Shown here: piece after piece, positions 1-64,000 of the stretch
Position numbering within the stretch: position 1 is the stretch's first letter
Layout of the letters: each line of letters begins with the position of its first letter
Assembly: GCA_051294375.1 (NCBI GenBank)
Contig: CM119267.1
Coordinates: 13,631,326 to 13,695,325, forward strand
Reading direction: 5' to 3'
Length of the DNA: 64,000 nt
Source of the DNA: Paraspadella gotoi
Lineage: Eukaryota; Animalia; Chaetognatha
Notes under the pieces: generated by a model
What the model was told of the DNA's origin: nothing
Databases searched by the model: none
Seen by the model: the letters and a program-made list of their open reading frames with translations, nothing else
Program-made: the position numbers and the translations under genes

Positions 1-3000
1 CAAACAATGTCTGATCTGCCTACGATAATTAAGCGGTAATGAGGTAATAAGATGATATATAACGATAATTCTTTCAATTTGTGATCCTTACTGATCATAA
101 CAGATCATACCATACCAAACCAGTGGCAGCGTCAATACATGAAAATCGCTTGCAAGGGATTTAAAAACTGAACTATTACGAGGGTACGCATAATTTTTTC
201 AACTCGCATTTTAATTAACTAATTTTAATTAATTAAATTAATTTATTTTAATCGAGGAGTGGAAATGAGTTTGCAACCAAAGTGAAGTTGACTTGATTTT
301 TATTATTATGCTTACTCATAATTGTTTTTAATTAATTTAATTAATTAAAACATAATCGAAACTTTATATCCTGCTCAATCACACACTTTCCAACCCACAC
401 ACAAAATTTTATCTCAATCTATCCATCCAATTATGATTAATTCGAGTAATCATGGGTTAAAATTAGTAAAATGATTTAAGTAAATGTGACTTAGGTTTTT
501 TCCATTTAAACTCATTTCCACTCATACGATTCCATCAAAACTTTATATCTAGCAAAATCACACACTTTCCTAACCACACACAAAATTTAATTCCAATCCA
601 TTCATCCAATCACAATGGGAGTTTTTTGATAAGACGGACACACAGATGGATATTTTTTGATAAGACGGACACACAGACGGATATTTTTTGATAAGACGGA
701 CACACAGACGGACATTTTTTTTTACATATGATATGAAAACATAAGTTAGAGCAAACAATGTCGGATCTGCCCACGCTCCACGATCATTAATAAATTAGTT
801 AATTTTATCCGAAATTTTTGTTTTTAGGTCTTTTCGTCACTTACCACGACAAAAGCAACAACGATGGCGATTGACTTGATTGAGTGATTAAATAATTAAT
901 TAATTGATAAATAAATTTATTAATTGAATAATTAATTATTAATTAATTGACCAATTAATTAATTAACTGATTAATTATTTGATTAATTAATACATCTTGT
1001 AATGTTGTATTTACATTTAATATAAAAAGAAAAAGAAGCTTAATCATTTAGTGAAGCAGGTTTTTTGTTGTTTCCATTTAAACTCATTTCCACTCAGACG
1101 ATTCCATCGAAAGAAAGGAGATTGGAAACACAGACGACATTTTTTTTTACATATGAATTGAAAACATAAGTTAGAGCAAACAATGTCGGATCTGCCCACG
1201 CTCCACGATCATAATAAATTAGTTAATTTGATCCAAAATTTTTGTTTTTAGGTCTTTCGTCACTTACCACGACAAAAGCAACACGATGGCGATTGACTGA
1301 NNNNNNNNNNNNNNNNNNNNNNNNNAGTGATTAAATAATTAATTAATTGATAAATAAATTTATTATTTGAATAATTAATTGATTAATTTACTAATTAATT
1401 ATTAATTAATTGACCAATTAATTAATTAACTGATTAATTATTTGATTAATTAATACATCTTGTAATGTTGTATTTACATTTAATATAAAAGAAAAAGAAG
1501 CTTAATCATTTAGTGAAGCAGGTTTTTTGTTGTTTCCATTTAAACTCATTTCCACTCAGACGATTCCATCGAAACTTGATTTCCAGCTTAATCACACTTT
1601 ACTTGCGACACACTGTAGGATTGAACCACGAACCTTCGGGGTCAATAACATTTTCTTAGTTCGTGGTTCAATCCTACAATACAAAATTTCAAGTCAATTG
1701 CCCCATCCACTCATGAGTAATTGGCGTTCAAATAGTGAAAAACATTTTTTTTCCATTTAAATTCTTTTCCACTCTTTAGACATGTAATTCATTGGTAGAA
1801 TAATTTTCAGCAATCTTTTTTGTTAACAAATAACAAGTAAAATTTTTACTATGAAAGATTGTAAGAATCGTTCGAGTGGAAATGAGTTTAAATGAAAAAA
1901 AAAACCTATTTCCCTATTTGTTTTTTTCTTTTTTATTAAATGTAAATACAAACTGCATTAATTATTCAATTAATCAATTAATTAATCAATCAAGCAATTA
2001 ACTAATCAATCAAAAAATTAATGAATCAATTTTTTTATCAATCAATCTATTAATTAATCAATTAATTTATCAATCAAATATATAATAAATTTATTTATCA
2101 ATATATTATTAAAAGAATCAATTAATTAATTAATCAATCAGTTAATCAATCAATTAAACAATGTCAGTGTTATCATTGTCATCATCTCCAACGTCGTTGT
2201 TGCTTTTGTCCTGGTCAGTGACCTAACAAAAAGACCTAAAAACTAACAGGCCTGATATGAATTTCATTAAATTGATCAATCAATCAATCAACAATTAATC
2301 ATGACGGTGTTATCCTCGTCATTATCATCATCATGGTTGTCGTTTTTTTTGTCATAATGAAAAGACGAAAAAACAAACATGTTTGAGCTTACAATGCCAG
2401 AACTGATCGGTTAATTAATTATTCAATCAATTAATCAAATATTCAATCAATCAATCAAAAAATTAAGCAATCAAGCAATTTGTCATCGTTGGTATTATCA
2501 TTGTCGTGGTCGCCATCATTATTTAATTAATTGAATTATTTTTATAATGTTTGCAGTGACTCAAAACAAGAATTTATAAAAAAATTGAGGCATGTTTTTT
2601 GTGATAAAGAAAAACTGGTATTATCAAAAACAGTAAAAAAGCAAAAAAGATAAAAATAATAACAACAACAACTAGTATTTACATTGGCTGAGAAAAAGGT
2701 CAGCCATAAAAAGGTTGGGTAAGAACAGGTCATTCTTATTGACCACTACTGTACTACGGGTGACAAAGTACAAAGACTTTGTCGTCGTCTTCGTCATTGT
2801 ATTCGTCGTCGTTGTCGTCTTTGTTCAAATCATTTGAGCTCCCAAATGCTAGATGTTATTCTTTTAATTAATCAATATGTAATTAATTAAATAAATTGTT
2901 ATTTTTCAACTAATTAATTAATTAAATAATTACCACTAATGATCGTGGGCAGATCCGGCATTGTTGCTCAAACTTGTTTATTAATAATTTTGATTTATTT

Positions 3001-4210
3001 ATTTTATATATATTTTTTATTAGCTTTTTTGTTCAGTGCAAGAGGGGAAAAAGAAAAGATATAGAGAGATATAGAGAGATATAAGTATGTATAAGCACAA
3101 TATTATGCAATATTGCCAATAAAGCAGATCAATCCTTTTGGTTCAAACTTGTTTGTAACATGAAAACCTTATGGATTTAAAAAACAGTAGACTTAAATTT
3201 AAAAAAAAAAACAACAAAAATATAAGAAATAATTTTTTTAGTTTTATAGAATTAAAAAAGTTTAATTTATATTTAATATTTAACTTATAACTACAGTTTT
3301 TTTCAGCTCAGATTTTATTTCAATATATTAAAAAGAATAATTAAAAAAATAAATATAATTTTTTTCATAGATTTTTGACCAAAGAGGAAGAGAGAACAAA
3401 AGAAAACCAAAAAATAAAAAAAGAATAATAAAAAGTGAATAAAAAAATTAAGAGCAAACAATTTTAAATGTTGAAAATAAATACTAAAAAAAAATTTTAA
3501 AAAGAAAAAATCAAGAAAGAGCAGGAGGTTTCCAAGATTTTAATACATTAAATACCTTTCATTTCTAACCAATAAAAACAAATGACCAGGAAACGAACAC
3601 GCAGGGTTATTATAGCTTCCGGTTCAATCCTTTATTCTCAATTTTTCTATGCGGCCGCTTCCACAGTGTTCGCTTACGCTTTCCGGATCGCGTCCACATC
3701 TCTGCTTCTAATCCAACCATCCAATCACGAGTAATTGGAGTTTTTTGCTAAGGTGGGACGGACGGACGGACAGATAGACGGACATCTTTTTTTTTGCATA
3801 AATCATCATAATTAATGTTCTGACATGATATAAGTGAATGCCCGACAAATTGAGGGGGCGGACCACCGACCGACAAAGTGAATCTTTTGCTGATAAGCAG
3901 ATCCGACTAAAAATCATATTAAGATGACACTTTTAAAGCAAAGGCAGCTCAAACTGCCAATTTTTCTTTTGTTTCAGTCGGATTTTGTTTGATTTTCTTT
4001 ATGTATACTGCGAGACGAGGATCTATGTAAATAATAAAAATTAAAGCATCATCAATTTGAATCTTCGGTACAACAAATAATATTAATACAAGGCTGGATC
4101 AAAGCAAAATCACAGAAACATTATCGTCGAAAAATGTTTAAGAATGCTATGCGTCTGCCTATGGCGGTGAAAATTTAATAGTTCAGTGCTTCTCATTTTC
4201 GTCAATTCGG

Positions 4211-5589
4211 TTATGGCATCTCGATACCAACTTCAATCGAACGGCGCCAATCGAAATCGCGGCAACCAATCCAAGGATTCGTAACAAAGGAGGCTTTGAT
4301 GATTAACCCGGTCGTTCCGATAACGTGAGACAAACCGAAGCCGACCCTTTTCTCGGAGCTCAGTAATGCCGTCAATGATAACGCGGGTGAAACTTGATAA
4401 ACTGCTCCGAGGCTAAAGAGGTAATCACCAGTGCCACCTACGCCAAATATGCAAACACGATATTCATTATTTTCACGCACTCTATTTGACCGGTTGTTTT
4501 CCTTTTTTTATATCTTATTTCATTCTTTTTTTTACCAAGCATTCGACCAAGCGCAGGTTTATCATTTTTTCAATATCGATTTTTTCGGTCATAAAATACT
4601 TAGTAACACTAACCGTGGCTTAGCCGCCTCCCGGAAGATGCACCGACGCTTTTCACAGCGGCGAGGGCGTGAAAGTCATTGAAAAGTCGTTGCCTCGCAG
4701 AAAATGTAAAGGAATCCAGGTCAAGGCGATCACCAAATTGATAGTCAACGTTGAAATGATTGCCAAATTTGGGATTTAAAGATGGTCGAAGGCAGGACAA
4801 GTCTCCCACGAAACTAAATAGCGTGGTATTGTCAACCAGTTTACACCATACTTTTCATTGATCTCTTTAAATTATTGAGCCTTGGGTTTTATTTTTGAAG
4901 AAAAAATTAATAAAGTTATATACCAAGCAATCACCTAAAAAACTTGCTAAAGTAATAGGTTGTCGTTCCCACTGTAATTCTGGTGCCAATTATAAAATCC
5001 TCGATTCCCTGAACGTAGGTTCCGCTGCCAGTCAACGTGGGGCTTGATGGTGGGTCTATATTAAGTTCGAAGTCCAGATTGAACAACATCTGCTGTCGAC
5101 CAAATGTCATTTTGGAACCAAACACAACCATATTCCAGGTTTCGCTAAAAGCTGGATTGTAACTAACACAAATAAAATATATATTTAATGTACATATGAT
5201 ATGTAGATGATTTGAAAATGAAAAACGAAAACAGAAAGCAGCGAGGCAAAAAAGTTTAGATATGCCTAGGAGCGCTTTTTCTTTTGCCGTTGAGTACTTG
5301 CCGGGCTTGTACTAGGCACACTTCTTTTTACCGAGCCTTCCAGTTTTTGGCGGGCTAATTCCGTCGTGACTTCCTTGTTCTCCGCTGCATCAACTTCCGA
5401 CAAGCGAGTCGCCTTTAAAAACCAACTCATGATGATGAGATCCTCGTCCTCTGTCATCTCCTCCGGAAGTCGGTTTCCGATCCACTGAGAGTCGTCGCTA
5501 GCATCGTTAGATAAGTCTTCATGAACGCTGATCCAAGAATTCATTAAACGCAATCCTTCATTATCCGGCACTTCTTCCAACGGTTCCAT
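4211..5589 (-). CDS. Divergent VDAC/eukaryotic porin-like protein, 4 putative exons (~5589-5300, ~5162-4935, 4813-4614, 4437-4211)
   Basis: By-eye similarity to VDAC across exons: YNPAFSETWN~YGLTFTEKWN; SPTLTGSG..GIEDFIIG~GPSIRGAL..GYEGWLAG; FTFSARQRL~FGGSIYQKV; FSLGAVYQVSPALSLTALLSSEKRVGFGLSH~[31 protein letters not shown]; C-terminal IEVGIEMP resembles the beta-signal. Introns 4814-4934 and 4438-4613 are phase-consistent GT-AG; the exon1/2 junction is unresolved. Confidence 0.65.
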
Positions 5590-5789
5590 AAGTTCGATTT
5601 AACCACTTCGGTCTCAAAACCAGTTCTTAATTGAAAAAACTTCATAACTATAAAGTTAAAGATTATAAAACACTAAAAATAATTAAACCTACTCCACATT
5701 AACGTCCAAAAAACGTCTAGACGTTTAGATAATTTGTTCAAGGCCTCGAGCCGTGTTTGACCTAACCTCATTTCCGAAAAAAATTACTG

Positions 5790-8750
5790 CTAATGCTGCC
5801 TTTCATTTCTGTTGCGTGGCCTGTTATCTTCAACGACAATGGTGTGTGAAAGGAAATCGTAAAAAGCTCGACCATGCCTAAATAAAAACAACAAACAAAC
5901 AAGGATTATCATTGAGGTCAAAATTTCTTCGGAAAATATGTTTTATAATTATATTTAATAAACTATTTTAAAGTATACGTATTTCGGGGCTACCGAAAAA
6001 AAATTAAAAATTTCAATCGGTTCCCGACTCAATACAGACAATTATTTTATGCGAGATAATTTAATTATCGAGTACAAAAAGTATTTTGTTCGTATTATTT
6101 CAGGAACTGAAAAGCAAAATACTGTATATTTATAGTATTATCCTTATAAAATAGGAAATTTTCAAAATAATTTTTATAAATTTCTTATTAAAGATCCAGA
6201 TTTTTTATAAAAAGTCCAAAAATATAAAACATGTTATAACAATTTTATATGTTTACAGTGTTAAAATTGAAAAAAGTTAAAAAATTCGCCACCTTTTTNN
6301 NNNNNNNNATGAAGCAATATAGCTATATATTTTTCTTTTTTTCAATTCTTTCAAACAAAAACAACAAAAATATTTTAAATTAATATAAAAAAATTTATTG
6401 AATGATTCTGAATATGGATTTTCGAGTTAGGAAAAAAATTATGCAATTCTAAAAAAATCAGCCTCTCGCCTTTCGATTTTTTTCTAAAGGCTGATTTTTA
6501 AATTTTTTTGATATTTTGATTTTCTATGCAAAACCATTATTCTTAAGAATTTTCACCTTTTTTGACATTTTAAACGCTGAAGATAACATAATTTTTGATA
6601 ACATATTTTATATTTTTGATTCAACTATTTTATAAGAATATTACTACAAATATATTATATTTTACTATTCTGTTCCCGAGATAATATGAACAAAATATTT
6701 TTTGTATGATCGAACAAGGATATTTAGATGTGAGATAGTATGATTAAGTGCTCCACTCTAATGGCCATAGCATAATAAAGATAACATGTCCCAGTAAATA
6801 TTTTTAAATTGAGTTTTTAATTTGCTCTTTAAAATTTTCCTTTTAGCATATAAAGGTGCTTCCAGCACGTATATTGTTGGTTTTGGGCATGCTACAATTG
6901 TTGCTTACATTACCCTTATATATGGCTCTAATCGACTGGGCTTTTGTGCACGGTTTCCCGACCTAGAATACTAGTTATTCCTATTCTTAATAACCTACTT
7001 AATTATATAACAAACGACTAGGGAATGTTAACATATTTTAGTAGTGGTTTTAAGCTGAAATCCGAGGCGGATAAAATTCAACCAACATTGCCTTCTACTC
7101 GGTACCGTGGAGTATTGTTCAAGTATGAAAAAAATAAATCCTCTATGGTGGACTAGAATCCACCAACCGTTCATCAGCGGCCATTGGTGCCGGAGGCAAG
7201 TCATTCGCCTCCCAACCCAAAGGTCCGGGGTTTTAGCCCGGTAATCGCCTAGCAGTTAAGATGGACAGGGCGCTTAACCCGCCTGTAACACGGTGTTACA
7301 GCCTGATCCAAAGCTCAGAGATTGCTTATATTGAACGGTTCTGTCATTAACACATAACAATTATCACTGTCTCTTCACCTCTATCAGAGAGAGAAAACAT
7401 TAATGATTATTTTTATGTATTATAAAATAAAATTCAAAAATTTTTTATTATTGAAATCTAATGGAAAATTTTATTCTAAGTTTTGATTCATTACCCTGTA
7501 GAAATTATTATATGAGGAACTATTTTTATTATTTTTCGCAGCTTTAATATTAAAATATTATATAACATATTTTACAAGTTTCTCATTTTTTTCTGACGAA
7601 TACGAATCTGTTATTACAATTTTTAAAAAATAATTTTAAATTTTATAAATTTATGAGAATATTAATAATATTATTACTACAAAGAAAATAAAATTTGCGC
7701 TACTGTTATGCTAACAATTTTTTTTAAAAGGAACATTTTCTTTAATTACATGTACGGAGGCAGAAAAAAATATTGTTAACTCGCTTAATCTTTTCATAGC
7801 TCCACCCTACTATCTCAGAGAGGCACGGCGACCCTCTCCCCTCTTGGTCACTTCAATACGATACAATTATATACTTTTAAAATAATCAGCCAATCTTACC
7901 GGAAGACGAAAGATGTGGCACAAGCGGGAAATAAGAAAGCAATGAGTAGATTCTTCACGAAGGCGCGGAGAAAGGCTCTACTGAGATTGACGGGCAAGGC
8001 ACGAACAACAAGCACTCGAGAATCGTTTATCGGTTGCACACCGTCGCAAGATAAAACCCGGATATCAAGAGCGCGCTTGCCTGGAGTCGCCCCTGACTTG
8101 TAAATATAAAGAGTTTCGAAGGCGATGACGCAAATCCGATGGATGACCTCAAGAATCATAAGCTCGGTCGTCATGTCAAGCAGAGTCTCGAGACGCATGT
8201 CCTGGATGACGGCGTTGAGATCGTACTTATCGAGGTCAAGAAGTCCAAAACAATCGATAGTCATCACAGTAACTCCGATCTTAAGAATGAAAAGAAGCAC
8301 AAAGTCTATTGCTTCAGCAGCGAACCTCTTCCACAATGGCGGAATGCGGTGGGTCTGAAGCGGTGCCACGTTACGACCATTGGTAATCAATCCTGGTGTT
8401 TTGCATTTCAAAAATTTCAGAACAAATTTTACAAAATCTTCAATGAAATAATACTTACCCAAAAACCTAACATTTACAGGTTGGGCTTGATTAGAAAAGG
8501 AAGAAGTAGAGCCTTCAGCCGCAACGATGTTGGAAGAATTTTGAGGCGTCTGCTGTTGAAGAGAAGACATGATGTGCGAATGCCAATGCCAATAAAGCAC
8601 CCAGTGGTAATATTGCCAGGTCCAGAGAGATAATTCCTTGTTGTAGGCAGCCATTGAAATTTTTTTTTTTCCATCCCTCTTTTTCTTTTCTGATTCGTCT
8701 GTTTTATGAAGCAAAAAGTTTGTTTGGACACCCACCGTCATTTTGGACAT
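5790..8750 (-). CDS. FAM8A1: FAM8A1-like RDD-domain membrane protein; exons 8750-8459, 8392-7900, 5877-5790
   Basis: Motifs WTWQYYHW, IPPLWKRFAAEAIDF, GATPGK, RAFLRAFVKN. Donor CG|GTAAG at 7899 joins acceptor TAG|G at 5878 in phase, giving RHGRAFYDFLSHTIVVE...stop. A 66-nt GT-AG intron lies at 8393-8458. Start codon uncertain. Confidence 0.9.
7146..7377 (+). mobile_element. Solo LTR of TRIM family 1 (tRNA-like module + twister motif)
   Basis: TGGTGG...CTTCA termini, perfect 6-bp TSD cctcta (7140-7145 / 7378-7383); lies in a FAM8A1 intron, antisense. Confidence 0.85.
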
Positions 8751-8830
8751 TCCGAGAATCTGCTTGATTCAATTCAACAAATTAATTGGTAGACATTGTG
8801 TATAAACTATCAATTTCGTTGCGTTTTGAA

Positions 8831-9020
8831 TTTAGGAGAAAAACAAATTTGTTTTTAACAACGAATTTTATTATTGGTAATACATGTTTCGACTCTTGAG
8901 TTTTAGAGTCTTCATCAGTTATGTAACTGTAACTGATGAAGACTCTAAAACTCAAGAGTCGAAACATGTATTAAAAATAATAAAATTCGTTGTTAAAAAC
9001 AAATTTGTTTTTCTCCTAAA
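8831..9020. repeat. Near-perfect ~190-bp palindrome (Penelope-like terminal fold-back)
   Basis: Arms tttaggagaaaaac...ttcatcagtta / taactgatgaa...gtttttctcctaaa. Confidence 0.85.
8930..8973 (+). ncRNA. Minimal type I hammerhead ribozyme motif (mirror copy on minus strand ~8878-8921)
   Basis: taa-CTGATGA-a-gactct...agagtc-GAAAC-AT-GTA-tta; palindromic stem III ACATGT. Confidence 0.7.
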
Positions 9021-10689
9021 AACAAATTAATTCAAAATAAATACAGCTTCCAAGAAAAAAATAATCTTGATTCGTGATAACGTCAATATAAAAATCCACA
9101 TCAACAATTCAATATACTAAATATAAGAAATAATTGAAGGACGCTTTTCTAATCATTAAGAAATTAATACTTAAATCGTTTCGCTGATAAATTAAATTGA
9201 TTAAGTATTTTGCTAGGCGCAGCGTTTCACAAGGCAAATGAGTTCGATTACTTCTTCGGACGCATTGTCACCAGACATTTACATGTCAGATATGCCCAAT
9301 GAAGTTGCCGAATACGTAGTCGTAAAGCGCCTTTTTGTCTTCGTAAAGATCAATGGCTGACAAGCTCGACGGTGGAGAGACGGAAGTGGTAAAAAAACAG
9401 TTGATGACGGGGAACGTCTCGACGTGATATACACTAGGCAAGAAGCGGGGTTTCTAGAAAGGGGGATTGGTTAAAACCGGCTTGGGCGTCCGGAGGACAG
9501 TGATTGAAAAGACGGAAACTTGGCAATAAAGATTTAGGGTGCAATGAGTACATGCCCAACATCAAAAAAATTTAGAGAAGATATGAACCAGAATAAAGCA
9601 AGGCCATTATGATCACTCTTACAGTAGGAAAAACTCAATTCCTTTATTAGAGACGAGAGAAATAGTCAAAACCAAAAGTTTGACTAAGACGTACAGTCGC
9701 GTGGAAAAACGAATTCACGCTACCCTCTTACATATTTCCTCATTTTGTGACCAATATTCTTGCTCTGTCATATCACTAACATATGCGTTACGTTCGACCG
9801 AACATAGGCTTTTTTCACCATGACTGTTGATCATCAGCAAGATCGCATAGACAATCAAAATATGTAAAAAATCAGTCTGATTGTAGTTTGAAACAGTGAC
9901 AAAATTTCTTACCATCGTCATTGTAATTGAGCTGGGTTAAACTTGTTGATTAAAAAAAGATATATTAAAATTCAATTTGTTACTAGAGATCGAGAGCTAT
10001 CTTTTAAACCTTTCATTTATAATAAATTTAAGGAATAACAATCACCCAATTATATTAAAATCAGAACGACAAAACAATTTTGCTTTTTTCGAATTTTTGT
10101 TTTCATTTTGACAAAAAAATTTGTGGTGATTTGTTGGGAGCTTTAACAAAGATCCAGAAAGCATTTTTTGAAAACTTATATTCTTACAACTGTGTGTAAA
10201 TATAAAAAAAAATATTCAAATTTAGTATAGTAAAGTAACTATATTGAATAAAAAAGTTAAATATTTTTCATTTAAAAAAAACATTTAGTTTATGGAGAAT
10301 TAAAAAGAAAAAAATTGTGAAGCAATTTTGCATTTTGAAAAAAAAATAGATTTTTCCCATTCGATTTTGTCATTTTGTCATTTTTTGATATATTCAATTT
10401 TTATACAAAATTATAATTCTCAGTAAGCATGGTCCAAAAAATATTTTTTTAAATTTTTTATCTTTTTCTTTCTTTTATATTTTGATAATTAATTACTTTG
10501 AATGATACAGTAATGATTTTTTTGTTTAAAAAAATTACTACCTTTCTTTTTAGATTGATCTCATATCATTAATACAAATTTATTTTATCAATTAATGAAA
10601 GACAATAATAACAATATAATTCTGTACAGTATTAATAAAAAAAAACAGAAAGAGGAATAAGGATAATAATAAACAAAATCTTAAAAACA

Positions 10690-11580
10690 TAAGGATCGTC
10701 GCAATCGCATTACAAAAATATGGATTGACGACAAATTTTGATACTAAAAAAAAAAATTTCAAAAAAGAAAATTAATTTATAAACAAAGAAAAATGATATT
10801 TTGCGATTGTCAATTAAAAAAAATAATGAAGTACTGAGGAAAATTAAAGTTACAGTTTAAAAAAAAAAAAATAAAAAATAAAAAATAAAAAAGTCAGCAG
10901 ACGTAACCTCTGAGAAAAAAAAAACGAAATAAAAACCCGATGTTGCGATAGCAAAATGATAACATGCACCAATGCGATGCCTAATTTTACGAGTTCAATC
11001 CTAATTCCTTCTGCTGCGCCTTTTTGATTTCTTTTATTTTTTTCCCTCTCTCTGCGTTTTTATTTAAAAAAAAATTTTAATGAGGATTGAACTCGTAAAA
11101 TTAAGCATCGCACTCGTGCATGTTATCATTTTGCTATTGCAACATCGAGTTTTTATTTCGTTTTTTTTGTCAGGTGCTGCATCTGCTGATCAGTTTATTT
11201 TTTGACAATAAAATTTTTTTTTCAGTAACTTTAATTTTCCTCGGTACTTTATTATTTTTTTTAATTGACAATCAAAAAATAGAATTTTTCTTTGTTTATG
11301 AATTAATTTTCTTTTCTCCAATTTTTTTTCTCAGGGGCTGCATCTGCTGATCAGTTTATTTGACAATAAAAATTGACAATAACAAAAAAAACCTTTTTTT
11401 TAAAACTTTAATTTTCCTCGGTACTTTATTATTTTTTTTAATTGACAATCGCAAAATATAATTTTTCTTTGTATATAAATTTTTTTTTCTCAAATTGTAT
11501 TTTTTTTAGTATCAAAATTTGTCTGTCAATCCGGATTTTTCTTATGCGATTGCGACGATCTGTATGCTTTTAAGATTTTT
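10690..11580. repeat. Long imperfect inverted repeat (fold-back element)
   Basis: gatcgtcgcaatcgcat...ttttacgagttcaatcct is inverted as aggattgaactcgtaaaa...atgcgattgcgacgatc. Confidence 0.7.
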
Positions 11581-12157
11581 CTTATGAATAGGGGCAGCCC
11601 GTCTCAATGAGGCGAGTCAAAAATCTAGAATGAGATCCTGCTCAAACGAAAATTTATACATTTTTGAGTATACTTTCAATGTACAAAAAATTTCTTTATT
11701 TTTTAATATTTATAGAAAGAAAATGAGTTCGACCCTATTCAGATTCGTCTAAAAACGAGTTCAGCTCTGAAGCGGCTATCCAGCTTCTCTCTCTCGTTAT
11801 TCGATCTCTTGCGTGATCGTGCGTTTTTCTAAAAATTCTGATTATTTTTTCTTTCTAAAAACTTTTATTTCGCCATTTAATCCGCGCTTTTTTCTCAATA
11901 CAAAATCCCAAATTTACATCCGAGATTTTCGTGGATTTATTCTTTTTCTTTCTATCTCTCTTTCACTCATGCATGCATTTGTTTGTTTTATTTACGATGA
12001 ATGATTCATCGCGTCAATGAATGACTATCATCGCATCAATGAATGACTATCATCGTATCAATGAATGATTATCATCACATCAATGAATGCAATATTTGGT
12101 TATCTTCGCATCAATAATCAATTCCTATTACATCAATAATTCGTTATCGCATCAATC

Positions 12158-12394
12158 TGTGGAAGACGATGCCGCGAGCAGTTTACCGTCCGTTGCACAC
12201 AAGGTCCCGAACTTCGGATCGGGCTGTAGTCCGTCACTACAGGTGGGTTAGACGCCCCGTCCCGCTTTTACTTGTGTGAATCAGCAGGGCGCGAACCCGA
12301 GTCCTTTGGGTTGGGAGGAGCTCGTGCTACCTCCGGCGCCATAGGTGCTGCTGATTCTCGGACGAGTAGTGGGGTATGAAATACTACCACTACA
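12158..12394 (-). mobile_element. Solo LTR, related family 2 (tRNA-like module + intact twister motif)
   Basis: TG...CA ends, 4-bp TSD aatc on both sides; shares gccggagg, cctcccaacccaaagg, gggttc and gggacggggcg with family 1. Confidence 0.8.
12196..12278 (-). ncRNA. Putative type-P5 twister ribozyme (family 2)
   Basis: cacacaag-taaaa-gcgg-GA-CGG-ggcgtc-U^AA-ccc-ACC-[tgtagt gacgg actaca]-G-cccga-U-CCG-AA-GU-tcggg-ac-cttgtgtg. Predicted cleavage between 12250 and 12249. Confidence 0.8.
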
Positions 12395-15139
12395 AATCAT
12401 TCGTTTTTTTCCCCGGATTTTTTCATTAATTTTCTTTGATAGCTGGCTGGCTCGATCAATAATGCTTTTAAGATTGTTTCATAATGGTAAAAAGCGGCTT
12501 TGCAATGGTTTAATGATAATATGCGCGACTGCGATGATTAGACGGATATGCTCACAGCATATTCTGGCTCTATAATTCACTTAGTCAGTCCGTCCCCCCA
12601 ATCTTGTCGGGCATTCACTTATGTCAGAACATCGAATTATGATAAATTATGCAAAAAAAATTATGTATGTCCGTTCGTCAGTCTGTCAGTCCATCCCACC
12701 TTAGCAAAAAACACCAATTACTCGTGACTTGACGGATGGATTGGTATGAAATTTTGTGTGTGGGTAGTAAAGTGTGTGATTGAGCTGGAAATCAAGTATT
12801 TTTAGTTTGAAATTCCTTCACACATCCTAATACGGCATTTTTAAAAAAAATAAGCATATTTTAATTTAATTTGTTTGATAGACGAACTTAAATACACAGC
12901 TTGATAAAAAACAAATTAACATTTACTTATATTGTGCATTTATTTGAATTACAGTAAATACAGTTATTAGATACAAAATCATATGTATTCATCTATATAC
13001 TAATAATTCCAGATACATAAAATAATTATGCAAGCCATAGGGATTACATCAATTCCCTTTGATTCCTAATATCAATATATATTTAAACTGTTTCCAATAT
13101 TTTGACGGCACAAGTAAAACTAAAACTAGATTTAAAATATGCAGATCAATACAATTTCAAATCTGAATAGCACATAATGGCCTCCTGCAGACAAACGGAA
13201 TATTTTTAGCTTGACTGGGCAATAAGGCGTAGTAAAATATCTAAATTTAATTTTAACTTTAATTAAAATTATAAAAGTAATAAACAAACAACATTATATT
13301 AATGAACATTTCTGTATAAAAAAAATTATTATAAATTTTACAATTTACGCATTAGGCCATATTTATACATAATATTAATAAAATATTAAAATTTCAAAAG
13401 TTTTTTTTTATAATTTTTTGCAGATTTGGATTTGTTATAAAAAGTTGATAGAAAGAAATATAACTCTTTTTTAAAAATTATTTCATTAAGTGGGTTAAAA
13501 ATCAGAAAAAAACTATATTTTAAGCTGAAAATTAACTTTTTATATTTTAAATATAGTTTTTCTAATTTTTAACCTACTTAATGATAGAATTTTTAAAAAT
13601 AAGTTCTATTTTTCGATTTTATAAGGATAATACATAATATATATATATAAATAAAAATAAATAGCCTAATGCGAAAATTAAAAAACAATTTTTTTTTACA
13701 AATTAATGTTCACCGATGGTATTTTGTTCATAATTGACTTTTAAAATTTTGTACATAACTTTCACTACGCTCTAGTGGGCAATGTTAGTCGCTTGCTATA
13801 AAAAATGGCAAAATAAGAGGATAGGTTAAAAAGTTAATGAGTAATCATATTTTATTGATCTTTAAGTTATGCCATTATTTTTGAATTTTACATTAAAAGT
13901 ATTCAAATATATATTTTTAACCAAAAATAGCTTAGAGCAAAACATTTAAAAAATATATGTTTTTCAAATTTTTTTTGTTAATTTAGTCATGATTGATGAA
14001 CCCTAAACAAAAAAAACCTTTACTTTTTAGTATAATTTCACTTTGAAAAAAAAATTATCACGCTCTGTTAAATCGTAAAATAAATTAATCATAAAATGAT
14101 TAGAATTAAAGATCTGATATTAAATAGTTTTATATATTTTAAAAATCCTATGACTTATTGCTAGATACTGCCTCGTAAGTACGCCACCGTTAACCAATAA
14201 CCATGTTACATTTACATTTACTAAACTTGTTACTTCATTTTGCAATGCTGAGTTGTTTAATAGGTGTTAAAATATCTTAAAGTATAGTGATCCCGCCTAA
14301 GAAAATTAATGAAAAAATCCGGTAAAAAACGAATGATTGATGCAATAACAAATAATTGACGTAATAGTAATTGATTTATTGAAGTAATAGTAATTAATTG
14401 ATTGATGTAATAGTAATTGATCGATTGATGTAATAATAATTGATTGATTAATGTAATAATAATTGATTGATTAATGATTAACGTCCGCAACAAACTAAGT
14501 ACCAGAGGTCGGTGATTGGTTAATCCATTTAATTTTATTTTCCCTCTTGCGTCGAATCTCAGTTTGCATAGTAATATAAAATTTTTAAAATTTTATAATA
14601 AATAATAATTGTTTTAAATTTATTTTAATTGATATTTTTAGGTTTGAGGTAGAAAATGAATTGTTTGTTGATGTACAACGAGTTTTATTAAGAAACATAA
14701 ATTTCGGACTTTAATTTAAGCCTTCTGCGCAAAAACGAATTGACTTGTGAAACAAATATTTTACAGACTCTCTCTTCAAACTTTGTAAACATATTTGTTT
14801 CACAAATCAATTCGTTTTTGCGCTTATGAAGGCTTACATTGAATCCGGAATGTCTGAAATTTATATTTCTTAATAAAACTCGTTGTACATAAACAATTCA
14901 TTTTCGTTCATTTTTGTTATATTTTTTAAACGGTAAGCAATTGGGTTAGGGGTGGTTTGGGTTAGGGATTAAGGGTAGTTAAAGTTAGGGAAAGTTTTGA
15001 AATAAAATTTGTGATATGAAGATTTGTTACCCTTACCAGTGTCATTTATTTTTGCATAACAAGATTTCTATACGTCGCTCATAAAAAGCGAAAAACAAAT
15101 AACGATCGCAAAATCCCGGTCGGCGAATGTAAAAATAAG

Positions 15140-15625
15140 CCAATGTAATAATAATTGATTGATTGATGTAATAGTAAATGATTGATTGATGTAATAGTAA
15201 ATGATTGATTGATGTAATAGTAAATGATTGATTGATGTAATAGTAATTGATTGATTGATGTAATAGTAATTGATTGATGTAATAGTAATTGATTGATGTA
15301 ATAGTAATTGATTGATGTAATAGTAATTGATTATTGATGCAATGATAATCATTCATTGATGCGATGATAATTATTCAATATTCATTGATGCGATGGTAAA
15401 CATTCATTGATGCGATGGTAACATTCCATTGATGGCGATGGTAAACATTCATTGATGCGATGGTAAACATTTCATTGATGCGATGATAATCATTCATTGA
15501 TGCGATGATAATCAATTCATTGATGCGATGATAATCATTCATTGATGCGATGATAATCATTCATTGATGCGATGATAATCATATTGACTCGCATATAATC
15601 ATTCATTGACCGCGATGATAGTCAT
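15140..15625. repeat. 18-22-bp minisatellite (gatgtaatagtaattgatt / gatgcgatgataatcattcatt)
   Basis: Visible tandem units; same family at 12000-12155, 14330-14480, 40540-40885, 51850-52195, 54790-55110. Confidence 0.9.
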
Positions 15626-15857
15626 TTATCGTAACAAAACAACATGCATGTATGAGTGAGAGAGAGGGAGAGAGAGAGAAGAGAAAAAAAAATAGAGAAA
15701 AGCTGGACAGCCGCTGCAGAGCGAACTCGTTTTGAGACGAATCAGAAGAGCTGCGAGCCTGCGACGGAAAAAAGAGCGACACATAATTAAAAGAAAAAAA
15801 GAGAAATCAAAGCTGGAGTCGCTGGACAGCCGTTGCAGAGCTGAACTTGTCTATATA

Positions 15858-16544
15858 CAGAAGGCTTCAGAACACGTTCCAAGAAAACTACAGAACAGAA
15901 TTTAATGAAATTTTGCATGCGGAGTACCAGTGGTGATACAAATGGAACTATCGAGGCGAATTATTAAGACATTCAACCCCTAAGCTGAGATAAGAGGCCC
16001 TGAGGGGGCAGCCCCTGAGGGCCACAAATGGTTAAAAAAATTTTTTTATTATTTTTGTTTTAAACAGTTGCAGAGACGTTTACTCTTCCACAACGTATTT
16101 ATTACCTCAAAAATATTCATTTACCATAATTTTTAGCTTCATGAACATCAGCAGTTAAAGTCAGATTTGGAATAATTTGAGAAAATTGGAAGTAAAACGA
16201 TGAACCATGCATCTTCATTCTTCAACCATGCTTAATTATTGCAAATTTATCAATTTTAGTTCTAAAATGTTTTTTTCTTATGTTTAAAACGTCAATGAAC
16301 CTGATGCTACTAAAAAAAATTGGAAAAAAAATTTTTTTAGCATTTTTTGGCCCCCATGGGTCCACCCCCAGGGCCCTGTATCTCTTGTCAGGGGTTGAAT
16401 ATCAAAATTCGCCTCAATAGTTCCATTTATATAGTCATTAGCACTCTAAATGTAAAATTTCATTAAATTCGATTGGGTAGTTTGGTGGCAACAGATTCTG
16501 GCCACAAAAAAGGGGTACTACATTTTATAATAGGAAGCCTTCTG
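15858..16544. mobile_element. MITE with TA target duplication (Tc1/mariner-type)
   Basis: TA|cagaaggcttc...gaagccttctg|TA plus long subterminal inverted arms; related copy starts at ~37044. Confidence 0.7.
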
Positions 16545-18184
16545 TATATAAAATTTTTTGTAAATAAAACAAACAAATGAGTGTAGGAATATGAATCGTG
16601 TGAATCTAAAAGATCTTGCTGATTAGAAGCTATATCTAAATTTTTAGCTTCCTATGGTTACACACTCGAGCCATTTCCAATGGTAAAACAGCATGACGAC
16701 GTCGACGACAACTACGGTCAAAGAAGCAGAAACGAATTAAAATCTCGCCCAAGTCGGGCTTTCGCCCGTCTGGCGAGATAAAAATTGTGATATGACTGCA
16801 GAACCAACAATTTTCAAAAGCTTGAAAACTAATGACACAAATTAGAATATAAGAAATGTTACGTTGTTTCCTTCCAACGAATGAAATTTCTTTAAATTCA
16901 TTTTCTTATCACTTGAGTACAGAAGTATGAAATGTATGCACACAATCGTCTCAAGGCATATATCCTGCCTTCCAAATACAATTAACCGTTATTGGTCAGT
17001 ATTACAAGAGTTATTTGCATAGTTTTCTGATCATATCACTGATCATGTGACAACCCAAGTCAGAAACATATTCGTAACGAGGGTCTCATGGTACAGCTCA
17101 TATACCTATATGCCAACTATTAATCAAAATGACTATGTGCAAATAAATCGCGAAATACTTAACGGGGCTGTTAAAAATTATCTAAATTCTTCTATTTCAC
17201 GTAATAAAACGACATTCCTCATATTTTACTTTATGTAAATTGGTATAAACGAACTATTATTGGATGTATTAAGAGCTTCAATATCGAACTCAAACCCTAG
17301 GTGAGCCCGAACTTCAAACATTATTATTACCAAGTGCCAGTATTTTAAATATTTTACACTAATTTATATTTGCTTTAAAATTGGTAGACTTATTAGAAGT
17401 AGCCAATGTCAATGAGGTTGGGCTCAAGTTCTGTTTCAGAACAACCGAAAATTAAACTATTAATAATTTTCGAACTTTTAATTGGCAAAAGTTCTAAAAT
17501 TTGCCTCAATAACTAAAATAATAGTTCATTTAATATTTCGTGTTTAAAAAGAATTTTCGTTGTTGTTAACTTGTCAAGTCAAAATTATTTGACGTTCGAA
17601 AAATAAAAGCGCAAAAATCATTGCATGTTGAATTGATGATCATTTAAAAAAATGTTTTTTGAGAAGACAGTATTTGGTAGATTGTTAAGTGTCATCTCAT
17701 GCACCGAATAGTTTGATATAGAAAAACATCGATTTGGGAAACAGTGCTAAATTTATTTAGACCATGCATTCAAATTCAAATTCATAACAGTATTTGGTAA
17801 GAATTTAAAACAGCACTTGTATCTCCTACCAAAAACCATCTTATCTTAATATGTAAAATGTAACGTTTTACCATTCTGCATTCAAAAAATTAATGAAAAA
17901 ATTATTAGAAAACAAATTAAAATAGTAGTATTGCCAACCAAAACTTCTTAAAGAAATGTTTCAACTCAATTTCTCAATATAATAATATAATATATAAATA
18001 ATATAATTTTAAAACACGCCTCATTGACATTACCTACAGCTTACAGAGCTCTTTCCAAATGTTGAGAAAATGAGACAAAGTTCGGGACTATAATCCGGAA
18101 AAGAAATATTGGATAGTTTAAATGGAGCATGAAGAGAAAAACATTTCTGACGCTTTCGTACACGGACATTTCTGGTCATTTTTT

Positions 18185-21100
18185 TTAAAATGGATTGTTG
18201 GTGTTTCGTTGCAAGGCGGGAACCGGATCTTGGAATCCCCACGACTGCTGAGACGGGGCCGTCGTATTCGGAGGGTTCGAGGCACCAAAGGAGCCAAACT
18301 GATTGGCCGGCGACAGGACGGGGCTGTGAGAAGCCACAGGGGGAGCGGCCCCAAAAGGACCAAGACTGGCAGGTTGCAGCTGGGCGCCGTTGTCGAATGG
18401 ATTAAAATTAGACTGCAATGACAAAAATTGTATAACAAAAAATACGTACAATAAATCACTAGTCAAAAATTATGAAATCTACGATTCACCTGCGGTTGAC
18501 TGAAAATTCCAGAGACTGCTGGGGTGGGCGCAGCGAAGCTCAAATTAGGACTAGGACCCCCAGCGGCTGGAGCCCACCCGGAAGCTAGAGGGGCCGCTGT
18601 AGCCGCAGAGGATATTGGTCCCATAGGGCTCCAATCTGCACCTCCGGTACGCTTTGAAATGGGACTTCGATTGAAATCTCTTTTTGTAGTTGAAGCCCCT
18701 GTTCGGAAAAGATTAAAAAATTATAATTAGAAATTTTAAATTAAAGATTACAGAGAAAAGATGGCATAGCGACTCCCCCCCCTCTCCAAGACAGTGTTCC
18801 AATACCAGGTCCCGTTCCGTAGCTGCTAGAGGGGGTTAAAGAAGTTACGGATAGTCTTTTTCAGCTCCCTTAGCGCCTTATCCACTCTCCACAAAGCATT
18901 AATAAAAAGTAAGAAACAAATTTCTAATAGGACTTGCAATAAAAGCCATATAAGTCACAGAAAAATCGTGGGTCATCCAACTTCTGACCGAACTAATGAA
19001 CCGCTTTGAATTAATTATTGAAGAGACAGTAATTATTGTTGTGTTAGTGACAGAACCATTCAATATAAGCTTATTAAGCAATCCCTGAGCTTCGGCTCAG
19101 GCTGTAACACCGTGTTACAGGCGGGTTAAGCGACCCGTCCCTCTTAACTGCTAGGCGACCACCGGGCTAGAACCTCCGGCACCAATGGCCGCTGATGGTT
19201 GGTGGATTTTAGTCCACCATATTATATTATTATGAAATTGGTACAACCAATATATAATATATACAATAATATATATTAGACACTTTTTTGACTACCTTTG
19301 AAGCTACAGATCATAACTGACTACCATTCTATTTGTTTTTTTCTGCTCTATATATGAGACTTTTGATATACTTTTAAAAATTATTGGCTCTTCCCAGTAG
19401 CGTCAAAGTGCCACGAGCGTTAAAGTTCTAATTTTTTTCATTTTTATTAATTTTATTTGTTTCATTTTTAGTAGGGAAGTCTGGTGATTTTTTATTTTTA
19501 TTAAGAAAATTTCTGCCAGGCCTCGTAGACACAGCTAAATCTTATATTTACATTTGTAATAATTGGGACTAATAAATTTTGATATATTCTGTCTATAACT
19601 ACTCAATGTTGATCTTCAGTATCATAAATATTGACGAAAATATTTTTTTTTCAAATTAATTTATTTTAAATTTTTTTGTCAGATGAATTTTTTTCATTAA
19701 TTCAAATAAATATACAGCGGTCATGCACTGATTCCAATTCTGTTGGGTTTAGCCTATCTTTCAAGCACATAACGAAAAAAACTTGTCATAGTAAGAAATA
19801 AAAGCATTTATTCCAAATTTTTCCTCAAAATTTATCATCCTTTTTGTTTCTGACTGTTTTTGCCAAACATGCCCTTTAAAATTAGAAAAATAAAGATTAG
19901 CTAATGAAAGTCTCAGGTACATTTCGTTGCAGGAACAAAGAAAATTCATTGATATCATAGTCTCAATATGGAGCCTTGAAATACCTAATTTTCTTCGTAA
20001 TTTACACCTTGTATTATAATAAAAAATGAAAACAATAATTTAACCATACAGCTACATGCATTAGCGTGTTATTAAAAGATTGTAGTTGTTTTTTAATGAA
20101 TTTTTTTTATATTAATATAGCTAAAGGCATTATGCAATGGTTTTAATTTTCACCTGAAGATGACCACAATTTAAAAATCTGATAATACAGTGTTTTAGTC
20201 CTATGTTAATAGTTTTTAAATCAGGGGGAACAAAGTTTGAACTCATAAATTTTCATATTTAAATCATATGTTTTTTAGGTTGCTACATGATTTTTTACTT
20301 TTTTTTTTTTTCAACAGTAACGGAACATCTTGCTTTCAAGGCATATCGCGTCTATGCGCGTCTTCGTAGGTCAATTTTAAAAACAGATTTGGATTCCTCA
20401 AACGCATATTTACTAGTAACCTGACGACATCAAGTGACGGAAGTTTGGTTCTCTTATTATATCAAAATGGAAAATTAATTCTAATATTTTTAGTTAATAT
20501 CTATCGATTTCAATGAAAAAAAAGGCACTAGATATATTGCATGTGATTAAACAATGTTATCGCAATAATAATTTTATTAATTTTATATATTTTATAAGTA
20601 TTTTAAGTATTTTTATTCAGTGAGTAAAATAACTTTTTATTCGCTAATTTTTATCTCGGACGCTTATTTAATATAATGCCGTTTTCCAATAAAAAATGGC
20701 AGTAACTTCAAAAGTTCTTAATATATTTTGTATTTTGACAAACCGGAAGTGACGTCATTAACCCAAGTTGTAGTTCATTCAAATAGCGATGTCGCCGGCG
20801 ATTCACGCACGAGTCGCAGGTGTGGTTAATGACATCACTTCCAGTTTCTCTAAATACAAAATATAGTAAGAACTTTTGAAGTTATATAAATTTAAGTTTT
20901 GAAAACCTAAAATAATTTTTGATTATTTTGGAAGGCCAAGACGATGCAGTTCTACTTTTCGAAGAAAAACATGGTGCTGCTTTTTTGTGAAGATTCATCA
21001 GGGAACTTTTTCATTTGAATATTTATTATTTGATTGTGTTAATTTCCTTTCGTTTCGTTGTTTTTTGTAGATTTAGAGAAAAACAAAGTTTATTGGTTTA

Positions 21101-24100
21101 TTTTCAACAATTTTTATTTTTACATAGGGACATAGCTGATGAAGGCTTATACATAAAGCCGAAATGTAAAAATAAAAATCGTTGTAAATAAACAAACTTT
21201 GTTTTTCTCTAAATTATTATTTGATAAAACATTTTGTTATATATCTATTCTTTTTAATTAATTATTATTAATTGATCAATATTTATTATTCATTACTTTT
21301 CCTTTTCCGTTATCATGTGTTATTAATAAAGTCTGTGGTTCTTGATCATTGTTAAATTAAAATTAGGTTGCAAAGGAGTTTGTATCTGCATAAACAATAC
21401 CTATTACCCTATAAATACATAAAAATAATTTAAATAGGATCTTTTAAGATATTGAAGAGACAGTGATAATTGATAAAAAAGTTGTTTTTAAATGGAAAAA
21501 CAGAAAAAAACCCGTTTTTTCCCCAAATATAGAAGCCCAGGTTAATTCCCCCCCCCACGCCTGGGAGCTCGATCAGGCTGTAACACGTGTTACAGGCGGG
21601 TTAAGCGCCCCGTCCCTCTTAACTGCCAGACGACCACCGGGCTAGAACCCCGGACCTTTGGATTGGGAGGCGAATGACTTGCCTCCGGCACCAATTGCCG
21701 CTGATGAACGGTTGGTGGATTTTAGTCCACCATACATCCCCCCTCCCGTAGGGAGAAGTCTGTTGCGTCTCTTCAGTGAATTGTTGTTGGGTGAAAGTTC
21801 GTCACCAAGTTGAGGCATGTCGCCTGATGTGTTGTGGGCGGAAAGTGCATCGCCAGGTTGAGGCATGTTGCCTGAAAGTGTTGTTGTTGCTGTTGTGTTC
21901 GGAAGTCGGGTTCACTGGCAATGAAGTCGCCTGAGCTTCGGATCAGGCTGTAACACCGTGTTACAGGCGGTTTAAGCGCCCCGTCCCTCTTAACTGCCAG
22001 ACGACCACCGGGCTAGAACCCCGGACCTTTGGGTTGGGAGGCGAATGACTTGCCTCCGGCACCAATGGCCGCTGATGGAACGGTTGGTGGATTTTAGTCC
22101 ACCATAATATTTTTGAAAAAAAAAGTCTTTTGATAACTTACGATTTGTAAAATTATGTTTTCCACTTATGCATGCAGACATAAAAATATCTTTTTAATAT
22201 AAAAACTCACTGACAATACAAAATTCTAGCAAGAAATGAACTGATTACATTAAAACAAGTTTGAGCAAACAATGCCGGATCTGCCCACGATCATTAGCGG
22301 TAATTAATTAATACAAACTATATAAACTAAAACAATAATTTAAATAATAAATTAATTTGATCCAAAATGTTTGTTTTTAGGTCTTTTCGACACTGACCAC
22401 GACAAAAGCAACGACAACGATGATGGCGATGACGACAATAATGCCGATAAAGATTGACTTGATTAAATAATTAATTTATTGATTAATTAACCGATTAATT
22501 ATTTGATTAATTAATAAATCTTATCTTGCATTTACATTTAATAGAAAAAAAAGAAGCATAATCAATTAGTGAAACAGGTTTTTTATTTTTTCCATTTAAA
22601 CTCATTTCCACTCAGACGATTTCATCGAAACTTGATTTCCAGCTTAATCACACACTTTCCTACCACATTCAAAATTTAAAGTCAATTGTAAGTAATTGTA
22701 ATTGGCGTTCAAATAGTGAAATATATTTTTTTTGTTTTTTCCATTTAAACTCATTTTCACTCGCACGATTCCATTAAAACTTTATATCCAACCCAATCAC
22801 ACACTTCTCTACCCACACACAAAATTTCATTCCAATCAATCCATCCAATCACGAGTAATTGGAGTTTTTTGCTAAGGTGGGACAGACAGACGGACATCGT
22901 TTTTTTGCATAATTTATCATAATTCGATATTCTGACATTATATATGTTAATGCCTGACAAGATTGAGGGGGCGGACCGACGGACCGACAAAGTGAATTAT
23001 AAAGTCGGGATCTGCTGAAAGACTAAAAATTAAATCTAACAAGAACTTGATCAAGAAACTACAGATATATTTTAATTTTGGCGCTCGTGGCGCTTTAGCG
23101 CTTCTGGGAAGGGCCAAAAATTTTAAAAAGTCAAATAAAAATAACTAGTTAGATAGAACAGAAAAGAATGCAGTCCAGAGTCCACTTATGATTTTTATCT
23201 GTAAGATAATCGTATTTAAATGTGTCTAATATATATACAATATCATATGGTCGTTATTGTTCAATGATAATTGTTCAAACTGGTTATCTGGTTACAGTCA
23301 AGAATCAGAAACGAGATGACCATAAACCCTGTGTCACAGGAAATCCATCAGCAAACCGAAAAGATTTCTTCGAAATCTAAATAACATATGATACACAATA
23401 CAAAATTTACCGGGGTTGATCTTTAAATTTCCTGCTAAATTTTTGAGGGAATCTTCAAGATTGTTTCCTTTAATGAGCTTTTCCGTCTTGATTTCATTGT
23501 TGTTGGGATTTTCAATAAAAGGATTTCCAACTGAGGAAGCGTTTGAGGCGGTACTGCCAACTGGAGCTGGTTGTAGTATTTCGCCAAAAGGGTCAAATGG
23601 CGCGCTCTACGAATAATATCAATAAGGAAATAATATGTTTAAAAAATCTTAAAGTATAAAAAAAAAAAGATTGATGCGAAATGAATTAATAGTAATAGTA
23701 ATTGATTATTGATGCGATGTTAACCAAATATTGATGCGATGTTAAACAAATATTGATGCTATGATAACCAAATAATAATAATAATAAATATATTATATTT
23801 TTTAAATTATATAATTTATATTTTGATTATATTTAATATTTATTATATATTATAATATATAATATATTTAAATAATAAAAAATATATTTATATAATTCAA
23901 ATTATTTTTAAAAATATTAAAATAATAAGCAAAACTTTTTTTATTTCTTGATCACATCCTTACTATTTGGTAATTTAACTGAATTATATTTAGCATTCTC
24001 ATTAAGGTGATTTTAGTTAAAACTCAGATTATGATTAGGGTTAAGGTTGAGGTAGATTAGGGTTAGATTAGGGTCGTGTTAGTTTGGTTTAGGGTCGAGT

Positions 24101-27100
24101 TGGTTTGCTTTAGTGTTGAATTAGTAGTAATTAGAATTAGGGTTGAATAGTTTGGGGTTAGGGTTAAGGTTCAGTAGTTTAGGGTTACGGTTAGGGTTAA
24201 TGTCTATTTTAAGGTTAAGATAAACAGTAAGCCGGCATTAGGGTTAGGGAAGGTACTGGCAATAGACATTAGGGATTAAAGTTGAGGTACGGAAATATAA
24301 GGGAGGCCCGGTCCCGGGTTAAGGATTGGGTTGGGAGACATGGAGTTAAACGGGAGGCCCGGGTTATGGTTGGGGGAGAGGCCCGCTGTTGAAGCATTCA
24401 AGGCGATTAGGGTTAGGGTTGAGGCACTGAAATATATGGGAAGCCCAGGCCCGGGTTAGAGTTGGGAGAGAGGCACGGAGTTGAACGGGAGGCCCGGTTT
24501 AGGGGAGAAGCCCATTGTTGATGTATCAAGGNNNNNNNNNNTGGGTTGAGGAATGGAGATATACTGGAGGCCAGGGCCTGGGTTAGGGTTGGGGGAGAGG
24601 AATGGAGTTGAATAGGAGGCCCTGGTAAGGGTTAGGAAAGCCCACGGTTGGCGCGTCGAAGGTGGTTAGGATTGAGGCATAGAAATGTATGGGAGACCTA
24701 GGCCCGGGTTAGGGTTGGGGGAAAGGCATGGAGATGTACGGGAGACCTGGGTTAGTGTTTAGTCTGGAGGGAAGGGCTCACAGGTGATGTATTTTTTAAG
24801 GCGGGCCAAAATTGAACACTTTTCATAACTTTTAATTCTCTCAAATAAATTCTTTTTTTCCTTCTATTACTAAATCGATTTTCAATACAACTTTTTGAAT
24901 TAGTTTATTGGGTTGTTGCACTGAAGCTTTTAAATATTTATTAATATGAAATTGGTACAACCAATATAAAAATTATCCATTCATTTAATAAATAAGCTAT
25001 CTTGCCCCTGACTTTGGACAGGCTTTGGTGGTTTAAGGCCTCCATCACTCTTACAAGATAATGACATAGCAGGTCGTATTTATCCTCATGTCTCAACTTC
25101 AGCCGCGAGCTTTTCCTTTAACTTGCGCCTTTCATTATATTCATTACTTTTATTACTGGCGAGGTCACCAGTGAGGGTACGGGTGACACCACCAGGGCTT
25201 TGGCAATATCGCCATAATAAAGTCGCTAACCAACTAGAACCAACAAACAATTGTGGCTCATACGTGAATCGCCGACGATATTGCTATTTGAATGAACTAT
25301 AAGCTAGGGTTTGGTTTGAAGTTCAGAAATAAACAAAAAGGGTTAAAATACAAGGGTTAAGGTTCCAGCTTGGCATGAGATAAGAGCTCCGGCCAGATAA
25401 AAATTCTGGCTGCGGCTCCGGCAAAAAAGCTCGGCTCCCGCGGCTCCAGCTCCACATCCCTAATGAGAAGCCTAATCTAAATTTTTAGCTACCTATGGTT
25501 ACACAGGAGCTATTTTCAATGTTAAAACCGTGACGACGATAACAAAGCAATACTAAATGGTTATCTACGCCCAAGATGGGCCTTAACTTAAGGCTTAAGC
25601 CCGTCTGGCGAGATAAAAACAAAATAAAGGGCAGAGCTTTGTCATTGTGTCCCACTTAGAAATTTTCTAATTAGTGAGATTCTCTGCTCTAACAGAAAAC
25701 GTTTGGAATAGCGAAATACCGGCATACAGTCGCGCAGAAACTTATTTAGATTTCAAATACATAAACACGTAAAGTTTTCGATTCTGGCCTTTACTTAGTA
25801 CATAAAATTACCACCTAATGGCTTTTTATACCTGAGGATTGACGGTGGACATTTGAGCTCCAATTGGAAAGGCGTTATTAAACTGAGCATCAGAGGCAAA
25901 TAGGTTTGATGAGGCCGCGGTAGCCACTGCAGGAACAACCCAAAAGCAATTAAACAAAAATCTCTCTCACTCTGACGCCTAAAAATAACCTGACAAATCC
26001 TGACCATTCTGAGGCCCAAAAAGATTGGCAGAGGGCTCAGGTGTCGTGCCAAAGGAGCTCTGTCCCGCAGAGCCGAAAGGGTTGTTTCCGGCCGGGGCGA
26101 CGCTCGATGACGTTGATATTAGTGCGAACAGGTCGTCGCTGGGCTTTGCCGTAGTCGCCGCCACAGCATTAGAGGAATCTAGAATAAATCACATGCGTGG
26201 TAAAAGTAAAATTCGAACAAAGATGTACGAACAGCATACCCGTTGATATGTCGATGCAAGTGCCGTTCTGAGAGACGCCGATTGCGGGAGACGTTGTCGC
26301 TGAATCGCGTCCCGAAGTATCGAACGCCGGACTTTCGATGGTTAATAAATCCAAAGCAGAGGACGTTAGTCGCGAATCGGCCTCGGCCTTTTAAAGGGGG
26401 TAGAGTAATTGAATAACAGAATGTTGTTAGCATGTCCGCAATAAATGGGGCTTCCAAAAATGCTCTTTCGCGAAACGATTAAGTGGGAGAAATACAAAGG
26501 TTTTCAAGAAATTGAATTTTCCATTAAAATTGTATATTTAATTTTTTTAAAAATTACCTTTAACGCCTCCATCCTGGCAGCCTCTTCAGCTATTAGTCTC
26601 TTCTTTTCCGCCTCAGAAATATTGATCACCGGTGTAGTAGAACCGCTCCCGCCAGCACCACTGCCAACAGTTTCTCCTGCAATGTGATAAGTACTAAGAA
26701 ATCTTTCCCTTGAATTTCAAGTTGAAATCAAACTTTCAATGTGTTACAATAAATTAGAATTTGTTACGAAAAAAAAAACATGATGGCAAGGAAGTTTTAT
26801 GGCTTATTTTTACATTCGCCGACCGGGATTTTGCGGTCTGTTATTTGTTTTTTCGCTTCTTATGAGCGACATATAGAAATCTCGCTACTCAAAAATAAAA
26901 AAAGGATACTGGTAAGGGTAGAAAAACTTTTTATTACAAATCCCTAACCACCCCTAAGCCTAACCACCCCTAATCCCTAACCAACCTTAACCCAATTGCT
27001 AACCGTTTAAAAAAACATAATATAAAAATATTGTTTTTCCTTTCCTTTCTTTTCCTCATTTGTTTACGTACAAGGAGTTTTATTAAGAAACAAATTTCAT

Positions 27101-30100
27101 GTTTCGGCATCAATGTAAACCTTCATCCAGCGCAAAAACGAATCGATTTGTAAAAACAAATATTCACAAATTTTGAAGTTTGAAGAAAGAAAAGGAGAAA
27201 GAAAGTGTGAAAATATTTGTTTCGCAAATCTGTTTTTGCGCTGATGAAAGCTTACATTGAAGCTGAAACATGTCCAAAATTTATGTTTATGTTTATGTGG
27301 GGCAAACTGCCAATTAACATTGTAAATAAACAGACTTTTAATTTGCATACATATTTGCCTAAAAACGATTTAATTGAATCCCATCTCCCGGATTCGATCC
27401 CGGGACTTATTATCCAAGAATNNNNNNNNNNNNNNNNNNNNNNNNNNNNNNNNNNNNNNNNNNNNNNNNNNNNNNNNNNNNNNNNNNNNNNNNNNNNNNN
27501 NNNNNNNNNNNNNNNNNNNNNNNNNNNNNNNNNNNNNNNNNNNNNNNNNNNNNNNNNNNNNNNNNNNNNNNNNNNNNNNNNNNNNNNNNNNNNNNNNNNN
27601 NNNNNNNNNNNNNNNNNNNNNNNNNNNNNNNNNNNNNNNNNNNNNNNNNNNNNNNNNNNNNNNNNNNNNNNNNNNNNNNNNNNNNNNNNNNNNNNNNNNN
27701 NNNNNNNNNNNNNNNNNNNNNNNNNNNNNNNNNNNNNNNNNNNNNNNNNNNNNNNNNNNNNNNNNNNNNNNNNNNNNNNNNNNNNNNNNNNNNNNNNNNN
27801 NNNNNNNNNNNNNNNNNNNNNNNNNNNNNNNNNNNNNNNNNNNNNNNNNNNNNNNNNNNNNNNNNNNNNNNNNNNNNNNNNNNNNNNNNNNNNNNNNNNN
27901 NNNNNNTTTTAAGCTGAAAATTAACTTTTTATATATTAAATATTAAAGCGTAGTGAAAGTTACATACAAAAATTTTAAAAAACAATTATGAACAACANNN
28001 NNNNNNNGATATAAAGAAATATATATATTTTGAAAAATTCCTTCATTAAGTGGGTAAAAAATTAGAAAAAGCTATATTTTAAGCTGAAAATTAACTTTTT
28101 ATATATTAAATATTAAGGCGTAGTGAAAGTTACATACAAAAATTTTAAAAGACAATTATGAACAACATACCATCAGTAAACATTAATTTGTAAAAAAAAT
28201 TAATTTTATGCTTTTTAATTTTCGCAGTAAGCTATATTTATATATAGTACTATCCTTATAAAATCAAAAAATTTCAAAATAGGCTTTTTTTAATTTTGAT
28301 TGCAGATTTGAATTCCTCGTCAAAAGTTGCTAAAAGAAAATATAAATCATTTTTAAAAATTCTTTCATTAAGTGGGTTAAAAGTTAAAAAACCATATTTA
28401 ACATATAAAAAGTTAATTTTCAGCTTAGAATATAGCTTTTTCTAATTTTTGACCATTTTTATCAACTTTTTATGACGAATCCAAATCTCTAAAAAAATCT
28501 TAGAAAAAACTGTTTTGAAATTTTAACATTTATTGGTTTAGTACTAATGTAAATATGGCCTACTGCGTAAATTGTAAAATTTATTATCAATTTTTGTATT
28601 ATATAAATGTTCATTAGTATAATATTGTTCGTTCCTCACTTTTAAAATTTTAATTAAAGTTAAATTTAGAAATTTTACTACGCCTTATTAAATATAGTTT
28701 TTTAAAAATTATATACTGAACAAAAAAATGTATATTATTTCGCAAACTGAGACTCGACGCTAGAGGCAAAACAAAATTAAATGGATTAACAAAGCACCGA
28801 CCGGTGGTAGCTAAAGATGGTTGCGGACGTCGAATAGTAAAGTTACCCGAAAGTATTTTATTAAGGTCTAAACAAAATAAATAAATCGACGAGAGCAACG
28901 ACCAGCAAAATCTGCATTCTGCAAATTAAACTCAAAGCCAACGGAAGAGGAACCCTCTTCGCAAAAACGATCATAACATTCTAATGGGATGAGGAAGTTT
29001 CGACCCAAAAACCTCAAAAGAATAATCATATTTCACCTCTCCGCTATCATGAAACTATCTTACTAATCTTTAGCATAATCGTCTCCAAAATTCTGATCAT
29101 AAAACAAATATAGGATAAATATTATTAACTGGATATCTCAATCTAATGAATTCGCTTTATAACTAAATAGAACTTAAAAACAATTCTATCTTGTGCATCT
29201 GTAAAATGAATGTAATTTCCGGTTAAAATTTCTAAAAGTAAAACATATTCTCAACACATTCTATGTTTACAAGTAAAAACCGGTGAGAACTTTTGCCGTT
29301 CTCTTCAGTTTCACGGATTTCGTGAGCACTCGATCCTCACAAACATTCTCCTCTAATTCTCAAATCGGGAAACAGAGATCAGGATTCTAGATGTCGAACA
29401 AAAATGACGCAAAAGATAATTTTCTTTTCCATTCTATAATGCATTATTTTCAGAAAAAAGAAAAAAAATGTCAATGAAAAAATAAATGCTAATTTAGGAA
29501 AAATCAACAGTAAAATTCTATTTATTAAAAAAAAAATCAAGTAGTGACGAGGATTAGAGGTTAATGATATTTTTCTTTAAAAACTAATTATAATAAGTAT
29601 ATAAATATTAAACATATTAAGTAAAAAAAAGATTCACATCCGATATCCTTGTTGGCAAAAGAGTGAACGAGAGCGAGGGATTGAATAGGGAGAAGAAAAC
29701 AGTCCTCTGAGCCGACCAATTAGAAACGATCAACTTTTATAATCAAACGGAGAACATCATTAAACTTAGTTCTTTAACAATGCAAACTTAAATAAAACTG
29801 ATTTTTCAAATAACTAAAAAAAGTAATATACGACGTAAGACAATTTTGGCCTCGCGTTTAAATTCTAAAAACACGTCTAAGTATTGTGGCTAAATACCAA
29901 TGCTCACAAACAACTCACCGATGCTTCACATCGCTAATCATTAACCAATAATCATCAAATCTGGATCCTCGTGTTGTGTCCAGAAAGAAAACCGATTCAC
30001 GAGTGATGCCGAGCGAGAGCAATCAACATCTGAAATCAGTCGTTCCAAGAGCGTCTTTACGCCATCAGGAACCACATCGATTTAAACTTCTGGGTGAAAA

Positions 30101-33100
30101 CGTCAAACGTAAAACGTTAATATTTTTTATCGTTTGTTTAGTCGCGACTATTTTTTTTCTTGGGGCAACTCAAAATTTCGGTATAAAAATGCAAGGTTGG
30201 AAAGAATATGCAACCTTTACTGAAAACAACTCAACCGAAGATATGACTATCGTTGTTCGGCCCCAACGCCGAGCACTCGAGACACAGCTATTCACTTTGG
30301 ACCAACAAGACGAACGGAAAAAACGCGTAAACGAGATTTGCGACCTGTACGATTTAAGAGGTTCTGCGTTGGAGTTGGATAACTCAGACTTGAAACAGAT
30401 TATTGTTGATGACAAAAACGAAATACTCTATTGCTACATTCCCAAGGTAACCAAGTCCAAAAAATTTAGGGTGGACCAAAATCTACAAACCGTTCATCAG
30501 CGGCCATTGGTGCAGGAGACAAGTTATTCGCCTCCAAACCCAAAGGTCCGGGGTTATAGCCCAGTGGTCGCCTAGCAGTTAAGAGGGACGGGGCGCTTAA
30601 CTGGCCTGTAACATGGTGTTACAGCCTGATCCGCAGCTCAGGAACTTCTTATATTGAACTTTTCTATTAGTATCACTAACTTATAATAATTGGGAGAGAC
30701 AGAATAATTGTTATATCCCATTATTAGTAAGTACAACTAATTTAAGAATCTCGTCTCGACAGTCATAAAATTATTAGTCAGAATTTTTTGTTTAAGTAAT
30801 AAAAGTAAAAGGAAATAGCAGCCAATTAATTTAAAACTTATTCCCTGCAGGTCGCCTGTACCAATTGGAAAAGAATCATGATGATTCTTACTGGCGCGGC
30901 TAAAGGCGAAACTAACCCTCTCGAAATTCAGGCATCGGACTCACACATAAAGAGCGGGTTTAAAACTCTTAATCAATATACAGACGCCGAAATTGTATTC
31001 AAAGTTAAAAACTACCTAAAATTTATGTTCGTGAGGCATCCATTTGAACGTCTCCTTTCCGCCTACAAAAACAAATTCAGTGAGCGCTACTCGGTGTATT
31101 TCCAGAAGAAGTTCGGCCGAAAGATTATTCGACGCTACCGGCCAGATGCCAAAACTGAGTCAATCGTATTCGGAAATGATGTAACGTTTCGAGAATTCGT
31201 CACCTACGTTCTCGACCCACGCACCCACGTCGAGGGGCTGAATGAACATTGGCGTCAGTATTATAAACTTTGTCATCCATGTCATATTGGTTATGACGTA
31301 ATCGGAAAATACGAAACCCTATACAGCGATGCCAAACTCGTATTGGATCGTGCCGGCATTGGTGACCGAGTGACATTTCCTACCTACTCGCCAGTGGTTG
31401 CTCAAAAACTCAAAACAATTGACTACATACGAGATTTTTATGCAACGATTCCAGAACAGGATTTGAAAGACTTGAAAGCTACTTATGGCTTGGACTTCGA
31501 ATTTTTCGGATATAAATATCCGTTTTTGAATGATTCCTCTCCACAATAGAAAATAAACAAAAATACGAAAAAAACAAACAAAAAACACAGCTTTAAATGG
31601 TTGAGCGTCTTGAAAAAATAATTCATGAATCTGAGTATCGACTAAAAATAATTAATCCATAGAATAGTTGTTAGTGACATTACGAAAAAAAAGTCTTCTC
31701 TCATAAATAATGTTTTGTTTTGATCTCTAAAACTTATCTCGCCTACACTTGTACACTTATATTTATGACCATTAAACCACACTATCTCAATTAATCGCAT
31801 GCAAACTTCACACGGCTGTAGTATAAACTTACTAGAATGCATTAGCTTTTAATTTTTTTTTTTGTCGCTCATAAAAATTAAATTATGATCACGTTAAAAA
31901 GTTATTAAAAAAACTAAAGACAAATTAAAATAAAATTAAGACGCCGAAACTCGCTGTCATGCATAATCTAAAGTAAAAAGTTTGAGCAAACAATGTCGGA
32001 TCTACCCACGATCATTATCTGTAATTAATTAATTTATTTAAGTTAATTTAATTAATTAGGCAATTAATTAATTAATTTGATCCGAAATGTTTGTTGATTA
32101 AATTGATGATTAATTAATTATTGATTAAATTTCATTCCAATCCATCCATCCAATCACGAGTAATTGGTGTTTTTTGCAAAGGTGGCGGACGGACGGACGG
32201 ACACTCTTTTTTTTGCATAATTTTTTCATAATTGATGGTTCTGATATGAAAATAAGTGAATGCCCGACAAGATTAAGGGGGCGGACCGACGGACCGACAA
32301 AGTGAATTATAGAGTGCAATGTGTAAGCACCGACACGGCTTCGAATCTCCCGCCACAACATTAAAAAAAATAAATTCTTAAAACAAGTTTGATGCACAAC
32401 AATGTCGGTAATCTGCTCTAGCGATAATTAAGCGNNNNNNNNNNNNNNNNNNNNNNNNNNNNNNNNNNNNNNNNNNNNNNNNNNNNNNNNNNNNNNNNNN
32501 NNNNNNNNNNNNNNNNNNNNNNNNNNNNNNNNNNNNNNNNNNNNNNNNNNNNNNNNNNNNNNNNNNNNNNNNNNNNNNNNNNNNNNNNNNNNNNNNNNNN
32601 NNNNNNNNNNNNNNNNNNNTAATCAGCTAATCAGATGATAAATCACAATATTTTAAAAACAAATTTTTTAATCGCATCATTTTTTCAAACTTGCATCATT
32701 TTTTCAAACTTGCATCATTTTTTCAAACTTGCATCATTTTTTCAAACTTGCATCATTTTTTCAAACTTGCATCATTTTTTCAAACTTGCATCATTTTTTC
32801 AAACTTGCATCATTTTTTCAAACTTGCATCATTTTTTCAAACTTGCATCATTTTTCACATTAATTAATTAAAACATAAGTATTAAGTAATCATAAATAAT
32901 AAAGATTCAAGTAAATGTGACTTGTTTTTTCCATTTAAACTCATTTCCACTGGCACGATTCCGTCAAAACTTTATATCTAGCTTCTTCACACACTTTCCT
33001 ACCCACACACAAAATTTCATTACAATCCAACCACCCAATCACGAGTTATTGGAGCTTTTTGCTAAGGTGGGACGGACAGACAGACGGATATTTGTTTGCA

Positions 33101-35412
33101 TAATTTATCATAAATCGATGTTCTGACCAGAGATGCATGTTTTTTGAGGTGGCGAACTCGGACTAGAGATAAAAATTGGGGAGAAGGGAGGCGAACGCGG
33201 AGGCGCAAAAATTCTGAAGCGTTTATCAGCTGCCATTGTTTTTTTATTAACACATTTTTTATTCAAAAAGAAAATATTTTTAGTTCTGTTTATATTTATC
33301 TAATAAGTTGTACATCAGCATATATTTTCATATCATTTTCTTTTAATACATTCATTCACTCAATTTATTCCCTTTNNNNNNNNNNNNNNNNNNNNNNNNN
33401 NNNNNNNNNNNNNNNNNNNNNNNNNNNNNNNNNNNNNNNNNNNNNNNNNNNNNNNNNNNNNNNNNNNNNNNNNNNNNNNNNNNNNNNNNNNNNNNNNNNN
33501 NNNNNNNNNNNNNNNNNNNNNNNNNNNNNNNNNNNNNNNNNNNNNNNNNNNNNNNNNNNNNNNNNNNNNNNNNNNNNNNNNNNNNNNNNNNNNNNNNNNN
33601 NNNNNNNNNNNNNNNNNNNNNNNNNNNNNNNNNNNNNNNNNNNNNNNNNNNNNNNNNNNNNNNNNNNNNNNNNNNNCATCATTTTTTAAACTTGCACCTT
33701 TTTTGATTTGCATTATCATTTTTTCAACATTATTTTTTTAACATGCATTATTTTTTATTTACATTATTTTACAACTTGAATCATTTTTTTAATTTGCATT
33801 ATTTTTTAAACCTGTATCATTTTTTGAATTGCATTATTTTTTTTAATTTGTATTATTTTTCAACTTGCATCATTTTTTCACTTTGAATCTTGGATCATTT
33901 TTTTAACTTACATCATTTTTTAAACTAGCTTCATTTTTAAACTTCCATTATTTTTTTTCATTTCATTTTTTAACTTGTATTATTTTTTTAACTTGTATTA
34001 TTTTNNNNNNNNNNNNNNNNNNNNNNNNNNNNNNNNNNNNNNNNNNNNNNNNNNNNNNNNNNNNNNNNNNNNNNNNNNNNNNNNNNNNNNNNNNNNNNNN
34101 NNNNNNNNNNNNNNNNNNNNNNNNNNNNNNNNNNNNNNNNNNNNNNNNNNNNNNNNNNNNNNNNNNNNNNNNNNNNNNNNNNNNNNNNNNNNNNNNNNNN
34201 NNNNNNNNNNNNNNNNNNNNNNNNNNNNNNNNNNNNNNNNNNNNNNNNNNNNNNNNNNNNNNNNNNNNNNNNNNNNNNNNNNNNNNNNNNNNNNNNNNNN
34301 NNNNNNNNNNNNNNNNNNNNNNNNNNNNNNNNNNNNNNNNNNNNNNNNNNNNNNNNNNNNNNNNNNNNNNNNNNNNNNNNNNNNNNNNNNNNNNNNNNNN
34401 NNNNNNNNNNNNNNNNNNNNNNNNNNNNNNNNNNNNNNNNNNNNNNNNNNNNNNNNNNNNNNNNNNNNNNNNNNNNNNNNNNTAACTTGTATTATTTTTT
34501 AACTTGTATTATTTTTTAACTTTTAACTATTTTTTAATTTGATATTTAAAACAACTTTTCTTTATTGGTCATCCAATTTCATCTTCAGTAAAAAACTGAA
34601 TCTTTTATAAAAATAAAATCATTATAAATTAATTAAATGATTAAAATTATTAAAATTCATTTACACCATTAAATTAAGANNNNNNNNNNNNNNNNNNNNN
34701 NNNNNNNNNNNNNNNNNNNNNNNNNNNNNNNNNNNNNNNNNNNNNNNNNNNNNNNNNNNNNNNNNNNNNNNNNNNNNNNNNNNNNNNNNNNNNNNNNNNN
34801 NNNNNNNNNNNNNNNNNNNNNNNNNNNNNNNNNNNNNNNNNNNNNNNNNNNNNNNNNNNNNNNNNNNNNNNNNNNNNNNNNNNNNNNNNNNNNNNNNNNN
34901 NNNNNNNNNNNNNNNNNNNNNNNNNNNNNNNNNNNNNNNNNNNNNNNNNNTACGCCATTGATTAGACCATTAATAAGGATTTCTTATGATATAAAATATT
35001 TTTAAAATTCAATCAAAACCATGCTTAAAATGGTCTTTTTTTGCCAATTTTACTGTGTTAGATAAAAAATTTAACAGAATAGTAAATGAATTCAAAACCA
35101 AATGAAACTTATACATAAAAAACGTCAAGTAGTTCTCCAACTAATGATATATTTATTAATTATGTTTATTAAGTATAGTAAAGATTTTTTTGGTGTCACT
35201 CGCGAACGGACACGGGGTATGTCTCGATCGAAGCATTTTAATCATATCAACGATATATAGAAATAATAATTTTGATTTATAAAATATTCTTTTCAAATAC
35301 CATTGTATTAAACCTTTCAGCTTCGTTGAGTTTAGAGATTTAATCAAAGTTTGAAAATAAGTTCATCAACGATTTTATTTGTGTACGTGTACGTGTTTCG
35401 ACTCTTTTATTT

Positions 35413-35451
<39 letters not shown>

Positions 35452-38400
35452 AAGAGAAAGCAAAAAGTTTCCAACACAGAGATAGTGGTTTAAAGAATGA
35501 GTAGTTGAGTACAGTTTAAGTTGAGGACAGATCACCAATTGACCATTTCACTTCTTTTCACAACTGATCAGTCCTCAACTTAAACTGTACTCATTCTTTA
35601 AACCACTATCTCTGTGTTGGAAACTTTTTGCCCTCTCTCTCTCTCTCTCTCTCCCTTCTTTTGCACAAATTTGTAAATGTTTTATTAACGCTGATGAAGG
35701 CTCGAAATAAAAGAGTCGAAACATGTCCGTACACAAATAAAATCGTTGATGAACTTATTTTCAAACTTTGCTTAAATTTTCAAATACCAAAATGTTGTTA
35801 ATGCTGCATTAACTGCTCAGTTTAAGACCTTGAAAGCGATTTACATGTATTGGCGCAGCCACTGGTCCCTGTTCTAATTAAAATGTGACGGGACTGGTTT
35901 AAACACGCTAGTGGCAGGAGGCACGAGGCAGTTACGCAGCCCATTCGCCAGTTCAACGTCGGATTCCCCGGGTGACGGGCATCACAGGCAATATCACTAT
36001 TGCCAGAGTACAATATTAAAAATGGAATTACGATCGACTAGAGATATAAGAAAATTAGAAAAACTCAATACTCCAAGAGTATTATGACATTTTTATATAA
36101 TACCGTACCTCAAATTACGCGATTAAAAAAAGAATTTTGAATCAGTTTAAAGGTTACCAAAACAGGTTCTGAACAGCCGAGACAAAATTCTACACACTTA
36201 ATCTTTGTAACTGTAAAAACCTGAATTAGGAGCCGGCGTGGTCCTCCCGCATTTTTTTCCACCTTTTTCATCCATGGAGTTGTAATGCTGTTCCAAGGCC
36301 TCAAGAAGTGAACTGGGGGCTTTAGCTAGGTCGGGTATGCCACCTTTGTCGATTCCCACTTGTTCTGCAACCTAATGCGGTTAAAATATTATAGTCATGA
36401 AAGAAACCATATTATACAAAATATTTAGATATTGGTGCTTTATACAAACTCGGTAAAAAAACACCACAGAAGCGTTTCANNNNNNNNNNNNNNNNNNNNN
36501 NNNNAGAAAAGATTTTACAGAGACGATTATATCAATTGTTATCTCTCTTAACGAATGGAATCACGATTCATCACATAGAGATATAAGAAAATTTATAGCA
36601 AACAACTTCCAAAGATACTCCATGACAAGTTTATTGAAACATAAACTCAATTACTCGAGATCACTCTCAATTTATGGCAAATTATTATATACACAGAATT
36701 TGAATCAGTTTAAACGATTCCAAAAACAGGTTCTGAACAAGACCACAGAGAAGCAAAATTTCTTACACACTACACTCATTTGTAAGCTGTAAACTCACCG
36801 TGAATTAGGTAGGCCGGCGTGGAGCATCCAATATTTTACTTTTTCATCCATGGAGTTGTAATGCTGTTCGCAAGGCCTCAAGAAGTGAAACTGGGGGCTT
36901 TAGCTAGGTTCGGGTATGCCACCTTTTTGTCGATTCCCACTGTTGTTCTGCAACCTAATGCGGTTAAAATATTATAGTCATGAAATGCATATTATACAAA
37001 TATTAGGTTATTGTGCTTTATCAAAAACTCGGTAAAAACACTACAGAAGGCTTCATATTATAAAATGAGGTACCCCTTTTTGGTGACCAGAATCTGTTCC
37101 CACCAAACTACCCGATCGAATTTAATGAAATTTTACATTTAGAGTTCTATTCTATGCATGGTTCATCCTTTTCTTTCAATTTTCTCAAATTCTTCCAAAT
37201 CTGACTGGTACAGCTGATGTTCATGAAACTCAAAATTAAGGTAAACTAATATTTTTGAGGTAATAAATACATTTCTGTGGAAGAGTAAACGTTTATGCGT
37301 CTGTTCAAAATAAAAATACTGAAAAAATTTGAAAACAATTTTTTCCCCCCTCGCCTCGATAATTCTATTTGTATTCACATAGGGATCGTTCATACCAAAT
37401 TCCAATAAATTTGGTCCAGTAGTTTTCTCGGAACGGTCACAAAAAAGGGGTACCTCATTTTATAATACAGGGGTGGGACCATATATCCAAACAAAATTTA
37501 AAAAATCATTACTCTAAAACCCATAATGATTTTTAAAATCAGAATAAATATTTGTATAATAATCACTCTTTACTTTTAGATGAAATCTTAATCTTTTTAA
37601 ATTTCTTTGATATTATGCTTTTTTGATGCAGCAAAGGCAACTGCTCGGTTTTCTCCGCGCGGTTTTGAAAAAAAATGTATGAAAACTTATTGTTTAATCT
37701 CATTCCAAGACACAAAAGTTAAAAATAGTTTTGGAAATACTTATTATAGTATAATAATGTTTCTGGCAAGGTGTACGTTGTACTTTTTTTGGTTTAGTTT
37801 GATATTTTTATTCATGAAAATTATTATTATGGCTTAATTTTTATTAAAATTTATTTTTATTTTTATTGCCAGATAATTAAGTTAATCATGTAAGATTTCT
37901 GAATACAATAAAAGGGTCAAAATGATAAGAAATATATTAAGTATTTAACTATATAAGCATATTTGTTAAAATCTTTCACTAAAATTTATCTTAACTGAGG
38001 CGGAAAAAAAATGTTTAATTTGAATAGATGATGAAAGCTTAAAAATCAAAGGTCAATTGAAAGATAACATAAACACTGGTCAATGTTCAGAAATACAACC
38101 ACTGAAAAATATTAAAAAGTATGGCTTTATCATATGCAATACAATGTGCGCGAAATAAAAAACGACTGTTTGATAACGCCCCTGCAAAAAATTTATTTCC
38201 TTCATTTTATATAGTAAAAAGCGACTTTATCAACTCAATTTAATTATTGCATCTCAAATCATTCGGACAGGCAGGAGGTTAAGTGTTGTCTCGATAATAG
38301 CGTCCCACCCCTGTATGAAACCTTCTTAGTACTTTTTAAAATAGTAACAATCTTCCCAAAATAAAAATTCGTGAAAAAACGTTTCTAGAGGAATTTTTTT

Positions 38401-41400
38401 TAATAATAACTAATAAACACTTATGGCAACAGCAGAGCTGCCTGTGATGCCCATTGGTATGGGCATCTCACTGTTTGGCTTTGGGGCTTTCCGACCCTCA
38501 GTGACAATACCAGTCACTGGCAGCGGTTACCCTACGGAACCATACACGCTTTGCGCAAACGCAGAGGGAAGTCGTAGGACTGTGGATGGAACAACTAACC
38601 TGGGATGGTGGTGTTCCCCTCTGAGGCCAATGGATTTTGGCTGAAGGATGGTTGGAACCGTGAAGGCGGATTATATAGCCACAGCACTGTTGTTTTTCTC
38701 TTTCTGATACAGCATTTTATTTTTCTCATGCTCTTACAATATGCTGCGCTATTAAGAAGAATGCAACTTGGTTGTATTTGCTCTGCGCCGGTTTAGAGCT
38801 TAAAACCACTACAAAATATGTTAGAAATAACTACTATTCTAAGTCGGGAAACCGTGCGCTCAAGCACGAGTCGATTAGAGCCATTTAAAAGGATGCTGCA
38901 GGTAATAATTGTAGCATACCCATAACCAATAATATGTGCGCTAGAAGCTCATTTCTAAGATAANNNNNNNNNNNNNNNNNNNNNNNNNNNNNNNNNNNNN
39001 NNNNNNNNNNNNNNNNNNNNNNNNNNNNNNNNNNNNNNNNNNNNNNNNNNNNNNNNNNNNNNNNNNNNNNNNNNNNNNNNNNNNNNNNNNNNNNNNNNNN
39101 NNNNNNNNNNNNNNNNNNNNNNNNNNNNNNNNNNNNNNNNNNNNNNNNNNNNNNNNNNNNNTTTAACCTCCATTTCTTGACATGTATAAAGAGCCAATAC
39201 TCAAGGGCATTGTAGTATACAGCTAAAAAAAGGGTTCAGCTGCAGTAACATTTTAATTTTTGACAAGGATTTTCGGGCTTGATAATATCCACATCTAATT
39301 CCCCTAAACTCAGCAAAGTAGGGCGTTTTAAAGGGGGAAACCCATCCCATATGATTTTCAATCAAAATATCAATGGGATAGGGTAAACCATCTTCGAGCT
39401 GTGACTCAATCATTCAGAAGGGTTTATGAAGAGCAGCTGTGATTCTTTTGGGTGCTGTTGCAGTTGTTTTTGCAGCAGTGCTTGACGCATTGCATTAATA
39501 GTTAGAACAAGGTCTGGTTAAGTATCTTCCATTAATATTTTTTCTTTAAATGCACCATGCGTCACAAAACGAAAAAATCATAAAAGTACATGGTGACAAT
39601 TTTACAAGCGCCGGTAGTAAAACGCTGTCATTTGCAAACCCATGAATATTTTTTTAATGTTAAATATGAATTTAAAAGTAAAAACACAAACTATTTATAT
39701 ATTCCATTTTTATCACAATCGACTTTGATATGCCTCAGCAATGATAACAGGAAGATGGATTTGAAAATCGTCTCTAATTTTTAAACTCACTTTTTTTAGA
39801 TTTAAGTTTTCTGAAGAAATTTTAAATAAAATAATAAATTCATTGATAGGGAAGCCAGGTACTCTGGGAGTAAATAAACGGGACTGTGAGAGTGTCTTGA
39901 TTGAAAGCTTGCAGGGACCTGCTATGTAATTATCTTGTAAGAGTGATGGAGGCCTTAAACCACCAAAGCCTGTCCAAAGTCAGGGGCAAGAGAGCTTATT
40001 TATTAAATGAATGGATAATTTTTATATTGGTTGTACCAATTTCATTAATATTATTATTTTCTCAAAGCCCTTTCAAATCTAAAGAGTGACGTACTTACGA
40101 ATACTGTAGTATAAAATTTAACTGGCCCAGCTTTAATTTAATTAGGATACTCAAAAACAAAACATCTTTTTAAAAATCAATAGCTGGATAGTAAATTTAT
40201 GATTTTTATCAATTTGTGATTGGCTATCTTAAATCCTCTTTTCTCAGGCTCTTTCATGATACAATTTTATTTTATTTTATGTTACAATAATTTAAACAGG
40301 TGATATATTTCGAAAAAAGATTTAAAATTTTAAATAATTCACTTTTGACAGTTTTAATTGAACCAAGGCTGGGCAGCTTACTTTTTATGTTAGAGCTTTT
40401 GTAAGTATATCATTCTCTTCATATTTTTAAGGGCTTTCTGTGGATATTAATATTGTTAATATTTTAATAAATACTTGGTTTAAAAAAAAAGTTCCAAAAA
40501 AAAATTGAATTTAAAAACTGAGTTGGAAAATGAAACCCAATGATGTAATAGTAATTAATTATTGATTGATTATTTATGCGATGGATAACCAAATATTGAT
40601 GCGATGATAGTCATTCAGTGATGCGATGATAGTCATCGTTGATGCGATGATAGTCATTCAGTGATGCGGAATGAATAGTATGCCATGTCAGGATGCGATG
40701 ATAGTATTTCGTGATGCGATTGATTAATCATTCATGTGTAGTCGATTAGTCATTCAGTGATGCGATGATGTCATTCATTGATGCGATGATTATTCAGTGA
40801 TTGCGATGATGTGTCATTCAGTGATGTGATGTAGTCCTCAGTGATGAATGCGATGACACTCTTCATTCACCACGATAATAGTCATATCAAACAAGGCATA
40901 CGTTAATGTATGAGAGAGAGAAGAGAAGAAAGATAGAGAGAAGCTGGACAGCCGCTGCAAAAGGAACTCGTTTACCAGACGATCAGACGAAGCTGCGAAT
41001 GGAAAAAAAAAAAGAACACATCCAGAGAGGATTAAGAGAGACAACTGGGCCACCCTGCAGAGCTGAATCGTCTTATATATAATAGTTTGAGCAAAATATA
41101 TTACCCACGATTGATCCGAAAAATATTGTTTTATCTTTCCAATCACTACCACGAAACAAGAGCAATCGACGACGATGATGGCGAACGAACGATAATGATA
41201 TACTGATTGACATAAATAAATTTATTGATTAGATAATTAAATAAATCAGATAATTGATTATTTAATATTATTGATGAATAGTTAATTATGTTGATTAAAT
41301 AAACATCTTGTATTTACATTTAATTATAAAAAGAAAAAATAACATTTAGTAAACAAGTTTCATTTCCACTCAACGATTCATCAAACTTGATTTCCAGCTT

Positions 41401-44400
41401 AACACACATTCCAACGACTACAAAATTTCAATTCACTCCCCAATTCGCTGATTGTAATTGCGTTCAACATAGCGAAATAGTTTTTTTTTTTTTTTCCATT
41501 TAAACTCATTTCCACTTGCACGATTCCCTCAAAATTTCATATCCAGTTCAATCACACACTTCCCACCGTCAACAAAATTTTTATTCCAATCATCCATCAA
41601 ATGCAAATAAGTGAGTTTTTTGCTAAGGTGGACGGACAGACGGACATTTTGCAAATTTTCATATTTCGATGTTCTGCAATATAAGTGAATTTCCCGACAA
41701 GATTGAGGAGCGCGACCGACAAAGTGAATTATAGAGTGGATCGCTAAAAAATTGTTTTTGTAACAAATGAGTGTAGGAACTATGAACATGTGAATCTAAA
41801 AGATCTTGCTGATTAGAAGCAAATATCTAATTTTTTTTTTTTTCCCACCATTGAGCTATTTTTAATGTTAAACACGTGATACGATACGGTCAAGAAGCAG
41901 AACAAATTAAACTCTACCCAAGTCGGGCTTTCGCCGCATCAGCCGAGATAAAAGGATACGGCATGATTTCTATCGAAGAATCAGCAAAAAAAACTTTTCA
42001 ATATTAAATTTGAACTCTAAGAGCAAATGGGCTGGTCACGATTAAATTAAATCTGCTGCCTGCATTTTTAAATCAGAATCAAATCATTTTTGCTAACTTT
42101 TAATTAAAAAAATTATGTCCATTTTTGTCCATTTGGATTTTTCTTGAGATTTGACGCCAAGATGTGTGAGAAAAATTTTTACTCTAGCGTTCGGTCTTTC
42201 TTCTTCTTTACCTCTGTGTGGTTCATTTGCGTTTGTCATCTATTGTTTGCTATGATCAACTTTAATTGACTGGTCAAAACTCAAGTTTTTACGTTTTTAT
42301 TACAACCTGTTAAACAAAATAGTTTGATTTACTGATAAAATCTAAGCAAATATAAATATAAATCAACTGAGCTTCTGAACTAAAAAAAATTGGGCAAATA
42401 ATTCAGTACTTTGCTAAAAAATATTTTAAGCCAACTTTTATTTTGTGAGGTTTTTGTGAGTAGCATTTGATTTGGAACATAAACACTGTTTTTAACTCAT
42501 TTTATATAGTTTTAAACAGATGGAGTAAACATAAGTGGTAAAATTAAAAAAAACCCCGCGTTCTTTTAATCCAATGGAAAGCGTCAAGGACTTGTTTTTT
42601 TCTCCAGAATCCGACAGATGTTGCGAAAAAGATTTCCGCAAAATCTGTCATTTTCGTAAATCTGCTTGCAACCAAACTTGACTAAAATCATCTACTACAG
42701 AAGATTTTTTTCTTACATTCCATTTTAAAGATTTTTTTTGATTCAGTGTGATACAAATGCAAAAAATGAAGTGAGAAGGAGAAAAATTCAGAGAGAAGAG
42801 AGAGCATAGGTGAAAAAGACGGAGAAACAGTGGAAAGAAATTATTTATGGAAGAAGTGGAAACTGATAATGATTACGAGAGGAAGAGATAAGAAGAAAAA
42901 GAAAAAGAAATCAGACAGGAGAGAACAGAGTGTAGGAATAAAGGTAAAGGAAGAAAGTAGGACGCGACACAGAGAATGAAGGGAGAAGGAGGAGAATGAG
43001 AGAATGACCGAAATAGAGAAGACAGAAAGTTCAAAGAAAAAAGAAAATAAGAAAAGGAGTGGAAACAGAAAAAAAAGTTTGTCATATCGTCGTCGTTTTT
43101 TGCTCAGTAGTATTAATATAAAACACCGATAGATCTTACGAGCATTTAATCTCTAAAATTGGTTACCATAAAAATCGTTTTTAGTTATTCCTAATTAAGG
43201 CTGATACGTAATATGAGAGATTGTCGTAAAAAATCATATCTTCCGTATTTTTGAAAGCATAAAAATTCACCCAGTGAGATTCTATGTTATAAAGAGAGAA
43301 ACTAAATCCAACGTTTTTTTTAAATAAAAAAGCGTTTCATATTTATCAGTGGGAAAACAAGAATAGTTATTTAAGTTCCAAATTCATTTGTTGAAAATAC
43401 CGGATCTAAATCACTGCATACGGAACGAAAAAGTGATACCGGATTTTTACGTTTTGAAATAACTACCTGTATCATCAGTAACGGTTCCGAAATTATTGAC
43501 ACTGTTAGTGTTAGCGTTGAAAAAAAAAATCATTCGTAAAGTACTTTAAAAACTCTGAAACCGTCGACACAACCAAAAATCTTTTGTAAGCTCCAAACGC
43601 TTCTTCATTGCTTTGTTCATATCAAAGTATTTTTCTAGCAAATTTATATTCCATCATTGTAAGCGCGAATAGCGAAGGAGATCCTAAAATTAATAAGATT
43701 CAATTTTATTTTATTTTTAGCTGGATCTGGTTACAGCAGATTCGCTCATAATTCACTTTGTTGGTCGCCCCCCAACTCATATCATGTCAGAACATCGAAT
43801 TTATGATAAATTATGTAAACAAATTATGTCCGTCCATCCCACCTTAGCAAAAACACAATAACTTGTGATCTTGAAGGACGGATTGGAATGAAATTTTGTT
43901 GTGGGTAGAAAGTGTATAAAATTTCTAATTTTACATTAATAAATTTCTAAAAAGTGAGAAGAACAACATTATACTAATAAATATTTATTATAAAAAATTT
44001 ATAATAAATTTTACCAATTTATGCAGTAACCATATTTACTAGTACTAATCCAATAATGTTAAAATTTTCAAATAGTTTTTTTGTAAATTTTTTGCAATTT
44101 GGATTCGATTGAAAAAGTTTGATATAAAGAATATAACTCTTTTAAAACATCTTTTATTTAAATTTTAAAAAAAAATCCAAATTTAATTTTAAAAAAAAAT
44201 CTTTATATAAATATTAAATTTTAATTTTAACTCTTGAATGACAGAATTTTTAAAAATTATTTATATTTATTATTATTTATTATTTAATTTTATTATTATT
44301 GAGTATATTTATTATGTCATTGACCTTTTAAAAATTTAAAAAATTAAGTTTTATATTGATCAGTTAAGAAATGCCTTGCAATGATGCGAGGAAATTGGCT

Positions 44401-47400
44401 TGTAAAATCGGGTTTCATATTTTCAAACTCACTTTTTTTAGATTTAATTTTTCTTCTTACTTTCAGTAGTTTCCTGAAGAAATTTAAATAAATAATAATT
44501 TTTTATCTTCTGAAAGCCCTTTCAAATCTAAAGAGAATGACATAACTTGCAAATACTCGTAGGTATCAAATTAAACCGGCCCAGCTTTATTATATTAAGA
44601 TACCCAAAAACAAGACAGTCATTTCCAAAAATAATAAGCTGGAGGTAATTTAAGATTTTATAATATTGGATTGGCTTCTAAAATCCCTTTTTTCAGCCTT
44701 TAATATACTTTAAAAAATATAATATTTTATTTTAAATAATTTAATAGTAATATTTTAAAAAGATTTGAAATTTTAGATTATTCAATTTATTGACTCTCTT
44801 ATTGAACAAGGTGGGGCACTTTATTTTTATTTTATAGCTGAAGAACAGTAATTATTGATAAGTGTTATGACAGAACGTTCAATAATAAGCGTCCTAGCTT
44901 TCGGATAGGCTTAACACATGTTAAGGCGGGTTAAGCGCCCCGTCCTCTTAACTGCCGACGACCACGGGCTAAACCCCGTACCTTGGGTTGGGAGGCGAAT
45001 GACTTGCCTCCGCACAATGGCCGTGATGACGGTTTGTGGATTTTAGTCACTATACATCCCCTCCCGAGGAAGATGTCTGTTGTGTCTCTTCAGTGATTGT
45101 TGTTTTGGTGGAATGTTCGTCACAAGTTGAAGGCATGTCGCCTATGTGTGTGGGCGGAAAGTGCATCGCCAGGTTGAGGCATGTCGCCATGAAAGTGTTG
45201 TGTTTGCTGTTGTGTTCGGAAGTCGGCTCACCAATGAAGAGACAGTAATTATGATAAGTGTTAATGACAGGACCGTTCAATATAACATCCCTGAGCTTCG
45301 GATCAGCTGTAACACCATGTACAGGCGGGTTTAAGCCCCCTCCTCTTAACTGCCAGACGACCACCGGGCTAGAACCCGGACATTTGGTTTGGGAGCGAAA
45401 TGCTTGCTCCGGCACAATGGCCGCTGATAACGGTTAGTGGATTTAGTCATATAGAGTTTCGTTAATATCTCTCTCTTTATTTTTTAAAGGGCTTTTTGAG
45501 ATATGATATTTAATATCTTTAATAAATAACTTGTTTTAAAAAAAGCTAAAAGTTAAAAAAAAAAAGAATTTAAAAAAGTGAGTTGGAAAATGAAAACCGA
45601 TTTACAAGCAACTTTCTCACTCATTCCAAGGCATATTTAACTGATCAATATAAATTTGAACACATAAATGATTTAATATGTTCTACTACTAATTTTTAAA
45701 TCAATAAATAAACATGGTTTGCAAATGACAGCGTTTTTCTAACCGCGCTTGTTAAAATTGTCACCATGTATAGCGGTAGCCGACCAATCAAATTTAATGG
45801 AACAGCTTAATAATACATTATTGGTATTAATTATTGTATTAAATATTTTTTTGCAAAAATTTCCGAACCATGATATTCGCTAATTAATAATTATTATATT
45901 GCTATATAATTCAAAAAATTTTTGGGATATTTAAGTTTTTTAATCATTCTGATAGAGCTTAAAAGTAAGAAAAAATATAATTACAATTTTTTAAATTTGA
46001 GTTTTATTACTAAAAATTATAAAAACTCTAAATCATCGGATGATGATTATTTTAAAGGTTTTCCCATTTTTACCAATTATCATCAAAATATTGAAAAAGA
46101 ATTATACTTTGTGTGGACAACTTTTTAAGCTATCCTAATCTGCTTTTAAAATACAAATAAAATATTAATTACTATGCTATAGCCATTTTAGAAAATTTTG
46201 GTCCATTGAAAATTTCTCAAAATGTATTAGTTTCATTTGAAGTTTCCCAAATAACTTCTGACACCCATAACAAGTTTGCTCTAATAGTACATATATAAAT
46301 ATACCTACTGCAAATTGAAAACATAAAATTAATTTTTTTTACAATTAATGTTCATGATGGTATGTGTTCATAATGACATAGATTTTTTATGTACTTTCAC
46401 TACGCTTTAGTGGGTAGGAAAGTGTGTAATTGAGCTGGAAATCTAGTTTCGCTGGAATCGTCCGATTAAAATTAGTTGAAATGGAAAAAAAAAAAAAGTT
46501 TATTTACTATTTAAACGCAATTACATTGTACTCATGATTGATTAAAATTTAGTATGTGGGAAAATAGTGTCATGAGCAGAAATAAAGTTTCGATGGAATC
46601 GTCCAAGTAAAATGAGTTAAAATGGAAAAAAATTAACAATCAGTTATCACTATTTGATTATGCTTTTTTTATTTTATATTAAATGGAAATTCAGCTGCAT
46701 CATTATATTAACAAATAAAGTAATAATTATTTGTTAATTAATTAATTAATTTTGTGATCGAGATTGTTGTTTTGTGATTGAGAGGAGAGACAAGTGGAAA
46801 CGATTTTGACACGAATAAAAAACTAATTAATTATCTGATCAGCTGTTATCGCAGATTCCGGATGTTTTCTCAACTTGTTATAAAATAGATTAATATTGTG
46901 GTTCATATTACGAACCCACAAAAAATGAGCCACGAAACGAGCAAATGGGGGAAAATAGCATNNNNNNNNNNNNNNNNNNNNNNNNNGTTTTCAGTGATTG
47001 GTTGTTGTTAGCGTGAGTGCGTCCCTCGCTTGGGCATGTTGCCTTGCTGTGTTGTGAGCCGGACAGTGCTCGCGGTTGGGCACTTGTGGTGTTGTTGTTT
47101 GGCTGCTTCGTGTTTGAGTGGGCTCTGAGGACCGTTATTGTTATATGTTAGTGCACCTGTTCATATGCCAGTCTCGCTTTAGCATCGGCTGTCCCGGTGT
47201 TTACCAGGCGGCGTTAAGCGCCTCGTCTCCTCACCTGCCCAGGCCCCCGGGCTGCACCGGACCCTTTGGGCTGGGAGCGCATGACCTTGCCTGCGGCACA
47301 CCTGGCCGTGCATGCACGGTTGGTTTTTTTAGTCCCTCATACACCGCTTAAATTCAGCTTTGTCAGACAGGTACTGCCATACTTCTTACGCATTTTTGAA

Positions 47401-50400
47401 CGATGGCCGCGCCAGTTGAGCCAGCTGACGGAGGCTGAGAGAAGAGAGCGAGAGAGAGGGGAGAGGGCGGGAGGAGAGGTGGTAGAGAGACAGAGAGGAG
47501 AGGAGGGAGAGAGAGAGGAGAGGAGAGAGAGAAGAGAGGGATTATTTTATTATCTTGTGAGATTACTATCAACGCCCTACTTTCCCGACTGACAGGGAGC
47601 GGAGATCTTATTTCGCTGCCTTGTCATTGCTTTCTTTCTCCTCCTGCCTTTGCACGGTACTAGATCGGCAGCTCTGAACGAGTCAGAGGTTTTTTTATTA
47701 TTTTTGCGCCATGTGATGATGGCTATTGCATTTTTAGTTTCACCACCTCCGCCCTTTACGATTACCACATTTCGGACATCCACCCCTTCTTTGGACATTT
47801 TCGCCTATAGATTTTTCCGATCTGCTCCTGGTTTGAGTCTTAGATTCCGATCGTTGCCTCCTCTTTTACCTTTTACTTTTTTTTACCATGGGACTCATTC
47901 ACTTTCATGATCGTATCTATTACAAATGACTGTACGATTTGAGAGCGCCTTCAGACCTATTACTATTCGATTTCTGAATCTCGGTTATTGTAAAAAATGA
48001 CATACTTTGCGTTTGACAATTGTATTGAAAGTTGAAGAATCCCTTTATTCAAATATATAAAAAATTGCGTAAAAAATAAAATTTTTCCGAGCGAACAGTC
48101 ATTTGAATCGATGGTTTGAATGTCAAAAATGATGGTTATTTGCTCAAAAGAAAAGACAAAAAAAAATGCGGAGCCCTTCGAATGCACAGGATCGATCGGA
48201 GTGTTTTTACTCTTATTTTTTACTGAATTTTTCCCAGGGTCGTTGACATTATTTGGTAGTCAGATTTTAACGAAATTCATTGAAAAGTTTCCTCGATTTT
48301 AAGAAGGACGTAGACTGCCTACTCAAGATCATAATCGAATGAGACATTTAAATAGATGCGGTTGGGGAAACCGGAAAAGGAATTTTCCCAATAATTGAAT
48401 GAACCAACTTAGGTCTCGAGTCAGATTGCGGGAAAATGGGACGGACGCAATCAAAAAATGCTCCAATGTCATACGAGTTTTTACATTAGTATAATATCAA
48501 AATCTTCATAAAGAATTTAATTCAAGTTTTTAATTTTCAAGACGAACTTGAATGGACGATGATGATGGGCGACTCTCCGCTTGCGAAGGACGAAGATGCG
48601 ACGACGATGACGTAACTGTTGCGCACGACACGTCTGCGTCTCCACAGGTGGCAGCAAATGCTGCATTGGAGGCTGAGTGGAGAATAAAAAGTTACTCAAA
48701 GGTGGGAAAGATTGAGGCGTTCTATAACGTTCGGACTGGATATATTTTATAATATTTTTAGATTTTCTGAATTAATTTCTTCTTCGTCAGCGTTTGCGTT
48801 ACTGCGTCACCACGGTTCAGGCCAGAGCCGCGGCGAAGGCGATGGGTCAGTTTTGAACTATCCGTACTTTTAACCAATCGGAAAGTTTTTTTAATTGGTA
48901 AGTTTAGAAGTTGGTTGAAAATTGAAACATTACATATTAATGAATTTACGGCGTAATGTGTAAGGCATGGAAAAGTTGTGACGATGCGGCAAGGGTCTTT
49001 GCAAATGCACGGACGCAAAAAAGATTCGGCAGAAGTCCAGGGGCATATGTCTGCCTTGCATCGCTGATGCGGGGAACAGAGCGAACAACACCGAAGGGTT
49101 GGGTCGACGGAAAATGGAAGGAGAAACCAGGATATTTGTACCATCGGTTCCACAGAAAACTCAGATTTTAAAAAAAAAAAATTGATTTGAAAAGATATTC
49201 GTTCACCTTGAGCATCATGAAAGAAAAACTTCGTAACAGTAGCGGTTGTTCGAGTGTTTAATGACTGACAGTTTTTTTTCCTCTCTTTTTCTTTCGTGCC
49301 GTAAAATATATAAAAATTTTTTATTATTAGAATAGATTAAAGTGGTAATTCAAACACACCGTGGTCTACACGATATTATTTTAGCACATACACAAGCAGT
49401 GAGTGCTCAAGAGTGATGGAGGCTTAAACACCAAAGCTGTCCAATAGTCATATGGCAAGATAGCTTTATTTATTAATGAAGTGGATAATTTTTATATTGG
49501 TTATATCCAATTCATAAAACGTTTTTTAGTTTAAGTTGTTAAGTCGTAAGTTGAATAGTGTAGTTGATATAGTTTCGCTAAAAGCCCGATTTAACCAAAC
49601 GTCTCGCAGCGTAGTAGGATTATTTATTAAATATTTCACTACTACAATTTAATGCTTGGCAAAGTCCTCGAGCTCGAGAGAAAAGTGCAGATAAGGAGAA
49701 TCCTGGTTTTTTCGGGAGTCGCGTCGGTTAGATAATTATATGCCCTATGTCGAGTCAAAGCTTTCCTTTGGCCTCTCTGGATTTGAGGAGTTGAAATTCT
49801 GTTTTAAAACTAACGTTCTTTACATCTATGGTTAAACCACGTTAGTAGTTATTTTAAAGGTAAGGCGATTTTCTTTTTGACGATGAAGAAATTTCGGAGC
49901 AACAAAGATATTTTTTTACTTATCCGTAATATTGTGATTTTTAAAAATGACGACGAGTTTTTTATCGTGGATTCTGTGATGAGAACTTTGTTATTAAATC
50001 CGAGGTAAGGAAAAGAAATGAATAAAAAAAATAAAAATATATGTATATAATTAGTGTTAAATGATTGGCGTTTTAATTACAAAAAATGGGACGTTTCGAG
50101 CACGGACGGCCATGTCGCGGACTCAGCTAATTGCGATCTTCAGATCAGTCGTGATGCGAATGCGAAAGAAAGTGGAAGGCGGCCTTCGAGATCTTATTGG
50201 GGTGAGAAGGAGAAACGTGATCTACGGGATACCACTAAGTTTGGCCACCGTTTGTGGTAATTTATTGCATTAGCTAGTTCTATAAACAGGGAACTCGCCG
50301 ACAAGTCTTGAGTCGGACCTTTGGCACAATTCGGCTCGAGCGAGCGAGAGTACGCGTTCTTCTTCAAGTATTCAGTTTATTTGGAGAAAATTATCATGTG

Positions 50401-53400
50401 GAAGCGTTTCTTTGACCAGAGTAATTATTAAACAGCGACTTGATTGACTAATTAACAATTGTATTTTCGTGGTCATTTGCTCAATTATGGTCATACTTTA
50501 TTTCATGCCGAAGATTTAGTAATTGCAACCAATGCAGTCTCACGCATCAAACAGACGACGCTATAACGCTGCGAAGAAATGACTGCCGAAGCGTTGTGAA
50601 CAATTACAGCCTCTATAACCTGCAAGCGAGAAAAGGAAGGCACAACAGCGAAGGTATTTTTTATAACGAATAAAATTATTTATTTTCGTTGCGTTACACG
50701 ACTAACATTGAACATCAATACAATGAGCTTACCCATCTAAGGTAGCTCACCTAGTGGAAATCAAAATTTTTTTTCAGCTTGGCTTTGCTGTTTACGAGCA
50801 GACGGGAAATTGGATGAATCGAAGAGGACTCACAGAAGGTGCGACCAAGGCGAAGGAATCGGCGCAGATTTTTTTTCGTCATCAGGCGTCGCTGCAACCG
50901 TCTGACGCGCGGGTTGAATGCCATCCGGGAAAGAAAGAACGTCTACGTGGGAAATCTTGACGTGTCCGCGAGATTGTGAAGGAATCCTTGCAGAAAAGTT
51001 GCAGAAAGGACAGGGTTAGTTCTGCGACGGAAATAAACAAAAGAGCAAATCAATGATTAGTGGGATACGTTATTAAATTACTTCTAAAAAAAACTTATTA
51101 TGAAGATGACCGAGAGAAACGTGGTGGGGTTAGCCCACTCAAGAAGGCGTGCCGAATGGGTCTAGTGTGGAGGAGAATTTCTCGGTCCGTTGCCTTCAAT
51201 TTCGATAAAGAGACAACTTAAACGGCCCGTCATTCTTTCTTTAATGCAAGGTCTCTTTTCAACGAAGCGCAAGAATCAGGACTAATTGGGTTTGCCCCAT
51301 TGAACTATGGGTTTGCCCATTGAAACTATTGGGTTTGCCCTTTGAATATTGGGTTTGCCCATCTGAATTCTATTACTGTAAGATAATGAACAGTCATATA
51401 CTTAATACAAAAATGCCTTTTTTAAAAAAAGATCTTTTACGAAATTAAAAGTTTATCTAAGATCACGCCACTTTCCACTTTTTACCCCGGGGTTGTTCTT
51501 TGCCCCGGATTTCCCTTTCTTTCTTTGCCTTTTCCTTGCCCCACCGGCTGGGGCTTCTTTTTAATTTACGAGCTTTGTGCTGTCTTTATTCTCCTTCCTC
51601 TTTTCCGGGCTTTTCTGTGGCTATTTTTGGGTTCTCTTTCCTCTCTTGGTTTTACACCGTTCCCCCAACCCATTGCTTTCCCACTGGTTGGCCCATGACA
51701 CGCCAATGCTGTTCCTGCTCATTCCTTTTGGTTGCTTTTTCGATGGGTCCCTTTGATGCGCTGCTCGTCTTGTGATGCGTGAACTGTCATTCCGTGCTGG
51801 AGATAAGTCATTCCACGTGCTGACGATGGAGTCTTAAGTGAATGCGGAAATTGCATAGTCATTCAAGTGATGCGATGATAGTCATTCAGTGATGCGATGA
51901 TGTATTCAGTGATGCGATGATAGTATATCGTGATGCGATGATAGTCATTAGTGATGCGTGATAGTCATTCAGTATGCGATGATAGTCATTTGATGCGATG
52001 ATAGTCATTCATGATGTCGATGATATCATTCGAGATGATGCGATGATAGTATTCAGTGATGTCGATGATATGTCATTCAGTTGATGTGATGATAGTCCAT
52101 TCAGTGATGCGATGAAGTCTTATCATTCAGTGATGTGATGATAGTCATTCAGTGATGCGATGACAGTCATTCATTGACGCGATAATAGTCATTCAAACAA
52201 ACATACGTGTATGAGTGAGAGAGAGAAAGAGAAAGAAAGATAGAGAGAAGCTGGACAGCCGCTGCAAAGGGAACTCGTTTTAAGACGAATCAGAAGAAGC
52301 TGCGATGGAAAAAAAAAAAAGAGAGAGCGACATATAATTAAAAGAGAGAAACAGAGAGAAACTGGGCAGCCACTGCAGAGCTGAAATCGTCTATATATAT
52401 AATAAGTTTGAGCAAACAATATCGGATCTACCCACGATTTGATCCGAAATATTTGTTTTTAGGTCTTTTCATCACTGACCACGACANNNNNNNNNNNNNN
52501 NNNNNNNNNNNNNNNNNNNNNNNNNNNNNNNNNNNNNNNNNNNNNNNNNNNNNNNNNNNNNNNNNNNNNNNNNNNNNNNNNNNNNNNNNNNNNNNNNNNN
52601 NNNNNNNNNNNNNNNNNNNNNNNNNNNNNNNNNNNNNNNNNNNNNTAAATAAATTTATTGATTGAATAATTAAATAATAGATAAACTGATTGATTTAATA
52701 ATTAATTGACTGAATAATTAATTATTTGATTAAATAAACATCTTGTATTTACATTTAATATAAAAGAAAAATAATCAATTAGTGAAACAAGTTTCATTTC
52801 CACTCAGAAGATTCCATCGAAACTTGATTTCCAGCTTAATCACACACTTTCCTACCCACATACAAAATTTCAATTCACTCCCCCAATTCGCTGATTGGTA
52901 ATTGGCGTTCAAATAGAGAAATAGATTTTTTTGGTTTTTTTTTCATTTAAACTCATTTCCACTTGCACGATTCCCTCAAAATTTCATATCCAGTTCAATC
53001 ACACACTTCCCTACCGTCACACAAAATTTTATTCCAATCCATCCATCAAATGACAAATAATTGGAGTTTTTTGCTAAGGTGGGACGGACAGACGGACATT
53101 TTTTTGGCAAAATTTATCATAATTCGATGTTCTGACATGATATAAGTGAATTCCCGACAAGATTGAGGGGGCGGACCGACAAAGTGAATTATAGAATGGG
53201 GATCCGACTAAAAATTGTTTTGTAAATAAATGAGTGTAGGAATATGAAACATGTGAATCTAAAAGATCTTGCTGATTAGAAGCAATATCTAAATTTTTTT
53301 TTTTCCCCACTTGAGCTATTTTTAATGGTAAAACAGCGTGATGACGACTACGGTCAAAGAAGCAGAAACAAATTAAAATCTCACCCAAGTCGGGCTTTCG

Positions 53401-56400
53401 CCCGTCAGGCGAGATAAAAGATACGGCAGTGATTTCTATTGAAGAATTCAGCAAAAAAACCACTTTTCAATATTAAATTTGAACTCTAAGGCCAAGTGGG
53501 CTGGTCTACGGATTAATTGAAATCTGCTGCTGCATTTTTTAATCAAGATCATTTTTACTACTTTTAATTAAAAAAATTATGTCCATTTTTGTCCATTTTG
53601 ACTTTTGTCTTGAGATTTGAACGCCAAGATGGTTGGAGAAAAAATTTTTACTCAGGCTTTCGGGTCCTTTCTTCCTTCTTTACCTCTGTGTCGGTTCATT
53701 TGCCGTTGGTCATCTATTGTTTGCCTATGAATCAACTTTTAAATTGACTGGTCAAAAACTCACGTTTTTAGTTTTTATTACAACTTGTTAAACAAAAATA
53801 GTTTGATTTACTGATAAATCTAAGCAAATATAAATATAAATCAACTGAGCTTCTGACACGTAAAAAAAATTGGGGCAAATAATTCAGTACTTTTGCTAAA
53901 AAAATATTTTAAGCCAACTTTTATTTTGTGAGGTTTTGTGAGTAGCATTTGATTTGAACTAAAACACTGTTTTTAACTCATTTTATAGTTTTAACAGATG
54001 AGAAACATTAAGGGTAACAAATTAAAAAAAAACCGCGTTCTTTTAATCCAATGGAAAGCGTCAGGGTGGTCGGACCACACAGCATGTGAAATTAATAGAG
54101 CCGGAAATACATTCTGTGATGTTTTTTTAATGTTTTGATTTGTTATAAGACTATTTATATTTCATTTTTAATCGACTTTGGGATTCTGCATGATCAGGAG
54201 ATCGGAATTTGATTCGTTCTTTTTTTTTCTTTTTTTAGTTTCAGTTTTCTGAGATTTTATTTAATAGTTCTTGATAGGGGAGGGTCTCTTGGGGTATAAC
54301 GGGATGCTGAGGTGTTCTGTTGAGTTTAGGCTGCTATTATTCTTGTAGATGAATGGAGCTTACCTGTAAGTCAGGGCAGAGGCTTATTTTTGATGGTTTA
54401 TTTGGGTTGTACTTTCATTATATATTTTTTTAGCTTATCTGGTGCGTATTATCGCGTAGTATTTGGGTTATTTTGGAATTAACACTTTTTTATCATAGCG
54501 GTAGTATTATGATTTTTATTTTGTATTCGGTCTATTTTTTTTTTAGGCTCTTATTATTTTATTTTATTTTATTTATTTAAGGTTGATATATTCGAGATTT
54601 ATTTTTTCCTTTTGACAGTTTTAATTGCAGGCCTGGGCGCTACTTTTATGTTAGGCTTTTGGTAGTTATATGTTCATTCATATTTGGGTTTTGTGGATTA
54701 TATTGTTAATATTTTATATACTTGGTTTATTATTGATTCTGAGTTGGATGATGTGTAATAGTATTATTATTGATTGATTATTTTGCGTGGATACATATGA
54801 TGCGATGATAGTCATTCAGTGATGCGATGATAGTATTCACGTGAGTGATTAGTATTCATGTCGAGTTTAGTGATGCGATGATAAGTTCATTACAAAGTGA
54901 TCATGATAGTAATATCCAGTATGCGATGATGTCATTCAGTGATCGCGATGATAGTCATTGTGCAGTAGATGACCCGATGCATAGTCTTCAGTGATGCCGG
55001 ATATCCATGTCCATTGTTTCCAGTGAATGCGCATGAGTTGTTGCGTGATTCATTCGAGTTGAATGAGTATCATCAGTTGATGACAACCCATCACATCACA
55101 TTGACGCGATACTACGTCATGTCACAAACACTACGATGTATGAGATAAGAGAAGAGAGAGAAAGAAGAGGGGGGGGGGGCGGTAGAAGCTGGACAGCCGC
55201 TGCAAGGGAACTCGTTTAACGCGTCAGAAGAACTGCGATTGCGAAAACACCAGAGAGGACGACATTAATTAGAGAGACAGAGGACTGGCAGCCCACTGCA
55301 GAGCTGAATCGTCTATATATATATAAGTTTGAAGAAATATGATCTACCCACGATTTCTCGAAAATATTGTTTTTAGGTCTTTCCAAATCACAACAACGAA
55401 ACAAGAGCAACGACGACGATGATGGCGACGAACGATAATGATACTGATGACATAATAAATTTATTGATTGATAATTAAATAAATAATAAATTGATTGATT
55501 TAATAATTATTGACTGAATAGTTAATATTTGATTAAATAAACATCTTGTATTTACATTTAATATAAAAAGAAAAATAACAATTAGTGAAACAAGTTTCAT
55601 TTCCACTCAGACGATTCATCGAAACTTGATTTCCAGCTTAATCACACACTTCCTACCCACATACAAAATTTCAATTCACTCCCCAATTCGCTGATTGGTA
55701 ATTGGCGTTCAATAGCGAAATAGATTTTTTTGTTTTTTTTCCATTTAAACTCATTTCCACTTGCACGATTCCCTCAAAATTTCATATCCAGTTCAATCAC
55801 ACACTTCCCTACCGTCACACAAAATTTATTCAATCCATCCATCAAATGACAAATAAGTGAGTTTTTTGCTAAGAGTGGACGGACAGACGGACATTTTGCA
55901 AAATTTATCATAATTCGATGTTCTGCACATGATATAAGTGAATTCCCGACAAGATGAGGGGCGGACCGACAAAGTGAATTATAGAGTGGGGATCGACTAA
56001 AAATTGTTTTGTAAACAATGAGTGTAGGAATATGAAACATGTGAATCTAAAAGATCTTGCTGATTAGAAGCAATATCTAATTTTTTTTTTTTCCCACTTG
56101 AGCTATTTTTAATGGTAAAACAGCGTGATGACGACTACGGTCAAAGAAGCAGAAACAAATTAAATCTCACCCAAGTCGGGCTTTCGCCGATCAGCGAGAT
56201 AAAAGATACGGCAGTTGATTTCTATGAAGAATTCAGCAAAAAAACCACTTTTCAATATTAAATTTGAACTCTAAGGCCAAGTGGGCTGGTCTACGGATTA
56301 ATTGAAATCTGCTGCCTGCATTTTTTATCAAGAATCAATATCATTTTTGCTACTTTTAATTAAAAAAATTATGTCCATTTTGTTCCATTTTGATTTTGTC

Positions 56401-58609
56401 TTGAGATTTGAACGCCAAGATGGTGGAGAAAAAATTTTTACTCAGGCTTTCGGGTCTTTCTTCTTCTTTACCTCTGTGTCGGTTCTTTGCCGTTGGTCAT
56501 CTATTGTTTGCCTATGAATCAACTTTAAATTGACTGGTCAAAACTCAGTTTTTTAGTTTTTATTACAACTTGTTAAACAAAAATAGTTTGATTTACTGAT
56601 AAATCTAAGCAAATATAAATATAAATCAACTGAGCTTCTGACACGTAAAAAAAATTGGGCAAATAATTCAGTACTTTTGCTAAAAAATATTTTAAGCCAA
56701 CTTTTATTTTGTGAGGTTTTTGTGAGTAGCATTTGATTTGAACTAAAACACTGTTTTTAACTCATTTTATAGTTTTAAACAGATGAGAAACATAAGGGTA
56801 AAAATTAAAAAAACCCGCGTTCTTTTAATCCAATGGAAAGCGTCAGGACTTGTTTTTTCTCAGAATCGACAGATTTTGCGAAAAAGATTTCCGCAAAAAT
56901 CTGTCGATTTTCTAAATCTGCTTGGCAACCAAACTTTGACTAAATCATCTACTACAGAAGATTTTTTTCTTACAATTCATTTTAAAGATTTTTTTGATTC
57001 AGTGTGATACAAATGCAAAAAATGAGTGAGAAGGAGNNNNNNNNNNNNNNNNNNNNNNNNNAAAAATATCAGAGGAGAGAGAGCATAGGTGAAAAAAAGA
57101 CGGGGAGAAACAGTGGAAAGAAATTATTATATGGAGAGAAGGTGGAGAACGATAATGATTACGAGAAAGGAAGAGATAAGAAAGAAAAGAGAAAAAGAAT
57201 CAGACAGGGAGAGAAACGCAGAGTGGTAGGGAAATAAAGGTAAAGGAAGAAAGGTAGGAGCGACACAGAGAATATGAAGGGAGAAAAGGAGGAGAATGTA
57301 AGAGAATGACCGAAATAGAGAAAGAGACAGAAAGTTCAAGAAAAAAAGAAAATAAGAAAAGGAGTGGAAAACAGGAAAAAAAAGTTTTGTCATATAGCGT
57401 GTCGTTTTTTTGCTCAAGTAGTATATCTAAAAAACACGATAGATCTTACGAGCAATTTAATCTCTAAAAGTTGGTCTTACCATAAAAATCGTTTTTAGTT
57501 TATTCCTAATTAAGGCTGATACCGTAAATAGAATGATTGTCGTAAAAGAAATCATATCTTATCGTATTTTGAAAGCATAAAAATTCACCCAGTGCGTTCT
57601 ATGTTATAAAGAGAAGATATCTAAATCCAACCGTTTTTTTAAATAAAAAGCGTTTCATATTTATCAGTGGGAAAAAAAGAATAGTTATTTAAGTTCCAAA
57701 TTCATTGTTGAAAATACCCGGATCAAAATCACTGCCATACGGATACGAAAAAAGTGATACGGATTTTTTAAGTTTTGAATAACTACCCTGTATATCAGTA
57801 ACGGTCCGAAAATTATTGACATGTTAGTGTTGCGTTGAAAAAAAAAAATTCATTCGTAAAGCTTACCTTTAAAAACTCTGAAACGCGGTCGACACGAACC
57901 AAAAATCTTTTGTATAGCTCCAACGCTTCTTTACATTGCTTTTTGTTCATATCAAAGTATTTTTCTAGCAAATTTATGATTCCATCATTGTAGCAGGCGA
58001 ATAGCCGAATGAGATCCTAAAAATTAATAATGATCAATTTTATTTTATTTTTTAGCTGGATCTGCTTACAGCAGATTCCGGCTCTATAATTCACTTTGTT
58101 GGTCCGCCCCCCAATCTCATATCATGTCAGAACATCGAATTATGATAAATTATGTAAACAAAATTATGTCCGTCCATCCCACCTTAGCAAAAAACACCAA
58201 TAACTTGTGATTTGAAGGACGGATTGGAATGAAATTTTGTGTGTGGGTAGTAAAGTGTAGTAAAATTTCTTAATTTAACATTAATAAAATTTTTAAAAGT
58301 GAGGAACAAATAAAATTATACTAATAAATATTTATGTATAAAAAAAATTTATAATAAATTTTACAATTTATGCAGTAAGCCATATTTATACTAGTACTAA
58401 TCCAATAAATGTTAAAATTTCAAAATATTTTTTTGTAAGATTTTTTGCAATTTGGATTCGAATTTGAAAAGTTGATATAAAGAAATATAACTCTTTTTAA
58501 AAACATCTTTTATTAATTTGATCAAATATTTAAAAACCTATAACTTATATAAATATTAAAATTTTAATTTTTAACCTACTTGAATGAACGAATTTTTAAA
58601 AATTATTTA

Positions 58610-58651
<42 letters not shown>

Positions 58652-61008
58652 TATTATTTCATTGATTTTAAAAATTTTAAAAATTAATTTTATATTGATC
58701 AGTTAAGAAATGCCTTGGCAATGAGTGGAGAAAGTTGGCTTGTTAAAATCGGGTTTCATTTTCTACTCACTTTTTTAGATTTAATTTTTCTTCTTACTTT
58801 CAGTAAGTTTTCCTGAAGAAATTTGAAATAAAATAATATTATTATCTTCTGAAAGCCCTTTCAAATCTAAAGAGAATGACATACTTGCAAAATACTGTAG
58901 TATCAATTTAAAAGCCGGCCCAGCTTAAATTAATTAAGATACTCAAAAACAAGAAATATCTTTCCAAAAATCAATAGCTGGAGGGTAAATTTAAGATTTT
59001 ATCAAATTGGTGATTGGCTATCTTAAATCTCCTTTTTTTCAGGCTCTTTAATGATACTTATAAAATAATAATATTTTATGTTATAAATAATTTAATCAGG
59101 TCATATATTTTAAAAAAGATTTGAAATTTTAGATATTAATTTTTGACTCTCTTAATTGAACAAGGCTGGGCAGCTTAATTTTTATGTTAGAGCTTTCGTT
59201 AATATCTCATTCTCTTTATTTTTTAAGGGCTTTCTGAGGATATTGATATTGTTAATATCTTAATAAATACTTTGTTTAAAAAGAGCTAAAGTTGAAAAAA
59301 AAAGAATTTAAAAACAGTGAGTTGGAAAAATGAAACCCCGATTTTACAAGCAAACTTTCTCCACTCATTGCCAAGGCATATCTTAACTGATCAATATAAA
59401 ATTTGAACACATAAATGACTTTAATATGTTCTACTCAACTAATTTTTTAAAATCAATGAAATAACACTGGTTTGCAAATGACAGCGTATTCTACCGGCGC
59501 TTGTAAAATTGTCACCATGTACTAGCGGTAGGCCGACCAAATTCAAATTTTAATGGGAACAGCATTTAACTAATACATTATTGGTATTAATTATTGTATT
59601 AAAATATTTTTTGCAAAAATGTTCCGAACCATGAGTATTCGCTAATTAATATTATTATATTGCTATATAATGTCAAAAAAATTTTTTGGATATTTTAAGT
59701 TTTTTTAATCGATTCTGATAGAGCTTAAAAGTTAAGAAAAAAATATAATTACAACTTTTTTAAATTTTGATGTTTTATTACTAAAAATTAGTAAAAACTG
59801 CTAAAATCATCGGATGATGATGATTTTTTTAAAGGTTTTTTCCAATTTTTACCAAGTTATCATCAAAATATTGAAAAAAGAATTATACTTTGTGTGGACA
59901 ACTTTTTATAAGCTATCCTAATCTGCTTTTAAAAATACAAAATAAAATATTAATTACTAATGCTTATAGCCATTTTAGAAAATTTTGGTCCATTGAAAAT
60001 TTTCTCAGAAATGTATTAAGTTTCATTTGGAAAGGTTCCCAAATCAAACTTCTGACCCACCCCATTAACAAAGTTTGGCTCTAATAGTACTATATATAAA
60101 TATAGCCTACTGCAAAAATTGAAAAACATAAAATTATATTTTTTTACAAATTAATGTTCACTGATGGTATGTTGTTCATAATTGACATTAAGATTTTTGT
60201 ATGTAACTTTCATACGCTTTAGTGGGTAGGAAAGTGTGTGATTGAGCTGGAAATCTAGTTTCGCTGGAATCGTCCGATTAAAAATTAGTTGAAATGGAAA
60301 AAAAAAAAAAGTTTATTTCACTATTTAAACGCCAATTACTCATTTGTACTCATGATTGACTTCAAATTTAGTATGTGGGTAGGAAATAGTGTCATTGAGC
60401 AGGAAATAAAGTTTCGATGGAATCGTCCAAGTAAAAATGAGTTAAAATGGAAAAAATTAACAATCAGTTTCACTATTTGATTATGCTTTTTTTATTTTAT
60501 ATTAAATGGAAATTCAAGCTGCATCAATTAATTATTAACAAATAAGTAATTAATTATTTGTAATTAATTAATTAATTTTGTGATCGAGATTGTTGTTTTG
60601 TGATTGAGAGGAGAGACAAAGTGGAAAACGATTTTGACACGAATGAAAAAAACTAATTAATTATCTGATCAGCTGCTTATCGCAGATCCGGCATTGTTTT
60701 CTCAAACTTGTTTATAAAATAGATTAATATTGTGGGTTCATATTACGAACCCACAAAAAATGAGCCACGAAACGAGCAAATGTGGGGAAAATAGCATAAA
60801 AGAAAATATGGGCATAATATTAATAAAAGCATAAACCAAACCTTGAAAAGAAGGAGAAAGGCGCCGTTGATAACGCCATTACGCAACTCGTCGGCAGTTA
60901 CTTCAAAATCAAGAAGGGCGTCCACTTGTGTTTGCAGAACTGGAAGTGTTTTCAACAATTTGTCAACTTCCATTTTTCTCATCATTCCTTCGTCTTTTCC
61001 GCGTTTAA
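18185..61008 (-). CDS. PICALM: PICALM/AP180 (SNAP91) ANTH-domain clathrin assembly protein, 5'-partial; exons 61008-60842, 58016-57867, 36371-36221, 26676-26558, 26387-26240, 26178-25990 (or 26005), 25926-25832, 23606-23411, 18698-18490, 18412-18185
   Basis: Spliced translation gives [19 protein letters not shown]...[41 protein letters not shown]...[58 protein letters not shown] motifs, [18 protein letters not shown]. All junctions are GT-AG with matching phases. Confidence 0.93.
19019..19219 (-). mobile_element. Solo LTR family 1, internally deleted in the tRNA-like part
   Basis: TG...CA termini, flanks aattat/tattat; twister motif at 19077-19152 with point mutations. Confidence 0.8.
21136..21168 (+). 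ncRNA. Degenerate hammerhead motif
   Basis: CTGATGA-a-ggctt-atacata-aagcc-GAAA-tgta; stem III lacks 2 nt; inverted tail at 21068-21125. Confidence 0.45.
21453..22104 (-). mobile_element. Two-LTR TRIM element, family 1
   Basis: Two direct LTR copies (~21453-21732, ~21921-22104) flank a ~190-bp non-coding interior; PPT gggaggggggatgta abuts the 3' LTR TG. The left end is garbled. Confidence 0.8.
22001..22072 (-). ncRNA. tRNA-derived 72-nt module within LTR (not a functional tRNA)
   Basis: Acceptor-like stem gcggcca/tggtcgt, T-arm ccggg-gttctag-cccgg, loop CTCCCAA, A-box-like tggtgccggagg; anticodon stem broken. Confidence 0.6.
22255..23015. mobile_element. Representative of the abundant non-autonomous repeat (DINE-1/Helentron-like)
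   Basis: Starts caagtttgagcaaacaatgccggatctgcccacg, contains a (GGAC/AGAC)n microsatellite and a short inverted ggatctgc. Copies or fragments at 1-1780, 1860-2980, 3705-3910, 12560-12800, 31978-33130, 41085-41750, 52404-53210, 55325-56000, 58055-58260. Class is inferred from the GTCY microsatellite only. Confidence 0.55.
24030..24785 (+). repeat. Degenerate TTAGGG-like tract followed by ~130-bp G-rich tandem repeat (x4)
   Basis: Recurrent ttagggtt; unit starts near 24293, 24430, 24557, 24683. Confidence 0.7.
24998..25060 (-). ncRNA. Putative type-P5 twister ribozyme (family 3)
   Basis: tatcttgt-aa-gagt-GA-TGG-aggcct-U^AA-acc-ACC-aaa-G-cctg-U-CCA-AA-GU-cagg-g-gcaagata. Predicted cleavage between 25035 and 25034. 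Confidence 0.8.
27236..27278 (+). ncRNA. Minimal hammerhead motif with imperfect stem I
   Basis: CTGATGA-a-agctt-acattg-aagct-GAAAC-AT-GTC; decayed inverted copy at ~27098-27135. Confidence 0.55.
30006..31549 (+). CDS. CHST11: Carbohydrate sulfotransferase (HNK-1/CHST8-14 family, CHST11-like), ~379 aa; exons 30006-30446 and 30851-31549
   Basis: Type II TM anchor [18 protein letters not shown]; the 5'-PSB motif YCYIPK|VACTNWKR is restored across a GT-AG phase-0 intron; 3'-PB motif [17 protein letters not shown]; [23 protein letters not shown]. Exact paralog uncertain. Confidence 0.9.
30469..30690 (+). mobile_element. Diverged solo LTR family 1 in the CHST intron
   Basis: Aligns with 7146-7377; twister motif at 30574-30649 carries core mutations. 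Confidence 0.75.
32672..34530. repeat. 19-bp satellite (aaacttgcatcattttttc), homogeneous at 32672-32856, degenerate at 33677-34530, with gaps
   Basis: About 9 perfect units; explains the 19-aa periodic ORF. Confidence 0.85.
35340..35776. repeat. ~430-bp fold-back with (GA)n/(TC)n tracts and hammerhead arm
   Basis: 35345-35415 is inverted at 35700-35770; 35460-35535 is inverted at 35567-35632. Confidence 0.8.
35688..35730 (+). ncRNA. Minimal type I hammerhead ribozyme motif
   Basis: acg-CTGATGA-a-ggctc-gaaataaaa-gagtc-GAAAC-AT-GTC-cgt; stem I acg/cgt; predicted cleavage after 35727. Confidence 0.75.
36800..36954 (-). pseudogene. Frameshifted duplicate of PICALM exon 36221-36371 (probably assembly artefact)
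   Basis: 36575-37055 repeats 36040-36480 with many small insertions, immediately after an N gap. Confidence 0.6.
37468..38313. mobile_element. MITE nested in the right TIR of another MITE (37044-38327)
   Basis: TA|caggggtgggac...gtcccacccctg|TA; the host TIR resumes as tgaaaccttct. Confidence 0.75.
39844..40044 (+). mobile_element. Family 3 dispersed repeat carrying twister motif (39931-39993)
   Basis: Its 3' ~130 bp recurs at 24945-25075 (-), 49405-49515, 54270-54420 and 63560-63740; this copy runs TG...CA. Confidence 0.7.
39931..39993 (+). ncRNA. Putative type-P5 twister ribozyme (family 3)
   Basis: Core identical to 24998-25060; predicted cleavage 39956/39957. Confidence 0.78.
43544..43683 (-). 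pseudogene. Indel-damaged duplicate of PICALM exon 57867-58016
   Basis: Same sequence with scattered 1-2 nt deletions, inside the ~7 kb duplicated block. Confidence 0.65.
44839..45450 (-). mobile_element. Two-LTR TRIM element, family 1 (indel-rich sequence)
   Basis: LTRs ~44839-45051 and 45235-45450; PBS-like ttggtgagccgac directly after the 5' LTR CA; empty site tagagc at ~59188 in the duplicate block. Confidence 0.8.
51286..51362. repeat. ~21-bp tandem repeat (tgggtttgcccattgaacta) x4
   Basis: Visible tandem units. Confidence 0.7.
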
Positions 61009-62259
61009 CTATGGGGACCGAAAAAAGCTGTTACATGCATTATTACTGATCCAGGTCATTGGTCAAAGATAATTAGGTGTTGTAATTCCACCTCAGATAA
61101 CACACTAAAGATGCTCCAATAGAAAAAATTAACAGATTATACTCACTACTCAGGACTAGCCTCCTATCTAATATTTATCTCTGATGAATACCTTTGCTTC
61201 AGTGTTCATTCAGTGACCAATTATAATTTTTAATAAAATAAGTTTAAATAAGTTATTTATTTGAAAAAATATATTTTAGGATTTCAATATTTTAATTTTG
61301 ATTACCTTGATTAAATTAAAGCTGGTTAGGCTTATTTTTATGTTACAATATTGTTAAATATATCATTCTCTTCAAATTTAAATGAGCTTTCAGAAGATAT
61401 TAACAATGATACCTTTTTATCTTTTCTTTAAAAAATATTCAAAAAGTGAGACAAAAAGATTGATACTAAAAAAATCAAATTTGAGAAAAGAAAATTAATT
61501 TATAAACAGAAACAAAAAGAAAAAAAAAAGAATAATAAATATAAAACGTTAAAATAACTTATTTTTGAGTTTAATTTAATTAATTAAGTCCGGAGAAACA
61601 TTATTGAAGGTACTTTTGTTGTTTAAACTTTTAGGGGCCGCGCATCAAGGCGAGCAGTTTCATCGAAATGGCGACCTCTCTAAACACTGTCAACATTCCC
61701 GAACAAAAAGACAAAGTGAAACTTGAATCAGACTGACGAAGTGAAGTAAAGACTAAGGTGAAGTAAAATGAGAAGTAAAGTAAAATAAAATATAATATAA
61801 TATATACATTGAAAAAAAATATTATTCTGATTGATATTTAGAATATTTAGGAAAAATCCACGAAAATCTCGGATGTAAATTTGGGAAAAAATGGCGATAA
61901 TAAAGGTTTTTAGAGGGAAAAAATTATTCAGAGGAGAGAGAGAGAGGAAGAGAGAGAGAGGAGAGAAATAAATCAAAAGACAGGCAGCAGAAAAGAGAGA
62001 AAAAGAAAGAGCCCCTGCAGAGCCAGCTGCAGATAAGAAATCAAAAAGCAGCAAGCAGATAGAGAAAAAGAATCCGCCCCTGCAGAACCAGCTGCAGACT
62101 CGTTTTTTTTTCCCCTTGTTATGTTTATGTTTATGAATCAGTGACGAGGGAAAAGAGAGAGGGAGAGAGACATGTAATTAAAAGAGAAAAGAGAGAGAAA
62201 AAAAATATGAAAATAAAAGAATAAAATTTGTTTGTTATGATAAAACGTAAACAAAACAT

Positions 62260-63175
62260 ATTTAATAACTTGTCCAGACTCAATTTAGCACATCGATGAT
62301 GAGAAGCTGTATATAATTTTCAGCTTCATACACCCAAATTTAATCATAAAAAAGGCGATCTATAGATTTGGACGACGCCGACGACAACGCCGACGACGCC
62401 ACTTATGAGCAAAAGCTTGCAATATAGTCGGCAAACACTAAGCGAATCTGGCGACAATAAAAATGTAAATTTTGCGCGCGCCCTTATTAATCCCAGTCTT
62501 GGACTAAAGAACATTGATATACAAACAATTTTTTAAAAAAATTTCTCAATTTTTGCATGCGCCCATATTTATACATAGTACTTACCATAGAAAATGTTAN
62601 NNNNNNNNNNNNNNNNNNNNNNNNACTAATTATTATAACCTAAAAATTAAATTTTAGTAATAGTTAAAAAAATAGTTTTAATTAAAATTTTTGCTATACT
62701 TTATTATTTTAATCAAAGACTTATTTTTTAATAATTTTATGAGGAATTCAAAATACTGGTTTTCCAGACATTATAATTTGAATGTATTTTAAACCATTTT
62801 CTGGATTGAGTACTAGTGGTATCTCACATTATAAGGGCGCCATGCCAAAATGAGAAATTTTTTTAAAAAATGTTTGTGACTCCAATGTTCTTTAGTCCAA
62901 GACTATTAATAAGTGCGGGCGCATATATAATTTATACGATTTTATTGTCGCAATCCCGCTTATGTGTCATGCGAACAGAGATGATTGAGAGGTATTGCTC
63001 ATGGGAAGTGGCGTCGTCGGCGTTGTCGTCGGCGTTCCAAATTATAGATCCTAGCAGGGGGGAGTTTTTATTTAAAATTTTTTTCGGAGAGAGATTATTG
63101 ATACAAACGATAGGGAACTCTTTTCCGCGCTTCAATGCAAAAATCAAGCCAAAATCGGTCCAGGCATTCAAAAGT
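62260..63175. repeat. Fold-back element with inverted arms
   Basis: gacgacgccgacgacaacgccgacgacgccactt is inverted at 63007-63040; agtcttggactaaagaacattg is inverted at 62883-62904. Confidence 0.65.
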
Positions 63176-64000
63176 TATCGCCCAATAAACGTCACCCAAA
63201 ATCCGCTTCCTCGCGTAATCAAGTCGCCCTATGTTAAGGATTTTCGATTTTGGTTCGCATAAAGGATTTGTACTAAACGAGACAGGGAGGTAAGCTGGAT
63301 TCCCCGGCCACCAGATTCAATAAAAGAAATCGAGCTTAGAAAATCGAAACTCGACGAAACGGGAAAAAGCTATGAATTTTGTAAACAAATATTTATGAGG
63401 GAGAAATAGGAATTTTTTTAATTTTTGAGATAAACAGGGACAAACGGATGATTTGGATTTTTTTATATTTTCAGAAAATAATTGGCAGGATAATGTACAA
63501 TGAACAATCAGTTTATACGAGAGAGAGAAATGAGTTATATGAGAGAACTATGAGAGAGCTCCTGTGATTTGAAATCTTGCAAGGTACCTACTAGGTTGAA
63601 TCATTGGATCACCTTGTTTAAGAGTGGATGGAGGCGCTTAAACCACTCAAACGCCTGTAAAGTCAGGGGCAAGATAGCTTACTCATTATTAAATGAATGG
63701 ATAATTCTTTTATAGGTTGTTCTGATTTACAATTTCTATTGATTAGGTTTATTATCCATTTAATATTTCAATATATATATATAGTAATTTTTTCTGCATA
63801 TGTCAATAAATCTTGGAACCAAAACCGAACTGGCTAGTGGATGGGCGAATTGGGTTCTCTCACATGCGGATACAACTTTAAATATAAACGAACAATGTCG
63901 TAATCCGTAAGCTTTACGATCTATGCCCGCAGTTATAATATTGCATATATAGAAAAGAGGTGTTTTATTATTTTTTAATGACCCGAGGTCGCCGCGTTCG

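Follow-up and report, generated by a model that had tools for sequence, protein, structure and literature searches.

A stretch of the Paraspadella gotoi genome that can be folded, on its minus strand, into a close relative of the twister ribozyme raises two questions: (i) is the likeness that of a working twister, given that the P1 hairpin is absent, and (ii) what would a self-cleaving RNA do in the LTR of a miniature retrotransposon, which is where it lies? We addressed both in a 64-kb window (the whole stretch of DNA analysed here), which consists of AT-rich animal DNA with a few host exons and many repeats. The exons are those of an RDD-family gene (7896–8750, minus strand), a CHST11-like sulfotransferase gene (29976–31549, plus strand) and an ANTH-domain gene (60743–61030, minus strand). 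Long inverted repeats that are either MITE-like or hairpins (8825–9026, 10744–11334 and 35479–35612) give sub-threshold plant miRNA matches in Rfam.

A type-P5 twister-like fold at 12196–12278

A first-pass annotation read this interval as a twister in the P5 permutation, shared by three repeat families, of which the copy here represents family 2. Its parts are as follows.

12196–12278, minus strand: type-P5 twister-like motif of family 2, from parsed pairs and fold
12278–12271 with 12203–12196, minus strand: P5
12265–12262, minus strand: P2, 3′ strand
12261–12260, minus strand: catalytic GA
12259–12257, minus strand: T1′
12251–12256, minus strand: self-complementary 6-nt linker at the position of the P1 hairpin, predicted intermolecular P1
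12249–12250, minus strand: predicted cleavage site U^A, by analogy to twister
12247–12245, minus strand: P2, 5′ strand
12244–12243, minus strand: T2
12242–12224, minus strand: P3
12223–12219 with 12210–12206, minus strand: P4
12218–12211, minus strand: L4 (8 nt)

Every element listed in the first-pass annotation is found here, and the strand, which had been left unstated, is minus. The elements run in the order P5, P2 3′ strand, GA, T1′, 6-nt linker, UAA, P2 5′ strand, T2, P3, P4 with L4 and P5′. This order is shared with the type-P5 twister, as are the catalytic GA, the U^AA cleavage triplet, the L4 octaloop (U-NNN-AA-GY, here U-NNN-AA-GC(U)), T1 and T2, P4 and the open P5 (RF02684; PMC5408937). 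The 3 bp of T1 and the 2 bp of T2 are fully Watson–Crick in family 2 and in both clean family 3 copies, and the minimum-energy fold of the family 2 motif contains P3, P4 and P5 (z = −2.5). The register proposed for P5 is also the one in which the Rfam P5 model places family 3. A type-P5 twister-like fold at 12196–12278 is thus supported by the sequence.

Two departures from the type-P5 twister had been recorded at the outset and are borne out in all families: P2 consists of 3 bp and a bulge rather than four Watson–Crick pairs, and there is no P1 stem with a loop but a 6-nt palindrome, which has a zero-nt loop in the Rfam alignment. To these we add an AC/GU T2 in families 2 and 3, and a closing pair of L4 that is A-U in both families 1 and 2 and G-C in family 3. 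P2 normally has four pairs, the G-C pair closing L4 is described as essentially invariant, and P2 defects may, as one review suggests, disturb the active site (PMC5408937). Natural twisters, 1948 of which were covered by one published test, tolerate damage to P1, P2 and most of P4, but neither pseudoknot mismatches nor altered catalytic bases (PMC11662667). The mutation-sensitive parts of that test, the pseudoknots and catalytic bases, are undamaged in the family 2 copy, and we consider self-cleavage by the motif probable from its sequence. The annotation thus had the twister type right, but it overlooked the palindromic segment at the P1 position and the tRNA-headed TRIM LTR around the motif.

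Covariation, descriptor searches and Rfam scores

The compensatory changes cited in favor of the fold are correct on parsing. The third T1 pair is G-C in families 1 and 2 and A-U in family 3, the T2 pairs are G-C/C-G or A-U/C-G, the first P2 pair is C-G or A-U, and P4 has either 5 bp, with U-A or C-G as the third pair, or elsewhere 4 bp; the pair changes in P3 and P5 between families are likewise as described. Over five aligned rows, from which the structure itself was derived, 93.9% of cells pair, against 28–42% in slid controls. The three families cannot be counted separately, however. Families 1 and 2 are homologous, with 71% identity over 139 nt and two-sided changes in 4 of 23 pairs, and the covariation therefore represents support from about two lineages. 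The two family 1 examples originally cited are also flawed: 21929–21999 is a family 1 copy whose first P2 pair is mismatched, and 7251–7326 is a decayed copy in which two of three T1 pairs are broken and both P2 and P4 contain mismatches. In contigs of sequencing run X1, a run of uncertain type, the counts of variants are 0 of 60 in the twister core and 7 of 116 in the remaining LTR, a difference that is not significant (p = 0.10).

A descriptor that leaves the letters of T1, P2 and P4 free, allows a short list of T2 dinucleotides and a linker of 2–25 nt, and does not require a palindrome has three matches in the window (12265, 25050 and 39941) and none in 200 block-wise dinucleotide shuffles; it was composed after the motif had been seen. 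It misses every family 1 copy because each has at least one defect. In the Rfam check proposed in the annotation, the Twister-P5 model (RF02684) matches family 3 at 25.8 bits, below the gathering score of 37.6, and leaves families 1 and 2 unmatched. The proposed custom covariance model, built from families 1 and 2, recovers family 3 (E 2e-4, 22.2 bits), but antisense self-matches score nearly the same (21.4 bits). RNAalifold did not recover the twister from the whole-LTR alignment, in which the rows are error-rich and the pseudoknots lie outside the model, and the Rfam scan of the window found no hammerhead family.

These scores bear on a reading in which the LTR RNA is structured but not catalytic, serving for packaging or dimerisation, and resembles a twister by chance. 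LTR-element RNAs dimerise through palindromes, and the linker could then be a kissing palindrome of the retroviral type. The sub-gathering Rfam score and the antisense matches are in keeping with such an RNA, but it would not account for the GA, the U^AA, L4 and both pseudoknots standing in twister register with compensation, nor for the empty shuffles in the descriptor search. We regard it as very improbable.

The motif lies in the LTR of a miniature retrotransposon

Self-BLAST of the window identifies eight family 1 LTR copies, one of family 2 and four of family 3 plus one tail. The insertions of families 1 and 2 and the sites relevant to their delimitation are listed below.

12158–12394, minus strand: family 2 solo LTR, 237 bp, TG...CA, from filled versus empty site
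12395–12398, minus strand: 4-bp target site duplication (TSD), 5′ copy
12154–12157, minus strand: 4-bp TSD, 3′ copy
14290–14395, plus strand: empty site, where a paralogous copy of the host repeat lacks the insertion; the target tetramer is single, at 14335–14338
7144–7377, plus strand: family 1 solo LTR, 234 bp, TA...CA, perfect 4-bp TSD, twister decayed
19019–19221, minus strand: internally deleted solo LTR of family 1, perfect 4-bp TSD, adjoining a family 3 tail
21453–22106, minus strand: family 1 full LTR-internal-LTR element, perfect 4-bp TSD, both LTRs damaged
21921–21735, minus strand: internal region (187 bp) of the 21453–22106 element
21974 and 21603, minus strand: predicted cleavage U positions of the 21453–22106 element
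44839–45453, minus strand: family 1 full element, error-rich, imperfect TSD
45234–45055, minus strand: internal region (180 bp) of the 44839–45453 element, tRNA-Trp-like primer site (PBS) first, polypurine tract (PPT) last
30467–30680, plus strand: family 1 LTR copy whose 3′ end has decayed, likely within an intron of the CHST11-like gene
46990–47343, minus strand: very degenerate family 1 LTR plus internal region, stopping at an assembly gap

The host of families 1 and 2 is the LTR of a miniature non-coding LTR retrotransposon with the layout of Helenus elements, to which the candidate ribozyme is added. A perfect 4-bp TSD flanks the single family 2 copy and three of the four parsed family 1 copies (two more family 1 copies lack a usable 3′ end), where two random tetramers of the window would match with a frequency of 0.008. 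Family 1 LTRs end in CA but begin with TA rather than TG; 6- or 7-bp TSDs considered for this family were replaced once it was seen that a TA start yields perfect 4-bp duplications. The two full family 1 elements, of 654 and 615 bp, both have a clear PPT. The PBS of the 44839–45453 copy is a near match to a tRNA-Trp PBS, the tRNA compared being that of honeybee rather than of the host, and the PBS of the 21453–22106 copy is garbled; an X1 contig joins an LTR end to a PBS-like start. Family 2 is known only as the solo LTR, and none of the family 1 copies in the window is intact. Small indels found throughout several copies resemble long-read errors and, we infer, may be such. Readings of the repeat as a simple SINE or as a tandem non-LTR retrozyme were dropped, being contradicted by the TSD, PBS and PPT evidence.

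Three side observations concern these insertions. Members of families 1–3 are frequently inserted in an abundant dispersed repeat composed of a GGAC/AGAC microsatellite and ATTA runs, often beside a 22–23 bp tandem array (451–1597, 12538–12800, 22541–23017, 32880–33127, 52733–53195, 55690–55986 and others); this repeat resembles elements of the Helentron/DINE type. At 19219–19273 a family 1 LTR adjoins an isolated family 3 tail, placing both twister-bearing elements at one AT-rich site. Lastly, one X1 contig, of depth 3, returns from 21976 to 21601, and in it bases flanking the predicted cut recur as short tandem repeats; this single low-depth record could reflect slippage at a ligation junction or an error.

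A tRNA-like stretch heads the LTR

Upstream of the twister, each LTR contains a tRNA-like stretch. In the family 2 copy this stretch and the predicted larger folds are placed as follows.

12287–12341, minus strand: tRNA-like stretch, likely a Pol III promoter; box A 12341–12330, box B 12297–12287
12186–12365, minus strand: predicted long-range stem, 12365–12359 with 12192–12186, enclosing the tRNA-like domain and the twister
12366–12394, minus strand: predicted 5′ terminal hairpin of the LTR

The terminal hairpin and the long-range stem are predicted in both families 1 and 2, from differing sequences. With the threshold at 90%, ARAGORN calls two genes in 64 kb, both of them family 1 heads; at 80% it makes 35 calls, mostly spurious, among which two further heads appear as tRNA-Gly(CCC). 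Boxes A and B are found together twice, where shuffles average 0.01. Box B has GGTTC in both families, and box A deviates from TRGCY. The family 2 head is homologous to the family 1 heads but weaker, being uncalled by ARAGORN at thresholds of 80% and above and unmatched by the box A/B pattern, and the Rfam tRNA model does not match the tRNA-like stretches. Sense-strand runs of four or more T are absent from three of the four elements checked, so that Pol III could read through both LTRs.

Family 3 and the tails of Naiad elements

The remaining family carries the motif in a different setting.

24998–25060, minus strand: twister-like motif of family 3 lacking P3, matched weakly by Rfam Twister-P5
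39837–40045, plus strand: family 3 insertion with twister-like motif at 39931–39993; 5-bp AT-rich TSD, no TG...CA ends
about 58800–58880: empty site for the 39837–40045 insertion
49409–49516, plus strand: degenerate family 3 copy
63619–63728, plus strand: degenerate family 3 copy

Family 3 copies have their 3′ ends in common and unlike 5′ parts. Together with the 5-bp AT-rich TSD and the lack of TG...CA, this suits a non-LTR-like insert, distinct from families 1 and 2 and possibly Penelope-dependent. No Naiad ORF with GIY-YIG and RT domains was found in the 25 of 152 ORFs scanned, nor by eye in the translations around family 3.

Naiads, autonomous non-LTR elements, do offer a comparison. Among the 18 viewed of the 54 consensuses in the supplement of Craig 2021, five have a twister core at the 3′ end (PMC8557442). 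Each of these five tails, by file order from three mussels and two clams, has two palindromes between T1′ and the cleavage triplet, where the families here have one. The three mussel tails share the 3-nt P2 strand with the families here and the AC/GU T2 with families 2 and 3. Searching the Naiad consensuses for eight octamers of the L4 type seen in the window gave no twister, and it was inspection of the 3′ ends that revealed them; in the accessible text of the published report, Naiads are described only as lacking canonical hammerheads (PMC8557442). In the tail preceding Naiad_Lpol, a long insert separates the two halves of a hammerhead core (CUGACGA ... GAAA) (PMC8557442). Six other tails in File S5, preceding Naiad_Sglo, Olur, Tgra, Pmar, Mcor and 2_Skow, share a distinct conserved motif. 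In it, a stem capped by a GCUYAC loop comes after a palindrome, and by file order it belongs to oysters and their relatives and a hemichordate. This motif may be a second candidate self-cleaving RNA and may resemble twister sister.

The occurrence of one twister subtype (3-nt P2 strand, AC/GU T2) in mussel Naiad tails and in family 3 invites the reading that a Helenus-type LTR simply acquired a Penelope-like, Naiad-type twister tail, in which case the ribozyme would be weak, blocked or irrelevant and the TRIM would move by reverse transcription of linear RNA with strand transfer. Published Helenus families move without a ribozyme reported in the accessible text (PMC10886601), the insertion signature of family 3 differs, and most copies in the window are decayed. 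Against this stands the comparison of families 1 and 2, which are only about 71% identical yet keep all pseudoknot and stem pairs, with the four two-sided changes noted above, and this retention despite divergence argues for selection on the fold within the LTR lineage. A mere passenger is therefore, in our estimation, quite unlikely.

A palindromic linker in place of the P1 hairpin

The linker reads GGCGCU, GGCGUC or AGGCCU, and each of these hexamers pairs fully with a second copy of itself. Self-pairing is 6 of 6 in six of seven parsed copies, across all three families, and includes a central pair that changes from C-G to G-C. Of all 4096 hexamers, 216 are self-complementary; rearranging the letters of the family 1/2 linker gives 24 such sequences out of 60, and rearranging those of the family 3 linker 24 out of 180. 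In unconstrained two-copy folds, computed with ViennaRNA, which ignores both pseudoknots, families 2 and 3 form a domain-swapped dimer held together by intermolecular P5, P2 and linker helices, the linker pairing with probability 0.95–1.0; the 1-bp P1 of the monomer has a probability of at most 0.03. Three damaged family 1 copies folded in pairs have a two-copy minimum-energy structure that differs from the swapped twister.

The self-complementary linker in all families, as in hammerheads that cleave as dimers, suggests that P1 is likely to form between two copies. One-pair hammerheads with a palindromic tetraloop, among them amphibian cases, cleave as dimers (PMC7229834), and dimer cleavage is also reported for minimal hammerheads with such a tetraloop (PMC6765202). 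The energy gain is not a specific argument in family 2, where 13 of 36 non-palindromic linker permutations give an equally favorable dimer (17 of 156 in family 3); the Naiad tails provide the stronger, comparative argument for a dimer.

A dimer may nevertheless be unnecessary, as P1 is dispensable in twisters, with P1-less forms cleaving near the wild-type rate (PMC5408937). Each LTR would then cleave alone as an active monomeric mini-twister, with no P1 or with a single P1 pair around a 4-nt loop; the palindrome would be incidental, and the element would still be an LTR retrozyme. The tolerance of P1 and P2 defects among the 1948 natural twisters (PMC11662667) and the unspecific dimer-energy control of family 2 both fit such a monomer. 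It leaves unexplained why self-complementarity is retained in three different hexamers, and as longer palindromes in five Naiad tails, the loops are of neither the GNRA nor the UNCG type, and the predicted probability of a 1-bp P1 is low, as given above. We judge the monomer possible but rather unlikely, and lean, though not strongly, towards cleavage that depends on the dimer.

A model for the twister-bearing LTR

The reading that we favor, with some reservation, is that a twister-like fold in a Helenus-layout LTR cuts the RNA to unit length for conversion to a circle, probably by way of LTR copies paired through their palindromes. Transcription by Pol III would begin at the tRNA-like stretch in the 5′ LTR and run through both LTRs. 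The two twisters would then swap halves, with P5, P2 and a 6-bp P1 forming between copies, and each would cut at U^A. Cleavage in both LTRs would release a piece made of one LTR and the internal region, roughly 420 nt; the distance between predicted cleavage sites is 371 and 400 nt in the two damaged full copies. Such a piece has no terminal repeat, so that normal strand transfer would be unworkable. One core of the swapped dimer is arranged like the later circle and would keep the ends of the piece together, and their joining by a host ligase would give a circle containing one whole LTR. The lone twister of the circle would cut poorly, because its P1 partner is missing. A Gypsy-type reverse transcriptase primed by tRNA-Trp would copy past one full turn, and integrase would insert the product. 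The primer site and the 4-bp duplication point to a Gypsy helper, although none of the 25 of 152 ORFs scanned against Pfam is an autonomous Gypsy partner. As a solo LTR, the 12196–12278 copy could find a dimer partner only in trans.

Several known systems each share part of this design. Helenus/TRIMp3 elements (Kojima 2024, PMC10886601) have the same short non-coding LTR-PBS-PPT-LTR structure with a tRNA-like stretch in the LTR, and they also share solo LTRs, a tRNA-Trp-type PBS, a size range (311–1263 bp) that includes the elements here and, in the animal families, the 4-bp TSD; Fig. S2 of that paper gives a tRNA-Trp primer site for a Gypsy and a Helenus family. The differences are that the accessible text mentions no ribozyme for Helenus and that the published LTRs compared mostly end a few tens of bases past box B, whereas here about 130 nt follow, with the twister (PMC10886601). 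Twelve short twister motifs searched in the Helenus supplement had no stem context among the matches listed, although line breaks may hide matches.

Plant LTR retrozymes (Cervera 2016, PMC4918200) likewise have a ribozyme in each LTR, a PBS, a PPT, a 4-bp TSD and solo LTRs, and are non-coding; unit-length RNA arises between their two cleavage sites and is made into circles, and the circular route outlined above follows the model published for them (PMC4918200, PMC7761336). Their ribozyme is a type III hammerhead, their PBS matches tRNA-Met and their circles measure 600–1000 nt (PMC4918200), where the present elements have a twister-like motif, a tRNA-Trp-like PBS, an animal host, a tRNA-like stretch and a predicted circle of about 420 nt. 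Retrozymes seem promoterless, according to a review (PMC7761336). Animal retrozymes lack LTR, PBS and PPT, and are tandem arrays with type I hammerheads (PMC7761336); they and the minimal hammerheads have in common with the present case an animal host, a one-pair stem with a palindromic tetraloop, active in the hammerheads as a dimer, and units of a few hundred nt (PMC7229834, PMC7761336, PMC6765202). Naiads differ further in that the ORFs scanned here include no Naiad protein. The T-variant twisters of Perere-3 in Schistosoma (Liu 2021, PMC8501958) are also animal retroelement twisters with an imperfect P1, and are shown to cleave. They are of type P1, stand at the 5′ end of an autonomous LINE and have P1 completed by target DNA, and neither a circle nor a dimer is described in the accessible text (PMC8501958).

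Novelty and implications

The individual parts of this element are known, and their combination appears to be new. Among the papers listed in full-text literature searches, from which subscription journals are largely missing, none concerns a TRIM-borne twister, an LTR retrozyme of animals or a natural dimer of twisters, and the accessible part of a 2026 preprint on animal retrozymes (10.64898/2026.07.22.740005) does not mention twister. Exact-pattern scans gave no match to the family 1/2 pattern and 13 to the family 3 pattern in viral contigs, and eight matches in metagenome contigs, none of which has a P4 stem by eye. Many more such twisters may be hidden, since Rfam misses them.

Taken together, we tentatively propose an animal LTR retrozyme: a Pol III-driven TRIM that replicates by way of a circular RNA excised by a domain-swapped dimeric twister. 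If this is true, the palindromic P1 would tie cleavage to the transcription of both LTRs and shield the finished circle, and the circle would explain how ends are rebuilt in an element whose promoter sits inside the LTR. One twister subtype would have passed between Penelope-like elements and elements that depend on Gypsy, and the twister, if it naturally works as two copies, would join the hammerhead as a ribozyme class that uses the palindrome trick. The LTR retrozymes described are plant elements with hammerheads; a twister in an animal LTR element would mean that the ribozyme-and-circle route has arisen again from other parts.

Follow-up and report, generated by a model that had tools for sequence, protein, structure and literature searches.

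Does this stretch of the Paraspadella gotoi genome (64,000 nucleotides, hereafter the window) carry an LTR retrozyme, a kind of element so far described from plants? A first-pass annotation had proposed at two places in it a miniature LTR element with a twister ribozyme in each LTR, replicating through a circular RNA and a borrowed Gypsy-type reverse transcriptase. We examined the window and compared the 7k solo LTR and the 21k unit (copies are named by position in kb) with public contig sets only, namely four runs from up to four studies.

Anatomy and termini of the element

BLAST found eight LTR copies of a main family and one divergent copy in the window. The best-described unit, read in its own sense, is followed here by the other copies:

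22107..22110: 4-bp target-site duplication (TSD) ATAT, upstream side (sequence; ATAT is also the majority flank in three runs)
21922..22106, minus strand: 5' LTR, TA...CA, with ~50 bp missing after the ribozyme (the stretch was recovered from contig loose ends before 21930)
22000..22072, minus strand: tRNA-like cassette, LTR nt 35–107, predicted Pol III promoter (relaxed ARAGORN)
21930..21998, minus strand: twister motif (type P5) within the 5' LTR, cleavage predicted at 21974 (U6)/21973 (A7), with an A·G mismatch in P2 and the 3' strand of P5 absent (motif parse)
21905..21920, minus strand: tRNA-Trp primer-binding site (PBS) with a 3-nt insertion (contig junctions; Fig. S2 of PMC10886601)
21735..21921, minus strand: non-coding internal region, 184 bp in the family (contigs)
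~21733/21737..21747, minus strand: polypurine tract (PPT), then TG, then the TA of the LTR (pattern search)
21453..21734, minus strand: 3' LTR, with a tRNA-like cassette at 21629–21701 and a twister motif whose 5' half is intact (predicted cut 21603/21602), L4 and the next ~100 bp being scrambled (relaxed ARAGORN, motif parse)
21449..21452: 4-bp TSD ATAT, downstream side (sequence)
44839..45452, minus strand: second two-LTR copy, predicted cut sites 45333 and 44933 (BLAST, motif parse)
7144..7377, plus strand: solo LTR, 234 bp, TSD CCTC, twister degenerate at 7262, 7267 and 7310
19019..19221, minus strand: solo LTR, TSD ATAA, tRNA-like part shortened by a deletion, mutations in the hexamer and at U24
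30468..30710, plus strand: solo LTR, 3' end rearranged, twister core broken
46990..47345, minus strand: very noisy copy that ends at a gap, with an LTR and some of the internal region
12158..12394, minus strand: divergent solo LTR, 237 bp, TG...CA, TSD GATT, box A/box B, U6 at 12250, every part of the twister motif intact

The units at 21453–22106 (654 bp) and 44839–45452 (614 bp) are, as had been claimed, non-coding two-LTR elements, and both lie on the minus strand; their longest Met-initiated open reading frames (ORFs) span 74 and 57 aa, respectively. Both are damaged. The 5' LTR of the 21k copy lacks ~50 bp, a scrambled stretch in its 3' LTR destroys loop L4, and only ~165 bp are common to both LTRs (97% alike). 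The LTRs of the 45k copy are 81% alike, with 14 gap openings and many single-base gaps. Solo LTRs, also part of the earlier account, were recovered at 7144, 19019 and 30468. The last lies in sense orientation within an intron (30448–30850) of the sulfotransferase gene, a single case in which decay and selection are indistinguishable. The window's ORFs include RDD, ANTH and Sulfotransfer_2 domains, and the nearest Atlas clusters are commonest in Chordata or Arthropoda; together with the sulfotransferase intron, this points to a eukaryote and most likely an animal. None of 10 window ORFs carries a retroelement domain. Long inverted repeats at 8825–9026, 10744–11334 and 35479–35612 are probably MITEs and gave spurious microRNA matches.

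The LTR boundaries were read from the loose ends of contigs in three runs. Among the matches listed, the 5' boundary was marked at 7144 by 28, 135 and 82 contigs (with a further 19 and 21 ending at 7143) and at 21734 by 29, 110 and 141 contigs, and the 3' boundary at 7377 by 34, 131 and 85 contigs. These ends shift the 5' boundary two bases outward, and the LTR is therefore 234 bp long and reads TA...CA in the main family; the TG...CA termini given earlier do not stand. A 6-bp TSD had also been suggested, which is perfect only at 7k, whereas a 4-bp TSD is perfect in four of the five copies with both ends: three of four in the main family (CCTC, ATAA and ATAT; 45k is noisy) and GATT in the divergent 12k copy. 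Insertion flanks are biased toward ATAT. An empty-site joint skipping 238 bp at the 7k solo LTR was found in three runs; we dropped it as an arbiter of TSD length, as it is compatible with both TSD models.

The PPT abutting the 3' LTR was confirmed as the sole match in the window at two or fewer mismatches (shuffle mean 0.01). The main family reads PPT, then TG, then the TA of the LTR, and the 12k subfamily LTR starts with TG; we infer that a two-base spacer was lost in the main family and that processing removes the TG. At the other end, contigs of all four runs contain the junction from 21915 into the LTR end, reading CTTCA-T-TGGTGAACCCGAC. The PBS at this junction matches the tRNA-Trp complement at 12 of 13 positions (Fig. 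S2 of PMC10886601), in line with the resemblance noted earlier. In the 45k copy, a segment that lies before the PPT (45082–45099; minus strand) can base-pair with the LTR 3' end and PBS (45229–45245) at −18.5 kcal/mol, and this predicted pairing may explain the single PBS mismatch to tRNA-Trp. A separate Trp-PBS-like 13-mer (25158–25170, minus strand; two mismatches) sits in a hairpin upstream of the 25k twister described below and is not above chance.

The internal region is 184 bp long in the family and holds a 48-nt imperfect duplication. It was seen in all four runs, in three of them at ~0.1–0.25 of LTR depth, depth not being copy number. One low-depth contig in a second coded organism (run X10) carries the internal region, PBS and LTR end, and may be a relative or contamination. 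Adding LTR and internal region (234 + 184) gives a cut-to-cut unit of ~418 nt. The spacings of 371 and 400 nt measured earlier are correct for the 21k and 45k copies, but both copies are damaged and neither gives the normal unit.

A twister motif with a self-complementary linker

In the sense of the element, the motif runs P5, P2', GA(C/U)GG, a six-nt linker, UAA, P2, the T2 strand, P3, P4, UCC(G/A)AAG(C/U), P4' and P5', which is the order of the type-P5 permutation of twister (Rfam consensus, RF02684). Nucleotides are numbered as in the rice twister, with an inferred three-pair register for T1. The type-P5 core (UAA, catalytic G, T1, T2, P4/L4 and P5) is present in the 12k copy and in the family majority, and P3, P4 and P5 all appear in the minimum-energy fold of the 12k copy.

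Three lineages carry the motif. Two are LTR lineages, the main family and the 12k subfamily, and the third is a non-LTR repeat (25005–25051 and 39940–39986). Between lineages, compensatory changes were observed in T1 (C-G/U-A), T2 (G-C/A-U), P2, P3 and P4. Across an alignment of six related sequences, with the structure drawn from one of them, 84.7% of 157 cells were paired and 11 of 31 pairs had changed on both sides; none of 500 shuffles did as well, a count that is not a probability, and slid structures reached at most three such pairs. The P5 columns are poorly aligned (51.5%); the closing P5 helix forms in each lineage, with a different sequence each time. In the rice twister, Watson-Crick swaps in T1 and T2 pairs keep activity (PMC5113685).

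An earlier loose descriptor was uninformative (three matches versus a shuffle mean of 3.3), and a stricter one was used instead. Its only three matches in the window are the 12k, 25k and 39k copies; shuffles gave a mean of 0.21, and one of 100 reached three. For two regions, the 12k solo LTR among them, none of 2000 local shuffles per region matched, and there was no match in 495,822 unrelated bases from 68 unrelated loci. None of the eight main-family LTR copies in the window passed, and among those parsed the site of the break differs from copy to copy. Majority letters, taken from contigs at least 85% alike only, repair the core defects of the 7k copy: in three runs G is found at 7262 in 98%–99.7% of depth, at 7267 in 94%–99.7% and at 7310 in 73%–94%, restoring the pairs. 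By the tally for run X5, no more than two G>A sites can have gone unseen in the whole stretch. Since the majority letters restore the core pairs lost at 7k, the spreading form appears to be intact. The claim of a twister in each LTR thus holds for the family majority and for the 12k solo LTR, but for none of the eight main-family copies as they stand in the window.

Rfam returned no twister match at the LTR copies in window and local scans, and no hammerhead match in the window; the non-LTR relative scored 25.8 bits, under the cut-off of 37.6. The twister core had no match in viral contigs and 19 in metagenome contigs, none with P4/L4 or BLAST similarity. P2 is bulged, its 5' strand being one nucleotide shorter than in Rfam and Schistosoma twisters, and no regular 4-bp P2 forms. 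A P1 stem of two or more pairs is absent, with the six-nt linker in its place, and in the main family an alternative hairpin over the cut site is possible. The motif shares UAA, the catalytic G and A, T1, T2, P4/L4 and P5 with RF02684 and with the Schistosoma T-variants in Perere-3, and its P3 resembles the Schistosoma P3 (PMC8501958). It differs from them in having no intramolecular P1, a bulged P2, a flipped first T1 pair and a score under the Rfam cut-off, and it lies in an LTR rather than at a LINE 5' end (PMC8501958). Judged on sequence and predicted pairing, the assignment as a type-P5 twister motif with both pseudoknots and P2–P5 holds.

The linker was missed by the first-pass annotation, as was the tRNA-like cassette discussed below. 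It is six nucleotides long and self-complementary in all three lineages, with a central CG/GC swap; the palindrome is broken in one window copy (19k). A random hexamer is self-complementary with a chance of 0.04, and the lineages share ancestry. Predicted self-duplexes of the hexamer have energies of −8.3, −6.3 and −9.1 kcal/mol in the three lineages, and intramolecular hairpins of the linker +4.6, +2.6 and +4.6 kcal/mol. Similarly, in the type I hammerheads of amphibian non-LTR retrozymes and of Penelope-like elements, the helix beside the cut site is replaced by one pair and a palindromic tetraloop (PMC7229834, PMC7761336), and the axolotl hammerhead of this form cleaves efficiently only as a dimer (PMC7229834). 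Those ribozymes are of a different class, and their repeats have no LTR, PBS or PPT. As the self-complementary hexamer stands in for P1, a dimer-acting "double twister" is predicted, in which the two LTR copies would swap strands and cut as a pair; we consider this modeled arrangement about evenly balanced between right and wrong. A strand-swapped pair would cut both LTRs, with the product ends held by P2, P5 and T1. A circle with a single twister copy would re-cut slowly and hence be stable, and dimer gating would spare most solo-LTR transcripts. Some twisters cut, inefficiently, without P1 (PMC8501958 among the sources), so dimer dependence is not required.

The non-LTR repeat (25005–25051 on the minus strand, 39940–39986 on the plus strand) combines an intact P5-type twister and a palindromic linker with an ~100-nt AT-rich tail. 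Its 5' ends are variable and it bears no LTR marks; decayed copies lie at ~49407 and ~63616 (plus strand), and 19219–19273 holds the tail only. The frame upstream of the repeat had no clear protein match. The repeat may be the tail of a Penelope-like (Naiad) element and the source of the LTR ribozyme. A hammerhead-core-like motif at 21136–21164 (plus strand), 290 bp from the element, has an extra base and no stem I and is perhaps a decayed Penelope-like end.

A tRNA-like cassette and the link to Helenus

Within LTR nt 35–107, box A and box B are separated by 44 nt, and there is an acceptor-like stem of 7 bp. Relaxed ARAGORN called a pseudo-tRNA at the same place in all six main-family copies tested, with an overlapping call at 12k. 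Against shuffles, the 30k copy was the clearest (0 of 1000, the best of several), and the others reached 40–124 of 1000 (21k 5' LTR, 40 of 1000). Default ARAGORN and Rfam missed a tRNA in the LTR copies. The sense strand has no TTTT stop, which is within chance (1172 of 2000 shuffles likewise lack TTTT). We predict from these sequence features that the cassette is a Pol III promoter. An origin from 5S rRNA, as in Cassandra and Ajax, was considered for its resemblance and rejected, as there is no Rfam 5S match and tRNA geometry fits better.

Taken together, size, PBS, TSD and tRNA-like cassette fit Helenus (TRIMp3), a group of putatively Pol III-transcribed TRIMs that are <1 kb long, carry box A/box B in the LTR and a PBS to a tRNA 3' end and, in animal families, make a 4-bp TSD (PMC10886601). 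Two of them, Helenus-2_SyJa and Helenus-2_SyUm, also share the Trp PBS, and their PPT and LTR start resemble those of the element (PMC10886601 supplement). Helenus differs in that ribozymes appear in the accessible text of PMC10886601 only in a reference title, and in that the main family here starts with TA, as one published Helenus LTR does too (PMC10886601). A motif search of the accessible supplement of that paper, where line breaks can hide matches, returned no twister loop in context.

Read by eye, Helenus-2_SyJa-LTR and Helenus-2_SyUm-LTR each have a type III hammerhead directly behind the tRNA-like part. It comprises a 6-bp stem III, a 7-bp stem I, CUGAUGA, a 4-bp stem II and GAAA, with 12 bp of loop-loop complementarity. 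The accessible parts of PMC10886601 do not mention these hammerheads, and the two wasp families are probably insect LTR retrozymes. The occupation of one slot by two ribozyme classes argues that cleavage matters.

A candidate animal LTR retrozyme

The observations establish the anatomy, the high copy number, the marks of mobility and the conserved motif, and 4-bp duplications and solo LTRs in the window are the products of integration and recombination. With moderate confidence, we interpret the family as an animal LTR retrozyme that would make a ~418-nt circle and borrow the reverse transcriptase and integrase of a Gypsy element, probably of CsRn1 type. The first-pass proposal is supported in its anatomy and, through the PBS and 4-bp TSD, in a putative Gypsy partner, but not in its termini, TSD or unit size.

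Under this interpretation, transcription by Pol III would begin from the tRNA-like cassette in the 5' LTR, and in both LTRs the twister would cleave behind LTR nt 132 (U6/A7). The double-cut RNA of ~418 nt needs a circle because no terminal repeat is left; RtcB ligation would close it, and reverse transcription would proceed round the circle, which would stand in for the first strand transfer. tRNA-Trp would prime the Gypsy enzyme, integration would leave the 4-bp, ATAT-biased duplication, and recombination would leave solo LTRs. A tRNA-Trp PBS and a 4-bp TSD define the CsRn1 lineage of Ty3/Gypsy (PMC3630058), whose members differ from the element in being autonomous; from these two features, a CsRn1-type element is the likely helper. 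The window and viral contigs contained no autonomous element sharing the PBS, PPT and ends; the PBS pattern occurred at 49 loci in viral contigs, none similar to the element and two with downstream repeats. Run X8, a guessed RNA run, has an internal-to-LTR depth ratio like that of DNA run X5; contig depth being unable to show level, ends or circles, this speaks neither for nor against the reading. Joints that go back 371 nt were rejected as a sign of circles; they are also found in DNA runs and reflect the direct repeat.

In the main rival, which we consider possible but unlikely, an active twister would trim just one end of a linear RNA, followed by ordinary two-jump reverse transcription with no circle. 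A Pol III transcript cut in the 3' LTR would begin at nt 35 of the 5' LTR, end at nt 132 of the 3' LTR and carry a 98-nt terminal repeat, and a cut in the 5' LTR alone would free the element from read-through RNA. End trimming is the role shown for Perere-3 twisters (PMC8501958), and it suits the missing T-run terminator behind the tRNA-like part, where many Helenus LTRs have one (PMC10886601). The predicted circle also folds only modestly: two cut-to-cut units from damaged natural copies, folded as circles, were 56% and 50% paired (z −2.4 and −0.66), and unit RNAs of hammerhead retrozymes are >70% self-paired. However, the motif is the same in the two LTRs, with no sign of anything that would silence just one, and a self-complementary P1 region better fits paired, simultaneous cutting.

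A plain Helenus-type TRIM, in which the twister is an inactive passenger from another retroelement such as a Penelope-like tail, seems to us distinctly improbable. It would accommodate the broken state of every main-family copy in the window, the deviations of P1 and P2 from consensus and the presence in the window of a non-LTR repeat whose twister is of that subtype too, and eight of nine tested hammerhead dimer elements did not cleave (preprint, 2026). Yet the two diverged LTR subfamilies keep all core pairs by compensatory changes while neighboring sequence drifted, the family majority is intact, and an unrelated ribozyme class occupies the same slot in wasp Helenus. A tRNA-headed SINE or assembly artifact with coincidental LTR features, as the indel-rich 21k, 45k and 47k copies and the excess of solo over two-LTR units might suggest, is already largely refuted by sharp ends, 4-bp TSDs, the absence of an A-tail, a PBS and PPT at the expected junctions and identical junctions in contigs of runs from four studies, and it is very improbable indeed.

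The preferred reading, an animal LTR retrozyme, has its closest parallel in plant LTR retrozymes (Cervera et al. 2016, PMC4918200), which are likewise non-coding, with a ribozyme motif in register in both LTRs, a PBS, a PPT, a 4-bp TSD, solo LTRs and dependence on Gypsy (predicted here). The element differs from them in its animal host, in having a twister and not a type III hammerhead, in using tRNA-Trp and not tRNA-Met, in LTR length (234 versus 300–400 bp) and unit size (~418 versus ~700 nt), in its tRNA-like cassette and in that its circles are predicted (PMC4918200). It likely acts like an LTR retrozyme and is best filed as a Helenus-type TRIM, strict membership among retrozymes failing on the ribozyme class. 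Accessible text of PMC7761336, PMC7229834, PMC4918200, PMC6765202, PMC9695139 and preprint 2026.07.22.740005 places LTR retrozymes, with their hammerheads, in plants and describes the retrozymes of animals as LTR-less. In agreement with the earlier remark that no example was known, a twister-bearing LTR element, an animal LTR retrozyme or a dimeric twister was not found in the largely open-access literature searched. PMC7761336 mentions unpublished insect type III hammerhead elements and twisters in RTE elements, and part of the finding may therefore be known to that group.

We tentatively extend this to a broader picture, which we hold to be doubtful as a whole: animals would have their own LTR retrozymes, Trp-primed and Pol III-driven TRIMs with an interchangeable ribozyme behind the promoter (a twister here, a hammerhead in Synergus wasps), here a natural double twister active only when LTR copies pair by their palindrome, which would cut the two-LTR precursor but not host RNAs with a solo LTR, and a stable circle replacing R-mediated strand transfer. 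That a hammerhead was overlooked in published wasp Helenus suggests further elements of this kind in repeat libraries. If the retrozyme reading is true, the LTR-retrozyme life cycle extends to animals through a different ribozyme class and a promoter of its own, and twister gains a role in LTR retrotransposition and a natural dimer-gated form. A 420-nt RNA would then allow a test of whether a circle made by a ribozyme can stand in for the first strand transfer.
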